Shown here piece after piece: positions 1 through 34,828 of a stretch of DNA of 34,828 bases. The notes below the pieces were generated by a model. That model searched no databases. It saw only the letters and a list, made by a program, of their open reading frames with translations, and had not been told where the DNA came from. The DNA lies in the NCBI GenBank assembly GCA_046537745.1, contig JBKHKF010000001.1, positions 1 through 34,828 of the forward strand, in the 5' to 3' direction. Both the position numbers and the translations under genes were made by a program. The stretch's first letter is position 1, and each line of letters begins with the position of its first letter. This DNA is from Anaerolineales bacterium. Its GTDB lineage: Bacteria > Chloroflexota > Anaerolineae > Anaerolineales > E44-bin32.

Positions 1-195
1 GCCGTGCTCCTGGTCGTGCTGGCAGCTGGTTGGGGGCCGGCCTTTCTCTTGCCGGTGTTGTTCATCTGGGCACCACTGGTGATGCTGTCACGGGTTGCCC
101 TAGGCCTCCACTTCCTTTCGGATATCGTGGCCGGCGCCTTGCTTGGGCTTCTTTTGGGAGGCGCAGCCATCGCCTTCATTCCGCCCCCCTTGTAG
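1..195 (+). CDS. PAP2-family phosphatase, C-terminal fragment (5' end lies outside the window)
   Basis: The ORF runs off the left edge. LSRVALGLHFLSDIVAGALLG fits the third PAP2 motif (SRxxxxxHxxxD) and has hydrophobic flanks. Stop TAG at 193-195. Confidence 0.6.
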   Translation, partial: AVLLVVLAAGWGPAFLLPVLFIWAPLVMLSRVALGLHFLSDIVAGALLGLLLGGAAIAFIPPPL

Positions 196-199
196 GAAC

Positions 200-224
200 A
201 AAAAAGCCGGCCTGCGCGGCCGGC
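200..224 (-). terminator. Rho-independent terminator downstream of the LCP gene (could also serve the convergent PAP2 gene)
   Basis: GC hairpin GCCGGCC-tgcgc-GGCCGGC at 206-224. On the minus strand it is followed by a T6 run (205-200), 28 nt after the LCP stop. Confidence 0.6.
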
Positions 225-251
225 CTAAATATCTCAAGTATCATTCAAAAA

Positions 252-1655
252 CTACTGACTCGGCACCGTCCAATCCGCACCCAGCACCACTTCAACATCC
301 ACGTCGTTGTCGGGTGTCGGCTGGCTGAGAATCTGGCTTTCGGATAGACCCATCAGCTCGCTCAGGTAGCGGGTGGTGTAGGGATTCCCCGTGTAGTCGA
401 TAATGATCGACTTGGCGTAATCGAGCCGGTTCGCGTTGGCGATCTCCACAACATTTAGGCCCTGCTCCTGCAGGTAGTCGGCGGTGGTCGTTGCTATGCC
501 TTCGATACCCGCACCGTTAAGCACGGCTACCCGCGCATTCTCGAGTTGGGCTGCCTGTGAAGGCGAATCGGCCTGAATGGCCGGAGTGATAGCACTCGCT
601 TCGGTGAAAATATCATCCCGGAGCAACCGGATCTTGTCAGGCAGCGGGCGCAGAACCTGGGCGCCCGTAGGAAGCGTCTCAAACTCCACCATATCTGGCG
701 GCCCGATGATCCCCTTGTCGATGTTCTCCTGCGGGATTTCCAGTGCCAGGATGCCGAGCCGGAGCATTTGATCGAAGGTCAGATTGGTCCGCAGACCGCT
801 CGAAGCTATATTGTAAAGCTCGGGCGCCCGGCGGATCAGCGAAGGTAGCATATCGACGCCGAGGATCCGATCGCGAATTGCCAAAGCTACCTGCTGCTGG
901 CGCTGGGATCGATCGAAATCGCCGCCTTCGCTCTTGCGAGCCCGAGCGTAGGCCAGCGCTTCGGCACCGTTCAGGTGATGCGCCTTGGCTGTAAGAACCA
1001 GGCTGGTCCGTCCGATGGGTGATATCTTGATGTCCTCCTGAACCAGCACATCAATGCCACCGATCTCATCGATTATGTCCTCAAAAGTATGGAAATAGAT
1101 TACGGCGTAGTAATCGATCGGGACACCCAGGACGTTTTCAACGGTATCCATGGCCAGGCCGGGGCCGCCGCCCGGCAAGTTATAGCTCTCACCCAGGAAA
1201 TAGGCCGTGTTGATGCGGTTGTGCTCAAAACCAGGGATTTCAACCCACAGATCGCGCGGGATGGAGAGCATGCCGGCGGTGCGGGCCACCGGATCGATGG
1301 TCACCAGCATCATTGAGTCCGTGCGCGGCGGTCCTTCATCCTGCTCCCAGTCGCGGTAATCCAATCCCATCAACAGGATGGTTACGCGCTGGCTGCCATC
1401 CCAGGGTCGAGCTTCCTCTTCAATAATCTGCGGGTCCGGCGTTTCGCCAGGCTGGAGTGTTTGTTCAGGGTCCTGGGAGACTTGTCCCCCTGCGAAGCTG
1501 GGAAGGCCGCCGCTGTTCCAGGATGCGGCCAGGCCCTTGATCGTCGAGAAAACCAGGTAGGCAGAGAGGATGGCAGCCACAACAAAGGCGCCACCGATGA
1601 TCCAAATGAGCCGATTCGTCAGGTTTCGGCTGCTGTCCTTACGATCTACACTCAA
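252..1655 (-). CDS. LCP (LytR-CpsA-Psr) family cell-envelope polymer transferase with a LytR_C-like C-terminal domain
   Basis: 467-aa ORF. N-terminal TM anchor LIWIIGGAFVVAAILSAYLVF. LCP core motifs LLMGLDYRD, RTDSMMLVTIDP, SIPRDLWVEIPG and NRINTAY. C-terminal VAVLNGAGIEGIA...DVEVVLGADW resembles LytR_C. TTG start with AAAGGAA 9 nt upstream. Confidence 0.85.
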   Translation of the reverse strand: MSVDRKDSSRNLTNRLIWIIGGAFVVAAILSAYLVFSTIKGLAASWNSGGLPSFAGGQVSQDPEQTLQPGETPDPQIIEEEARPWDGSQRVTILLMGLDYRDWEQDEGPPRTDSMMLVTIDPVARTAGMLSIPRDLWVEIPGFEHNRINTAYFLGESYNLPGGGPGLAMDTVENVLGVPIDYYAVIYFHTFEDIIDEIGGIDVLVQEDIKISPIGRTSLVLTAKAHHLNGAEALAYARARKSEGGDFDRSQRQQQVALAIRDRILGVDMLPSLIRRAPELYNIASSGLRTNLTFDQMLRLGILALEIPQENIDKGIIGPPDMVEFETLPTGAQVLRPLPDKIRLLRDDIFTEASAITPAIQADSPSQAAQLENARVAVLNGAGIEGIATTTADYLQEQGLNVVEIANANRLDYAKSIIIDYTGNPYTTRYLSELMGLSESQILSQPTPDNDVDVEVVLGADWTVPSQ

Positions 1656-1702
1656 ACGTATCTATTCCTTTTGATATTCTTCTCAAACGCGGCGAGATTA
1701 TA

Positions 1703-3604
1703 TCATGCCCTTTCCAGCTGTCTTGACAATTCTTCCCATTCCCGCAGGTGGTCTCGGAGTTCCCTCTCCATGGCCGCATATCGCTCGCCCAGGGCACGCA
1801 GTTCCTGGTGATCCTCCCCGCCATGCTCAATTTTGGCGGCCAGCGAAGCCATACTCCGTTCCAATTCACTCACCTTCTCTTCAATGTGCTCAAGTTGCTT
1901 TTCAATGCGCTTTCGGTTGCCTTTGCCCCGGCGCGGCTCAGGTTTTTTCTTCTCGACAATCTTGGCCTGCTGGGCTTGCTCCCATTGACGGCGCCAGGCA
2001 AGAAAATCCTGATACCCGCCCTCAATCCTGCGCAACTCTTCATGCTCCGGGTGCAAAAACCAAACCTGGCTGGCCAAGGCTTCTATTAAATAACGATCAT
2101 GGGAAGCGAGCAAGATGGTGCCCGGAAAGGCCGCCAGGGCGCTTTGCAGGATCTCCTGAGATGTAAGATCAAGATGGTTGGTCGGCTCGTCCAAGATCAG
2201 GAAGTTGGCACCACGCTGCGTCAACTGAGCCAATGCCAGCCGGCCGCGTTCCCCCCCGGATAGATCGCCGACCAGCTTCTCGACTCCCTGACCGCCAAAC
2301 AGGAACCGACCCAGAATATCCCGGGCTTCCGAAATCTTCATATCCGGGCTGGAGGCCAGCATGGATTCCAAAACCGTGTCTCCTGGTTTCAGCCCTTCGT
2401 GCGCCTGGGCGAAATAGCCTAACGAAACATTTACACCCCAGGTCACCTCACCATCGAGCGGCGCTACTTCTCCGATGAGAGTCTTAAGGAAAGTCGATTT
2501 GCCAGCGCCGTTCGGACCGATCAAAGCCGCGCATTCCGCCCGGTGCAGCCGCAGGTCTGGCGCCTGGAAGAGTGGCCGCTCATGACCCACGACAAGATCA
2601 TGAGTTTCCAACGCAACCTGGCCCGCTTGATCTTCGGCCTCAAATTCAATGGAAACCTGGCGCCTACCCGCCAATGGGTCCAGCGCTTCCTCCTCCAGGA
2701 ACCGCTCGAGCCGGGTCCGTCGGCTTTGGGCCTGCTTTGTGTTCTGGCCGGCGATGTTCCGCCGAATAAAGTCCTTCTCCTTCTCTATCCGCTCTTGCTG
2801 CTTCTGGAAAACCTTCTGATGCCGTGCTCGGCGCTCAACCCGCTGCTGCCGGTAGGCAGTGTAATTGCCTTGGTAGCTTTCAAGGCCGCGCTGGTTCAGT
2901 TCCCAAACCATATCCACTGTGCGATTGAGGAAATATCGATCGTGCGAAACGATAAGCGCGGCGCCGGACCACTCGTTGAGCCATCCCTCCAGCCAGGTGA
3001 CGGCCTCAATATCCAGGTGATTTGTCGGCTCGTCCAGAACCAGGAGATCCGGGTTTTCAAGCAGGAGGCGAGCCAAGTTGGCTCGGGTTTGTTCCCCGCC
3101 GGATAAGGTCCGAATACGTTGCTCAAATTGCTCCTCATCAAAACCCAGGCCCCGTAGCACCCGCTGAGCCTCGGCCCGATAAGTGTAGCCTCCGGCCAGC
3201 TCAAACTCCTCCTGCAATTGACCGTAGCGGGCCATAGCTTCTTCAGCCTGCCGTTGATCCGCCATGGAGTGCTCGAGCTCGTTCAGCCTCTGCTCCATTT
3301 GCTGGAGTTCCGCAAATGCTGTCAGACAGAATTGCTCAAGCGCCAGGTCGAGCATTTCCGACCAGCCCTGCTCCAGGCGGAGCTCCTGGGGCAAAAAGCC
3401 AATGGATAATCCTTTCGCCTGATGGCGTTTGCCTCTGTCAGGCGGTTCCAACCCAGCCAGCACACGAAGCAGGGTGCTCTTGCCCACACCGTTGGCGCCA
3501 ACCAGCGCGATGCGCGCGCCGTGCGGCACGCTGACCGATACGTCAGCGAATACATCTTGCGCTCCGTAGGCTTTCGCCAGCTGATTAGCTTGAATAAGTG
3601 ACAT
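1703..3604 (-). CDS. ABC-F family ATPase (soluble, two ABC cassettes, coiled-coil C-terminus)
   Basis: Walker A GANGVGKST and GPNGAGKST. Signatures LSGGEQ and LSGGER. Walker B LLVLDEPTNHLD and FLILDEPTNHLD. No TM segments and a basic, charged C-terminal tail. Start set at ATG 3604 (MSLIQANQLAKAYG) rather than the tracked TTG at 3814. Confidence 0.9.
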   Translation of the reverse strand: MSLIQANQLAKAYGAQDVFADVSVSVPHGARIALVGANGVGKSTLLRVLAGLEPPDRGKRHQAKGLSIGFLPQELRLEQGWSEMLDLALEQFCLTAFAELQQMEQRLNELEHSMADQRQAEEAMARYGQLQEEFELAGGYTYRAEAQRVLRGLGFDEEQFEQRIRTLSGGEQTRANLARLLLENPDLLVLDEPTNHLDIEAVTWLEGWLNEWSGAALIVSHDRYFLNRTVDMVWELNQRGLESYQGNYTAYRQQRVERRARHQKVFQKQQERIEKEKDFIRRNIAGQNTKQAQSRRTRLERFLEEEALDPLAGRRQVSIEFEAEDQAGQVALETHDLVVGHERPLFQAPDLRLHRAECAALIGPNGAGKSTFLKTLIGEVAPLDGEVTWGVNVSLGYFAQAHEGLKPGDTVLESMLASSPDMKISEARDILGRFLFGGQGVEKLVGDLSGGERGRLALAQLTQRGANFLILDEPTNHLDLTSQEILQSALAAFPGTILLASHDRYLIEALASQVWFLHPEHEELRRIEGGYQDFLAWRRQWEQAQQAKIVEKKKPEPRRGKGNRKRIEKQLEHIEEKVSELERSMASLAAKIEHGGEDHQELRALGERYAAMERELRDHLREWEELSRQLERA

Positions 3605-3714
3605 GGGATCCAGCGGATTATAACGCGCGTGACCATCGCCGGCCTGCACTCTTTCACTTTTGTGCAGCATCGGCTGGACTATAATGGCGGCAACATTTCG
3701 AACCACGGAGCGCA

Positions 3715-4110
3715 ATGCCAAATCAATCGCCATCAAATTATGGAAGCCTGATGATCTCAGCGCTGATCCTGGCTGGTATCGGCTGGCTCGGGTTGCTGTT
3801 GGTGATGACAGCAACCCTGCCCACAGTCGGACCGCGCTGGTTGTTTTTCTTCCTTTGGACTCTGGCGCTCACGGGCACCTCGCTTCCTTTCATCTGGTTG
3901 CTCAATCGCCGCTTCTCCTCACACAGGCTGCCCCAGACCATCCTGCTCAGAGAAGCCTTGCTGGTGGGACTTTACGGCGGGCTCTGCGCCTGGCTCCAAA
4001 TTAACCGGAGCCTGACCCTCCCACTGGCATTGCTGTTGGCCACCGGCCTGATCGCTATTGAGTGGCTGCTGCGCAGCTTCGATCAAACCGCCGGCAGGCT
4101 GAGTCGATGA
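3715..4110 (+). CDS. Small integral membrane protein, unknown function
   Basis: 131 aa with about four hydrophobic helices (ISALILAGIGWLGLLLV, WLFFFLWTLALTGTSLPFIWLL, LLVGLYGGLCAWL, LALLLATGLIAIEWLL). Its stop overlaps the selA start (ATGA at 4107-4110). No family recognised. ATG 3751 is an alternative start. Confidence 0.5.
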   Translation: MPNQSPSNYGSLMISALILAGIGWLGLLLVMTATLPTVGPRWLFFFLWTLALTGTSLPFIWLLNRRFSSHRLPQTILLREALLVGLYGGLCAWLQINRSLTLPLALLLATGLIAIEWLLRSFDQTAGRLSR

Positions 4111-5459
4111 GCTACCGCGACCTCCCCGCCACCGATCACCTGCTCCAACTGCCCGGGGGCCAATCGCTCATCGCCGAATACGGTCGAGAACGGACTCTTG
4201 CCTCGCTCCGGCGGGCATTGGATCAGGCCCGCCACCGCATCGGCCAGGGAGGTGAAGCACCAACCGCATCGGAAATCATCGCCTCCGCCGAAAACGATCT
4301 TTCCCGGCTGCTCGAGCCCAGCCTCAAGCCCGTCGTGAACGCCACCGGTGTCATCCTACACACCAATCTGGGTCGCGCCCCGCTCAGCCAACAGGCCCTG
4401 GATGCAATCAAGCAGGTGGCGACGCACTACAGCAACCTGGAATTCGACCTCGAATCCGGCCAGCGTGGCAAGCGGGAGCAGCACGCTGAGGAGATGCTGG
4501 TCGAGCTGACCGGAGCCGAAGCTGCGTTGATCGTGAATAACAACGCCGCCGCAGTTCTGTTGGCCTTGACCGCCCTCGCCCAGGGCCTCGAGACTCTGAT
4601 CTCCCGCACCCAGCTGATTGAAATTGGCGGCGGCTTCCGCATCCCCGAGGTGCTGGCTCAATCGGGCACAACCTTGGTTGAGGTTGGCACCACCAACCGC
4701 ACCCACCTACGGGATTTCGAGGCCGCCCTCAGCGCCGATACTGGTGCCATCCTGCGGGCCCACCACTCCAATTTCCAGCTGGTTGGCTTCACCAGCGAAC
4801 CTGAGCTGAGCGAACTTATCTCAATTTCCCAGAAGGCGAAGGTGCCGTTAATTGATGATTTAGGGTCAGGTGTGCTGCTCGACACAGCCGCCTATGGCCT
4901 GGCACATGAACCTATGGTGCAAGAATCCCTCCAGGCGGGCGCATCTTTGGTCACGTTTTCAGGTGACAAGCTGCTGGGAGGACCCCAGGCCGGGCTGATC
5001 GTCGGACGAGCGGAACTTGTGGGCCGGCTGCGGCAGCACCCGCTGGCACGCGCGGTCCGTCCGGACAAGCTCTGCCTGGCGGCCCTGAGCGCCACCTTGG
5101 ATTCCTATCTCAGGGGACAAGCCGAAGACGATATTCCCATTTGGCGGATGATTTCGGCCAGCCCCGAGAAGGTACGCATCAGGGCTGAGCGATGGGTTCA
5201 GGAAAGCGGTTGGGGTGAGATTCAGCCGGGCGAATCCACTGTGGGCGGCGGCAGCCTGCCCGGCGAGAGCCTGCCAACATTCCTGTGGAGCTCCCCCGCT
5301 GAGCACCCGGACCGGCTTGCCGCCAGCCTTCGCCAGATGGAACTGCCGGTCATCGGCCGCGTAAACCAAGGCCAGCTTCTGCTCGACCCCCGAACGGTGC
5401 TTCCCGAGCAGGATGACTATGTGATCACCTCGATCCAAACGCTGAAGGAGATCTTATGA
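4107..5459 (+). CDS. selA: L-seryl-tRNA(Sec) selenium transferase
   Basis: Collinear with E. coli SelA as I recall it: VVNATGVILHTNLGRAPLS, NLEFDLESGQRGKR, IVNNNAAAVLL, LIEIGGGFRIPEV, EVGTTNRTH and FSGDKLLGGPQAGLIVGR (PLP-lysine motif). Start at MSYRDLPATDHLL (ATG 4107). Confidence 0.9.
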   Translation: MSYRDLPATDHLLQLPGGQSLIAEYGRERTLASLRRALDQARHRIGQGGEAPTASEIIASAENDLSRLLEPSLKPVVNATGVILHTNLGRAPLSQQALDAIKQVATHYSNLEFDLESGQRGKREQHAEEMLVELTGAEAALIVNNNAAAVLLALTALAQGLETLISRTQLIEIGGGFRIPEVLAQSGTTLVEVGTTNRTHLRDFEAALSADTGAILRAHHSNFQLVGFTSEPELSELISISQKAKVPLIDDLGSGVLLDTAAYGLAHEPMVQESLQAGASLVTFSGDKLLGGPQAGLIVGRAELVGRLRQHPLARAVRPDKLCLAALSATLDSYLRGQAEDDIPIWRMISASPEKVRIRAERWVQESGWGEIQPGESTVGGGSLPGESLPTFLWSSPAEHPDRLAASLRQMELPVIGRVNQGQLLLDPRTVLPEQDDYVITSIQTLKEIL

Positions 5460-6697
5460 AATCAGATTTAGACCGGTTGATGAAGGAGCGAGAACTTGAC
5501 GGTCTGTGGATCACCGGTTCTCCTGGCGATAACCCCTCCATGGATTACTTCATCGGCGATGCACATATCACCAGGGCCGACGTCATAAAAAAGCGTGGCC
5601 AGCCTGCAGTTCTTTACCATGGTCCTATGGAACGCGAGGAGGCCGAATCCACCGGGCTGAAAACGGAATTGGAAACCCCCAGCCGGTTAATGGCGGACCT
5701 GGAAGAAGCCCAGGGGGACGAGTTCTCTGCCGCCGCGATGCGCATTCAAAGAAATCTGGAAGCACAGGGGATCAGCGGCCGGGTCGCCGTCTACGGTCGC
5801 TGGGAAGCTGGCCGGACGCTGGCGGTGATCCGTCATCTTGAGGAACGCATGCCCAGCTGCCAGTTTGTGAACGACAGCGGCCCGGAGGGCGCGCTCCGCC
5901 AGGCCCGCCTGACCAAGGACGAAGGGGAAATCGAGAAGATCCGTCACATGGGCCGTGTCACCGTCGATGTAGTTGCCGGGATCGCTGAGTATCTACAAAC
6001 CCGACCGGTGGTAAATGAAGTGCTTCAGAATGAATCAGGCGATCCATTGACGGTGGGTCAAGTTAAAAACCGCCTCCATCTGATGTTGGCCGAACGCGGC
6101 GCCGAATCGCCCAGCGGCCCGATATTCGCCCCGGGCCGGGAAGGCGCGCTTGGACACGGCACCGGCCTACCCGACCAACAGATCCGACTTGGCGAACCGA
6201 TCGTTTTCGATCTTTACCCACGCGCCCGCGGCGGCGGCTACTATTATGATTTCACCCGGACCTGGTGCCTCGGCTATGCTCCAACCGAGGTAGGAGAGCT
6301 CTACGATCAAGTTCACCAGGTCTACCATCAGGTTTTCGATATGCTCGTGGCTGGCGCCTCTCCCCGGCAACTGCAGATTGAGGTCTGCCAACGTTTTGAA
6401 AACTTGGGTCACCCGACGCCGCTCAGCGACCCAAACACGCAGGTCGGCTATTTCCACGGGCTGGCCCACGGCCTTGGACTGGCAATCCACGAAGCGCCCA
6501 TCTTCCGCCATTATGACAATCCGGCCGAAATGCCGCTGCAGCCCGGCATGGTTGTCACTTATGAGCCCGGCTTGTATTATCCTGAGCGAAGCATGGGAGT
6601 CCGTCTGGAGGACGCGGTCCTCATTGAGCCAGAGGGGGCACCAACCGTGCTGGCGGAGTATCCGCACGATCTTGTATTGCCGATGAAGTCAGCTTAA
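5456..6697 (+). CDS. M24-family Xaa-Pro aminopeptidase/dipeptidase
   Basis: Pita-bread fold motifs YYYDFTRTW, HGLAHGLGLAIHEAP, YEPGLYYP and GVRLEDAVLI. ATGA overlap with the selA stop. Confidence 0.85.
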   Translation: MKSDLDRLMKERELDGLWITGSPGDNPSMDYFIGDAHITRADVIKKRGQPAVLYHGPMEREEAESTGLKTELETPSRLMADLEEAQGDEFSAAAMRIQRNLEAQGISGRVAVYGRWEAGRTLAVIRHLEERMPSCQFVNDSGPEGALRQARLTKDEGEIEKIRHMGRVTVDVVAGIAEYLQTRPVVNEVLQNESGDPLTVGQVKNRLHLMLAERGAESPSGPIFAPGREGALGHGTGLPDQQIRLGEPIVFDLYPRARGGGYYYDFTRTWCLGYAPTEVGELYDQVHQVYHQVFDMLVAGASPRQLQIEVCQRFENLGHPTPLSDPNTQVGYFHGLAHGLGLAIHEAPIFRHYDNPAEMPLQPGMVVTYEPGLYYPERSMGVRLEDAVLIEPEGAPTVLAEYPHDLVLPMKSA

Positions 6698-6732
6698 GCC
6701 CAATTCACTGAACTGAACGAGAAAGGCTTGGC

Positions 6733-7773
6733 GTGGAAAACACCCGCATCCTGGGCATTGAAACCTCCTGTGATGAGACGGCTGCTGCCGTTGTGGAAGA
6801 CGGCCGTCGTATCGTCAGCCAGCTGGTTGCCTCCCAGGCTGACCTACACGCGCAGTACGGCGGGGTCTTCCCTGAGGTCGCCTCCCGGGCCCACATCGAG
6901 ACGATCTTTCCTATCGTGAAAGACTGTCTGGATCAGGCTCATGTCGGACTGGAGGCCATTGACGCCATCGCGGTGACCCGCGGCCCCGGCCTGGCGGGCT
7001 CGCTTGTGGTAGGCCTGAATATGGCCAAAGGCCTGGCACTGGCTCACGGGCTGCCGCTGTTGGGCATCAACCACCTCGAAGCCCACCTGTATTCCATCTG
7101 GCTTGTGGAGGATGAGGAAGAGCCCGAGTTTCCAATGCTGGGCCTGATCGTTTCCGGCGGACATACCGAGTTAGTGCTGATGACGGATCATCTGTCCTAC
7201 CAGCGGCTCGGCGGCACCCTGGATGACGCCGCCGGCGAGGCCTTCGATAAGGTGGCCCGGCTGCTCGGTCTTGGCTATCCGGGAGGGCCCGCTGTTCAAG
7301 AAGCTGCCCGGGAAGGGGATCCGAAAGCTTTTGAATTCCCACGCGCCTGGCTTGAAGGCACCTGGGATTTCTCCTTCAGCGGGGTGAAGACGGCTGTGCT
7401 GCGACAGGTGCGGGAGGAGCAGCCAGATTTAAAGGCGGGCGTGGACGCGCCGGCCGAGGGGCTCCCCATCGCCGACCTGGCGGCATCCTTCCAGGCGGCC
7501 GTGGTTGAAGTTCTGGTGGAAAAAACGCTGGCAGCAGCGCAGGAATTCGAAGCGAAAACAATCCTGGTCGCCGGCGGTGTATCCGCCAATCGGAGCTTGC
7601 GGGAAACCTTCGCGGAGGAAGCCGATCTACCGGTGCGGGTCCCGCCCATTGCACTCTGCACCGACAACGCCGCCATGATCGCGGCCGTCGGTCATCGGCG
7701 CTTGCTGACGGGCCAGCGGGACGCACTGGACATCGACGCGCTGCCCACCTGGCCGCTATCCGATCTAAATTAG
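6733..7773 (+). CDS. tsaD: tRNA N6-adenosine threonylcarbamoyltransferase
   Basis: ILGIETSCDETAAAVV, GVFPEVASRAH, GPGLAGSLVVG, INHLEAHL, VSGGHTEL and AGGVSAN. GTG start. Confidence 0.92.
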   Translation: MENTRILGIETSCDETAAAVVEDGRRIVSQLVASQADLHAQYGGVFPEVASRAHIETIFPIVKDCLDQAHVGLEAIDAIAVTRGPGLAGSLVVGLNMAKGLALAHGLPLLGINHLEAHLYSIWLVEDEEEPEFPMLGLIVSGGHTELVLMTDHLSYQRLGGTLDDAAGEAFDKVARLLGLGYPGGPAVQEAAREGDPKAFEFPRAWLEGTWDFSFSGVKTAVLRQVREEQPDLKAGVDAPAEGLPIADLAASFQAAVVEVLVEKTLAAAQEFEAKTILVAGGVSANRSLRETFAEEADLPVRVPPIALCTDNAAMIAAVGHRRLLTGQRDALDIDALPTWPLSDLN

Positions 7774-7942
7774 ATCAAACTATTCCCCCACATTTTTGGC
7801 ACAAACGCACCGGGGCTGATTCAAGCGAATCCGCTGCGCCCCGCCCACCCGCACCTGCACCCGAGATCTTGCTCCCCAGTCATCATGCTGTGCCTGGCGG
7901 AACGGACCAATGTCCGCTCCCCACACTTGCACCTCCTAATCG

Positions 7943-7980
7943 AAGGACCCGCCGGTACCGGCGGGTCCTTTCGTCCATTT
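7943..7980 (+). terminator. Strong GC hairpin, probable terminator between tsaD and the convergent small ORF
   Basis: Perfect 13-nt arms AAGGACCCGCCGG/CCGGCGGGTCCTT (7943-7970), followed on the plus strand by TTCGTCCATTT. The minus-strand side has no T-tract. Confidence 0.5.
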
Positions 7981-8044
7981 GCCACTGCACCATCCGCTCA
8001 GAGAAACTTCAGCAGCGAGGGAATCCTCTGGAAGGGGAGTTTGA

Positions 8045-8323
8045 TCAGCAGTTCTGCTCAGCTTGCTTGATAACCGGCCGCACAGGTTGCGGAGAAGCCG
8101 ATCGCAGGGATCCGGCCACGCCAACAGAGCTGGACTGCAATCGCAGCCCGACCTCCACCAGCCAGCCACCGAGCCTTAGCGACACCCATCGAGTCGCCTG
8201 CGCCAGGTAGGCTTCATTGACTTGAATTTGGCGTCGGTGCTGCTGCGCGGCAGCCGCCTCCATTAATTCCTTCCGCCGAGCTTCTGCCACTTGATAATCT
8301 TTCCAGGTTAACATCACTACCAT
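8045..8323 (-). CDS. Small hypothetical protein downstream of the ArsR-type regulator
   Basis: ATG 8323 is preceded by GGAAGG 8 nt upstream. N-terminus MVVMLTWKDYQVAEARRKELMEAAAAQQHRRQ is charged and helical, followed by a short hydrophobic stretch. No family recognised, and coding status is uncertain. Confidence 0.3.
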   Translation of the reverse strand: MVVMLTWKDYQVAEARRKELMEAAAAQQHRRQIQVNEAYLAQATRWVSLRLGGWLVEVGLRLQSSSVGVAGSLRSASPQPVRPVIKQAEQNC

Positions 8324-8391
8324 CCTTTCCACCTTCCTCTGAAGGTGTTCGTCCAACCGGACCTCCGAGCAATACACCACTTCCGGTCCGC

Positions 8392-9483
8392 TCAACATTC
8401 AACGTTTAGATACTCGGCCAGGGCTTTCACCGTTTCCTTCGACTGCTCGGGATTCAAGCGATAGCATTTCGCCGAGTCACGCCTGCGCTCGAGCAAATAG
8501 CCGGTGGCCGTCAACTGACGCAGGTGGCGGGAGGCCGAGGATTGGCTCAATTCAATCGCCTCGATGATGTCCTGGGCGCACAACTCTTCCTTTGTCCGCA
8601 GCAAATCCAGGATATAAAGCCGGTTTTCATCGGCCAACGCATTCAGGCGAACCAGCAGCTGGGATCGGCTGAGAGCTTGAGACCGCAGGCTGGCCCCCTC
8701 CGGGATTCGAGCGCCGAAAGTCACCCAGAGCGTTTCATCCGTCAACAAGCTGACCGTGTACGGGCCAACGTGCGTCGAAGGCACGAAGACCACCCGCTCC
8801 GCTTCGGCCAGCAGCTCCATCTCATGCTCCTTCAATTCTTGGCCCGTCACCCAGCGGGCGATCTCAACGTTCGATCCCTCGGGCCAATCAATCTGGCCGA
8901 AGGCCCGTACACAATCCTGGAGCAGGGGCAGCGCTCGCTGCCAACCGGGCTCCAGATGACGCTCCCACATGAAGCGTAGATGCTCCATCACCTCCCGCTG
9001 CATCCGCGGAGGGTCGTTAATCCAGCGGTGGGCTTGTCGCTCGACTTCCTCATCGATATACATCGGAGCAAAACGCTCCTTGAGGTAGTCCAAATAACGG
9101 TCAAAATCGGCCAACAGCTCGTCAATCGCCACCGGATCCAGATCCTTATCCTCCGGTGCCATGCGTTCGTAATACTCGAGCAACGTTGTCACCCATGTGG
9201 TCGGATCCTGCTGCTCCAGATCCTCAAGGTAGGATGGGACGTCCGGGAAAGACTTCTTTGGCACCAAAGCGTAATAAACGCCGTTGATCACCTCATGGTT
9301 CTTCTGCCAGCGCTCGGCGCCCATAGCCTCAACCGTCCGCTCGATCCAGGGATCGAGCCCCGGCAGCTTTTCCACCCGATCCAGCATAAATAGGTCACTG
9401 AAGATCGCCTGGGCGGGCTCCAAGCTGACTCCTAGGGCTCTTATTTCAATGGGTTGAACCACCTGGTTGCTGGCGATAGGCAT
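8392..9483 (-). CDS. ArsR/SmtB-type winged-HTH transcription regulator with a large (~260 aa) N-terminal domain of unknown function
   Basis: C-terminal LYILDLLRTKEELCAQDIIEAIELSQSSASRHLRQLTATGYLLERRRDSAKCYRLN is a typical ArsR HTH. The N-terminal two thirds carry no motif I recognise. Confidence 0.8.
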   Translation of the reverse strand: MPIASNQVVQPIEIRALGVSLEPAQAIFSDLFMLDRVEKLPGLDPWIERTVEAMGAERWQKNHEVINGVYYALVPKKSFPDVPSYLEDLEQQDPTTWVTTLLEYYERMAPEDKDLDPVAIDELLADFDRYLDYLKERFAPMYIDEEVERQAHRWINDPPRMQREVMEHLRFMWERHLEPGWQRALPLLQDCVRAFGQIDWPEGSNVEIARWVTGQELKEHEMELLAEAERVVFVPSTHVGPYTVSLLTDETLWVTFGARIPEGASLRSQALSRSQLLVRLNALADENRLYILDLLRTKEELCAQDIIEAIELSQSSASRHLRQLTATGYLLERRRDSAKCYRLNPEQSKETVKALAEYLNVEC

Positions 9484-9537
9484 GGCGGCGACAATCCTCT
9501 CAGTTTATGCTATTACCCAATTTTCCGGGTTATGTGC

Positions 9538-9566
9538 ATAATAGCAACACCTAGGATCATTGTCAA
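9538..9566 (-). promoter_or_regulatory. Sigma-70-type promoter for the ArsR-type regulator
   Basis: On the minus strand: TTGACA (9566-9561), a 17-nt spacer, then TATTAT (9543-9538). This lies about 55 nt upstream of ATG 9483. An 8-bp inverted repeat TGCTATTA (9508-9515) / TAATAGCA (9539-9546) overlaps the -10. Confidence 0.5.
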
Positions 9567-9645
9567 GAGGCAATTTTTTGGTAAGCCGGAGATTAAATGG
9601 ACAAGGCCGCGGTGGGCCGCAACCTTGTGACGTTCGCTGTTGCCC

Positions 9646-12069
9646 TCAGACGGAATCGATCAACTCGGTCTCATAGGCCGGTCGAAGCTGGCCTGCTTCA
9701 TCGCGCCAATGGGGGAGCCAGAGTACGCCGAAGAGTTCGACATGGATGTCCTTGTGGCGCGGGGTCAGCACCTCCTGCTTCAGCGTTTCCGCTTTCTCCA
9801 CCCAATGCTCACTCAGTTCATCAAGCTCCTCCCCCATCTCCAATTCAAGCTCCTCCAAATCCTGCTGGAACTCGGCGATGACCTCCTGGGATTCATCAAG
9901 GTCGGCCTTGGCTTTCGTGGTCATCCGGCGTTTGGAAAGCGAGGAAGAGACCCGGCGGCGACTGCGTGAACCGCCCAGAAAACCGAGCAGATTCTCAGCG
10001 TGAGTGGCCCACTCCTCCATGCGGCGGGAGGAGAGATCGGCCATGTCCTCGGCCAGCTCCCGCTCCTCACGACTTATCTTATTCTTCAGGGAATCGATCT
10101 TCTTCTGATACTTTTTCTTAATCTCCTGCGCCTCCTCATCCCGACGTTCCGTCGCCTCCTCCAGACATCGCTTGCGAAAATCCTCCTCCAGCTCATCTGG
10201 CGCCGCCACCAAATCCAATTCTGGGTTAGCCATCAGCGAAAGCTCGGCCGTCCGGTAAAGATAGTCGTCGAAATCCTTCTGCAGCTGATTCATCAACGAA
10301 TCATCATTGAGCGGGGACTCAAGTGCCTGGTATTCGGGCTGCCCTCTTGGTACTTCGGAGAGCTTTTCAAATGGAATCGGCCGCACCCTGTGTTCCTCCC
10401 ATCTGACCATGCCCCGACGGTCCGGCTCGGCTGCCACGACTGCGATGCTGCGGATCTCGTCGATGCTCTCACTTCGATCGAGAAAGCGAACGGCGGCCTG
10501 CCCGAATAAAGCAGGTTGATAAACCAGTGATGCCCCGGCCTGATCCTGACTCAATGCCAGGAAGCGCTCGGCGGCACTGGAGGGCACAGCCGGGCGAGAT
10601 CTACTGAAGGCAGCGTCGCTCTTGACCGCCTCGGTTTTTTCAACCGGCTTTTTGTGCAGCGGCGCCCCACCAACTTGTTGGCTCAGCTTCTTGATCTGAG
10701 GCAATGTTAGCGGTCCAGCCAGGTAGGCCATCGCCCAGCGGGTTTGAAACACCTTGGGCGCCTTTTCATGAACGTTATGAAGCAAAAACACGCGTTTCCC
10801 TAAACGGGCAATGGTCCCATCCGCCTGCTTACGGTCAAACCCACCTTTCCCGCCGGACGCCGATTCCAGCCCGTCGAGCAAGCGGTTCTTATCCTGCTCC
10901 GTTTGCAACCGGCCGATGAACCAGGTGCCGGCATTGCTCAATGCTTTGTAATCCAGGTCAACCGGATTCTGGGTGGAGAGCAGCAGTCCAAGCCCGAAGG
11001 CTCGCGCCTGCTTTAGTAACCGCAGAAAGGTCGGCTTCGACGGCGGCACCGCGGTCGGCGGGAGATAGCCAAAAACCTCATCCATGTAGAACAGCGCTCT
11101 CAAGCCGCTTGAGCCGGCCTGGCCTCGCATCCACGCGTCCAGCGCACCCAGCAGCAGGGTCACAAAGAACATCCGCTCGGACTCGGGCAGGTGGGCCAAG
11201 TAGAAGACTGTCTGTCGGGGTTTACCCTCCACCGTCCACAGCAGCCGGTCGATGTCCAGCGGTTCCCCGACTGTCCACGCCTCAAAGGAGGGGGATGCCA
11301 GCAGACTGTTCAGGGTCATCGCCAATTCGAAACGGTCCTTCTGCGGGAAGAATTGATCCACCTCCAGCGCACCCAGCCGGGTCATCGGCGGGTTTTGAAT
11401 CTGCTGGATCAGCTCGGCCAAGTCCAGGTCCCGGCCGGCCTCCCAGGCTTGCTCCAGTAAATTCGAGAGCAGGATGTGCTCCCTTGACTTCACCGGGTCG
11501 GATTCGATATCCACCAGGCCCAACAGCGCGGTGGCCGTCGTCGAAATTTTGTCCCGAAAACGGTCCGGTGTTTCTTGCCAGTTCCCCGTCGGAGCTGAGA
11601 GCGCGGTCAGGATGTCCACCGGTCGGCCAGCCTGCGCCCCGGGTGTGTATAAGGCGTAATCGACGGCCTGCTGCACAGCCGCAATTCGATCGGGCTCAAT
11701 ATCCCATTCCTTTAAGCCGCTGCGCCAGATCTCGGCCGCTTCAGCGGCAGCCTGCTCCACACTCTTGCCTTGGCGTTTTGCGCCCTCGGCGTCGATCCAT
11801 GGCTCAAAGTCCGTGGATTGCAGCGTCGGGAAATGCAGCAGCAAATTGGCCAGATCCCCCTTGGGATCCACCAGCAGCGCTGGAATGCCCTGGAGAGCGG
11901 CTTCCTCCAGCAAATCTATGCACAGCCCGGTCTTGCCGGAACCGGTCATACCCACCACCACTCCGTGTGTGGTGAGATCGTCGGGATCGTAAAGCAGCGG
12001 TTCCGCCAGCCGCTCACCCTTCTCCACATCGAATGCTCTGCCAAGGTAGAAATCGCCGTTGGTTTTCAT
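9646..12069 (-). CDS. HerA/FtsK-superfamily (DUF87/DUF853-like) P-loop NTPase with a long C-terminal coiled-coil extension
   Basis: 807 aa. Walker A GMTGSGKTG. Walker B-like LFYMDEVFGY. LLSTQNPVDLDYKALSNAGTWFIGRLQTEQD is typical of HerA/YjgR-like ATPases. The last ~200 aa are highly charged heptad-like sequence. GAGGAG RBS upstream of ATG 12069. Confidence 0.85.
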   Translation of the reverse strand: MKTNGDFYLGRAFDVEKGERLAEPLLYDPDDLTTHGVVVGMTGSGKTGLCIDLLEEAALQGIPALLVDPKGDLANLLLHFPTLQSTDFEPWIDAEGAKRQGKSVEQAAAEAAEIWRSGLKEWDIEPDRIAAVQQAVDYALYTPGAQAGRPVDILTALSAPTGNWQETPDRFRDKISTTATALLGLVDIESDPVKSREHILLSNLLEQAWEAGRDLDLAELIQQIQNPPMTRLGALEVDQFFPQKDRFELAMTLNSLLASPSFEAWTVGEPLDIDRLLWTVEGKPRQTVFYLAHLPESERMFFVTLLLGALDAWMRGQAGSSGLRALFYMDEVFGYLPPTAVPPSKPTFLRLLKQARAFGLGLLLSTQNPVDLDYKALSNAGTWFIGRLQTEQDKNRLLDGLESASGGKGGFDRKQADGTIARLGKRVFLLHNVHEKAPKVFQTRWAMAYLAGPLTLPQIKKLSQQVGGAPLHKKPVEKTEAVKSDAAFSRSRPAVPSSAAERFLALSQDQAGASLVYQPALFGQAAVRFLDRSESIDEIRSIAVVAAEPDRRGMVRWEEHRVRPIPFEKLSEVPRGQPEYQALESPLNDDSLMNQLQKDFDDYLYRTAELSLMANPELDLVAAPDELEEDFRKRCLEEATERRDEEAQEIKKKYQKKIDSLKNKISREERELAEDMADLSSRRMEEWATHAENLLGFLGGSRSRRRVSSSLSKRRMTTKAKADLDESQEVIAEFQQDLEELELEMGEELDELSEHWVEKAETLKQEVLTPRHKDIHVELFGVLWLPHWRDEAGQLRPAYETELIDSV

Positions 12070-12092
12070 ACGCTATGCTCCTCGATCGGCCA

Positions 12093-13178
12093 TCATGGGA
12101 GGGCTGCTTGATACAGCCGCTCGAACTCATGTTGGTACAGGCCGAAAAGTTCCTCGCTGTCAATCAGCAGCAGATTCTCATCATTTCGCTCTTCGGCGCT
12201 TCGAGTGAAGTTGTAAGATCCGGTGATGACAAGCCTGCCGTCAATCAGGATCACCTTATGATGCATCGTGTTAGGATTGGTGTCCAGTCGCATGGACAAG
12301 CCGGCTTCCCGCAAGCGGTTCACGTCCGAACCAAGATCACCGACTCGCTTGGCCTCGAAAACCCCCCGAACCCGGACTCCCCGCCGCTCCGCCGCCAGCA
12401 AAGCCTCGGCAATCGGGTCTGATGTGAATACAAAGGCAAGCACATCGATGGAGCGCTCGGCGCGATCGAGGCTGCGAAGGATCCTGGCGAGCACGCCATC
12501 CTCCGGCGCAAAGGCCGTTTCCACCCCCGCCTCGCCTATCACCAAAAAGGGGTACGGAGTATCGGCCAGCGATAGCTCACCAAAGCGATCAGCCTCGAAC
12601 ATCTCCGCAAACTCAGTGGAGAAATTGGCCGCCATATCGGGGGAGTCGATCACCACCACGTTATTGTCGTTCCGGTACACACCATTCAGGGTCCAGTTCA
12701 TCGAGCCGGTCCACACCCACCGACCGTCGATGACGATGAATTTATGGTGCATCAAGGGCGGCCGGTCATCATAGTTGACGGGAATTCCGGCTTCCACAAG
12801 GTCGATGACCTCCGACCGATGGGCCTGGTCCGCCTCCATCACCACGCGCACCTGTACACCCCGGCGATGCGCCTCAATGAGTGCGTCGCGCACAGTCCAC
12901 AAGTTCAAATCATACAGCGCTGCCTCTACTCGTGTCTCAGCCAAATCGATGGCGGCTACCAGCTCCTCATCAGCTCCGCCCTGGAGCCTGGCTGCCGCCT
13001 GCGCGGAAGGTGGTCCGAAGAACGCGCTGATCGAGGAAGCCCCTTCAATTTCTCCACTCGTCGGTTCCGGCAGCGCCTCGTTTACTGGCCTCTGGCTCTG
13101 CCAGAACAGCGCCGCTGCAGCCAGCAGCACCGCCAGGCCAATCGCAGTGCGGAAAAATCCTTCACCCTCTTTCTTCAT
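12093..13178 (-). CDS. Membrane-anchored/exported phospholipase D superfamily protein with two HKD motifs (Nuc-like)
   Basis: N-terminal anchor or signal FFRTAIGLAVLLAAAALFW. HKD motifs HHKFIVIDGRWVWTGSMNWTLNG..NDNN and HHKVILIDGRLVITGSYNFTRSAEERNDEN. Confidence 0.85.
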   Translation of the reverse strand: MKKEGEGFFRTAIGLAVLLAAAALFWQSQRPVNEALPEPTSGEIEGASSISAFFGPPSAQAAARLQGGADEELVAAIDLAETRVEAALYDLNLWTVRDALIEAHRRGVQVRVVMEADQAHRSEVIDLVEAGIPVNYDDRPPLMHHKFIVIDGRWVWTGSMNWTLNGVYRNDNNVVVIDSPDMAANFSTEFAEMFEADRFGELSLADTPYPFLVIGEAGVETAFAPEDGVLARILRSLDRAERSIDVLAFVFTSDPIAEALLAAERRGVRVRGVFEAKRVGDLGSDVNRLREAGLSMRLDTNPNTMHHKVILIDGRLVITGSYNFTRSAEERNDENLLLIDSEELFGLYQHEFERLYQAALP

Positions 13179-13229
13179 ATCGGGTCAGCCGAAGAAACGA
13201 CCGGAGATCAAAGGACCCCCCTCATAACC

Positions 13230-14045
13230 TTACGGATCGAGCCAGTCGGGCTCTGGCACCTTCTGCGCCAGCTGATCCATCCGCCTGATGGGTTCATAAT
13301 CCTCGTCCGCCACAGCGGCCATGCGTACGAAGCCAGCTAAAGCCAGAATATCACGGCCCCGAGTGCTCTGGCCCATGGCCAACAACGCCGACTTCAACTT
13401 TTGGAACTGATCTGGATCCACATCACCAACGCAAACCCAAGGCGGTGCCGGGCTTGGGCCCAGGGTATCAATCACGCGAACCTGTCTCATCAGGTTCGGA
13501 TTTGAACGGGCAGCTAACGCAAGCACCGTGCTGTCAATAGCCGCAGCGTCAATCTTCTCCTCGAGCAGCAGCGACAACGCAGATTCATGGGAACCGGCCA
13601 CCAGTACCTGCTCGAAAAAGCTCCAATCCAACCCTTCCTGCGCCAGCCGCCAACGAGTGACATTGTAGCCGGAGTGGGAACCGGGCTCATTGATGGCCCA
13701 ACGGGCGCCTGCCAGGTCGAACCAACTTTCGAACTCCGAATCATGTCGCACAACGACATCGGAGAAGTAAATCGGTCGATTCCGGTAGCGATCCGATGCC
13801 ATCACAGGCGCTGCTACTGGCCAGACCGCTTTTGTCAGGTCATCCGCTTTCCTTACATAGGGCAGGCCACACAGCCAAAGCAATTGGATTTCCCCACGGT
13901 CGAATGCCAATTCCCTCTCCTGCCAGCTGATATCCCTGACAAACTCAACCCGCCAATCCGTGGCCGCCGCCAGCCATTCAGCCAGGCCGGCGACCATAGG
14001 ATCCATATTTGGCGCCATGCAAGATGAAATTCGCAATGGCCTCAT
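13230..14045 (-). CDS. PhnD/SsuA-like type-2 substrate-binding-fold protein lacking a signal peptide
   Basis: Features of the phosphonate-binding family: GEIQLLWLCGLPYV, WAINEPGSHSGY, KIDAAAIDSTVL. Start placed at MRPLRISSCMAPN (ATG 14045). The tracked upstream extension is Arg-rich and looks non-coding. Confidence 0.65.
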   Translation of the reverse strand: MRPLRISSCMAPNMDPMVAGLAEWLAAATDWRVEFVRDISWQERELAFDRGEIQLLWLCGLPYVRKADDLTKAVWPVAAPVMASDRYRNRPIYFSDVVVRHDSEFESWFDLAGARWAINEPGSHSGYNVTRWRLAQEGLDWSFFEQVLVAGSHESALSLLLEEKIDAAAIDSTVLALAARSNPNLMRQVRVIDTLGPSPAPPWVCVGDVDPDQFQKLKSALLAMGQSTRGRDILALAGFVRMAAVADEDYEPIRRMDQLAQKVPEPDWLDP

Positions 14046-14159
14046 TCTCCTTATCCCAACTCCAACCGGCGATCTCAGCCGGCGATAAATCCACAATCTG
14101 TAGCCCGTGGCTAAAGCGCGTCGGAATTCCGCAGCGCGCTTAAGCACCAAGTTTAAGGC

Positions 14160-14879
14160 CTAGAGGTTCTTGTCCCGCCGCGCCGCCAGCACCGGGATCG
14201 CCTCAATCTTCTCCTCTGGAAGCAAATCCCACAGAATCCCGGCCGGCCCCGGATCCCTTCGGGCACACGCGATCACTTGTTCCGGGCTGATAATCCAGTC
14301 CAGCGTGATGTCGTGGTTTTGATGCGGCAGCTCCTCCTCCACGATCTGCACCTCGTGTACAGTGGTGATAATCGGCGTTTCCCCATCCACAAGCCCCGCC
14401 TCGCGAGCCAGGCCAAACTCCAAATCCGAGTAGCCACCCCCCTTGCCAACCCTATGGCCCGCCCGATCGACCGCCACAGCCCCTGTCAGGATCAGATCAA
14501 TTTCCGGCATCTCTTCCAACCGGACCGGCCGTCCGTGCTGATCGGCGCCCTTGATGGTGGCTGCACGATCCAATTCATCCGGGGGGATTCTGGCAGGGTC
14601 CAACTCAATAAAGCACGCCATCTTTCGCAGCCTCGGCACGGCCATGTAAACTCGCTTGCCCGCGCGCAGTGCCAGCCGACGGGCGGGGATCTGCGGAGAA
14701 TCTGGATTCGCCTTTAGTGTCTTCGCTTTGGCCCAAACGTCAAGCTCATCCAGTCGATCCGCCGCGGCCTCCGCCCCGACAAAGTTCGGGATTCGCCCCT
14801 GCGCGCCCGGGAATCGGTCCACACCTTGCTGCTGCATCTCTTCCCAGATTTCCTGCCGGATGGCGACCTTCGAACTCAA
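14160..14879 (-). CDS. 5-formyltetrahydrofolate cyclo-ligase family protein
   Basis: IRQEIWEEM at the N-terminus, RIPNFVGAEAAA, and GKGGGYSDLE, which fits the 5-FCL family GxGGGYYD-type motif. Confidence 0.75.
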   Translation of the reverse strand: MSSKVAIRQEIWEEMQQQGVDRFPGAQGRIPNFVGAEAAADRLDELDVWAKAKTLKANPDSPQIPARRLALRAGKRVYMAVPRLRKMACFIELDPARIPPDELDRAATIKGADQHGRPVRLEEMPEIDLILTGAVAVDRAGHRVGKGGGYSDLEFGLAREAGLVDGETPIITTVHEVQIVEEELPHQNHDITLDWIISPEQVIACARRDPGPAGILWDLLPEEKIEAIPVLAARRDKNL

Positions 14880-14883
14880 ACGA

Positions 14884-15468
14884 TTACTTTTCCCGTGCTC
14901 GGTAGCGGAAGCAGCCGATTAAATGATCATCAATCATGCCGACGGCTTGCATAAAAGCGTAGCATACAGTGGGGCCAACAAATTGAAACCCGTGCGCTTT
15001 TAGATCACTCGCCATCGCCGCTGAGGTCTCATTTTTGGTTGGCAGCTCTTCCCAAGTTCGGGCTGGAGGCCCCTGCTGCGGCTCGCCGCCAACAAAATCC
15101 CAGAGATAATCGGAGAAACCCTCTCCCTGCGCCTCCATAGCTAACAGGGCCCTGGCGTTGGCAATAGTAGCTCCTATTTTCTTCCGGTTTCGTACGATGT
15201 TCGGATTGCCCATCAGCTGCTCAACCTTCTTCTGGTCGAACTTGGCGACTTCTTCCGGCCTAAAGTCCAAGAAGGCCTCGCGAAAACTATCCCGCTTGTT
15301 GAGGATCACCCGCCAGGAAAGTCCGGCTTGAAAGATATCCAGGCTCAAGTGCTCAAAGAGCGCCTGTCGATCGCGAACCGGAACACCCCATTCGCTGTCG
15401 TGATAGTCCGCCATCAATGGATCTTCCTGTCCAAAGCATCGTGTTCTGTTGCCGCTCTCCATCATCAC
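14884..15468 (-). CDS. tag: DNA-3-methyladenine glycosylase I
   Basis: RCFGQEDPLMADYHDSEWGVP, LFEHLSLDIFQAGLSW and the C-terminal CYAFMQAVGMIDDH parallel E. coli Tag. Confidence 0.9.
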   Translation of the reverse strand: MMMESGNRTRCFGQEDPLMADYHDSEWGVPVRDRQALFEHLSLDIFQAGLSWRVILNKRDSFREAFLDFRPEEVAKFDQKKVEQLMGNPNIVRNRKKIGATIANARALLAMEAQGEGFSDYLWDFVGGEPQQGPPARTWEELPTKNETSAAMASDLKAHGFQFVGPTVCYAFMQAVGMIDDHLIGCFRYRAREK

Positions 15469-15520
15469 TCCTCAATCCCACAGCGCCGCGTCAAATTGAA
15501 AGCAGGTGTACCATATCCAC

Positions 15521-16153
15521 ATGGTGAGAATCTGGCTAATCCCACTGGCACTGGCGTCGGGCGGGCTGCATATTCACGCTGAATACCAAGGCCGCCAATC
15601 TCGAATCTATCTCCTTAAGCCGCTCACAACCAGCCTGATAATCATCACGGCTATCGCCGGGCAGGACCCCATCAGCGGTGTCTACAAGATTTCCATCATC
15701 GTGGGTCTGATCTTCTCACTGATCGGCGATGTCTTCTTGATGCTGCCCGAGGATCGGTTTGTCGCCGGCTTAGTCAGCTTTCTGCTGGCGCACATCAGCT
15801 ATCTCATCGCCTTCACCGGCGACGCTCGTAACGTGATGACACTCTGGCTGGCAGCGCCTTTCCTGCTCTATGCACTGGTCTTCTACGTTTACCTGGCACC
15901 AGATCTGGGAAAGCAGCGCATCCCTGTCTTGATTTACACCATCGTTATCAGCTCGATGGCCTGGGCAGCATGGGGCCGATGGCTCCGTCTCGGCGGCATT
16001 GGAAGCATGCTGGCAGCGATTGGCGCCGTCTTGTTCGTTATTAGCGACTCGTCCCTGGCGTACAACCGCTTTCATAAGGAGCACCACTGGGGCCAGTTGT
16101 TGACCCTCAGCAGCTATTATCTTGCGCAGATGTTGATCGCCTGGTCAGTCTAG
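15521..16153 (+). CDS. YhhN-family membrane protein (lysoplasmalogenase-like)
   Basis: Multi-TM protein. MVRIWLIPLALASGGLHIHAEYQGRQSRIYLLKPLT aligns with the E. coli YhhN N-terminus as recalled. LIGDVFLM motif present. The GTG at 15506 is an alternative start. Confidence 0.8.
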   Translation: MVRIWLIPLALASGGLHIHAEYQGRQSRIYLLKPLTTSLIIITAIAGQDPISGVYKISIIVGLIFSLIGDVFLMLPEDRFVAGLVSFLLAHISYLIAFTGDARNVMTLWLAAPFLLYALVFYVYLAPDLGKQRIPVLIYTIVISSMAWAAWGRWLRLGGIGSMLAAIGAVLFVISDSSLAYNRFHKEHHWGQLLTLSSYYLAQMLIAWSV

Positions 16154-16205
16154 CCCCTATACTTAGATTGAAACGAACTTTTCATCAGATCACAGGAAGG
16201 AACGT

Positions 16206-16667
16206 ATGAAAGCTTATTTCGTCCAACATGCCGCTGCGCTTTCCGAAGAAGAAGACCCGGAACGGCCGATCTCCAAGCAGGGTCGCACCCAGGTGGAAGC
16301 CACGGCTAAATTTGCCCAGAAAGCCGGCGTTCAACTGGGCCGAATCTGGCACAGCGGCAAGAACCGAGCAGCCCAGACCGCCGAAGTGCTGGCTGATCGC
16401 TTAAAGCCCTCCTTGGGCGTTCGCAGCTCAGAGGAGCTGGGTCCGGTGGACAACCCGCGGGAGTGGGCGGGCCGGCTGGTGGAGATGGACCACGACGTGA
16501 TGCTGGTGGGCCATCTACCTTATATGGAGCGGATCACCAGCTTGCTGCTTGTTGGCGACCCCGACCGAAAAATCATCCAATGTCACAATGCCGGGATCAT
16601 CTGCCTGAATTACAGTAAGGATGAGTGGAGCGTCCAGTGGATCGTCACACCTGAACTCCTGAAATAG
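16206..16667 (+). CDS. sixA: Phosphohistidine phosphatase SixA-like (histidine phosphatase superfamily)
   Basis: 153 aa. The N-terminal FVQHAAA occupies the usual RHG position, and VGHLPYM is a SixA-like downstream motif. GGAAGG RBS upstream. Confidence 0.75.
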   Translation: MKAYFVQHAAALSEEEDPERPISKQGRTQVEATAKFAQKAGVQLGRIWHSGKNRAAQTAEVLADRLKPSLGVRSSEELGPVDNPREWAGRLVEMDHDVMLVGHLPYMERITSLLLVGDPDRKIIQCHNAGIICLNYSKDEWSVQWIVTPELLK

Positions 16668-16753
16668 CAACCCGATCCCATCGAAAGCCAATTTCCATCA
16701 ACAATGGCCGCTCGTCGCCGGCCATCTCACTTCATGACATAAAATTATTAGCT

Positions 16754-19129
16754 TCAACCTTCAAACTTAACCACCGTCACCCCCTCGCCCCCTTCGGCCC
16801 GATCACCGCCTTCAAAGGATGAGACAAATTTGTAGGAGGGTAAAGCACTCCGAATAGCCTGACGCAGCCGGCCTGTGCCCTTGCCATGAATCACCCGTAC
16901 ATAGGGCAAGCCTGCCAATAAGGCTGCGTCCAACCGCCTTTCCAGTTCTGTGAGCGCCTCCTCAACAGTTCGACCGCGCAAATCAAGCTCCATACCCGGG
17001 GCGGCCCCTGGACTGGAAGGTCGCTGGTAAGCAGGTTCGGAGGGCGCCTCAGGTTCATCGTTTGCCTCCGCCGGCCGCAGCTCTTCGATCTTGGCCCGAA
17101 GCCGCAGGTTGCCAACCTGCACTTCGGCTTCTCGCTCGCCCAGCTCCTCGATGACGCCTTCTGTTTTTAGCGTTGGAACATAGACGCGGTCCCCCGGCTG
17201 CAGCGAATAATCCGGTCGCGGAACATCGATCGCTTCGCGCGCAACGGGCACTTTCGCCGATTCGACAAGCTCCTCCGCCCGCTCCTCCACCTCTTTGACA
17301 GCCTCCAGCGGCTGACCGGCCAAAGCCAACTGCTGACGAAGCTTCCGGATCTCCTTTTGGATCTCGGCCAGTTCCTCTTCGCCACGCTCCCTGGCCGCCT
17401 CCAGCGTTGACCGGCGTTCCTGCTCGATGGATTCAAGCCGCTCTGTCAGCTCCTGCCGGGCGGCCTCCGCCTCCTGCTGGGTCACGTCGGCTTCAGCGCG
17501 TGCCCTCTCCGCCGCCTCTCGCTGAGCATGGATCTCATCGAGCAATTCATCCGCCTGAAGCTCCTGGGGGTCCAACTGCTGCCGCGCCTGCTCGATGATC
17601 GAGGCCGGCAATCCCAGTCGATCGGCGATAGCCAACGCGTTAGAGCGTCCTGGTAAACCGATGGATAACCGATAAGTTGGCTGAAGCGTTTCGAGATCAA
17701 ATTGCACGCTTGCGTTTTGAACACCGGTGGTTGTATGGGCAAAGGCTTTCATTTCCGGATAGTGCGTAGCCACCAGAGTCGTCGAGCCTCGATCCAGCAG
17801 CTCGCGCAGGATGGCCATCGCCAGTGAGGCACCCTCCTGCGGATCCGTGCCTGAGCCGAGTTCATCCAGCAGCACCAGAGACTGCAGATCGGCTAATTCC
17901 AAAATTCGGATAATGTTGGCAATATGAGCCGAGAAAGTGGACAATGACTGCTCGATGGATTGCTCGTCGCCAATGTCCGCGTAAATTCCCTGAAAAACCG
18001 AAATCGCACTACCCGACTCGACAGGCAACTGTAAGCCGCATTGAGCCATCAACGCCAGCAAGCCGGCCGATTTGAGCGCCACGGTCTTGCCCCCTGTGTT
18101 TGGACCGGTGATGATCAGGCCGCGGGTGTCCTGCTCAAGCGTAAGATCGATCGGTACAACGGTGGAAGGTTCAAGCAGCGGATGCCTGGCCCCTAACAGC
18201 TTGAAGGTCGTGCGGATCTCACCTGATTTTGTGCGCCTGGGCGCAGGCTTTAGGGTGGGCCGGCTGCAGTCGAGCTCGATCGCGTAGCGAGCCTTCGCCA
18301 GCGCCAGATCGAGTCGGGCCAGGGCCTCGACGCTGGTATCGATGGTGGCCCGGCTTTGGCCAATATTGGCGCACAGCGCTGCCAGAATCCGACGGATCTC
18401 ATCCCGCTCGGCCAGCGCCAGTTCACGGACTTCGTTGTTCAAATCAACCACGGAAAGCGGCTCAACAAAAAGCGTTGCGCCTGAAGAGGATTGATCATGG
18501 ACGATGGATTTCAAACGGCCCTTGAATTCGGCCCGCAGCGGCACCACATAGCGCCCCTCCCGCTGGGTCACGATCGCTTCCTGCAGCCAATCAGCGATTT
18601 TGCTGTCGTTGACAATCGACTGCATCTTGGTCAGCAGGCGGTCGTTGGCCACCTTGTGATCCTTGCGGATTTTGGCCAGTTTATCCGAGGCTGAATCCAG
18701 CACCTCGCCGCGATCGTCAAGAACCTGTGAAATACGGTCGATCAATCCTTCAGGCACCACCAGATCTGCTGCCAGTTCGGTCAACCTCGGCGCCAGATGT
18801 TCCCGGTCTTCCAGGAAACGGGACTGGGTCCGTGTGGCCACCAGCGTGTCCTTGATACGCAGGATGCTGCTCGCCTCCAGAACGGCACCGCGGGCTGCGT
18901 CCTCCGTAAGCTGCCGGACATCGTGAGCGCCGCCAATGGTCCAGCTCTCATGTTCTTCCAGCAGCTGGCGCGCCTCCGAGGTTTCCTGCTGCCGCGCCTC
19001 CGCCTCGTCCAGATTGGCCGTCGGCACAAGCTGACGCGCCAGCTCCTTGGAAGCTGAGAAATCGGCGTGGCCAGCCAGGATCTCCAATACTTTGGGGAGT
19101 TCGAGTTTTGCGATTGATTTCTGGTCCAT
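16754..19129 (-). CDS. mutS2: Endonuclease MutS2 (MutS domain V ATPase plus C-terminal Smr domain)
   Basis: Walker A GPNTGGKT. DELGSGTDPQEG. Central coiled coil. C-terminal Smr segment ELDLRGRTVEEALTELERRLD...VIHGKGTGRLR. Confidence 0.92.
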   Translation of the reverse strand: MDQKSIAKLELPKVLEILAGHADFSASKELARQLVPTANLDEAEARQQETSEARQLLEEHESWTIGGAHDVRQLTEDAARGAVLEASSILRIKDTLVATRTQSRFLEDREHLAPRLTELAADLVVPEGLIDRISQVLDDRGEVLDSASDKLAKIRKDHKVANDRLLTKMQSIVNDSKIADWLQEAIVTQREGRYVVPLRAEFKGRLKSIVHDQSSSGATLFVEPLSVVDLNNEVRELALAERDEIRRILAALCANIGQSRATIDTSVEALARLDLALAKARYAIELDCSRPTLKPAPRRTKSGEIRTTFKLLGARHPLLEPSTVVPIDLTLEQDTRGLIITGPNTGGKTVALKSAGLLALMAQCGLQLPVESGSAISVFQGIYADIGDEQSIEQSLSTFSAHIANIIRILELADLQSLVLLDELGSGTDPQEGASLAMAILRELLDRGSTTLVATHYPEMKAFAHTTTGVQNASVQFDLETLQPTYRLSIGLPGRSNALAIADRLGLPASIIEQARQQLDPQELQADELLDEIHAQREAAERARAEADVTQQEAEAARQELTERLESIEQERRSTLEAARERGEEELAEIQKEIRKLRQQLALAGQPLEAVKEVEERAEELVESAKVPVAREAIDVPRPDYSLQPGDRVYVPTLKTEGVIEELGEREAEVQVGNLRLRAKIEELRPAEANDEPEAPSEPAYQRPSSPGAAPGMELDLRGRTVEEALTELERRLDAALLAGLPYVRVIHGKGTGRLRQAIRSALPSYKFVSSFEGGDRAEGGEGVTVVKFEG

Positions 19130-19190
19130 GGCGATGGAAGTCTAACACGGTGCAGCTGGAAGCACACCGAATTAAAAGGAACAGCAGGTG

Positions 19191-21257
19191 TTAAAACTCC
19201 AGAAGGTTCTGGATGGCCCGATGAATGTCCTGTGAGGTGGGGATTACCTGATCCAATAGACTGGCGCTGTACGGCACCAGGCTTTCAGGCGCTGTCAACC
19301 GGCGAAGAGGGGCATCCAGCCACAGGAAAGCTTCTTCGGCCAGGGTTGCTTGAATCTCGGCGCCAAGGCCAGCGGTTCCGATGTCCTCATGCACCACCAG
19401 GCAGCGTCCGGTTTTCCGCACCGATTCAAGGACAGCCGCTTTGTCCCACGGTTGAACGGTTCGCAGATCCAGCAGATCGATCATGCCGGCAAACGCTTCG
19501 GCTGCTGCCGCAGCTCGCGGCACCATGGCGCCCCACGTGACCACTGTCAGCCGGTCGCCGGACATAAGTTGGGCGGCACGGCCAAAGGGCACCTTATAAT
19601 CGGAGCCCGGATCGGGGCGACGCCCCTCGCTGGAATCCAGCAGGGCCCGGTGCTCGAAAAAGACGGTGGGATCCTGGCCACGCAGCGCCGTCCGCAGCAG
19701 GCCGGCCGCGTCGGCCGCGTTGCTGGGAAAGGCCACCCGCCATCCCAGCGAATGTACAAAACTCACTTCATCCGTGACCGAGTGCCAGGGGTCGCCGATC
19801 TTCTTGCTGAACCCCACCGGCATCCGCACCACCACGGGCGCACCAAAGGTTCCGGCCGTTCGCCATCGGATGGTGCCCAGGTCATGGAGCTGCTCATAGG
19901 CCGGGTCGGCGTACTTGCGAAACTGGATTTCCGGGATGGGGAGCAAGCCCGCCATCGCCAAGCCGATGGAGCGGCCGATGATCCCCTCCTCCGACAAGGA
20001 TGTGTCGAAAACTCTGGCCTCACCGAACCTGGCTTGCAGATCGCGCGTCGCGCCGTGGACGCCGCCTTTGACACCCACATCCTCGCCAAAAATCAGCGCC
20101 CTTGGATTGGCAGCCAACTCCTGCTCAAGCACATCCCTGATCGCGTCGATCAAGTTGATCCTCGGCCCGTTCCGTTCGGCTTCACTATCAAGATTTGGCT
20201 CGGGCAACCCCAGCTCCGGCGCCATCCCGCCTACCTGCTGCAATGCTTCATCGAAAAAGACAAACCGACGCACATCCGCCCGGGGCTGAGGCCGTCGCCG
20301 CGCCGCTTCCAGTGCCTCTTGAAGCTCCTCCCGTGCCTTCGTTCGAAGCCGTTCGATCTCATCCTCGCCAACAAGCTCTGTGAGGCCAATGAGCGGATCG
20401 CGGCTGGACTCCTGCCTGCGTTCTTCGTCGCTCTTATACGCCTGGTTGTCGATGTAGGTGTGACCACTCAAGCGAGGCACATCGAGCCGCAGCAGTATCG
20501 GCCCAGCGCCCTGCCGCAGTTCCTGGACGGCCTGGCGGATCAGCGCCCGGCAGGCCAGTGGATCTGTTCCCGAGCCAGCCATCACATTGAGCCCTTGGAA
20601 GGCGCTCAAATTGCTGGCGATATCTCCACCGGGCGTTTGCAGCTGGGATGACACAGAGATTCCATAGCTGTTGTCTTCAATAAAGAAGAGCATGGGGAGC
20701 TGAAGAGTAGTGGCGATGGTCAACGCCGACCAAAAACCGTTGGCTGCCACCGAGCCATCCCCGCCCAGGACTGCGGCCAGCGCTCCCTGCCATTCGGCCT
20801 CTTCCAGCTCTTGCAATCGATATTGAATAGCCTGCGCCCAGCCGGCTACAGGTGTGTACTGCGCGCCAACATCGCCAGAGGCCGGCAGCACCGTCGGGCC
20901 CTCCCGGGGCGGCAGGGAAAAAACCACACCGACGTCTCTACCGTCGGAGGGCCCGCCCGCCCGGCCCATCCCCGCAGCCAGCGCTTCTTCAAGAGTCAGT
21001 CCCACACTCAACATGAAAGGTCGCGAGCGATAATAAACGCCGACAGCATCATGATCATGGGTCAGCTCGCGCGCCAGCAGCACCTGCGCCAGTTCGTGGC
21101 CCTTCGCCGAGAATTGATAGGGGACCTCGCCCTGGGGCGCCAGTTCCCGTTCCTCAAGCTCGTCGAGCTCACGCGAGCGGAGCACAAGTCGGGCGACCTG
21201 CCTCCATTCTTCTTGAGCTGCCGCTGTGGACTGCGTGACGCGGGTTTCATCCATCAT
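19191..21257 (-). CDS. Thiamine-diphosphate-dependent 2-oxoacid dehydrogenase E1 component, fused alpha/beta subunits
   Basis: The N-terminal half has the TPP motif GDGSVAANGFWSALTIA...FFIEDNSYGIS. The C-terminal half is E1-beta/transketolase-like (IFGEDVGVKGGVHGAT, FDTSLSEEGIIG). Confidence 0.85.
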   Translation of the reverse strand: MMDETRVTQSTAAAQEEWRQVARLVLRSRELDELEERELAPQGEVPYQFSAKGHELAQVLLARELTHDHDAVGVYYRSRPFMLSVGLTLEEALAAGMGRAGGPSDGRDVGVVFSLPPREGPTVLPASGDVGAQYTPVAGWAQAIQYRLQELEEAEWQGALAAVLGGDGSVAANGFWSALTIATTLQLPMLFFIEDNSYGISVSSQLQTPGGDIASNLSAFQGLNVMAGSGTDPLACRALIRQAVQELRQGAGPILLRLDVPRLSGHTYIDNQAYKSDEERRQESSRDPLIGLTELVGEDEIERLRTKAREELQEALEAARRRPQPRADVRRFVFFDEALQQVGGMAPELGLPEPNLDSEAERNGPRINLIDAIRDVLEQELAANPRALIFGEDVGVKGGVHGATRDLQARFGEARVFDTSLSEEGIIGRSIGLAMAGLLPIPEIQFRKYADPAYEQLHDLGTIRWRTAGTFGAPVVVRMPVGFSKKIGDPWHSVTDEVSFVHSLGWRVAFPSNAADAAGLLRTALRGQDPTVFFEHRALLDSSEGRRPDPGSDYKVPFGRAAQLMSGDRLTVVTWGAMVPRAAAAAEAFAGMIDLLDLRTVQPWDKAAVLESVRKTGRCLVVHEDIGTAGLGAEIQATLAEEAFLWLDAPLRRLTAPESLVPYSASLLDQVIPTSQDIHRAIQNLLEF

Positions 21258-21274
21258 GTTTTCTCCCGGCGCTC

Positions 21275-21280
21275 ATTATA
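21275..21280 (-). promoter_or_regulatory. Possible -10 element (TATAAT) for the E1 gene
   Basis: On the minus strand a perfect TATAAT sits directly after the ccm terminator. It is followed by a GGGAGAA RBS and ATG 21257. No convincing -35. Confidence 0.25.
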
Positions 21281-21290
21281 GCCCCGGATG

Positions 21291-21326
21291 AAAAACTCCC
21301 GCCGGCTTGGTGCCTCCGGCGGGAGT
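21291..21326 (-). terminator. Rho-independent terminator ending the ccm operon
   Basis: 11-bp stem ACTCCCGCCGG/CCGGCGGGAGT (21295-21305 / 21316-21326) with a 10-nt loop. A T-run follows on the minus strand. The hairpin begins 27 nt after the ccmD stop. Confidence 0.7.
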
Positions 21327-21352
21327 GGAATGCGTTCGGAAAGGAAACTGGC

Positions 21353-21529
21353 CTAATCCAAATCTTCCTGCTCTACTACCTCTTCCAGTACGTGTTTATC
21401 GCGTTTTAACTGCCTCGCCCTGACGATCAAGCTGCCGACATAGCCGCCAATAAAAACCAGAATGACAGCATATCCCATGAGCATGAAATCCAGTGTGTCC
21501 GCGGGACCATTTTGAAAAAGCATCTGCAT
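21353..21529 (-). CDS. ccmD: CcmD-like small haem-exporter subunit (58 aa, absent from the ORF track)
   Basis: My translation: MQMLFQNGPADTLDFMLMGYAVILVFIGGYVGSLIVRARQLKRDKHVLEEVVEQEDLD. It has one TM helix and a basic then acidic tail. AGGGAGAG RBS directly upstream. It sits immediately after ccmC, where ccmD normally lies. Confidence 0.6.
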   Translation of the reverse strand: MQMLFQNGPADTLDFMLMGYAVILVFIGGYVGSLIVRARQLKRDKHVLEEVVEQEDLD

Positions 21530-21550
21530 CTCTCCCTGATGCCAGCCGTA

Positions 21551-22252
21551 TCAGGCTGACAACACTTTCATTTTGAGCTGCTCGACGCGATCCCCCAGAT
21601 CCTCGAGCCTGAACCGGTGCCAAAGCAGCGTCGCATAAACGAAGGTGAAGGTGATTAAGCTGAAGAAGAAAGTCTGAAGCATCTTGGGCGTCATATCGAA
21701 GGTCCCCTCCGCTGTTGGATCGCCCGACCCGATCACCACCGGATGGATGGTTCGAAGAAGGCGGACCGACAGGAAGGTGATGGGAACACTGATAAAACCA
21801 ACGATCCCGTATACCGAGCCAAAGGTGGCCCGTCGTTCCGGGTCCTCAATGCCCTGGCGCAGCAGCAGGTAAGCCAGGTAGATCAACTCCATCACCGTGG
21901 CCGTCACCAGCCTCGGGTCCCAGGTCCACCAGGTGTTCCAGATGGGTCGAGCCCAGATGGAACCCGTCGCGATATTGATAAAGGCGAAGATCACGCCAAT
22001 TTCCACCGAGGCTACCGCCACCTGATCCCAGCGCCGTTCCCGACGCACCAGATAGATTACTCCGGCGATCGCCGTGACCAGGAATGCAAGGGCGCCCACC
22101 CAGCCTGCGGCCACGTGAAAATAGAAGACCCGCTGCACTTCGCCCATGACCGCTTCTCGCGGCGCATAAAAGAAAACCATGGCGAGCGCAGCCGCAAAGA
22201 TAAGTGAAGTGACGCCCGTCAATACCTTCAAGCCCGTTGGTGTCTCCTTCAT
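21551..22252 (-). CDS. ccmC: Haem exporter / haem-handling protein CcmC
   Basis: Trp-rich WWD-type motif NTWWTWDPRLV, multiple TM helices and conserved His context (FYFHVAAGW). Start placed at MKETPTG (ATG 22252), which has a GGAGGA RBS. The tracked start at 22306 would overlap ccmB by 23 nt. Confidence 0.88.
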   Translation of the reverse strand: MKETPTGLKVLTGVTSLIFAAALAMVFFYAPREAVMGEVQRVFYFHVAAGWVGALAFLVTAIAGVIYLVRRERRWDQVAVASVEIGVIFAFINIATGSIWARPIWNTWWTWDPRLVTATVMELIYLAYLLLRQGIEDPERRATFGSVYGIVGFISVPITFLSVRLLRTIHPVVIGSGDPTAEGTFDMTPKMLQTFFFSLITFTFVYATLLWHRFRLEDLGDRVEQLKMKVLSA

Positions 22253-22283
22253 CCCTTCCTCCTCATGCCAGCCATCACTGGCG

Positions 22284-23015
22284 TCATTCTTGAACGACAT
22301 ACTCATACACCATCATGGCAACGGCGATAAAGATAACGTCGTAAGCGAGCATAATGTTAACCCAGGGTCGAATTTCAGCCATGGGAACCTGTTGAAGATA
22401 GCCGTTGCTGGTTTTGACCGCGGCGATTAGAACCGGAAGGAACACCGGAAACAGCAGTATGGGAAGCAGAACATCCCGGGTTCGCGTCTGCACTGCCATG
22501 GTGGACAACAGCGTCCCGACCGCGGAGTACCCGACCGTCCCCAAACCCACCGCCAAGAAAACCCCCGGTTTCAACAGATTCACGTTGTAAAGCAACCCAA
22601 AAAGCGGCATCACAATCAGCGCCACCAGCCAGATGAACAACAAATTGGCCAGCGCTTTGCCAAAGTATATTGCGCTGCGGTCCACCGGCGTCAACAGAAG
22701 CCCCTGCATGCAATCCCGCTCCTGCTCCTGACCCATGGATCGGTTCAGGCCCAGAGTGCCCGCAAATGTCAGTGTGACCCAGAGCACACCGGAGGTGATT
22801 TCCTGGCGCAGCTGGCTTTGCAGCTCCAGCGCAAAGTTGAAGACCAGAATCACCAGAAAGGAGAACACCAGCATCGCGCTCAGCAGCTCCCGGCTACGCA
22901 GCTCGGAGGCGAGCTCCTTGCGCACCAGCGCGCTAAGCGCCCTGAGATAAGAGGAGACGCCTGATTTCGGCGACGGCTGGGCCACCTTCGGCCCTTTTTT
23001 CACCCGATCAGCCAC
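22284..23015 (-). CDS. ccmB: Haem exporter permease CcmB
   Basis: Six-TM ABC-2-like permease between ccmA and ccmC. GTG start overlaps the ccmA stop (GTGGCTGA). Confidence 0.85.
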   Translation of the reverse strand: MADRVKKGPKVAQPSPKSGVSSYLRALSALVRKELASELRSRELLSAMLVFSFLVILVFNFALELQSQLRQEITSGVLWVTLTFAGTLGLNRSMGQEQERDCMQGLLLTPVDRSAIYFGKALANLLFIWLVALIVMPLFGLLYNVNLLKPGVFLAVGLGTVGYSAVGTLLSTMAVQTRTRDVLLPILLFPVFLPVLIAAVKTSNGYLQQVPMAEIRPWVNIMLAYDVIFIAVAMMVYEYVVQE

Positions 23016-23706
23016 GTGTGGCCTCCCGGTAGGCTTCAGCCAGCCCCTCGGTCGTCACGGTGCTGGTGCTGATGCTTGTCGCTACTCTGCCCCTCGATAA
23101 AATGTCCACCCGGTCGGCCAGCCGGTGAGCCCGGGCTAAATCATGCGATGTCATCACCACCGTCCGGCCCAGACTGGCAACCTGGGCCAGCAGATCATCC
23201 AGTATCAATGCGGCATCCTGATCAAGGCCGGTATGCGGCTCGTCCAGCAGCAGCAGCTCGGGTTGGTGCAAAATGGCGCGGGCGATAGCCAGCCGCTGCT
23301 GCATACCGCGGGAGAAGGCGCGCAACAGCTCCCGGCGTACCTTCCACAACCCGACCAGCTTCAGCGTCTCCTCCACTCGCTGGTCCACCTCAGCCAGGTC
23401 GTACATACGGCCGAAAAATTCGAGATTCTCCTGAGCAGTGAGGTCGCCATACAGCATCGGCTGATGGGCGACCACGCCAATGAGCCGGCGCACCTGAGAT
23501 TCGCCACCCGGGATCGGCACCGATGCGATCTGGATGATGCCCGCGGTGGGGCGCGCCAGCGAGGTCAAGATCCGAAGGAAGGTCGTCTTGCCCGCACCAT
23601 TGGGGCCAACAAGCGCGACAAATTCGCCGGCCGCCACGGAGAAATCCAGGCCGCGAAGCACAGGCTTCAGCCCGTACCTTTTAACCAGGCCGCGGACTTC
23701 AATCAT
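23008..23706 (-). CDS. ccmA: Haem exporter ATP-binding protein CcmA
   Basis: Walker A GPNGAGKTT, signature FSRGMQQR (the degenerate CcmA-type), Walker B LLLLDEPHTGLD. Positioned directly upstream of ccmB and ccmC. Confidence 0.88.
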   Translation of the reverse strand: MIEVRGLVKRYGLKPVLRGLDFSVAAGEFVALVGPNGAGKTTFLRILTSLARPTAGIIQIASVPIPGGESQVRRLIGVVAHQPMLYGDLTAQENLEFFGRMYDLAEVDQRVEETLKLVGLWKVRRELLRAFSRGMQQRLAIARAILHQPELLLLDEPHTGLDQDAALILDDLLAQVASLGRTVVMTSHDLARAHRLADRVDILSRGRVATSISTSTVTTEGLAEAYREATRG

Positions 23707-25522
23707 CTTGTCTCTGCATCAGGTCGATCAGCTGTTCCTTCAGCTCCTGGCGGCGCCGGCGGTAGGCGGCTTCCTCCACCTTGCCCGCTTCAAAGGCTTC
23801 GTCCAGGTCGGCGATGGCCTTCACAAGCCACTCTTGCCGCTCGCTCTCCGCCCGATCTTTGGTTGCGATGGATTCGCCTTCAGAGGTCGCCGCGGAAATC
23901 CAAGGACGATACCACCACAGGGTGGCTGCCAGTGCCAGCAGAAAGACCAGGCCCCCGATCACCCACTCCAAATCCAGGGAATCCGGCGCCAAGCGGGACC
24001 AGAAGGAGGGGCCCTGCAGTGTAATAACCAGCTGCTGGCCTGCCTCCCTGGACGGAAGGTCATACTGATGGAAATTCTCGCCGCCCGCCTGTCTTTGCCC
24101 CCGATCAACGACCTGCTCGGCCTCGACCTGGGGGCCACCGTCGGCAATCAATACCGTCACCGCGCTGACCGGCATGGTCAACGGACGACTCAACTCGGTC
24201 GTCCCTTCGAAGGGGACCTGGTAGCTGAAGACAATTTGAGCACCCTGGCCGCTGGGTCGCAGCGGCTCGGCCAGCTGAAAACCTCCTTCTACCGGGTTAT
24301 AACGTTCCGCCAGTAGGCTGTCCTCAAAGCGGAGATCCGTCGCTTCCTCAGGCAGCAGAATACGGACGCCATCCTCCTCCCCGGGCACCACGGTCCGCTG
24401 GCCGCTGTTGCTGATGACCCAGAGCTCAACGATCCTCAATCCCGTTTCAGACGGCTGATCAATCAGAATGTGCACTCGGCCCGCCTGCACCGCGCTGACA
24501 TCGGAGGTGGTTTCGTAGACCGTGATTGGCAGCTGAAGTTCTCCGTCGGATTCTTCAGCAAAATGAAGGACCTCTGAGCTGTAACGGACGCCCTGATATT
24601 GCGCGCTGATTACAAATAATCTGCCCGGGGCTCGTTCCAGATTGCGGAATGCGTAATCCCCATCCGCTCCGACCTCCTGCGTTTCAGAAAGCACCTCTTC
24701 CTGACCATCGAAGCCATGGATCGTGACCTCAAAACCGGCCTCCATGGGCTCGCCGCTGGTGCCATTTTGAGCCTGTCCCACGATGACGCCTGAGCCTTCT
24801 TCCTGTTCGACCGCCTCCGTTTCATCAATGGCGCCTTCACGGTCAAACGCGAGGCTCTGGACATAGGCTGTCACAGCCCAGATCTCCTCTTCAGCCAACT
24901 CTTCGCTGAAACCGGGCATCGTACCAACACCCACGCCGATCACAGCTGCCAGCTCACTCCGGGAGGATTGTGCATAGCTTTCCGAATCAATGATCGATGG
25001 TCCCTGCTGACCGCCTTCACCGCTCCGGCCGTGACATTCAGCGCAGTACTGCTGATAAAGGTTGCCACCCTCCGACAAGGCCGCTTCTTGGTGGCTCAGA
25101 CTCAAGGCGTAGGCGACAACATCCCAGCGCTCCTGGTCCGTCAAGCTGCTAAAGGGCGGCATGAAACGATCCATGCGTCCAACGGTCACTATCTGATACC
25201 ACTCGGCGGGAGCAGCCGACCGTGCGATTTCCGGATCGGCTAGCGCAGCCGGGGCCACCGACAGATCCGCCGCTTGTTCGCCGTCACCGAGCCCCTCCGG
25301 ACCGTGACAGGCGTCGCAACGCTGCTGATAGATGGCTTCTCCAGCGGCTGCCTCGGGCGAGGATGTGGGAGGTTCCACAGCGACCGGCGTGGTGGGTGTG
25401 GCCACCTGGGTTGCCAGGCTGACGGGGCTGCTGGAAGCGCCAGGCGGGGGCGTAATGTCGCCAGCTAAATTGCAGCCGGCTAACAGGGATCCAAGGAGAA
25501 CCAGCCATCCAATCCGCTTCAT
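23699..25522 (-). CDS. Dihaem c-type cytochrome lipoprotein with a beta-rich ectodomain, one C-terminal TM helix and a CcmI-motif cytoplasmic tail
   Basis: Start MKRIGWLVLLGSLLAGC (lipobox). CDACH and CAECH haem motifs with downstream MPPF/MPGF. About 300 aa of beta-rich sequence. TM helix WVIGGLVFLLALAATLWWY. Tail AIADLDEAFEAGKVEEAAYRRRRQEL. ATGA overlap with the upstream gene and an 8-nt overlap with ccmA. Confidence 0.8.
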   Translation of the reverse strand: MKRIGWLVLLGSLLAGCNLAGDITPPPGASSSPVSLATQVATPTTPVAVEPPTSSPEAAAGEAIYQQRCDACHGPEGLGDGEQAADLSVAPAALADPEIARSAAPAEWYQIVTVGRMDRFMPPFSSLTDQERWDVVAYALSLSHQEAALSEGGNLYQQYCAECHGRSGEGGQQGPSIIDSESYAQSSRSELAAVIGVGVGTMPGFSEELAEEEIWAVTAYVQSLAFDREGAIDETEAVEQEEGSGVIVGQAQNGTSGEPMEAGFEVTIHGFDGQEEVLSETQEVGADGDYAFRNLERAPGRLFVISAQYQGVRYSSEVLHFAEESDGELQLPITVYETTSDVSAVQAGRVHILIDQPSETGLRIVELWVISNSGQRTVVPGEEDGVRILLPEEATDLRFEDSLLAERYNPVEGGFQLAEPLRPSGQGAQIVFSYQVPFEGTTELSRPLTMPVSAVTVLIADGGPQVEAEQVVDRGQRQAGGENFHQYDLPSREAGQQLVITLQGPSFWSRLAPDSLDLEWVIGGLVFLLALAATLWWYRPWISAATSEGESIATKDRAESERQEWLVKAIADLDEAFEAGKVEEAAYRRRRQELKEQLIDLMQRQDD

Positions 25523-25992
25523 GGCAGGCTTGCCTCGGCCAGCGGCTCGCCGCACTGGGTGCAGAATTTATCTTCGGTCAGGGCTTCAGCCCCACAGGCT
25601 GGACAATATTTGGTGCTTTGATCAGGCGACGAACGCTGACGCAATTTCAGCACTTCGGCTTCGATGGCTGATTCGAGATCCTCCGCCGAACCCTCCGATG
25701 GCGCCTGGTGGCCCGCACCGAGCTCGTCAATCCTGCGGAGCAGCTCAGCCCCCTCCTTCACCAACTCCGCTCGCCGTCGCTGATAATCGTGCGCGTCGAT
25801 CTTGTTCATAGCGCGATCCATATCCAGCTCTGCCAGCGCATCAAGTACTCGATCGCGCTGAGCCAGCAGGGAGGAGAATTCAACATCCTCCTCTGTAACC
25901 ACCATGCCGCGCTGCTTCAGCAATGGGCGGGCGACGTACGCCGCCACCAGGGCCAGCAGGCCCAGGATAAATAGAATAGCTCCAATTTCCAT
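25519..25992 (-). CDS. Single-pass membrane protein with a CcmI-N-terminal-like motif and a C-terminal zinc ribbon
   Basis: N-terminal TM helix IGAILFILGLLALVAAYVA. Then ALAELDMDRAMNKIDAHDYQRRRAEL. Then CPAC-x10-CTQC. Confidence 0.7.
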   Translation of the reverse strand: MEIGAILFILGLLALVAAYVARPLLKQRGMVVTEEDVEFSSLLAQRDRVLDALAELDMDRAMNKIDAHDYQRRRAELVKEGAELLRRIDELGAGHQAPSEGSAEDLESAIEAEVLKLRQRSSPDQSTKYCPACGAEALTEDKFCTQCGEPLAEASLP

Positions 25993-26075
25993 GATGACCT
26001 TTTCTCAAGCTTGGCAAACTAGAAGGGCATGCAATTGAAGAGGCGAGCTATCGCCCGCAGCGGGGGCCAGTCCGA

Positions 26076-26657
26076 TCAGCCCGACATGGCGGCATCGATC
26101 GCCGCCTGGATCTCCGCGAGCGAACTGTAGGGACCCTTCCTCACCGAATCAATACGGCCCGATGGATCAATGATATAGGTTTCCGGCACGCCGCGCATCC
26201 GGAATTTCTGAGAAATCCGGGTCCCCAGATCAGGGCCGCTCGGATATGAAATATCAAACTTGTTCATGTAAGCCATAGCTTCTGGCTCAGTATCCACATA
26301 ATTCACCCCCAGGAATACGACGCCCTGGTCTTGATACTGGCGGTAAGCCTGCTCAAGCTCCGCCGCCTCCTCCTCGCATGGAGCGCACCAGGAGGCCCAG
26401 AAATTCACCACGACTACCTGGCCGCGCAAAGCCTCCATTGAGATCTGCTCCCCTTCAAAGGTGGTAAGGGTGAAATCCGGCACTCGACTTCCCACACCGA
26501 CCGGTCCCTGTTGGGTTCTTATCAGGCCCAGGCCCAGCACCGCCAGCAGGATCACAACGGCCCCAAGCGCCAGGATTGCCCCCAAGGGCAACCCAAATAA
26601 TCGAAACCCCCTATTCGATGGCTCTTTATTCCTGTCTTCGACTATACCGTCATTCAT
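26076..26657 (-). CDS. ccmG: Thiol:disulfide oxidoreductase CcmG/ResA/TlpA family
   Basis: TM anchor LFGLPLGAILALGAVVILLAVLGLGL. Thioredoxin motif NFWASWCAPCEEE. GVPETYIIDPSG. Start at MNDGIVE (ATG 26657) overlaps the ccmH stop. Confidence 0.85.
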   Translation of the reverse strand: MNDGIVEDRNKEPSNRGFRLFGLPLGAILALGAVVILLAVLGLGLIRTQQGPVGVGSRVPDFTLTTFEGEQISMEALRGQVVVVNFWASWCAPCEEEAAELEQAYRQYQDQGVVFLGVNYVDTEPEAMAYMNKFDISYPSGPDLGTRISQKFRMRGVPETYIIDPSGRIDSVRKGPYSSLAEIQAAIDAAMSG

Positions 26658-27201
26658 CCTCAGCCTCGTCTTGAAGCGCCGGTTTATCTCCGGGTTCCAG
26701 GCCTTGTCGGGCCGCCAACTCTTGTTCCAGCTGGGCGATGTAGGGATCCTCCGTGGATTCGGGCACATCCTCCACTTCAAAGTCATCCCCGGATCGCTGC
26801 CAGCTGCGCACAGCTCGGAAGAGCACGCCGGCTCCCGCCAACAATGCCACCGGTGGCAGGATATAAACCAACCAGTTCAACCCACGGGCAGGCGGAGTCG
26901 CCAGCACACGGTCGCCGTACTGCTCAACGAAATAATTCTTGATTTCCTGCTCGGTCCAACCTTCCGCCAGCTTCTCCCGGATCAAGCTGCGCCACTGCAC
27001 ACAAGCCTCAGTCCCACACACATCCAGCGGGATATTCTCGCAGACCGGGCAATACAATTGCTCGGCGATATCGTTGACTTCGTTATCAGTAGGCCCACCA
27101 TCCTGAGCAGAAGCAGTTCCAAGCGGCACAGCCAGGATCAACAGCGCCATTGAAATCAACGCTAATTGAATGAGCCTCGCAGAGGTCCATTTTTTACTCA
27201 T
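26650..27201 (-). CDS. ccmH: Cytochrome c maturation protein CcmH/CycL/NrfF family
   Basis: Signal peptide, CPVC redox motif (LYCPVCENIPLDVC), FVEQYGDRVL, a TM helix WLVYILPPVALLAGAGVLF and an acidic C-terminal tail. Confidence 0.85.
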   Translation of the reverse strand: MSKKWTSARLIQLALISMALLILAVPLGTASAQDGGPTDNEVNDIAEQLYCPVCENIPLDVCGTEACVQWRSLIREKLAEGWTEQEIKNYFVEQYGDRVLATPPARGLNWLVYILPPVALLAGAGVLFRAVRSWQRSGDDFEVEDVPESTEDPYIAQLEQELAARQGLEPGDKPALQDEAEDE

Positions 27202-29255
27202 GCCTTAGCCCAGGCCTTTCTGTCCGCCTTTCGCCCCTGCATCACGCGCATAGGGTCAGGTTCCGGCCAAGCAGCCACCGCGGTCCCCAGGATGAAAATC
27301 AGACCACCAAACCACACCAGATTGACAAGCGGGTTCTGGTAGACCTTGAAGGTCGCACCTCCCTGTTCAATCGGCTGCCATCCGACCAGCAAAACGTAAA
27401 AATCGTCCTCGATCGAGGAACGGACGCCCGGAATGGTCATAGGCTGCTGGGTGCTGAAGTAAAAGTCCCGGCGAGGATAAAGTTCGCCTTGATATTCGCC
27501 ATCTTCGTACAAAGACACCACAGCTCTGGTGACCAGACGGTCATCCTCCGTGACAAACTCAGAAAGCGAATCGTAGGTCATAACGTATGAGCCAAGGGTA
27601 AGCTGCTCCCCCTGGCTAAGCGTCGCCTGCGTTTCGGATTGGAAGACCTCAATCCCGATGATCCCCATCGCCATGACGACTACGCCTAAATGAACGACAT
27701 AACCACCATAACGCTGTCGGTTCCTGGCCGCCAGGCGCCACAGCGCCTGGAGTACATTTTCCCCATGGCGGTGATGGCGAGCCAAGGCGCCCCGCCAAAA
27801 TTCATAAATGGTCACCAGGCTCGCAAGCGTGATCACCCAATAGCCCAGGATGGCGCCGGGCATGCGCATGCCGGCCAGCACCAAGGCAATTGGAGTCACC
27901 AGTGATAGCGCAGCCGGTTTCCAGAGTGATCGGCCCAGGTTTTTCCAGCTGGTGCGCCCATAGACGGACAGCGGCGCAACTCCCATGAGCAGCAGCAATC
28001 CAATCCAGAGCGGTGAGGTGGCGCGCTCGTAAAAAGGTGGACCTACGGTCACCTTCTGGCCCGCGATGAGTTCGGAGATAAGCGGAAACATTACGCCCCA
28101 GAAGCAAATGATCAGGATTCCAATGAAAAGCAGGTTGTTGAGCAGGAACAAGGCCTCCCGGGAGAACATAGAATGCAGTTCATTCTCACCGCCAAAGCCG
28201 TTCCACCGGCTGATCAAGAGAGCGGTCGAGGCCAGGAAGGTCACACTGATGAAGCCAAAGAACATCGGACCAATGGCCGACTGGGCAAAAGAATGCACGG
28301 AAGAGAGCACGCCGGATCGGGTCAGGAAGGTGCCGAAGATCACCAGCGCGTAGGTCAGGATCACCAGCACCATGTTCCAGCGCTTCAGCATCCCCCGCTT
28401 CTCCTGCACCATCACCGAGTGCAGCAGGGCCGTGCCTGTGAGCCACGGCATAAAGGCCGCAATCTCCACCGGATCCCAACCCCAATAGCCGCCCCATCCG
28501 AGCACGTCATAAGCCCAGCGGCCGCCAAGGATGAGCCCTAACGAAAGGAACAACCAGGCGACAAGCGTCCAGCGACGGGTCAATCGGATCCAGCGGTCAT
28601 CGGTGCGTCTGGTGATCAGCGCGGCGATGGCGAAGGCATAAGGGATCACGAAGGCGACGAAGCCGAGGTACAGCATCGGCGGGTGGATGATCATTCCTGG
28701 ATGGCGCAGCAGCGGGTTCAGCCCCTGTCCATCCGAAGGGATCAGCGGAGTCGCGCCAACCGGAGCGAACATGGCCGTGATCTGCTGGCCAGCCGCGCTG
28801 CGCCACAGGCGGGCAAAGGGATTTTCGAAAAAGACCACCAGGGAAAGGAAGAAGGCCAGCGTAACCATGGTCACCATGATCACCCAGGGCAGAAACTCCC
28901 GATCCCGATCCCAGCGGCGCAGGCTGGCGGCCGTGGCGAAACCGGCCATCAACCAGGACCAGAAGACCAACGACCCTTCCTGGCCGCCCCACAGGGCAGT
29001 AACCTTCAAATAGGTGGGCATCGCCTCGCTGGTGACGGAGGCGACATAGGAGATTTGATATTGGCCAGTGACCAGCAGAATAATAATGGCCAGACCGGAA
29101 AGGCTGAGCAGTGGAAAGGTGAGCACCATCGCCCGCCGGGCGCTCTCCACCAGCCAGGGCTTGTTCTGAACTCCCCCCAAGGCGGCGGCGGTTGCGCCAT
29201 ATATTGAGATGCCAAACGTGATGACTACCGTCAGAAAACCAATGTCAGCGATCAA
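27198..29255 (-). CDS. ccmF: Cytochrome c haem lyase subunit CcmF
   Basis: 685 aa with many TM helices. WWD motif GWGGYWGWDPVE and conserved His contexts. TTG start with AGGAG 8 nt upstream. Overlaps the ccmH start by 4 nt. Confidence 0.92.
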   Translation of the reverse strand: MIADIGFLTVVITFGISIYGATAAALGGVQNKPWLVESARRAMVLTFPLLSLSGLAIIILLVTGQYQISYVASVTSEAMPTYLKVTALWGGQEGSLVFWSWLMAGFATAASLRRWDRDREFLPWVIMVTMVTLAFFLSLVVFFENPFARLWRSAAGQQITAMFAPVGATPLIPSDGQGLNPLLRHPGMIIHPPMLYLGFVAFVIPYAFAIAALITRRTDDRWIRLTRRWTLVAWLFLSLGLILGGRWAYDVLGWGGYWGWDPVEIAAFMPWLTGTALLHSVMVQEKRGMLKRWNMVLVILTYALVIFGTFLTRSGVLSSVHSFAQSAIGPMFFGFISVTFLASTALLISRWNGFGGENELHSMFSREALFLLNNLLFIGILIICFWGVMFPLISELIAGQKVTVGPPFYERATSPLWIGLLLLMGVAPLSVYGRTSWKNLGRSLWKPAALSLVTPIALVLAGMRMPGAILGYWVITLASLVTIYEFWRGALARHHRHGENVLQALWRLAARNRQRYGGYVVHLGVVVMAMGIIGIEVFQSETQATLSQGEQLTLGSYVMTYDSLSEFVTEDDRLVTRAVVSLYEDGEYQGELYPRRDFYFSTQQPMTIPGVRSSIEDDFYVLLVGWQPIEQGGATFKVYQNPLVNLVWFGGLIFILGTAVAAWPEPDPMRVMQGRKADRKAWAKA

Positions 29256-29322
29256 GGCTATCGCTCCTGAGGCTAGGGATATCCATTCACCGTCGAGGTG
29301 AATTGAGGCGGCCGATTGTCAA

Positions 29323-29835
29323 TCAGCCGCTTTGAACTGGGACTTCCTCTTCATACCGGGTTGGGCATTTCAAGAGAAGCTCCTCTGCGTGAAAGACACC
29401 GTCCTGCATGCGGCCGGTGACAATCGCCTGGGCTTCGTGCTGAAGCAAATCCGGCATCGGCCCCTCATACAGAACCGGAATCCGGGATGCTTCGGGGTTG
29501 TTGACCGCCTGATGAAGCACTTCTGCCAGGCCGCCGGCCGCCTCGATCTCCGTCTGATCCGCCGGCACATTGACAATGGTAAAGTGAAGCGTCAGCGTCT
29601 CGGCTTCGTATTCAATGGAATCCCCAAGAACCGCACCGCTCACTCTGAGATCGCGATCGGCCACCTCCGCTTCCCTCTCCACCAGTTCATCAATCGTCAA
29701 ATAATATTGAGCAGATGCCTGTGTGGACGAGGCAATCAGATAAATCACTGCCGCCGCTATTAGAAGTCCGCCAATCAGGAATTTCCCACGCCCGGTGGAA
29801 CGGGCAGTTAACACTTCGAGCTTTTCCTTCTCCAT
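29323..29835 (-). CDS. ccmE: Haem chaperone CcmE, Cys-type variant (CxxxY in place of HxxxY)
   Basis: TM anchor FLIGGLLIAAAVIYLI and OB-fold-like core (LRVSGAV..., PVLYEGPMPDLLQHEAQAIVTG). The haem-attachment region reads AEELLLKCPTRYEEE, where canonical CcmE has LAKHDENY. Confidence 0.85.
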   Translation of the reverse strand: MEKEKLEVLTARSTGRGKFLIGGLLIAAAVIYLIASSTQASAQYYLTIDELVEREAEVADRDLRVSGAVLGDSIEYEAETLTLHFTIVNVPADQTEIEAAGGLAEVLHQAVNNPEASRIPVLYEGPMPDLLQHEAQAIVTGRMQDGVFHAEELLLKCPTRYEEEVPVQSG

Positions 29836-29967
29836 CCGGCCTCATACCTCCGTTACCATTGGTCCTTTTGGTCAAGATCAGACCGATTCTATCATCTTTC
29901 AAAATGCTCTGTCCGGGAAGAACGTCACTAAGAAATAAAACCATATTTCCTTATTTGCGCCATTCTT

Positions 29968-29997
29968 TTGCTATGTAATTGTTTTCTATCGTATACT
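29968..29997 (+). promoter_or_regulatory. Candidate promoter for the multihaem cytochrome operon
   Basis: TTGCTA (29968-29973), an 18-nt spacer, then TATACT (29992-29997), in the AT-richer divergent intergenic region. An imperfect inverted repeat GAATtGCG-N6-CGCATTC (30000-30020) follows immediately. Confidence 0.3.
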
Positions 29998-30060
29998 CGG
30001 AATTGCGAATTTGCGCATTCCCCAGTTCATAAAGTACGGTTTTATGGCAAACACTGGGAA

Positions 30061-31284
30061 ATGAATTCACCCACTCGGAAGATGAGCGGACGGTCCTGTC
30101 TGAAGAGAGGTAGTTTCTTGATTGGATTACAACCGACAAACAAAGGCTTTGATCCTTCGAAGGCCATCCTGCTTCTCGGCGCTTTGTTACTGACAGTCCT
30201 CTTCGTCTCGCCTCTGATCTGGAGTTCGGCTGAGGCCAGTGAAGGCCAGCAACCACCGGCCCAGGATGGTCCTGATAACGAAACTTGTTTCGCTTGCCAC
30301 GCCTCGCCGGATTTGCAGACCGAACTCTCTTCGGGAGAGATTCTGGACCTGACGGTTTTCCCAGGGGCATTTGACAACTCCGTACACGGCATGGCCGATC
30401 TGCAATGCATCCAGTGTCACACGGAGATTGAAGGTTATCCCCACCCGCCCATTCAGGCGGACACCCGCCGGGAATACACCATCAATCAATATCGAGTTTG
30501 TGCCGATTGTCATCAGGAAAAGTACGACGAAACTCTGGACAGCGTCCATTCACGAGCGCTGGCAGGTGGAAACTTCAATGCGGCTGTTTGCACCGACTGC
30601 CATGGGGCGCACGATGTGCGACCCCCGGGCGAACCGCGTTCGCAGATCGCGCAAACCTGCCGCCAGTGCCACACCACCATTTACGATCAATATCGGGACA
30701 GCGTGCATGGTGAGGCTCTGATCGGCCAGGGCAACCCGGATGTTCCGGTTTGCACGGATTGTCACGGGGTCCACAGCATCGAAGGACCATCGGCCGATCA
30801 CGAGTTCCGACTGTTCTCACCTCAGCTTTGCGCCGAGTGCCACGCCGATGAAGAGCTGATGGCTAAATACGACATTTCCACGAACGTGTTCGATACCTAC
30901 GTGGCGGATTTCCATGGCACCACCGTCACCCTGTTCCAGCAGATCGCCCCAGGCCAAGAGACCAACAAGGCGTTATGCATCGACTGCCATGGTGTGCACG
31001 ACATCATTGGCGTCGATGACCCGGACAGCCCGATCATCAAGGAAAATTTGCTCAATACCTGCCAGAAGTGCCACCCGGATGCCACCACCAACTTCCCTTC
31101 GGCCTGGCTGGGGCATTACGAGCCAAGCCCGCAGAACGCACCGATCGTTTACTACGTTGATCTTTTCTACAAGATTTTCATCCCGGCTGTGTTAGGAGGC
31201 ATGGCGATCTTCGTCATAGGCGATGCAGGCCACCGGATCCTCCAGCGCCGCTCCAAATCGGAGGAGGAAAAGTCCGATGAGTGA
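30061..31284 (+). CDS. Nine-haem c-type cytochrome with a signal/anchor sequence and a C-terminal TM helix
   Basis: Nine CXXCH motifs: CFACH, CIQCH, CADCH, CTDCH, CRQCH, CTDCH, CAECH, CIDCH, CQKCH. Hydrophobic N-terminal segment AILLLGALLLTVLFVSPLIWSSAEA. C-terminal helix IFIPAVLGGMAIFVIG. The start is uncertain: ATG 30061, ATG 30082, or TTG 30118 with an AGAGAGG RBS. Confidence 0.85.
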   Translation: MNSPTRKMSGRSCLKRGSFLIGLQPTNKGFDPSKAILLLGALLLTVLFVSPLIWSSAEASEGQQPPAQDGPDNETCFACHASPDLQTELSSGEILDLTVFPGAFDNSVHGMADLQCIQCHTEIEGYPHPPIQADTRREYTINQYRVCADCHQEKYDETLDSVHSRALAGGNFNAAVCTDCHGAHDVRPPGEPRSQIAQTCRQCHTTIYDQYRDSVHGEALIGQGNPDVPVCTDCHGVHSIEGPSADHEFRLFSPQLCAECHADEELMAKYDISTNVFDTYVADFHGTTVTLFQQIAPGQETNKALCIDCHGVHDIIGVDDPDSPIIKENLLNTCQKCHPDATTNFPSAWLGHYEPSPQNAPIVYYVDLFYKIFIPAVLGGMAIFVIGDAGHRILQRRSKSEEEKSDE

Positions 31285-32443
31285 CGAACGACGCTATCAA
31301 CGTTTCTCCGTCGCCCAGCGGATAGAACATTGGGTGGCCATGGGCAGCTTCACCATTCTTGCGCTGACGGGGTTGGTCCAGAAGTTCGCGGAAGCCCAGA
31401 TCTCTGTAACGATCATCGATCTGCTGGGCGGCATTGAAGCGACCCGAATTATTCACCGCGGGGCGGCCATCATCTTGATGCTTGAGGTGGTCTACCACCT
31501 GGGCTCGGTCGGCTACAAATTCCTGGTGCAGCGCTCATCACTGCCGATGCTGCCCAGCCTAGAAGATATCCAAAACGCCTGGCAAACGCTTAAATATTAC
31601 TTCGGCGGCGCAAAGAACAAACCGCAGCAAGGCCGTTTCACCTTTGAGGAGAAAGCGGAGTACTGGGCTTTTGTCTGGGGAACCATCATCATGGCCATCA
31701 CGGGCTTTATGCTGTGGAATCCCATCGCCACTACCCGGTTTCTCCCTGGAGAGTTCATACCCGCGGCCAAGGCTGCCCATGGGAATGAAGCGCTGTTGGC
31801 AGTGCTGGCCATTATCCTTTGGCACTTCTACCACGTACACATCCGAACCTTCAATCGGAGCATGTTCACCGGCAAGATGTCGGAGCATGAAATGCTGGAT
31901 GAACACCCCAAGGAACTGGCCGATATCAAGGCCGGTCGCGCGCGCCGGGATCTCGACGAATCCGCCGTCCAGCGACGCCGCATGATATTCCTGCCAGTGT
32001 ACGGGGTGATTGCGCTTGCACTGGTGTTTGGCATCTACCAGTTCGCCACCTTCGAGGAAACAGCCATCGAAACAGTGCCAACGCAAGAGGGCGAAGTGGC
32101 TGTGTACGTACCCTTCACTCCCACCCCGCCACCGACGGAAGGGCCCACGGAGGCGCCCACGGAGGGTGCAGTTCCCACTACATGGGAGCAAGGTATCGGG
32201 GATTTATTCCAACAGCGATGCGCGGGCTGCCATACCGGCGACAGCGCCTCGGGTGGATTGGATGTCACTACCTATCAAAGCACGCTGGAGGGTGGAACTT
32301 CAGGCCCAGGAGTCGTCCCGGGTGACCTGGACGCCAGCCTGGCCATTCAACGACAAATCTCCGGTGGTCATCCGGGCGAATTCACGGACCTGGAAATCGG
32401 ATGGGTTATTGACTGGGTTGAGGCTGGCGCGCCCGAAAACTAA
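31277..32443 (+). CDS. FdnI/HydC-type dihaem cytochrome b (4 TM) fused through a fifth TM helix and a Pro/Thr linker to a monohaem cytochrome c domain (PSCyt1-like)
   Basis: YQRFSVAQRIEHW, IIHRGAAIILMLEVVYHL, EKAEYWAFVWGTIIMAITGFMLW and AAHGNEALLAVLAIILWHFYHVH give the His-bearing helices. A fifth helix IFLPVYGVIALALVFGIYQF follows, then linker TPTPPPTEGPTEAPTEG, then QQRCAGCHTGDSASGGLDVTTY...GGTSGPGVVPGDLDASL...WVEAGAPE. The start overlaps the upstream stop (ATGAGTGA). Confidence 0.85.
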   Translation: MSDERRYQRFSVAQRIEHWVAMGSFTILALTGLVQKFAEAQISVTIIDLLGGIEATRIIHRGAAIILMLEVVYHLGSVGYKFLVQRSSLPMLPSLEDIQNAWQTLKYYFGGAKNKPQQGRFTFEEKAEYWAFVWGTIIMAITGFMLWNPIATTRFLPGEFIPAAKAAHGNEALLAVLAIILWHFYHVHIRTFNRSMFTGKMSEHEMLDEHPKELADIKAGRARRDLDESAVQRRRMIFLPVYGVIALALVFGIYQFATFEETAIETVPTQEGEVAVYVPFTPTPPPTEGPTEAPTEGAVPTTWEQGIGDLFQQRCAGCHTGDSASGGLDVTTYQSTLEGGTSGPGVVPGDLDASLAIQRQISGGHPGEFTDLEIGWVIDWVEAGAPEN

Positions 32444-32854
32444 GCCTCACGTCTCGCTTTGATGGAAAAGATCCCTAGTCATTCCATTAACAACGGCACC
32501 AGCCCCTGTCCACTGGTTGGCGTCCTGGTTAGTGATGTCACTCCTGGGGAATGATATCTGCCACTGGGCTAAAATCAGACCAACAAGGTATTAATAGAAG
32601 ACGATATATTGGAGTGATGCCATTGCACCCGCCGCCGGCTTGCTGCCGGCCACACATTACCAACCCTTCACTCCGGACAGACAAGGGTCAATCCAGCAGA
32701 ATGAGCCTAGACGCTGCAACCCTGATGCTGGCTTTGAAACGATTGGCTTCAATGTGCTTGTTATGATCCAATCTTCGGCAATCTCCCTATCTCAAACAGC
32801 TGTGTTTCCATTACCTCCGCTGGCACGTTGCGTTGATTCAAAGCTGAGCTGTAA

Positions 32855-34321
32855 ATGAGTGAAATCACGAAGGTCGCATCCTGGATTCGGTCCAACCTGC
32901 GTGTGAAATTTGCGCTCGGCCTGGGATTGCCGCTCTTCTTCATCCTGACATCCCTGGCGGTCGGCAATTACCTGCGCGAAAGGAGGTTGGCCGAACAGCA
33001 GCTGGAGGACTCGGCCCAGCGGATCGGCGACTTTACCTTGGCCAGCCTGCGGCATGGAATGCTGCAAAATGAACCGGAACTCCTTCAGGAAGTGATGGAG
33101 GACCTGGTTGACTTACAAGATATCGAGCGCGTCAAGTTGGTGGACATGGGTGGCGAGACAGCCCTGGCAACCCAAAGCCAGCCGGACCTGGAGCCTGCCA
33201 GCGACATCGACTACACATGTACGCTTTGCCACCAGCATCCAGCAGCCGCCCGCCCGCGCTCGATGCGAATTGGGGAAAGTGATGGATTGATCCGCATCGC
33301 CTCCCCCATCCCAAACGACCCGGATTGCCATATCTGCCATGGACCTGAACCCTCCCATCTGGGCATGCTGCTGATCGATGTATCCTTCGCCGATCTGGAC
33401 GCGCGATTACACCAGGACCTGGGCAGCAATCTGGCGCTCTCCGGTGGAGGCGCTCTGCTGGCCATAACAGTAGCCTACCTCCTGAGCCATTTACTGGTGG
33501 TCCGGCGGGTGGAATCTTTCAGCGAACCGGTGGCCAAAATCACAAGCGGCGACCTGACAGCCCATGTCCCAGGCGAGGATCAATCCACCGACGAGCTCGG
33601 CGCGCTCGCCCGGGCATTCAACCAGATGGCCGATCATCTCAATCGCGAGAAAAGGGCTGCCGACGCCCGGAGTCAGGTTCGACAGCGGGCTATCATCGAG
33701 GAGCGCAACCGACTTGCCCGGGAGCTGCACGACGGCCTGTCCCAACTGCTGGGCTATTTAAACGCCAAGGCGATTGCAGCGCGCCTGAAAGTCCAATCCG
33801 GAGATGGGGAGGGGGCGGCCGATCTGCTGCGGCAGCTGGAGGCAGCCTCTAAGGAACTCTTTACCGATGTTCGCGCCGCTATACTGGCACTCAAATCAAG
33901 TGGAGGCGCCGGCTTGGTCTTTCCGGAAAATCTGCGGACCTACATTCAGCGCTTCGAGGAATTGAGCGGGCTTGAAGTGGATGTCGAATTCTCACTTCAG
34001 CCCCTGGCCCACCAGGTATCGGCCGAGACGGAATTACAACTCCTGCGAATCACGCAAGAAGCTCTGGCGAACATTTACAAGCACGCGGAAGTGGACCACG
34101 CCGTGGTATCGCTTACGGTGGTTGATCATACGCTGGTGCTTCTTATACAAGATGAAGGCATTGGTTTTGAACCCGGAGCATCCGGGACCAAAGGAGCCGA
34201 TGGGTATGGAATGTCCACCATGGGAGAAAGGGCTTCCGCCATCGGCGCTGATCTAAAGATAGAATCATCCCCAGGCGGCGGCACTCGAATCTTGGTCCGC
34301 ACACCGTTGGAGGAGAGGTAA
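32855..34321 (+). CDS. Sensor histidine kinase (HisKA_3/NarX-like) with two CXXCH motifs in the extracytoplasmic sensor loop
   Basis: TM1 FALGLGLPLFFILTSLAVGNYL. The loop contains CTLCH and CHICH. TM2 ALSGGGALLAITVAYLLSHLLVV. HAMP segment ...ELGALARAFNQMADHL. H-box ERNRLARELHDGLSQ. HATPase segments ITQEALANIYKHA, DEGIGF, GYGMSTMGERA. Confidence 0.88.
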   Translation: MSEITKVASWIRSNLRVKFALGLGLPLFFILTSLAVGNYLRERRLAEQQLEDSAQRIGDFTLASLRHGMLQNEPELLQEVMEDLVDLQDIERVKLVDMGGETALATQSQPDLEPASDIDYTCTLCHQHPAAARPRSMRIGESDGLIRIASPIPNDPDCHICHGPEPSHLGMLLIDVSFADLDARLHQDLGSNLALSGGGALLAITVAYLLSHLLVVRRVESFSEPVAKITSGDLTAHVPGEDQSTDELGALARAFNQMADHLNREKRAADARSQVRQRAIIEERNRLARELHDGLSQLLGYLNAKAIAARLKVQSGDGEGAADLLRQLEAASKELFTDVRAAILALKSSGGAGLVFPENLRTYIQRFEELSGLEVDVEFSLQPLAHQVSAETELQLLRITQEALANIYKHAEVDHAVVSLTVVDHTLVLLIQDEGIGFEPGASGTKGADGYGMSTMGERASAIGADLKIESSPGGGTRILVRTPLEER

Positions 34322-34329
34322 TCTTCGTG

Positions 34330-34828
34330 ATGGATGTTCTTGTTGCAGATGACCATTCACTGTTCCGGGACGGCATCGTCAGCCTGCTGGAAGCTGCCGG
34401 CCATCAAGTTGTCGGCCAGGTCGGCAATGGAGCCGAAGCCATTGAAGCCGCTGGGGAACTCGAGCCCGACCTAATCCTGATGGATCTCAACATGCCAGAG
34501 GTCAGCGGTATCGAAGCGCTGCGCGCCATCAAACGTGACCAACCCAGGATCCGGATCGTGATGTTGACCGTTTCCGAGGAAGATAGCGATCTACTGTCGG
34601 CAGCCCAAGCAGGCGCAGACGGCTACCTTCTCAAGAATCTTGATGGCGAGGAATTCATCGAGATGATGGATGGCCTGAAACGTGGCGAAGCCGCCATGAC
34701 CCGGAAGACGGCGGCCCGCTTGCTCCGGAAGATGTCTAGCCCAGAATCCGAATCCGATGATGGCCGGGACGAGTTAACAGAGCGCGAGCTCGAGCTGCTG
34801 CAGCTTGTTGCCCGGGGCTTATCCAACC
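34330..34828 (+). CDS. NarL/FixJ-family response regulator (3' end lies outside the window)
   Basis: Receiver domain: VLVADDHSLFRDG, LILMDLNMPEVSG, IVMLTVS, GADGYLLK. The LuxR-type HTH begins at LTERELELLQLVARGLSN. GGAGGAGAGG RBS upstream. The GTG at 34327 is an alternative start. Confidence 0.88.
   Translation, partial: MDVLVADDHSLFRDGIVSLLEAAGHQVVGQVGNGAEAIEAAGELEPDLILMDLNMPEVSGIEALRAIKRDQPRIRIVMLTVSEEDSDLLSAAQAGADGYLLKNLDGEEFIEMMDGLKRGEAAMTRKTAARLLRKMSSPESESDDGRDELTERELELLQLVARGLSN

Follow-up and report, generated by a model that had tools for sequence, protein, structure and literature searches.

Two genes inside the System I ccm operon of Anaerolineae encode membrane proteins with a shared TM-hairpin module and may form an accessory unit in the place of CcmI

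Introduction

Which proteins are encoded by the two genes that stand between ccmG and ccmA in a System I operon of the Anaerolineae, and why are they there? In proteobacteria, the CcmFHI complex includes CcmI, which has a membrane part, in which a cytoplasmic region links two TM helices, and behind it a TPR chaperone domain in the periplasm (PMC3884852, PMC3601427). An earlier note on the window, by which we mean the whole stretch of 34,828 nucleotides that was analysed, had described the two genes as non-canonical, as encoding a Zn-ribbon membrane protein and a dihaem lipoprotein, and as sharing a CcmI-like motif. In this study, the two proteins were characterized by profile searches, structure prediction and comparison of related loci. 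The explanation that we tentatively prefer is that the two proteins are the subunits of a so far undescribed accessory module, which would belong to the System I machine of the Anaerolineae type and take over the job of CcmI.

Results

The ccm operon of the window

The ccm genes and the two additional genes all lie on the minus strand, as follows.

29323..29835, minus strand, ccmE, Cys-type variant (Pfam CcmE)
27198..29255, minus strand, ccmF (NCBIfam TIGR00353, E 2.7e-123)
26650..27201, minus strand, ccmH, with a CPVC motif (Pfam CcmH)
26076..26657, minus strand, ccmG/ResA-like thioredoxin, with a CAPC motif (Pfam ResA/CcmG-like redoxin; NCBIfam)
25519..25992, minus strand, ORF157, small subunit gene, 157 aa (ORF call)
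23699..25522, minus strand, ORF607, large subunit gene, 607 aa (ORF call, ATG start)
23008..23706, minus strand, ccmA, ABC ATPase (Pfam)
22284..23015, minus strand, ccmB (Pfam)
21551..22306, minus strand, ccmC (Pfam)
21353..21529, minus strand, 58-aa ORF with one TM helix at the ccmD position (placed by position and size only)

ORF157 and ORF607, flanked by ccmG and ccmA, are joined by an ATGA overlap at 25519-25522, and ORF607 overlaps ccmA by 8 nt at 23699-23706; both overlaps were read directly in the sequence. The longest ORF in the frame of ORF607 begins at GTG 25555. The probable start codon of ccmG, the ATG at 26657, gives an 8-nt overlap with ccmH, and homologs of ccmG have a length of 189-195 aa. 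The window CcmE carries a CPTRY motif at about 29353-29367, and the motif CP[TS][KR]Y was found in all 66 of the related loci in which it was scored. Cys-type CcmE is associated with the System I* variant. The 58-aa ORF had no Pfam match, and ORFs of 53-61 aa come after ccmC in the loci L001, L002, L090 and L092. Genes for a nine-haem cytochrome and for a cytochrome b/c fusion lie just upstream in the window.

Architecture of the small and large subunits

ORF157 is a bitopic membrane protein (AlphaFold2 model, pLDDT 82.3) with the following parts.

25906..25986, minus strand, TM helix, aa 3-29 (family alignment, AlphaFold2 model)
25714..25893, minus strand, cytoplasmic helical hairpin, aa 34-61 and 67-93 (hhalign, AlphaFold2)
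25633..25686, minus strand, conserved helix, aa 103-120 (alignment, AlphaFold2)
25549..25605, minus strand, C4 zinc ribbon CPAC-x10-CTQC(G), aa 130-148 (Pfam PF13240)

The TM helix contains the invariant Pro23, with basic residues next to it, and an N-out/C-in topology is suggested by the positive-inside rule. The hairpin carries the motif LDALAELDMDRAMNKIDAHDYQRRRAEL, and the Pfam GvpG family matches aa 47-79. Invariant positions in the family alignment are P23, D59, K64, L77, E111, R118 and the four Cys; E111 and R118 lie in the third helix, which is also kept in the L090 ortholog that has no Zn ribbon and occupies the same operon slot. The Zn ribbon scored 30.2 bits with Zn_Ribbon_1 (PF13240) against a cut-off of 25, and it is kept in 79 of the 81 small-subunit homologs from related loci. 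In the PDB, the sequences nearest to it belong to Zn-ribbon proteins of the ribosome, a match that is weak and generic. The features that had been read from the letters, namely the N-terminal hydrophobic helix, the motif helix and the CPAC-x10-CTQC ribbon, were thus all recovered.

ORF607 is a lipoprotein (AlphaFold2 model, mean pLDDT 88.9), for which the lipobox, both haem motifs, the beta-rich part, the TM helix and the tail were likewise borne out.

25472..25522, minus strand, signal peptide and lipobox LLAGC, Cys17 (sequence)
25097..25351, minus strand, cytochrome c domain 1, aa 58-142 (Pfam PF00034 and PF13442)
24860..25081, minus strand, cytochrome c domain 2, aa 148-221 (Pfam)
24518..24793, minus strand, beta-sandwich domain 1, aa 244-335 (AlphaFold2 strands, pLDDT above 90)
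24014..24490, minus strand, beta-sandwich domain 2, aa 345-503 (AlphaFold2)
23903..23971, minus strand, C-terminal TM helix, about aa 518-540 (family alignment, AlphaFold2)
23708..23866, minus strand, cytoplasmic helical hairpin, aa 553-578 and 584-605 (hhalign, AlphaFold2)

The model agrees with these limits and places the two cytochrome c domains together at 58-231. The lipobox, after which a conserved LAGDITPPP comes next, was matched by a simple pattern in 65 of 82 large-subunit homologs, and C17, L19, A20, D22, P25 and P26 are conserved at the N-terminus of the family. Both haem domains lie above the Pfam thresholds (PF13442 104 bits, PF00034 77 bits). Domain 1 has its haem motif CDACH at 25304-25318 and invariant C69, C72, H73 and M121, of which Met121 is the likely axial haem ligand; domain 2 has CAECH at 25031-25045 with Met202 nearby, and both methionines are invariant or nearly so across the family. 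Beta-sandwich domain 1 gave a weak CarboxypepD_reg match in Pfam (E 0.011 in a haem-free ortholog), and domain 2 had no family match in Pfam or NCBIfam. The hairpin tail, which carries AIADLDEAFEAGKVEEAAYRRRRQEL with invariant D574 and R591, is among the best-conserved parts of the protein, haem motifs aside.

The shared TM-hairpin module

The TM-plus-hairpin modules of the two proteins are homologous. When the family modules were aligned with hhalign, ORF157 and ORF607 matched with Prob 97.8, E 7.7e-13 and a score of 67.3, and a recount of the two helices agreed with the 11 identities in 26 residues that had been counted earlier. The residues L, D, G, Y, R and L are conserved at fixed spacing in both families, and in each locus only these two genes were matched by the module profile. 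It might be supposed that the likeness is a compositional accident of amphipathic helices with no biological meaning, since charged helical segments such as these readily give spurious matches, and since a reversed TM helix by itself still reached E 6e-5 against CcmI. However, 20 column shuffles scored at most 16.8 and the reversed sequence 14.4, the motif without the TM helix gave E 6.9e-11, the spacing of the conserved residues is fixed, and both hairpins were modelled at pLDDT above 90; a chance origin is effectively refuted by the shuffle and reversal controls and is scarcely credible.

The hairpin is a helix-Gly-helix unit of about 45 residues of the SHOCT/GvpG-like kind. GvpG of Pfam matched 24 of 30 modules (best 1.5e-6), more than were matched by TIGR03142, and SHOCT matched 4 of them. 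The hairpin profile retrieved 6439 representative proteins at E <= 1e-3, and in glycosyltransferases of Bathyarchaeota the hairpin is repeated eight times in tandem. It is thus carried by thousands of proteins that have nothing to do with ccm, and the motif is not specific to CcmI.

Conservation of the slot and variation of the decorations

The related loci comprised 82 loci, from 80 GTDB species (the cultured Bellilinea caldifistulae among them) and two metagenome contigs. As far as the contigs extend, the order ccmE-F-H-G-small-large-ccmA-B-C was found in 82 of 82, and ccmH was undetectable in one of them. With start codons assigned heuristically, a 4-nt overlap joins the small gene to the large one in 41 of about 81 loci, and an overlap of 8 or 4 nt joins the large gene to ccmA in 32 of about 77. 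The linkage to the operon is therefore strict in these related loci. Elsewhere, in L090 and L091, the small-subunit homolog stands directly after ccmH, the position that ccmI holds in Pseudomonas and Serratia; the 90% cluster of the L091 small protein includes a sequence labelled Armatimonadota by NCBI.

The cofactor-bearing domains vary within this fixed slot. Two class-I cytochrome c domains are present in the large protein of nearly all Anaerolineae. Monohaem orthologs, in which cytochrome c domain 2 is missing, occur in the same slot in L001 and L016, and three orthologs (P0327, P0345, P0239) have no haem domain, while the hairpin, the TM helix and the two beta domains are still present in them, as is a lipobox or N-terminal signal. 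The conserved core thus includes neither haem domains nor a Zn ribbon: it is the TM-hairpin in the small protein, and the lipobox, two beta-sandwich domains and TM-hairpin in the large one. The dihaem and Zn-ribbon features by which the pair had originally been named are therefore not defining.

These variants bear directly on two alternatives. According to the first, which the earlier note had itself in part set against its proposal, the large protein would be a common dihaem electron carrier tethered to the membrane, and a Ccm substrate, that is merely co-transcribed, and the small protein would be an unrelated passenger. Haem-free orthologs that hold exactly the same slot speak against it, and the loss of the haems with retention of the slot indicates that the large protein is not simply a substrate cytochrome. 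Monohaem variants, the highly conserved hairpin tail, the homologous module on the small protein, and an invariant gene order with frequent overlaps in 82 loci point the same way. This carrier reading is unlikely, even though both haem domains are standard class-I domains (CxxCH plus Met), Foldseek matched them to the respiratory dihaem subunits QcrC, ActE and Kuenenia Kustc0457/8, and the cytochrome genes upstream make the region rich in respiratory cytochromes.

According to the second, the dihaem subunit feeds electrons to the maturation machine, either to the haem iron on Cys-type CcmE/CcmF or to the CcmG/CcmH thiols, and replaces a DsbD/CcdA-type or quinol-based route. Neither ccdA nor dsbD was found in Pfam scans of the window ORFs, Cys-type CcmE, the chemistry of which differs from that of the His type (PMC3601427), is present in all related operons, and in nearly all Anaerolineae two c-type haems are tethered to the membrane beside CcmG/H. 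But ccdA or dsbD may lie in another part of the genome, the machine would need its own product, and haem-free orthologs occur in otherwise identical operons, which shows that the conserved role does not require the haems. We consider an electron-supply function quite unlikely.

Resemblance to CcmI

The likeness to CcmI held at the profile level and failed at the curated threshold. Of 30 modules, 14 had TIGR03142 as their best-scoring NCBIfam family at E <= 0.01 (best 1.2e-5), and the curated cut-off of 29.3 bits for TIGR03142 was reached by none of the 30; in the window it matched aa 7-97 of ORF157 (E 8e-5, 22.9 bits) and aa 536-614 of ORF607 in a 618-aa numbering (E 5e-4, 20.4 bits). The other family searches that had been proposed gave cytochrome c and zinc-ribbon matches above the cut-off and the weak CarboxypepD_reg match described above. 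In hhalign comparisons with the N-termini of five proteobacterial CcmI (E about 7e-7), the small subunit matched with Prob 91.9 over TM1 and the loop and the large subunit with Prob 91.6 over the motif. The small-subunit module scored 40.4 against at most 18.2 for column shuffles, and with the TM helix excluded the probability of the motif match went down to 67-72%. The resemblance is thus reproducible and sub-threshold, and it may be generic because the hairpin occurs in thousands of non-ccm proteins.

As had been claimed, no TPR/CcmI protein was found in the window by Pfam scans of the large ORFs or by phmmer with four proteobacterial CcmI, nor was a TPR CcmI found within +/-10 kb of the operon in any related locus; a canonical CcmI may be encoded elsewhere in these genomes. 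The pair may well substitute for CcmI.

Discussion

The two proteins can be read as a structural Ccm subunit or as a sensing or coupling device that is not a chaperone. In the latter case, the outward domains, including the haems where there are any, would report redox state or apocytochrome load, and the hairpins and Zn ribbon would relay to a partner in the cytoplasm, for which nucleic acid, the machinery of translation or secretion, and the CcmA ATPase, whose gene comes next in the operon, are candidates. Adaptor-like hairpins of this class are widespread and occur in proteins of many architectures (PMC3581485), the cytoplasmic Zn ribbon is rarely lost and has the ribosomal relatives noted above, and the pair stands at the junction of the ccmEFHG and ccmABC(D) blocks with the large gene overlapping ccmA. 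However, both the Zn ribbon and the haems are non-universal, which leaves a conserved core in which no cofactor for sensing is obvious; Pfam and NCBIfam showed no domain for signalling or DNA binding in the pair; and a structural Ccm subunit is at least equally compatible with the ccmH-adjacent position and the likeness to TIGR03142. A sensing role is fairly unlikely.

The preferred reading is that of an accessory module. Both proteins are bitopic, each with one TM helix of predicted N-out/C-in topology followed by the homologous cytoplasmic hairpin. The small subunit continues in the cytoplasm with the conserved helix and usually the C4 Zn ribbon, and the large subunit is lipid-anchored at its N-terminus and exposes two beta-sandwich domains outside the membrane, preceded in most Anaerolineae by two class-I cytochrome c domains and in some relatives by one or none. 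The related TM-hairpin modules may hold the two subunits together, and the pair may bind to the haem-ligation complex of CcmF and CcmH, where it would do in Anaerolineae what CcmI does in proteobacteria. The TM-hairpin part would be the counterpart of the membrane and cytoplasmic segment of CcmI, and the beta ectodomain would stand in for the TPR chaperone domain, so that apocytochromes would be held or presented by beta domains instead of TPR repeats. The haem domains and the Zn ribbon would be lineage-specific additions.

Among known systems, the C-terminal half of E. coli CcmH and NrfG are TPR apocytochrome-binding relatives of CcmI and, like the pair proposed here, accessory substrate-handling parts, in their case of the haem lyases of System I and Nrf; they are dispensable or lineage-variable, as are the decorations of the window pair (PMC3601427). 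E. coli CcmH differs in that its cytoplasmic loop is short and has no hairpin motif and its periplasmic part is all-alpha TPR, unlike the beta ectodomain of ORF607, and its sequence and fold were not found to resemble those of the window pair. SHOCT (PF09851), the SHOCT-like DUF1707 and GvpG (PF05120) share with the window hairpins a short helix-Gly-helix of two amphipathic helices, and SHOCT-type units are often C-terminal, often just behind a TM helix, and single or repeated (PMC3581485). The matches are weak, however, and the window helices are longer, at about 25 residues each; the five canonical CcmI N-termini had no match to the SHOCT, DUF1707 or GvpG Pfam families. Moreover, oligomerisation was not found in the SHOCT study's own test (PMC3581485), and this precedent therefore does not back pairing through hairpins.

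The haem domains of ORF607 matched membrane-anchored dihaem class-I cytochromes in sequence and fold, and CcoP of cbb3 oxidase, QcrC of actinobacterial bcc and ActE of Alternative Complex III likewise have two tandem CxxCH/Met class-I domains. Unlike ORF607, these are respiratory complex subunits encoded with their complexes, without the beta ectodomain and hairpin tail, whereas the haem domains are optional in the ORF607 family. The ectodomain-plus-TM part of ORF607 was matched by Foldseek to ribophorin I/Ost1 (6s7o_E, 6ezn_A; E 2e-9 to 1e-7), which also has two tandem beta-sandwich domains on the far (lumenal) side, a single TM helix and a helical portion in the cytosol. It is a non-catalytic subunit of oligosaccharyltransferase, which acts on secreted polypeptides that are still unfolded, and ORF607 would have a comparable place in the Ccm machine. 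With an identity of just 9-11%, low TM-scores of 0.2-0.28, and a eukaryotic origin in a different pathway, the likeness is most likely one of analogous architecture and not homology.

Compared with CcmI/CycH, the window proteins have neither a second TM helix nor a TPR domain and score under the curated TIGR03142 cut-off; the module is present twice, on two separate proteins; the small one has an added Zn ribbon; and the large one is permuted into the order ectodomain, TM helix, hairpin, with beta-sandwich and haem c domains as its outward part. What the two systems have in common is that they are encoded beside ccmF and ccmH, that an N-out TM helix is followed by Pro and basic residues, and that a cytoplasmic amphipathic motif is present, ELDREVETNQLGRNEYEYARAEVARRL in Rhizobium and ELDMDRAMNKIDAHDYQRRRAELVKEG in the window.

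The ccm gene cluster of the window

The contig derives from an Anaerolineales MAG, and its ccm cluster lies on the minus strand. Every named Ccm gene of the cluster was backed by Pfam or NCBIfam. The two genes considered in this study, ORF157 (the small subunit, 157 aa) and ORF607 (the large subunit, 607 aa), lie between ccmG and ccmA.

Genes of the ccm cluster
29323-29835, minus: ccmE (Pfam/NCBIfam)
27198-29255, minus: ccmF (Pfam/NCBIfam)
26650-27201, minus: ccmH (Pfam/NCBIfam)
26076-26657, minus: ccmG/ResA-like gene (Pfam/NCBIfam); the likely start gives an 8-nt overlap with ccmH
25519-25992, minus: ORF157 (ORF call)
23699-25522, minus: ORF607 (ORF call)
23008-23706, minus: ccmA (Pfam/NCBIfam)
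22284-23015, minus: ccmB (Pfam/NCBIfam)
21551-22306, minus: ccmC (Pfam/NCBIfam)
21353-21529, minus: 58-aa single-TM ORF directly after ccmC, in the ccmD position

The tight coupling claimed in the earlier note, an ATGA overlap of ORF157 with ORF607 at 25519-25522 and an 8-nt overlap of ORF607 with ccmA, was read directly from the sequence. The 58-aa ORF after ccmC had no match in Pfam; ORFs of 53-61 aa also follow ccmC in the related loci L001, L002, L090 and L092. Moreover, the CcmE motif of the window is CPTRY (at about 29353-29367, minus strand), in which Cys replaces the haem-binding His, and the motif CP[TS][KR]Y was found in all 66 related loci that include ccmE. With CPxxY in this position of CcmE, the operon is of the System I* type, a variant that has been noted for Chloroflexi (PMC3601427).

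Several other genes of the window were also recorded. Two plus-strand genes divergent from ccmE (29968-31284 and 31223-32443) have ORFs that overlap by 62 nt; one is a nine-CxxCH multihaem cytochrome with c7/c3/MtrC-like Pfam matches, and the other combines a cytochrome b561-like membrane protein with a monohaem cytochrome c domain fused at its C-terminus. Downstream of these cytochrome genes lies a HisKA_3/HAMP sensor histidine kinase gene (32855-34321, plus) with CTLCH at aa 122 and CHICH at aa 158, both in the N-terminal, presumably extracytoplasmic sensor region; its product may be a sensor kinase that binds haem c. A 688-aa ORF (19191-21257, minus) immediately downstream of the ccm cluster has E1_dh, Transket_pyr and Transketolase_C matches and resembles a 2-oxoacid dehydrogenase E1 component in which alpha and beta are fused. 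An 807-aa ORF (9646-12069, minus) matched no Pfam family at E <=1e-5, and the presence of the selenocysteine synthase gene selA (4062-5459, plus) implies selenoprotein use.

Architecture of the two proteins

The features that had been read from the sequence alone were borne out for both proteins. ORF157 has an N-terminal hydrophobic helix, an amphipathic helix and the motif CPAC-x10-CTQC, whose two CxxC knuckles form a Zn ribbon according to PF13240 (Zn_Ribbon_1; 30.2 bits against a cut-off of 25), and all four Cys residues are invariant across 49 sequences. ORF607 comprises a lipobox (LLAGC), two haem c domains (CDACH and CAECH), a beta part of about 270 residues, one TM helix and a cytoplasmic tail. 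The haem domains scored 104.3 bits with PF13442 and 77.4 bits with PF00034, both domains exceeding the Pfam thresholds; C69, C72, H73, M121, C160, C163 and H164 are invariant in the family, and M202 is kept in at least 90% of the sequences, by which ORF607 is predicted to carry class-I c-type cytochrome domains with attached haem. It is also a predicted bacterial lipoprotein by the criterion of a signal peptide ending in [LVI][ASTVI][GAS]C; Cys17 is kept in at least 90% of the sequences, and the simple lipobox pattern was found in 65 of 82 large-subunit homologs.

The AlphaFold2 model of ORF607 (mean pLDDT 88.9) consists of two cytochrome c domains, a disordered linker and beta-sandwich domains at residues 244-335 and 345-503. 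For the beta part, searches of Pfam, NCBIfam and PDB sequences gave no family, the Pfam search with the second beta domain was likewise empty, and no curated family spans either the whole small protein or the beta ectodomain. A PDB sequence search returned nothing for the ORF607 ectodomain and only generic Zn ribbons for ORF157. With Foldseek, the ORF157 model matched non-significant helical hairpins only (E >=0.12), and the haem part of ORF607 resembled the dihaem subunits Kuenenia Kustc0457/8, QcrC and ActE.

A homologous TM-hairpin module in both proteins

The earlier note's count of 11 identities over 26 residues between the two motif helices was correct on recount. In the family alignments (24 homologs of ORF157 and 28 of ORF607), the TM helix and the helical segment next to it were among the best conserved parts of both families. 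Profile-profile alignment of the two segments with hhalign gave Prob 97.8, E 7.7e-13 and a score of 67.3 over 86 columns, against scores of at most 16.8 for 20 column shuffles and 14.4 for the reversed profile; without the TM helix, the E-value was still 6.9e-11. Furthermore, AlphaFold2 predicted in both segments a TM helix and, after it, two antiparallel helices forming a hairpin that turns at a conserved Gly or Asn, and the block-mean pLDDT of the hairpins exceeded 90 in both ORF157 and ORF607. From the hhalign score, the failed controls and the matching hairpins, we conclude that ORF157 and ORF607 share a homologous module. Next to these scores, chance similarity is hardly credible as the origin of the shared motif.

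The module was also compared with known hairpin families. Pfam GvpG (PF05120) matched 24 of 30 modules, with a best E of 1.5e-6, and SHOCT (PF09851) matched 4 of 30, with a best E of 3.5e-4; the window proteins scored 15-18 bits with GvpG, for which the cut-off is 30.6. A helix-turn-helix with a conserved Gly was seen in the modules by alignment and AlphaFold2, and SHOCT has been described as having two helices and a conserved Gly within about 30 residues, as usually C-terminal and as of unknown function (PMC3581485). An exhaustive representative search with the module profile returned 6439 proteins at E <=1e-3, the best 150 of which were saturated by the small and large families. Our reading of these matches is that the module is probably a member of a broad class of SHOCT/GvpG-like hairpins. 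Specificity of the hairpin for CcmI was rejected on the 6439 representative matches and the GvpG/SHOCT matches, and the N-termini of five canonical CcmI proteins matched neither GvpG nor SHOCT. An alternative built on such generic hairpins, together with the Zn ribbon, holds that the pair is a sensing or coupling device; this is unlikely.

Among the other proteins retrieved by the profile search, two GT2-type glycosyltransferases (P0233 and P0234) carry eight tandem hairpin copies as an insertion, and the NCBI label of cluster mates of P0233 is Candidatus Bathyarchaeota. Three further proteins (P0254, P0263 and P0280) carry the motif twice, along with a TM helix and an unrelated ectodomain.

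Operon linkage in related loci

Two distant metagenome contigs (43% and 31% identity) showed a gene order identical to that of the window. A scan of GTDB, one genome per species, with the ORF607 family as query gave at least 549 candidate relatives; the best 80 of these were all labelled Chloroflexota and were almost all Anaerolineae, and they included the cultured Bellilinea caldifistulae GOMI-1, Levilinea, an Anaerolinea thermophila MAG and one MAG labelled Ca. Aquidulcis. The order ccmE-F-H-G-[small]-[large]-ccmA-B-C was found in 82 of 82 loci as far as the contig reaches, the pair being encoded with ccmF and ccmH in all 82; ccmH was not detectable in L053, and an apparent inversion in L066 proved to be a sorting artefact. 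With start codons assigned heuristically, a 4-nt overlap between the small and the large gene was seen in 41 of about 81 loci, and one of 8 or 4 nt between the large gene and ccmA in 32 of about 77. Moreover, the module profile matched exactly two genes per locus, the small and the large one.

The earlier note had proposed that the pair is a rewired or split CcmI module, an idea to be given up if the pair were not conserved next to ccm genes in relatives. Since the pair is kept beside ccm genes in all 82 loci, this objection fails. The observation in the note that the operon has no TPR-bearing CcmI also stood: no TPR/CcmI protein was found in the window or within +/-10 kb of the operon in the 82 loci.

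Conserved core and lineage-specific additions

Two CxxCH motifs were present in 80 of the 82 large proteins and one in the remaining two. The latter are monohaem large subunits (L001, 10525-12030, and L016) that lack the second cytochrome c domain and are encoded in otherwise identical operons. The Zn ribbon was found in 79 of 81 small proteins from the 82 loci, and the two exceptions look frameshifted. In the distant relative L002, the small subunit seems frameshifted ahead of the Zn ribbon, and an extra 314-aa protein with a weak Zn_Ribbon_1 match (4402-5346) is encoded immediately upstream of ccmE.

The exhaustive profile search revealed four complete, haem-free relatives of the large subunit (P0239, P0274, P0327 and P0345). 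All four retain both beta domains, the TM helix and the hairpin, and P0274, P0327 and P0345 also retain the lipobox and the motif LAGD(I/V)TPPP. For three of them, the gene context on a contig was obtained.

Gene context of haem-free large subunits
L092, with P0327: ccmH-ccmG-[Zn-ribbon protein]-[P0327]-ccmA-B-C-(55 aa)
L093, with P0345: ccmH-ccmG-[Zn-ribbon protein]-[P0345]-(133-aa gene cut at contig end)
L090, with P0239: ccmH-[124-aa TM-hairpin protein, no Zn ribbon]-[P0239]-ccmA-B-C-(53 aa)

P0239 has two hairpin copies. The small-subunit homolog of L090 lies directly after ccmH, as does a Zn-ribbon small-subunit homolog on a short contig (L091); the 90% cluster of this homolog contains a sequence labelled Armatimonadota by NCBI; this position is that of ccmI in the Pseudomonas and Serratia records.

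As haem-free and Zn-ribbon-free orthologs occupy the same slot, the conserved core consists of a [TM-hairpin-helix] protein and an [anchored beta ectodomain-TM-hairpin] protein, without haems or ribbon. The features after which the earlier note was titled, dihaem domains and Zn ribbon, are lineage-specific additions: the former do not define the large-subunit family, given haem-free P0239, P0327 and P0345, and the latter is lacking in the L090 protein. These orthologs bear on two further explanations. That the large protein is an ordinary cytochrome, co-transcribed as a substrate of the machine, would agree with its class-I domains, but the haem-free orthologs argue strongly against a mere substrate and make this quite improbable. 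A role of the haems in electron supply is weakened by the same orthologs and is regarded as very improbable.

Resemblance to CcmI

According to reviews, CcmI has two TM helices with a cytoplasmic region between them, which is leucine-zipper-like in Rhodobacter, and then a periplasmic TPR domain that chaperones apocytochromes; it acts as part of a CcmFHI complex and, depending on the organism, is dispensable or variable (PMC3884852, PMC3601427). TIGR03142, the NCBIfam model of the CcmI N-terminal domain, matched ORF157 at aa 7-97 with 22.9 bits (E 8e-5) and the ORF607 tail with 20.4 bits (E 5e-4), both under the cut-off of 29.3 bits, and the matches ended at profile positions 86 and 78 of 118. 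It was by far the commonest NCBIfam match of the isolated modules (14 of 30 at E <=0.01, best 1.2e-5); none of the 30 reached the curated cut-off, and among more distant small-subunit homologs the match was patchy (2 of 8).

Genuine CcmI N-termini were taken from plasmid or chromid records (Pseudomonas, two Rhizobium, Serratia and Aeromonas; n=5). Against these, hhalign gave Prob 91.9 and E 7e-7 for ORF157 over 65 columns (TM1 plus loop), and Prob 91.6 and E 8e-7 for ORF607 over 45 columns (the motif). Column shuffles of the ORF157 module scored at most 18.2; the reversed TM helix alone reached E 6e-5, and the motif alone fell to a probability of 67-72. In addition, the Rhizobium CcmI loop ELDREVETNQLGRNEYEYARAEVARRL visibly resembles ELDMDRAMNKIDAHDYQRRRAELVKEG of the window module. 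E. coli CcmH was dropped as a CcmI surrogate because its cytoplasmic loop lacks the motif. A search of a 5.8-billion-protein collection with the module profile returned the same two families and no canonical CcmI, probably because that search needs shared exact words; many of its "small proteins" were C-terminal fragments of the large subunit on short contigs.

The resemblance to CcmI named in the earlier note stood as a reproducible but sub-threshold profile similarity; neither protein is a CcmI family member in the strict sense. Our reading is that the membrane segment of CcmI is probably the closest named relative of the module within the ccm world.

Proposed role of the pair

It seems probable, from synteny, gene overlaps and the haem-free orthologs, that the pair is functionally tied to cytochrome c maturation, much more so than the full mechanism that we propose. 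In that mechanism, ORF157 and ORF607 would be accessory subunits of this Ccm machine that pair through their homologous TM-hairpins, dock on CcmF/H and supply a CcmI-type role, using beta domains (with or without haems) instead of TPR repeats. As a whole, this statement has somewhat less than an even chance of being correct.

A bolder version envisages an unrecognised haem-ligation complex in Anaerolineae and some other lineages, in which CcmI would be replaced by a heterodimer of single-pass proteins joined via SHOCT-like cytoplasmic hairpins; the beta sandwiches of the large subunit would handle apocytochromes, and in most species its two own c-type haems would form a redox wire to the Cys-type CcmE/CcmF site. 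This version is speculative and rather improbable. If it were true, a c-type cytochrome would be part of the very machine that matures such cytochromes, and the SHOCT-like hairpin would gain a defined role as an assembly module of membrane complexes.

Nearly all that is established about System I cytochrome c maturation comes from proteobacteria and, to our knowledge, the role of CcmI and the presentation of apocytochromes to CcmF/H are still unclear even there. The Anaerolineae, a large and environmentally abundant class, encode, in the middle of the operon, two membrane proteins that are strictly conserved as a pair, where CcmI function would be expected; our literature search found no description of these two genes. 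The operon thereby offers a natural experiment, with beta-sandwich domains and optional haem domains instead of TPR repeats, a CcmI-like membrane module duplicated over two proteins, and a Cys-type CcmE alongside CcmH and CcmG. It would also be one of the few genomic contexts that hint at a concrete role for the SHOCT/GvpG-like hairpin. The current NCBI labels are "zinc ribbon domain-containing protein" for ORF157 and "c-type cytochrome" for ORF607, so that the large protein may be taken for a respiratory cytochrome when the metabolism of Anaerolineae is reconstructed.

Comparison with known systems

The pair shares with CcmI its linkage to ccmF and ccmH. It differs from CcmI in having no second TM helix, each protein showing a single one in the sequence and in the AlphaFold2 models, and no TPR by Pfam, the ORF607 ectodomain being built of cytochrome c and beta-sandwich domains. 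The beta-plus-TM part of ORF607 matched ribophorin I/Ost1 of oligosaccharyltransferase in Foldseek (E 2e-9 to 1e-7), and also Gram-positive pilins; because identity was 9-13% and TM-scores were low, the likeness to Ost1 is treated as an architectural analogy. The shared layout is a single TM helix with two beta sandwiches on its far side and a helical part in the cytosol, and Ost1 is a non-catalytic subunit in a machine whose substrates are unfolded secreted chains. The window system was rated as System I/I* with a different accessory module, and it differs from the Desulfovibrio and archaeal versions of System I* in that CcmH and CcmG are present (cf. PMC3601427).

Follow-up and report, generated by a model that had tools for sequence, protein, structure and literature searches.

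Two overlapping genes of an Anaerolineales bacterium appear to encode a two-subunit bc-cytochrome of the CbcL/MtrH/MtoC type, a predicted all-haem menaquinol:cytochrome c oxidoreductase, and we assign this reading a probability of roughly 0.72. The genes lie on a 34.8-kb contig, the whole of which was analysed and is called the window below. The first gene (gene 1, MFP3852679.1) encodes an exported cytochrome c that has nine haems and is anchored in the membrane at its C-terminus. The second (gene 2, MFP3852680.1) encodes a dihaem cytochrome b of the FdnI fold, extended by a fifth helix, a Pro/Thr linker and, last, a PSCyt1 monohaem domain. Architecture, homology, conserved ligands, topology signals and conserved gene pairing were all obtained directly; from these we infer that the pair serves as an electron conduit.

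Anaerolineae are among the most abundant bacteria of anoxic sediments, aquifers, anode biofilms and wastewater sludge, and because they are known to possess many multihaem cytochromes (PMC7399161; 10.1101/2021.08.23.457424), extracellular electron transfer has been suspected in them, with no membrane entry point named so far. The pair is a concrete candidate for the route by which respiratory electrons leave the cell membrane in this class, and offers a conserved, easily spotted two-gene marker that would tie the menaquinone pool to extracytoplasmic cytochromes.

Genomic setting

Haem-binding motifs are concentrated in very few reading frames. The window contains 116 stop-free segments of at least 100 amino acids (24,353 residues) with 14 CXXCH motifs in total; nine fall in a single segment, two further segments contain two apiece and another has one, leaving 112 segments with none. 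By our reading the four CXXCH-bearing segments are gene 1, gene 2, a downstream sensor kinase and a 618-aa cytochrome. The last of these, a dihaem cytochrome c, belongs to a divergent set of System I cytochrome c maturation genes (21551..29835, minus strand), which comprises ccmC, ccmB, ccmA, the dihaem cytochrome, a zinc-ribbon protein, a TlpA-like thioredoxin, ccmH, ccmF and ccmE. We regard this set as supporting machinery, outside the module proper; ccmE is found within 8 kb of the module in 28 of 80 related loci (described below).

Downstream of the pair are a HAMP/HisKA_3 sensor kinase (32855..34321, plus strand), with its two CXXCH motifs in the extracytoplasmic part, and a NarL/LuxR-type response regulator (34330..34828, plus strand) truncated by the contig end. 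Full-length homologues of the kinase occur in 10 of the 80 related loci, other HisKA_3 kinases in 29 more, and response-regulator-like ORFs in 40. The kinase is likely a redox-sensing regulator of the cluster, with which its association is of moderate strength. The contig, which stops 500 bp past the kinase, contains no further multihaem cytochrome genes as possible acceptors, and neither molybdopterin, NiFe, NrfA nor HAO genes were found anywhere in its 34.8 kb.

The nine-haem subunit

Gene 1 (ORF 29968/30061..31284, plus strand) has nine CXXCH motifs, at residues 76, 116, 147, 177, 200, 231, 257, 306 and 334 when numbered from the ATG at 30061. The NCBI model is 388 aa long with an implied TTG start at 30118; the mature protein is the same under either start. 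The signal peptide region (30061..30237, plus strand) has a hydrophobic core at residues 35-53, and judging by sequence and hydropathy cleavage would follow residue 59, between AEA and SEG. The nine-haem domain begins at the first Cys of CFACH and ends with the His of CQKCH (30286..31074, plus strand). It is followed by a C-terminal transmembrane anchor (31162..31218, plus strand; residues 368-386) and a basic cytoplasmic tail, HRILQRRSK. The initial annotation had described nine CXXCH motifs, an export sequence and a C-terminal anchor, all of which are borne out by motif count and hydropathy.

Across 22 homologues of gene 1 we find the nine CXXCH motifs together with exactly nine further His residues, all invariant, a count in keeping with the bis-His ligation described for the periplasmic domain of CbcL (PMC9129911). 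The AlphaFold2 model, which has a helix at 361-406 in the anchor region, is poor (pLDDT 60), and its lack of any match in Foldseek is uninformative, as expected since it is an apo model of a multihaem protein. We considered whether a His in the anchor region (H391), which aligns with a His of the CbcL-like protein of Desulfuromonas thiophila, might donate a b-haem ligand in the manner of CbcA, and rejected this because H391 is not conserved in the family.

The possibility that the nine-haem protein belongs to a family associated with a known enzyme was addressed with NCBIfam models. Its top match, DmsE/MtrA (TIGR03508), reached 54 bits against a cut-off of 192.2, and NrfB, NrfH and NapC-NirT all scored at most 28.5 bits (cut-offs 134-310), so that gene 1 falls far below each of these families. 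The best PDB sequence match, also through paired-CXXCH repeats, was a weak one to 6r2q_A, labelled 'cystathionine beta-synthase' in the match table; we take 6R2Q to be the MtrCAB complex, with MtrA as chain A.

The cytochrome b subunit and its PSCyt1 domain

Gene 2 (31277..32443, plus strand) starts within gene 1, as had been noted from the sequence: bases 31277-31284 read ATGAGTGA, so that its ATG overlaps the gene 1 TGA by 8 nt, and the Shine-Dalgarno sequence GGAGGAGGA lies immediately 5'. Two Pfam domains were detected, PF01292 (Ni_hydr_CYTB) at residues 9-199 (1e-13) and PF07635 (PSCyt1) at residues 315-359 (2.9e-9). The AlphaFold2 model (pLDDT 80.8) has helices at 12-36, 53-84, 123-147, 160-190 and 228-258, disorder at 262-297 and a folded domain at 300-388. 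We took the helices from this model and from alignment with FdnI; simple hydropathy found two of the five.

The first four helices form the cytochrome b core (31310..31846, plus strand; residues 12-190). FdnI was both its best PDB sequence match (1kqf_C, 3.2e-8) and the sole significant Foldseek match (E 2.2e-6, TM 0.79). Five His residues, H18, H60, H74, H168 and H183, are invariant in an alignment of 27 homologues. The first, second and fourth of these align with FdnI H18, H57 and H155, and H183 is one residue off from FdnI H169; the last two ligands are 15 residues apart in gene 2, 14 in FdnI and 15 in the D. thiophila CbcL-like protein. The proposal of a four-helix, His-bearing b-cytochrome like FdnI or HydC is thus upheld by domain, by fold and by the invariance of its four ligand His.

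The fifth transmembrane helix (31958..32050, plus strand; residues 228-258), equivalent to the sixth helix of fused CbcL, brings the chain back to the outer face. It leads into a disordered Pro/Thr-rich linker (32060..32167, plus strand; residues 262-297, pLDDT <50) with the sequence TPTPPPTEGPTEAPTEG, whose TPTPxPT pattern is conserved across the family, and then into the PSCyt1 monohaem domain (32174..32440, plus strand; residues 300-388). That domain contains the only CXXCH motif of gene 2 (CAGCH, C315-A-G-C318-H319) and an invariant H365 in the motif GxHPG. The helix, linker and CAGCH domain had likewise been predicted, and each is recovered by model, sequence or Pfam.

An outward orientation of the haem c domains of both proteins agrees with the topology signals. 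The loop at 190-235 of gene 2 contains 11 Lys+Arg, and its C-terminal 134 residues only 2 Lys+Arg against 21 Asp+Glu; together with the modelled helices, this charge pattern suggests that the c haems would lie outside the cytoplasm.

The number of PSCyt1 copies varies from 0 to about 6 across the clade. Longer gene 2 homologues carry extra C-terminal domains that alignment identifies as tandem PSCyt1 repeats, overruling their annotation as class I cytochrome c.

Relationship to CbcL

CbcL (GSU0274) of Geobacter sulfurreducens was reportedly characterised by Zacharoff and colleagues in 2016. As a stand-in for GSU0274 we used the CbcL-like protein of D. thiophila, an inferred orthologue with nine CXXCH motifs and 614 aa after repair of a 1-nt frameshift. 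The D. thiophila locus was reached through one short CbcL-b-like fragment, in a protein search with machine-read CbcL fragments; the comparator matches those fragments, which come from the PMC9129911 supplement, and has the same pattern of His residues and helices as described for CbcL (10.1101/2021.04.15.440034).

Joined end to end, gene 1 and gene 2 align colinearly with residues 28-597 of this protein at 217 bits, with 28% identity across 624 alignment columns. The nine haem motifs all line up, as do the anchor helix, the four helices of the b domain and the additional helix. Separately, gene 1 scores 129 bits and gene 2 91 bits (residues 337-597); gene 1 corresponds to the N-terminal two fifths of fused CbcL, and its anchor aligns with the first transmembrane helix of the D. 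thiophila protein. The 28% identity stands at the lower edge of the range published for the CbcL/MtrH/MtoC family, 28.6-100% (PMC6295460).

Naturally fused proteins are much closer. The joined pair is 54% identical to fused protein P0396 (a fuller member of its cluster, P0511, has 689 aa), 45% to P0429 and 32-38% to five more; the closest fused relatives reach 54-56%, and natural fusions occur within the same clade. Fusions this similar point to fission or fusion within one family, not to a different family. Because the pair is colinear both with the D. thiophila protein and with these natural fusions, its sequence points to membership of the CbcL/MtrH/MtoC family, in a form split in the cytoplasmic loop. 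The initial annotation had viewed the pair as the parts of CbcL in two polypeptides plus a tenth haem. The correspondence of parts is supported by the colinearity, and the remainder needs qualification, given the variable number of tenth-haem domains and the fused forms in the same clade.

A 2018 survey of the fused family, treated there as inner-membrane quinol oxidases for extracellular electron transfer, recorded none in Chloroflexi (Zhong & Shi, PMC6295460). Our guess is that a search model built on the fused protein would miss the split form. Literature searches on CbcL in Anaerolineae or Chloroflexota, on PSCyt1, and on MtoC with CbcL returned no description of the module.

Distribution and conserved pairing

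The module is neither rare nor isolated. Relatives of gene 2 were found in at least 588 stretches from species-representative genomes, and the best 80 of these are all from Chloroflexota metagenome-assembled genomes, mostly Anaerolineae; the pair represents a very large Anaerolineae family. Among these 80 loci, all 76 that reach far enough upstream have the nine-haem gene on the same strand as the immediate predecessor of the gene 2 relative, with exactly nine CXXCH motifs in 71, and the b and c genes are separate in all 76.

This pairing weighs against the idea that the pair, like FdnI or the electron-transfer modules of anammox bacteria, serves to anchor a catalytic enzyme whose gene lies elsewhere (a formate dehydrogenase, a hydrogenase, or an HAO-like or NrfA-like protein) and to move its electrons. 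Homologues are labelled 'formate dehydrogenase gamma subunit' by JGI, and the closest NCBIfam model is indeed formate dehydrogenase gamma (TIGR01583, FdnI/FdoI), but its 63.4 bits are far under the cut-off of 115.85. The upstream partner in 76 of 76 loci is the nine-haem cytochrome and not an FeS or molybdopterin subunit, and no molybdopterin/FeS partner of the FdnG/FdnH type occurs in the contig or in the related loci. The absence of an adjacent catalytic subunit, first remarked for this contig, extends to the 80 related loci, and in those inspected no catalytic gene was found within 8-10 kb. Furthermore, the CbcL-type fusions, with which the pair aligns from one end to the other, lack a partner of this kind. 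We consider an enzyme anchor highly improbable.

Neighbours in the related loci include multihaem cytochromes, a NapC/NrfH-like cytochrome, a Rieske/cytochrome b complex, an NrfD-FeS-octahaem triad, ccm genes and the HisKA_3/NarL pair. In the same clusters the PSCyt1 domain also ends the NapC/NrfH-like heptahaem protein and the cytochrome c subunit of the Rieske/cytochrome b complex, and being on several modules it looks like a common output plug. Three different modules that oxidise quinol thereby share PSCyt1 as their terminal haem, which gives this otherwise uncharacterised domain a context.

Such sharing would also fit a general menaquinol:cytochrome c oxidoreductase that takes the place of complex III, feeds terminal oxidases or N-oxide reductases through the tethered PSCyt1 and is unrelated to extracellular electron transfer. 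Tethering of cytochromes c is common in bacteria that have no confined periplasm, and the kinase downstream of our pair is closest among NCBIfam profiles to the NarX/NarQ type, although with a score far under the cut-off. However, a canonical bc complex lies alongside in many loci, which would make a complex III-like role redundant, and no oxidase or reductase gene adjoins the pair. The distal ligands differ as well: PSCyt1 of gene 2 has the invariant His of GxHPG and no conserved Met, whereas MMPP is found in the copy carried by the neighbouring bc-complex subunit, suggesting that the gene 2 domain works at a different, lower potential. We think a complex III substitute quite unlikely.

Proposed mechanism and direction of electron flow

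For the CbcL-type reading that we prefer, we propose the following scheme. What it says on haem occupancy, on contact between the subunits, on where quinone binds, on which way electrons run and on what accepts them is prediction. Subunit B (gene 2) would be a four-helix bundle of the FdnI fold with two b haems stacked across the membrane, the cytoplasmic-side haem on H18 and H183 and the outer-side haem on H60 and H168; the quinol site is placed at the cytoplasmic-side haem by analogy with FdnI and with the published CbcL model. Subunit A (gene 1) would be exported, matured by the adjacent Ccm system and kept beside B by its C-terminal helix, bearing nine bis-His c haems, while the fifth helix of B would let the PSCyt1 domain, with its bis-His haem and Pro/Thr tether, emerge on the outer face. 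The likeliest flow is from menaquinol to the cytoplasmic b haem, to the outer b haem, and to the nine-haem chain, the tethered haem or both; from there electrons may pass to other multihaem cytochromes and to low-potential extracytoplasmic or extracellular acceptors. The module itself is not expected to pump protons, because those of the quinol would be released to the cytoplasm. It is probably reversible, and run inward it would form an FdnI-like redox loop.

The case for outward flow is tempered by MtoC, a member of the same family that occurs in Dechloromonas and Gallionella, which oxidise Fe(II). The same pair could instead take electrons from Fe(II), a cathode or a syntrophic partner and reduce menaquinone at the cytoplasmic side, in a redox loop like those of FdnGHI and, as proposed, MtoC. 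The best-known example of the FdnI fold works in that direction, and no sequence feature separates the quinol oxidisers of the family from the quinone reducers (PMC6295460). A cultured relative, Ardenticatena, performs both anodic and cathodic electron transfer according to work cited in PMC7399161. On the other side, the ten c haems all appear to be bis-His ligated, which usually means low potential and is a better fit to low-potential output than to Fe(II) uptake at neutral pH, and the neighbourhood gives no sign of a lithotrophic donor system. We therefore favour outward flow, and judge inward flow to be unlikely.

The tandem PSCyt1 repeats invite a speculative extension that we hold to be doubtful: they might form a 'beads-on-a-string' tether that takes electrons from membrane quinol oxidases out across the cell wall of a Chloroflexota bacterium with no outer membrane, with the distal ligand, His or Met, setting the acceptor pool of each module. 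If so, this would be a trans-envelope route unlike porin-cytochrome complexes and Geobacter cytochrome filaments.

Comparison with known systems

Three systems share parts of the design. FdnI, the gamma subunit of Escherichia coli formate dehydrogenase-N (PDB 1KQF chain C), has the same four-helix fold, with the core termini cytoplasmic. Its partner is FdnGH, whereas that of gene 2 is a multihaem cytochrome c, and gene 2 has the fifth helix and haem c domain in addition. The MtrA/DmsE decahaem cytochromes (PDB 6R2Q chain A) have ten haems and a porin partner, whereas gene 1 has nine haems, a C-terminal transmembrane anchor and no porin partner.

CbcBA of G. sulfurreducens (GSU0593-0594) has the same layout as our pair, a C-anchored multihaem cytochrome c followed by a separate four-helix dihaem cytochrome b with PF01292 (10.1101/2021.04.15.440034). 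We rejected CbcBA as the identity of the pair, which matches the D. thiophila CbcA-like and CbcB-like proteins at 44 and 36 bits, through repeats only, whereas the CbcL-like protein reaches 129 and 91 bits. (The CbcA-like and CbcB-like assignments are themselves inferred, from seven CXXCH motifs, PF01292 and an adjacent sigma-54 regulator.) CbcA has seven haems, and its anchor is proposed to supply a b-haem ligand (Joshi et al. 2021, 10.1101/2021.04.15.440034), unlike the present pair, in which all four b ligands are in the b subunit.

CbcL itself offers the closest likeness, as the comparison with its D. thiophila stand-in had indicated. Built of b and c haems only, it is required for acceptors below -0.1 V (10.1101/2021.04.15.440034; 10.1101/2022.08.31.506072), and bis-His ligation has been reported for its periplasmic domain (PMC9129911). 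Shared with the pair are the exported nine-haem, all-bis-His domain (c domains of the CbcL/MtrH/MtoC family range from 3 to 23 CXXCH motifs), the anchor helix, a dihaem b domain of the FdnI/HydC type with four helices, and a further helix; the six transmembrane helices of CbcL equal the one of gene 1 plus the five of gene 2, and neither system has an FeS, flavin, Mo or NiFe partner. The host differs, being a member of Chloroflexota that probably lacks an outer membrane. CbcL is one polypeptide, but in the pair the chain is interrupted in the cytoplasmic loop that follows the anchor helix, the two genes overlapping by 8 nt, and the Pro/Thr-tethered PSCyt1 domain is added after the last helix. 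We rate the split pair with PSCyt1 as a new architectural variant of the CbcL-type design, one whose division into two subunits should make heterologous expression and structural work easier.

Two overlapping cytochrome genes

The window spans an entire 34,828-bp contig from a metagenome-assembled Anaerolineales genome. In it, gene 1 (30061-31284, plus strand; MFP3852679.1) and gene 2 (31277-32443, plus strand; MFP3852680.1) are annotated by NCBI as a "cytochrome c3 family protein" and a "cytochrome b/b6 domain-containing protein". We read the pair, at a probability of roughly 0.7, as a two-subunit, CbcL-type, haem-only menaquinol:cytochrome c oxidoreductase. What is directly observed is the homology and fold of the proteins, the conservation of their ligands, their topology signals and the obligatory pairing of the genes.

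The NCBI model of gene 1 is 388 aa long with an implied start at 30118; we number residues from the ATG at 30061. A hydrophobic signal-type segment (residues 35-53) is followed by AEA/SEG, nine CXXCH motifs span residues 76-338, and a hydrophobic helix (368-386) with a basic tail ends the protein; the nine motifs, export sequence and C-terminal anchor described in the initial annotation are thus all found. Over the whole window, CXXCH motifs are confined to four stop-free segments (with 9, 1, 2 and 2); we read these as the two genes of the pair, the kinase downstream of them and a 618-aa cytochrome of the ccm operon, and the remaining 112 segments have none. An alignment of 22 gene 1 homologues shows the nine CXXCH motifs to be invariant along with exactly nine other His, suggesting that all nine haems are probably bis-His ligated; the periplasmic domain of CbcL is reported to be ligated in this way (PMC9129911). 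Membership in an enzyme-associated family such as NrfB or DmsE, the alternative weighed by the initial annotation, finds little favor in NCBIfam scores, which lie far under the curated cut-offs for DmsE/MtrA (54 bits against 192) and for NrfH, NrfB and NapC (at most 28.5 bits).

The gene 2 ATG sits within ATGAGTGA, overlapping the gene 1 TGA, and GGAGGAGGA precedes this start. Pfam places Ni_hydr_CYTB (PF01292) at residues 9-199 (1e-13) and PSCyt1 (PF07635) at residues 315-359 (2.9e-9). The AlphaFold2 model (27 homologues as input, pLDDT 80.8) has five long helices (12-36, 53-84, 123-147, 160-190 and 228-258), a disordered Pro/Thr stretch (262-297) and a compact domain (300-388), bearing out the proposal of an FdnI/HydC-like cytochrome b continuing through a fifth helix and a linker into a haem c domain. 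Profile and structure comparison likewise led to E. coli FdnI, which is both the best PDB sequence match (1kqf_C, 3.2e-8) and the sole significant Foldseek match of the model (E 2.2e-6, target-normalised TM 0.79); the score against the NCBIfam formate dehydrogenase gamma subunit was 63 bits, where 116 are required. H18, H60, H74, H168 and H183 are invariant among the 27 homologues (50-85% identity). The FdnI haem ligands H18, H57 and H155 pair with H18, H60 and H168 here, and H183 is one residue off H169, so that the four haem-ligating His, whose possible absence had been a concern, are all conserved. The 15-residue spacing between H168 and H183 is identical in a CbcL-like protein of Desulfuromonas thiophila.

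We infer the haem occupancy, subunit contact, quinone-site position, flow direction and acceptor of the pair as follows. Oxidation of quinol would take place close to the b haem on the cytoplasmic side, by analogy with FdnI and as has been argued for CbcL (10.1101/2022.08.31.506072); the two b haems would carry electrons across the membrane; and electrons would reach other multihaem cytochromes and acceptors of low potential by way of the nine-haem chain, the tethered haem or both. No proton pumping by the pair would be expected. The weightiest of three rival readings keeps the same pair and runs it inward, as an MtoC-like, energy-conserving system.

A conserved pair in Chloroflexota

Scanning one genome per GTDB species, we found at least 588 stretches encoding a gene 2 relative. 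The best 80 of these are all from Chloroflexota MAGs, mostly labeled Anaerolineales or Anaerolineae and otherwise Aggregatilineales, Ardenticatenales, Bellilinea or Thermanaerothrix. Among these 80, a gene 1 homologue lies directly upstream on the same strand in every one of the 76 loci having upstream DNA, with exactly nine CXXCH motifs in 71; most of the other five appear to be cut by contig ends, and in one Ardenticatenales MAG (locus L076, 102-2192) the upstream cytochrome has 15 CXXCH in 696 aa. Every gene 2 homologue in the 80 has at least one CXXCH (one in 77, two in three). A second rival, the least weighty of the three, is that the pair serves as anchor for a distant catalytic enzyme; this is unlikely because the nine-haem partner is invariant. 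Nor were molybdopterin, NiFe, NrfA or HAO genes adjacent in the loci inspected, extending to related loci the initial remark that no catalytic subunit adjoins the pair.

When 1.84 billion cluster representatives were searched exhaustively with HMMER, 5,820 gene 2 relatives emerged at E ≤0.001 and 346 at E ≤1e-30. The best 150 matches include fused proteins, in which the b domain begins at residues 270-390, behind a multihaem domain. Two of these, P0396 and the fuller cluster member P0511, share 54-56% identity with the concatenated pair across ~610-640 columns; P0511 (689 aa, Anaerolineae) has nine CXXCH motifs and a Lys-rich connecting loop and is without PSCyt1. P0429 is 45% identical and has a different tetrahaem tail, and five other fused proteins are 32-38% identical. 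Because the fused relatives align with the concatenated pair, split and fused forms interconvert inside one family. This family is the CbcL/MtrH/MtoC family of Zhong and Shi (PMC6295460), whose members mostly have six helices, carry between 3 and 23 haem motifs and share 28.6-100% identity; that survey counted 138 members in 15 phyla, with zero in Chloroflexi.

A probable tethered haem shared with neighboring modules

In longer gene 2 homologues, of 490-620 aa and as much as 830-914 aa, PSCyt1 is repeated in tandem, with two to about six copies that each follow a Pro/Thr/Ala-rich linker; P0361 (830 aa), P0364 (912 aa) and P0367 (914 aa) have five or six, with Pro/Thr/Ala-rich or acidic linkers. 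Their extra domains carry a class I cytochrome c annotation, but in the alignment they are tandem PSCyt1 repeats and not class I cytochrome fusions.

PSCyt1 also ends two recurrent neighbors of the pair. One, lying directly downstream in about half of the related loci, is a ~565-aa heptahaem protein whose N-terminus is NrfH/NapC-like and whose C-terminus is PSCyt1. The other is a ~700-aa fusion protein that combines five class I cytochrome c domains and PSCyt1 with subunit IV (cytochrome b) of a Rieske/cytochrome b complex. Examples at locus L018 (9180-10874, 564 aa; 12061-14172, 703 aa) have terminal PSCyt1 domains 34-38% identical to that of gene 2. In alignment, PSCyt1 of the CbcL-like subunits keeps the His of GxHPG invariant and lacks a conserved Met; the same position holds QPHF (His) in the NapC-like neighbor and MMPP (Met) in the bc-complex subunit. 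These residues suggest that the CbcL-like and NapC-like modules use bis-His ligation of lower potential, and the bc complex His/Met ligation. Across three distinct quinol modules, then, PSCyt1 seems to act as a common tethered output haem that is tuned by its distal ligand. [quoted passage not shown] It is here that the remaining rival, intermediate in weight, enters: a general complex III alternative in which terminal reductases are fed through PSCyt1.

Octahaem and decahaem cytochromes are other recurrent neighbors. One octahaem cytochrome, just upstream of the pair on an Anaerolineales chromosome (CP070639.1; L022, 5408-6724), carries a collagen-like Gly-X-Y repeat at residues 45-84. A conserved triad of NrfD, FeS (Fer4_11) and octahaem (~300-330 aa) proteins, on the opposite strand downstream in L001, L005, L007 and about 25 of the 80 related loci, makes up another quinone-interacting module, unrelated to the pair.

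Within the window itself, only a divergent ccm operon and a dihaem kinase and regulator flank the pair. The HAMP/HisKA_3 kinase (32855-34321, plus strand) has two CXXCH motifs (CTLCH, CHICH) in its extracytoplasmic part, and the contig stops inside the NarL-type response regulator (34330-34828, plus strand). HisKA_3 kinases occur in 39 of the 80 related loci, 10 of them dihaem like ours, and NarL-type regulators in 40; full-length homologues of the dihaem kinase (10/80) are usually downstream of cytochrome genes. The dihaem kinase is likely a redox sensor for the cluster. Genes ccmE, ccmF and ccmH lie near the pair in 28, 23 and 18 of the 80. The 618-aa protein of the window's ccm operon (23699-25555, minus strand) combines a pair of class I cytochrome c domains with a C-terminal stretch (residues 536-614) that weakly resembles CcmI. 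Its homologues are present in 14 of the 80 loci and also adjoin ccmEFH in L007; the protein may be a fusion of a maturation chaperone with cytochromes, or a further tethered cytochrome.

Other genes in the window

Three adjacent minus-strand genes (8392-13178) are a possible anti-phage island. They encode a Csa3/CARF-like winged-helix protein (8392-9483), an 807-aa HerA-like ATPase (9646-12069; weak PADLOC mad8 and HerA matches) and a two-HKD PLD nuclease (12093-13178; PADLOC DrmC, 2e-24). Selenocysteine synthase SelA is encoded at 4062-5459 (plus strand; Pfam 5e-134), and presumably the organism makes selenoproteins.

Comparison with CbcL

Our comparator was a CbcL-like protein of D. thiophila, standing in for Geobacter sulfurreducens GSU0274. 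Searching with poorly machine-read CbcL fragments (PMC9129911 supplement) gave short fragments only, among them P0256 of D. thiophila, leading to locus L008. At that locus, a single missing T (in gatatttcc, L008 ~5950-5960, on a 2.9-Mb contig) splits what is one gene into a 434-aa nine-haem ORF and the 179-aa P0256, through either an assembly error or pseudogene formation. The repaired protein (614 aa, nine CXXCH, six helices) has the pattern published for CbcL (10.1101/2021.04.15.440034). The locus also has a seven-haem and PF01292 pair adjoining a sigma-54 regulator, which we take to be CbcA and CbcB.

By BLASTP, the concatenated pair matches the CbcL-like protein colinearly from residue 28 to residue 597, at 28% identity across 624 columns and a score of 217 bits. 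On its own, gene 1 reaches 129 bits and keeps all nine CXXCH motifs and the anchor helix in register; gene 2 on its own reaches 91 bits, fifth helix included. The D. thiophila CbcA-like and CbcB-like proteins gave only 44 and 36 bits. The idea that the parts of CbcL appear here on two polypeptides is thereby upheld against this stand-in.

The family and its logic are already known, and NCBI annotates both proteins generically. New are the family's very large clade in Chloroflexota, absent from the published survey's list; the conserved fission into two subunits; and the variable-copy tethered PSCyt1 output domain, common to the neighboring NapC-like and bc modules. Our literature search found no description of any of these three. 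The proposed oxidoreductase is unsurprising in principle, yet useful and testable in asking how the quinone pool of Anaerolineae is joined to their many multihaem cytochromes. CbcL is a single chain, whereas here the chain is interrupted after the anchor helix and before the first b helix, in the cytoplasmic loop; gene 1 contributes one helix and gene 2 five, matching the six helices of CbcL.
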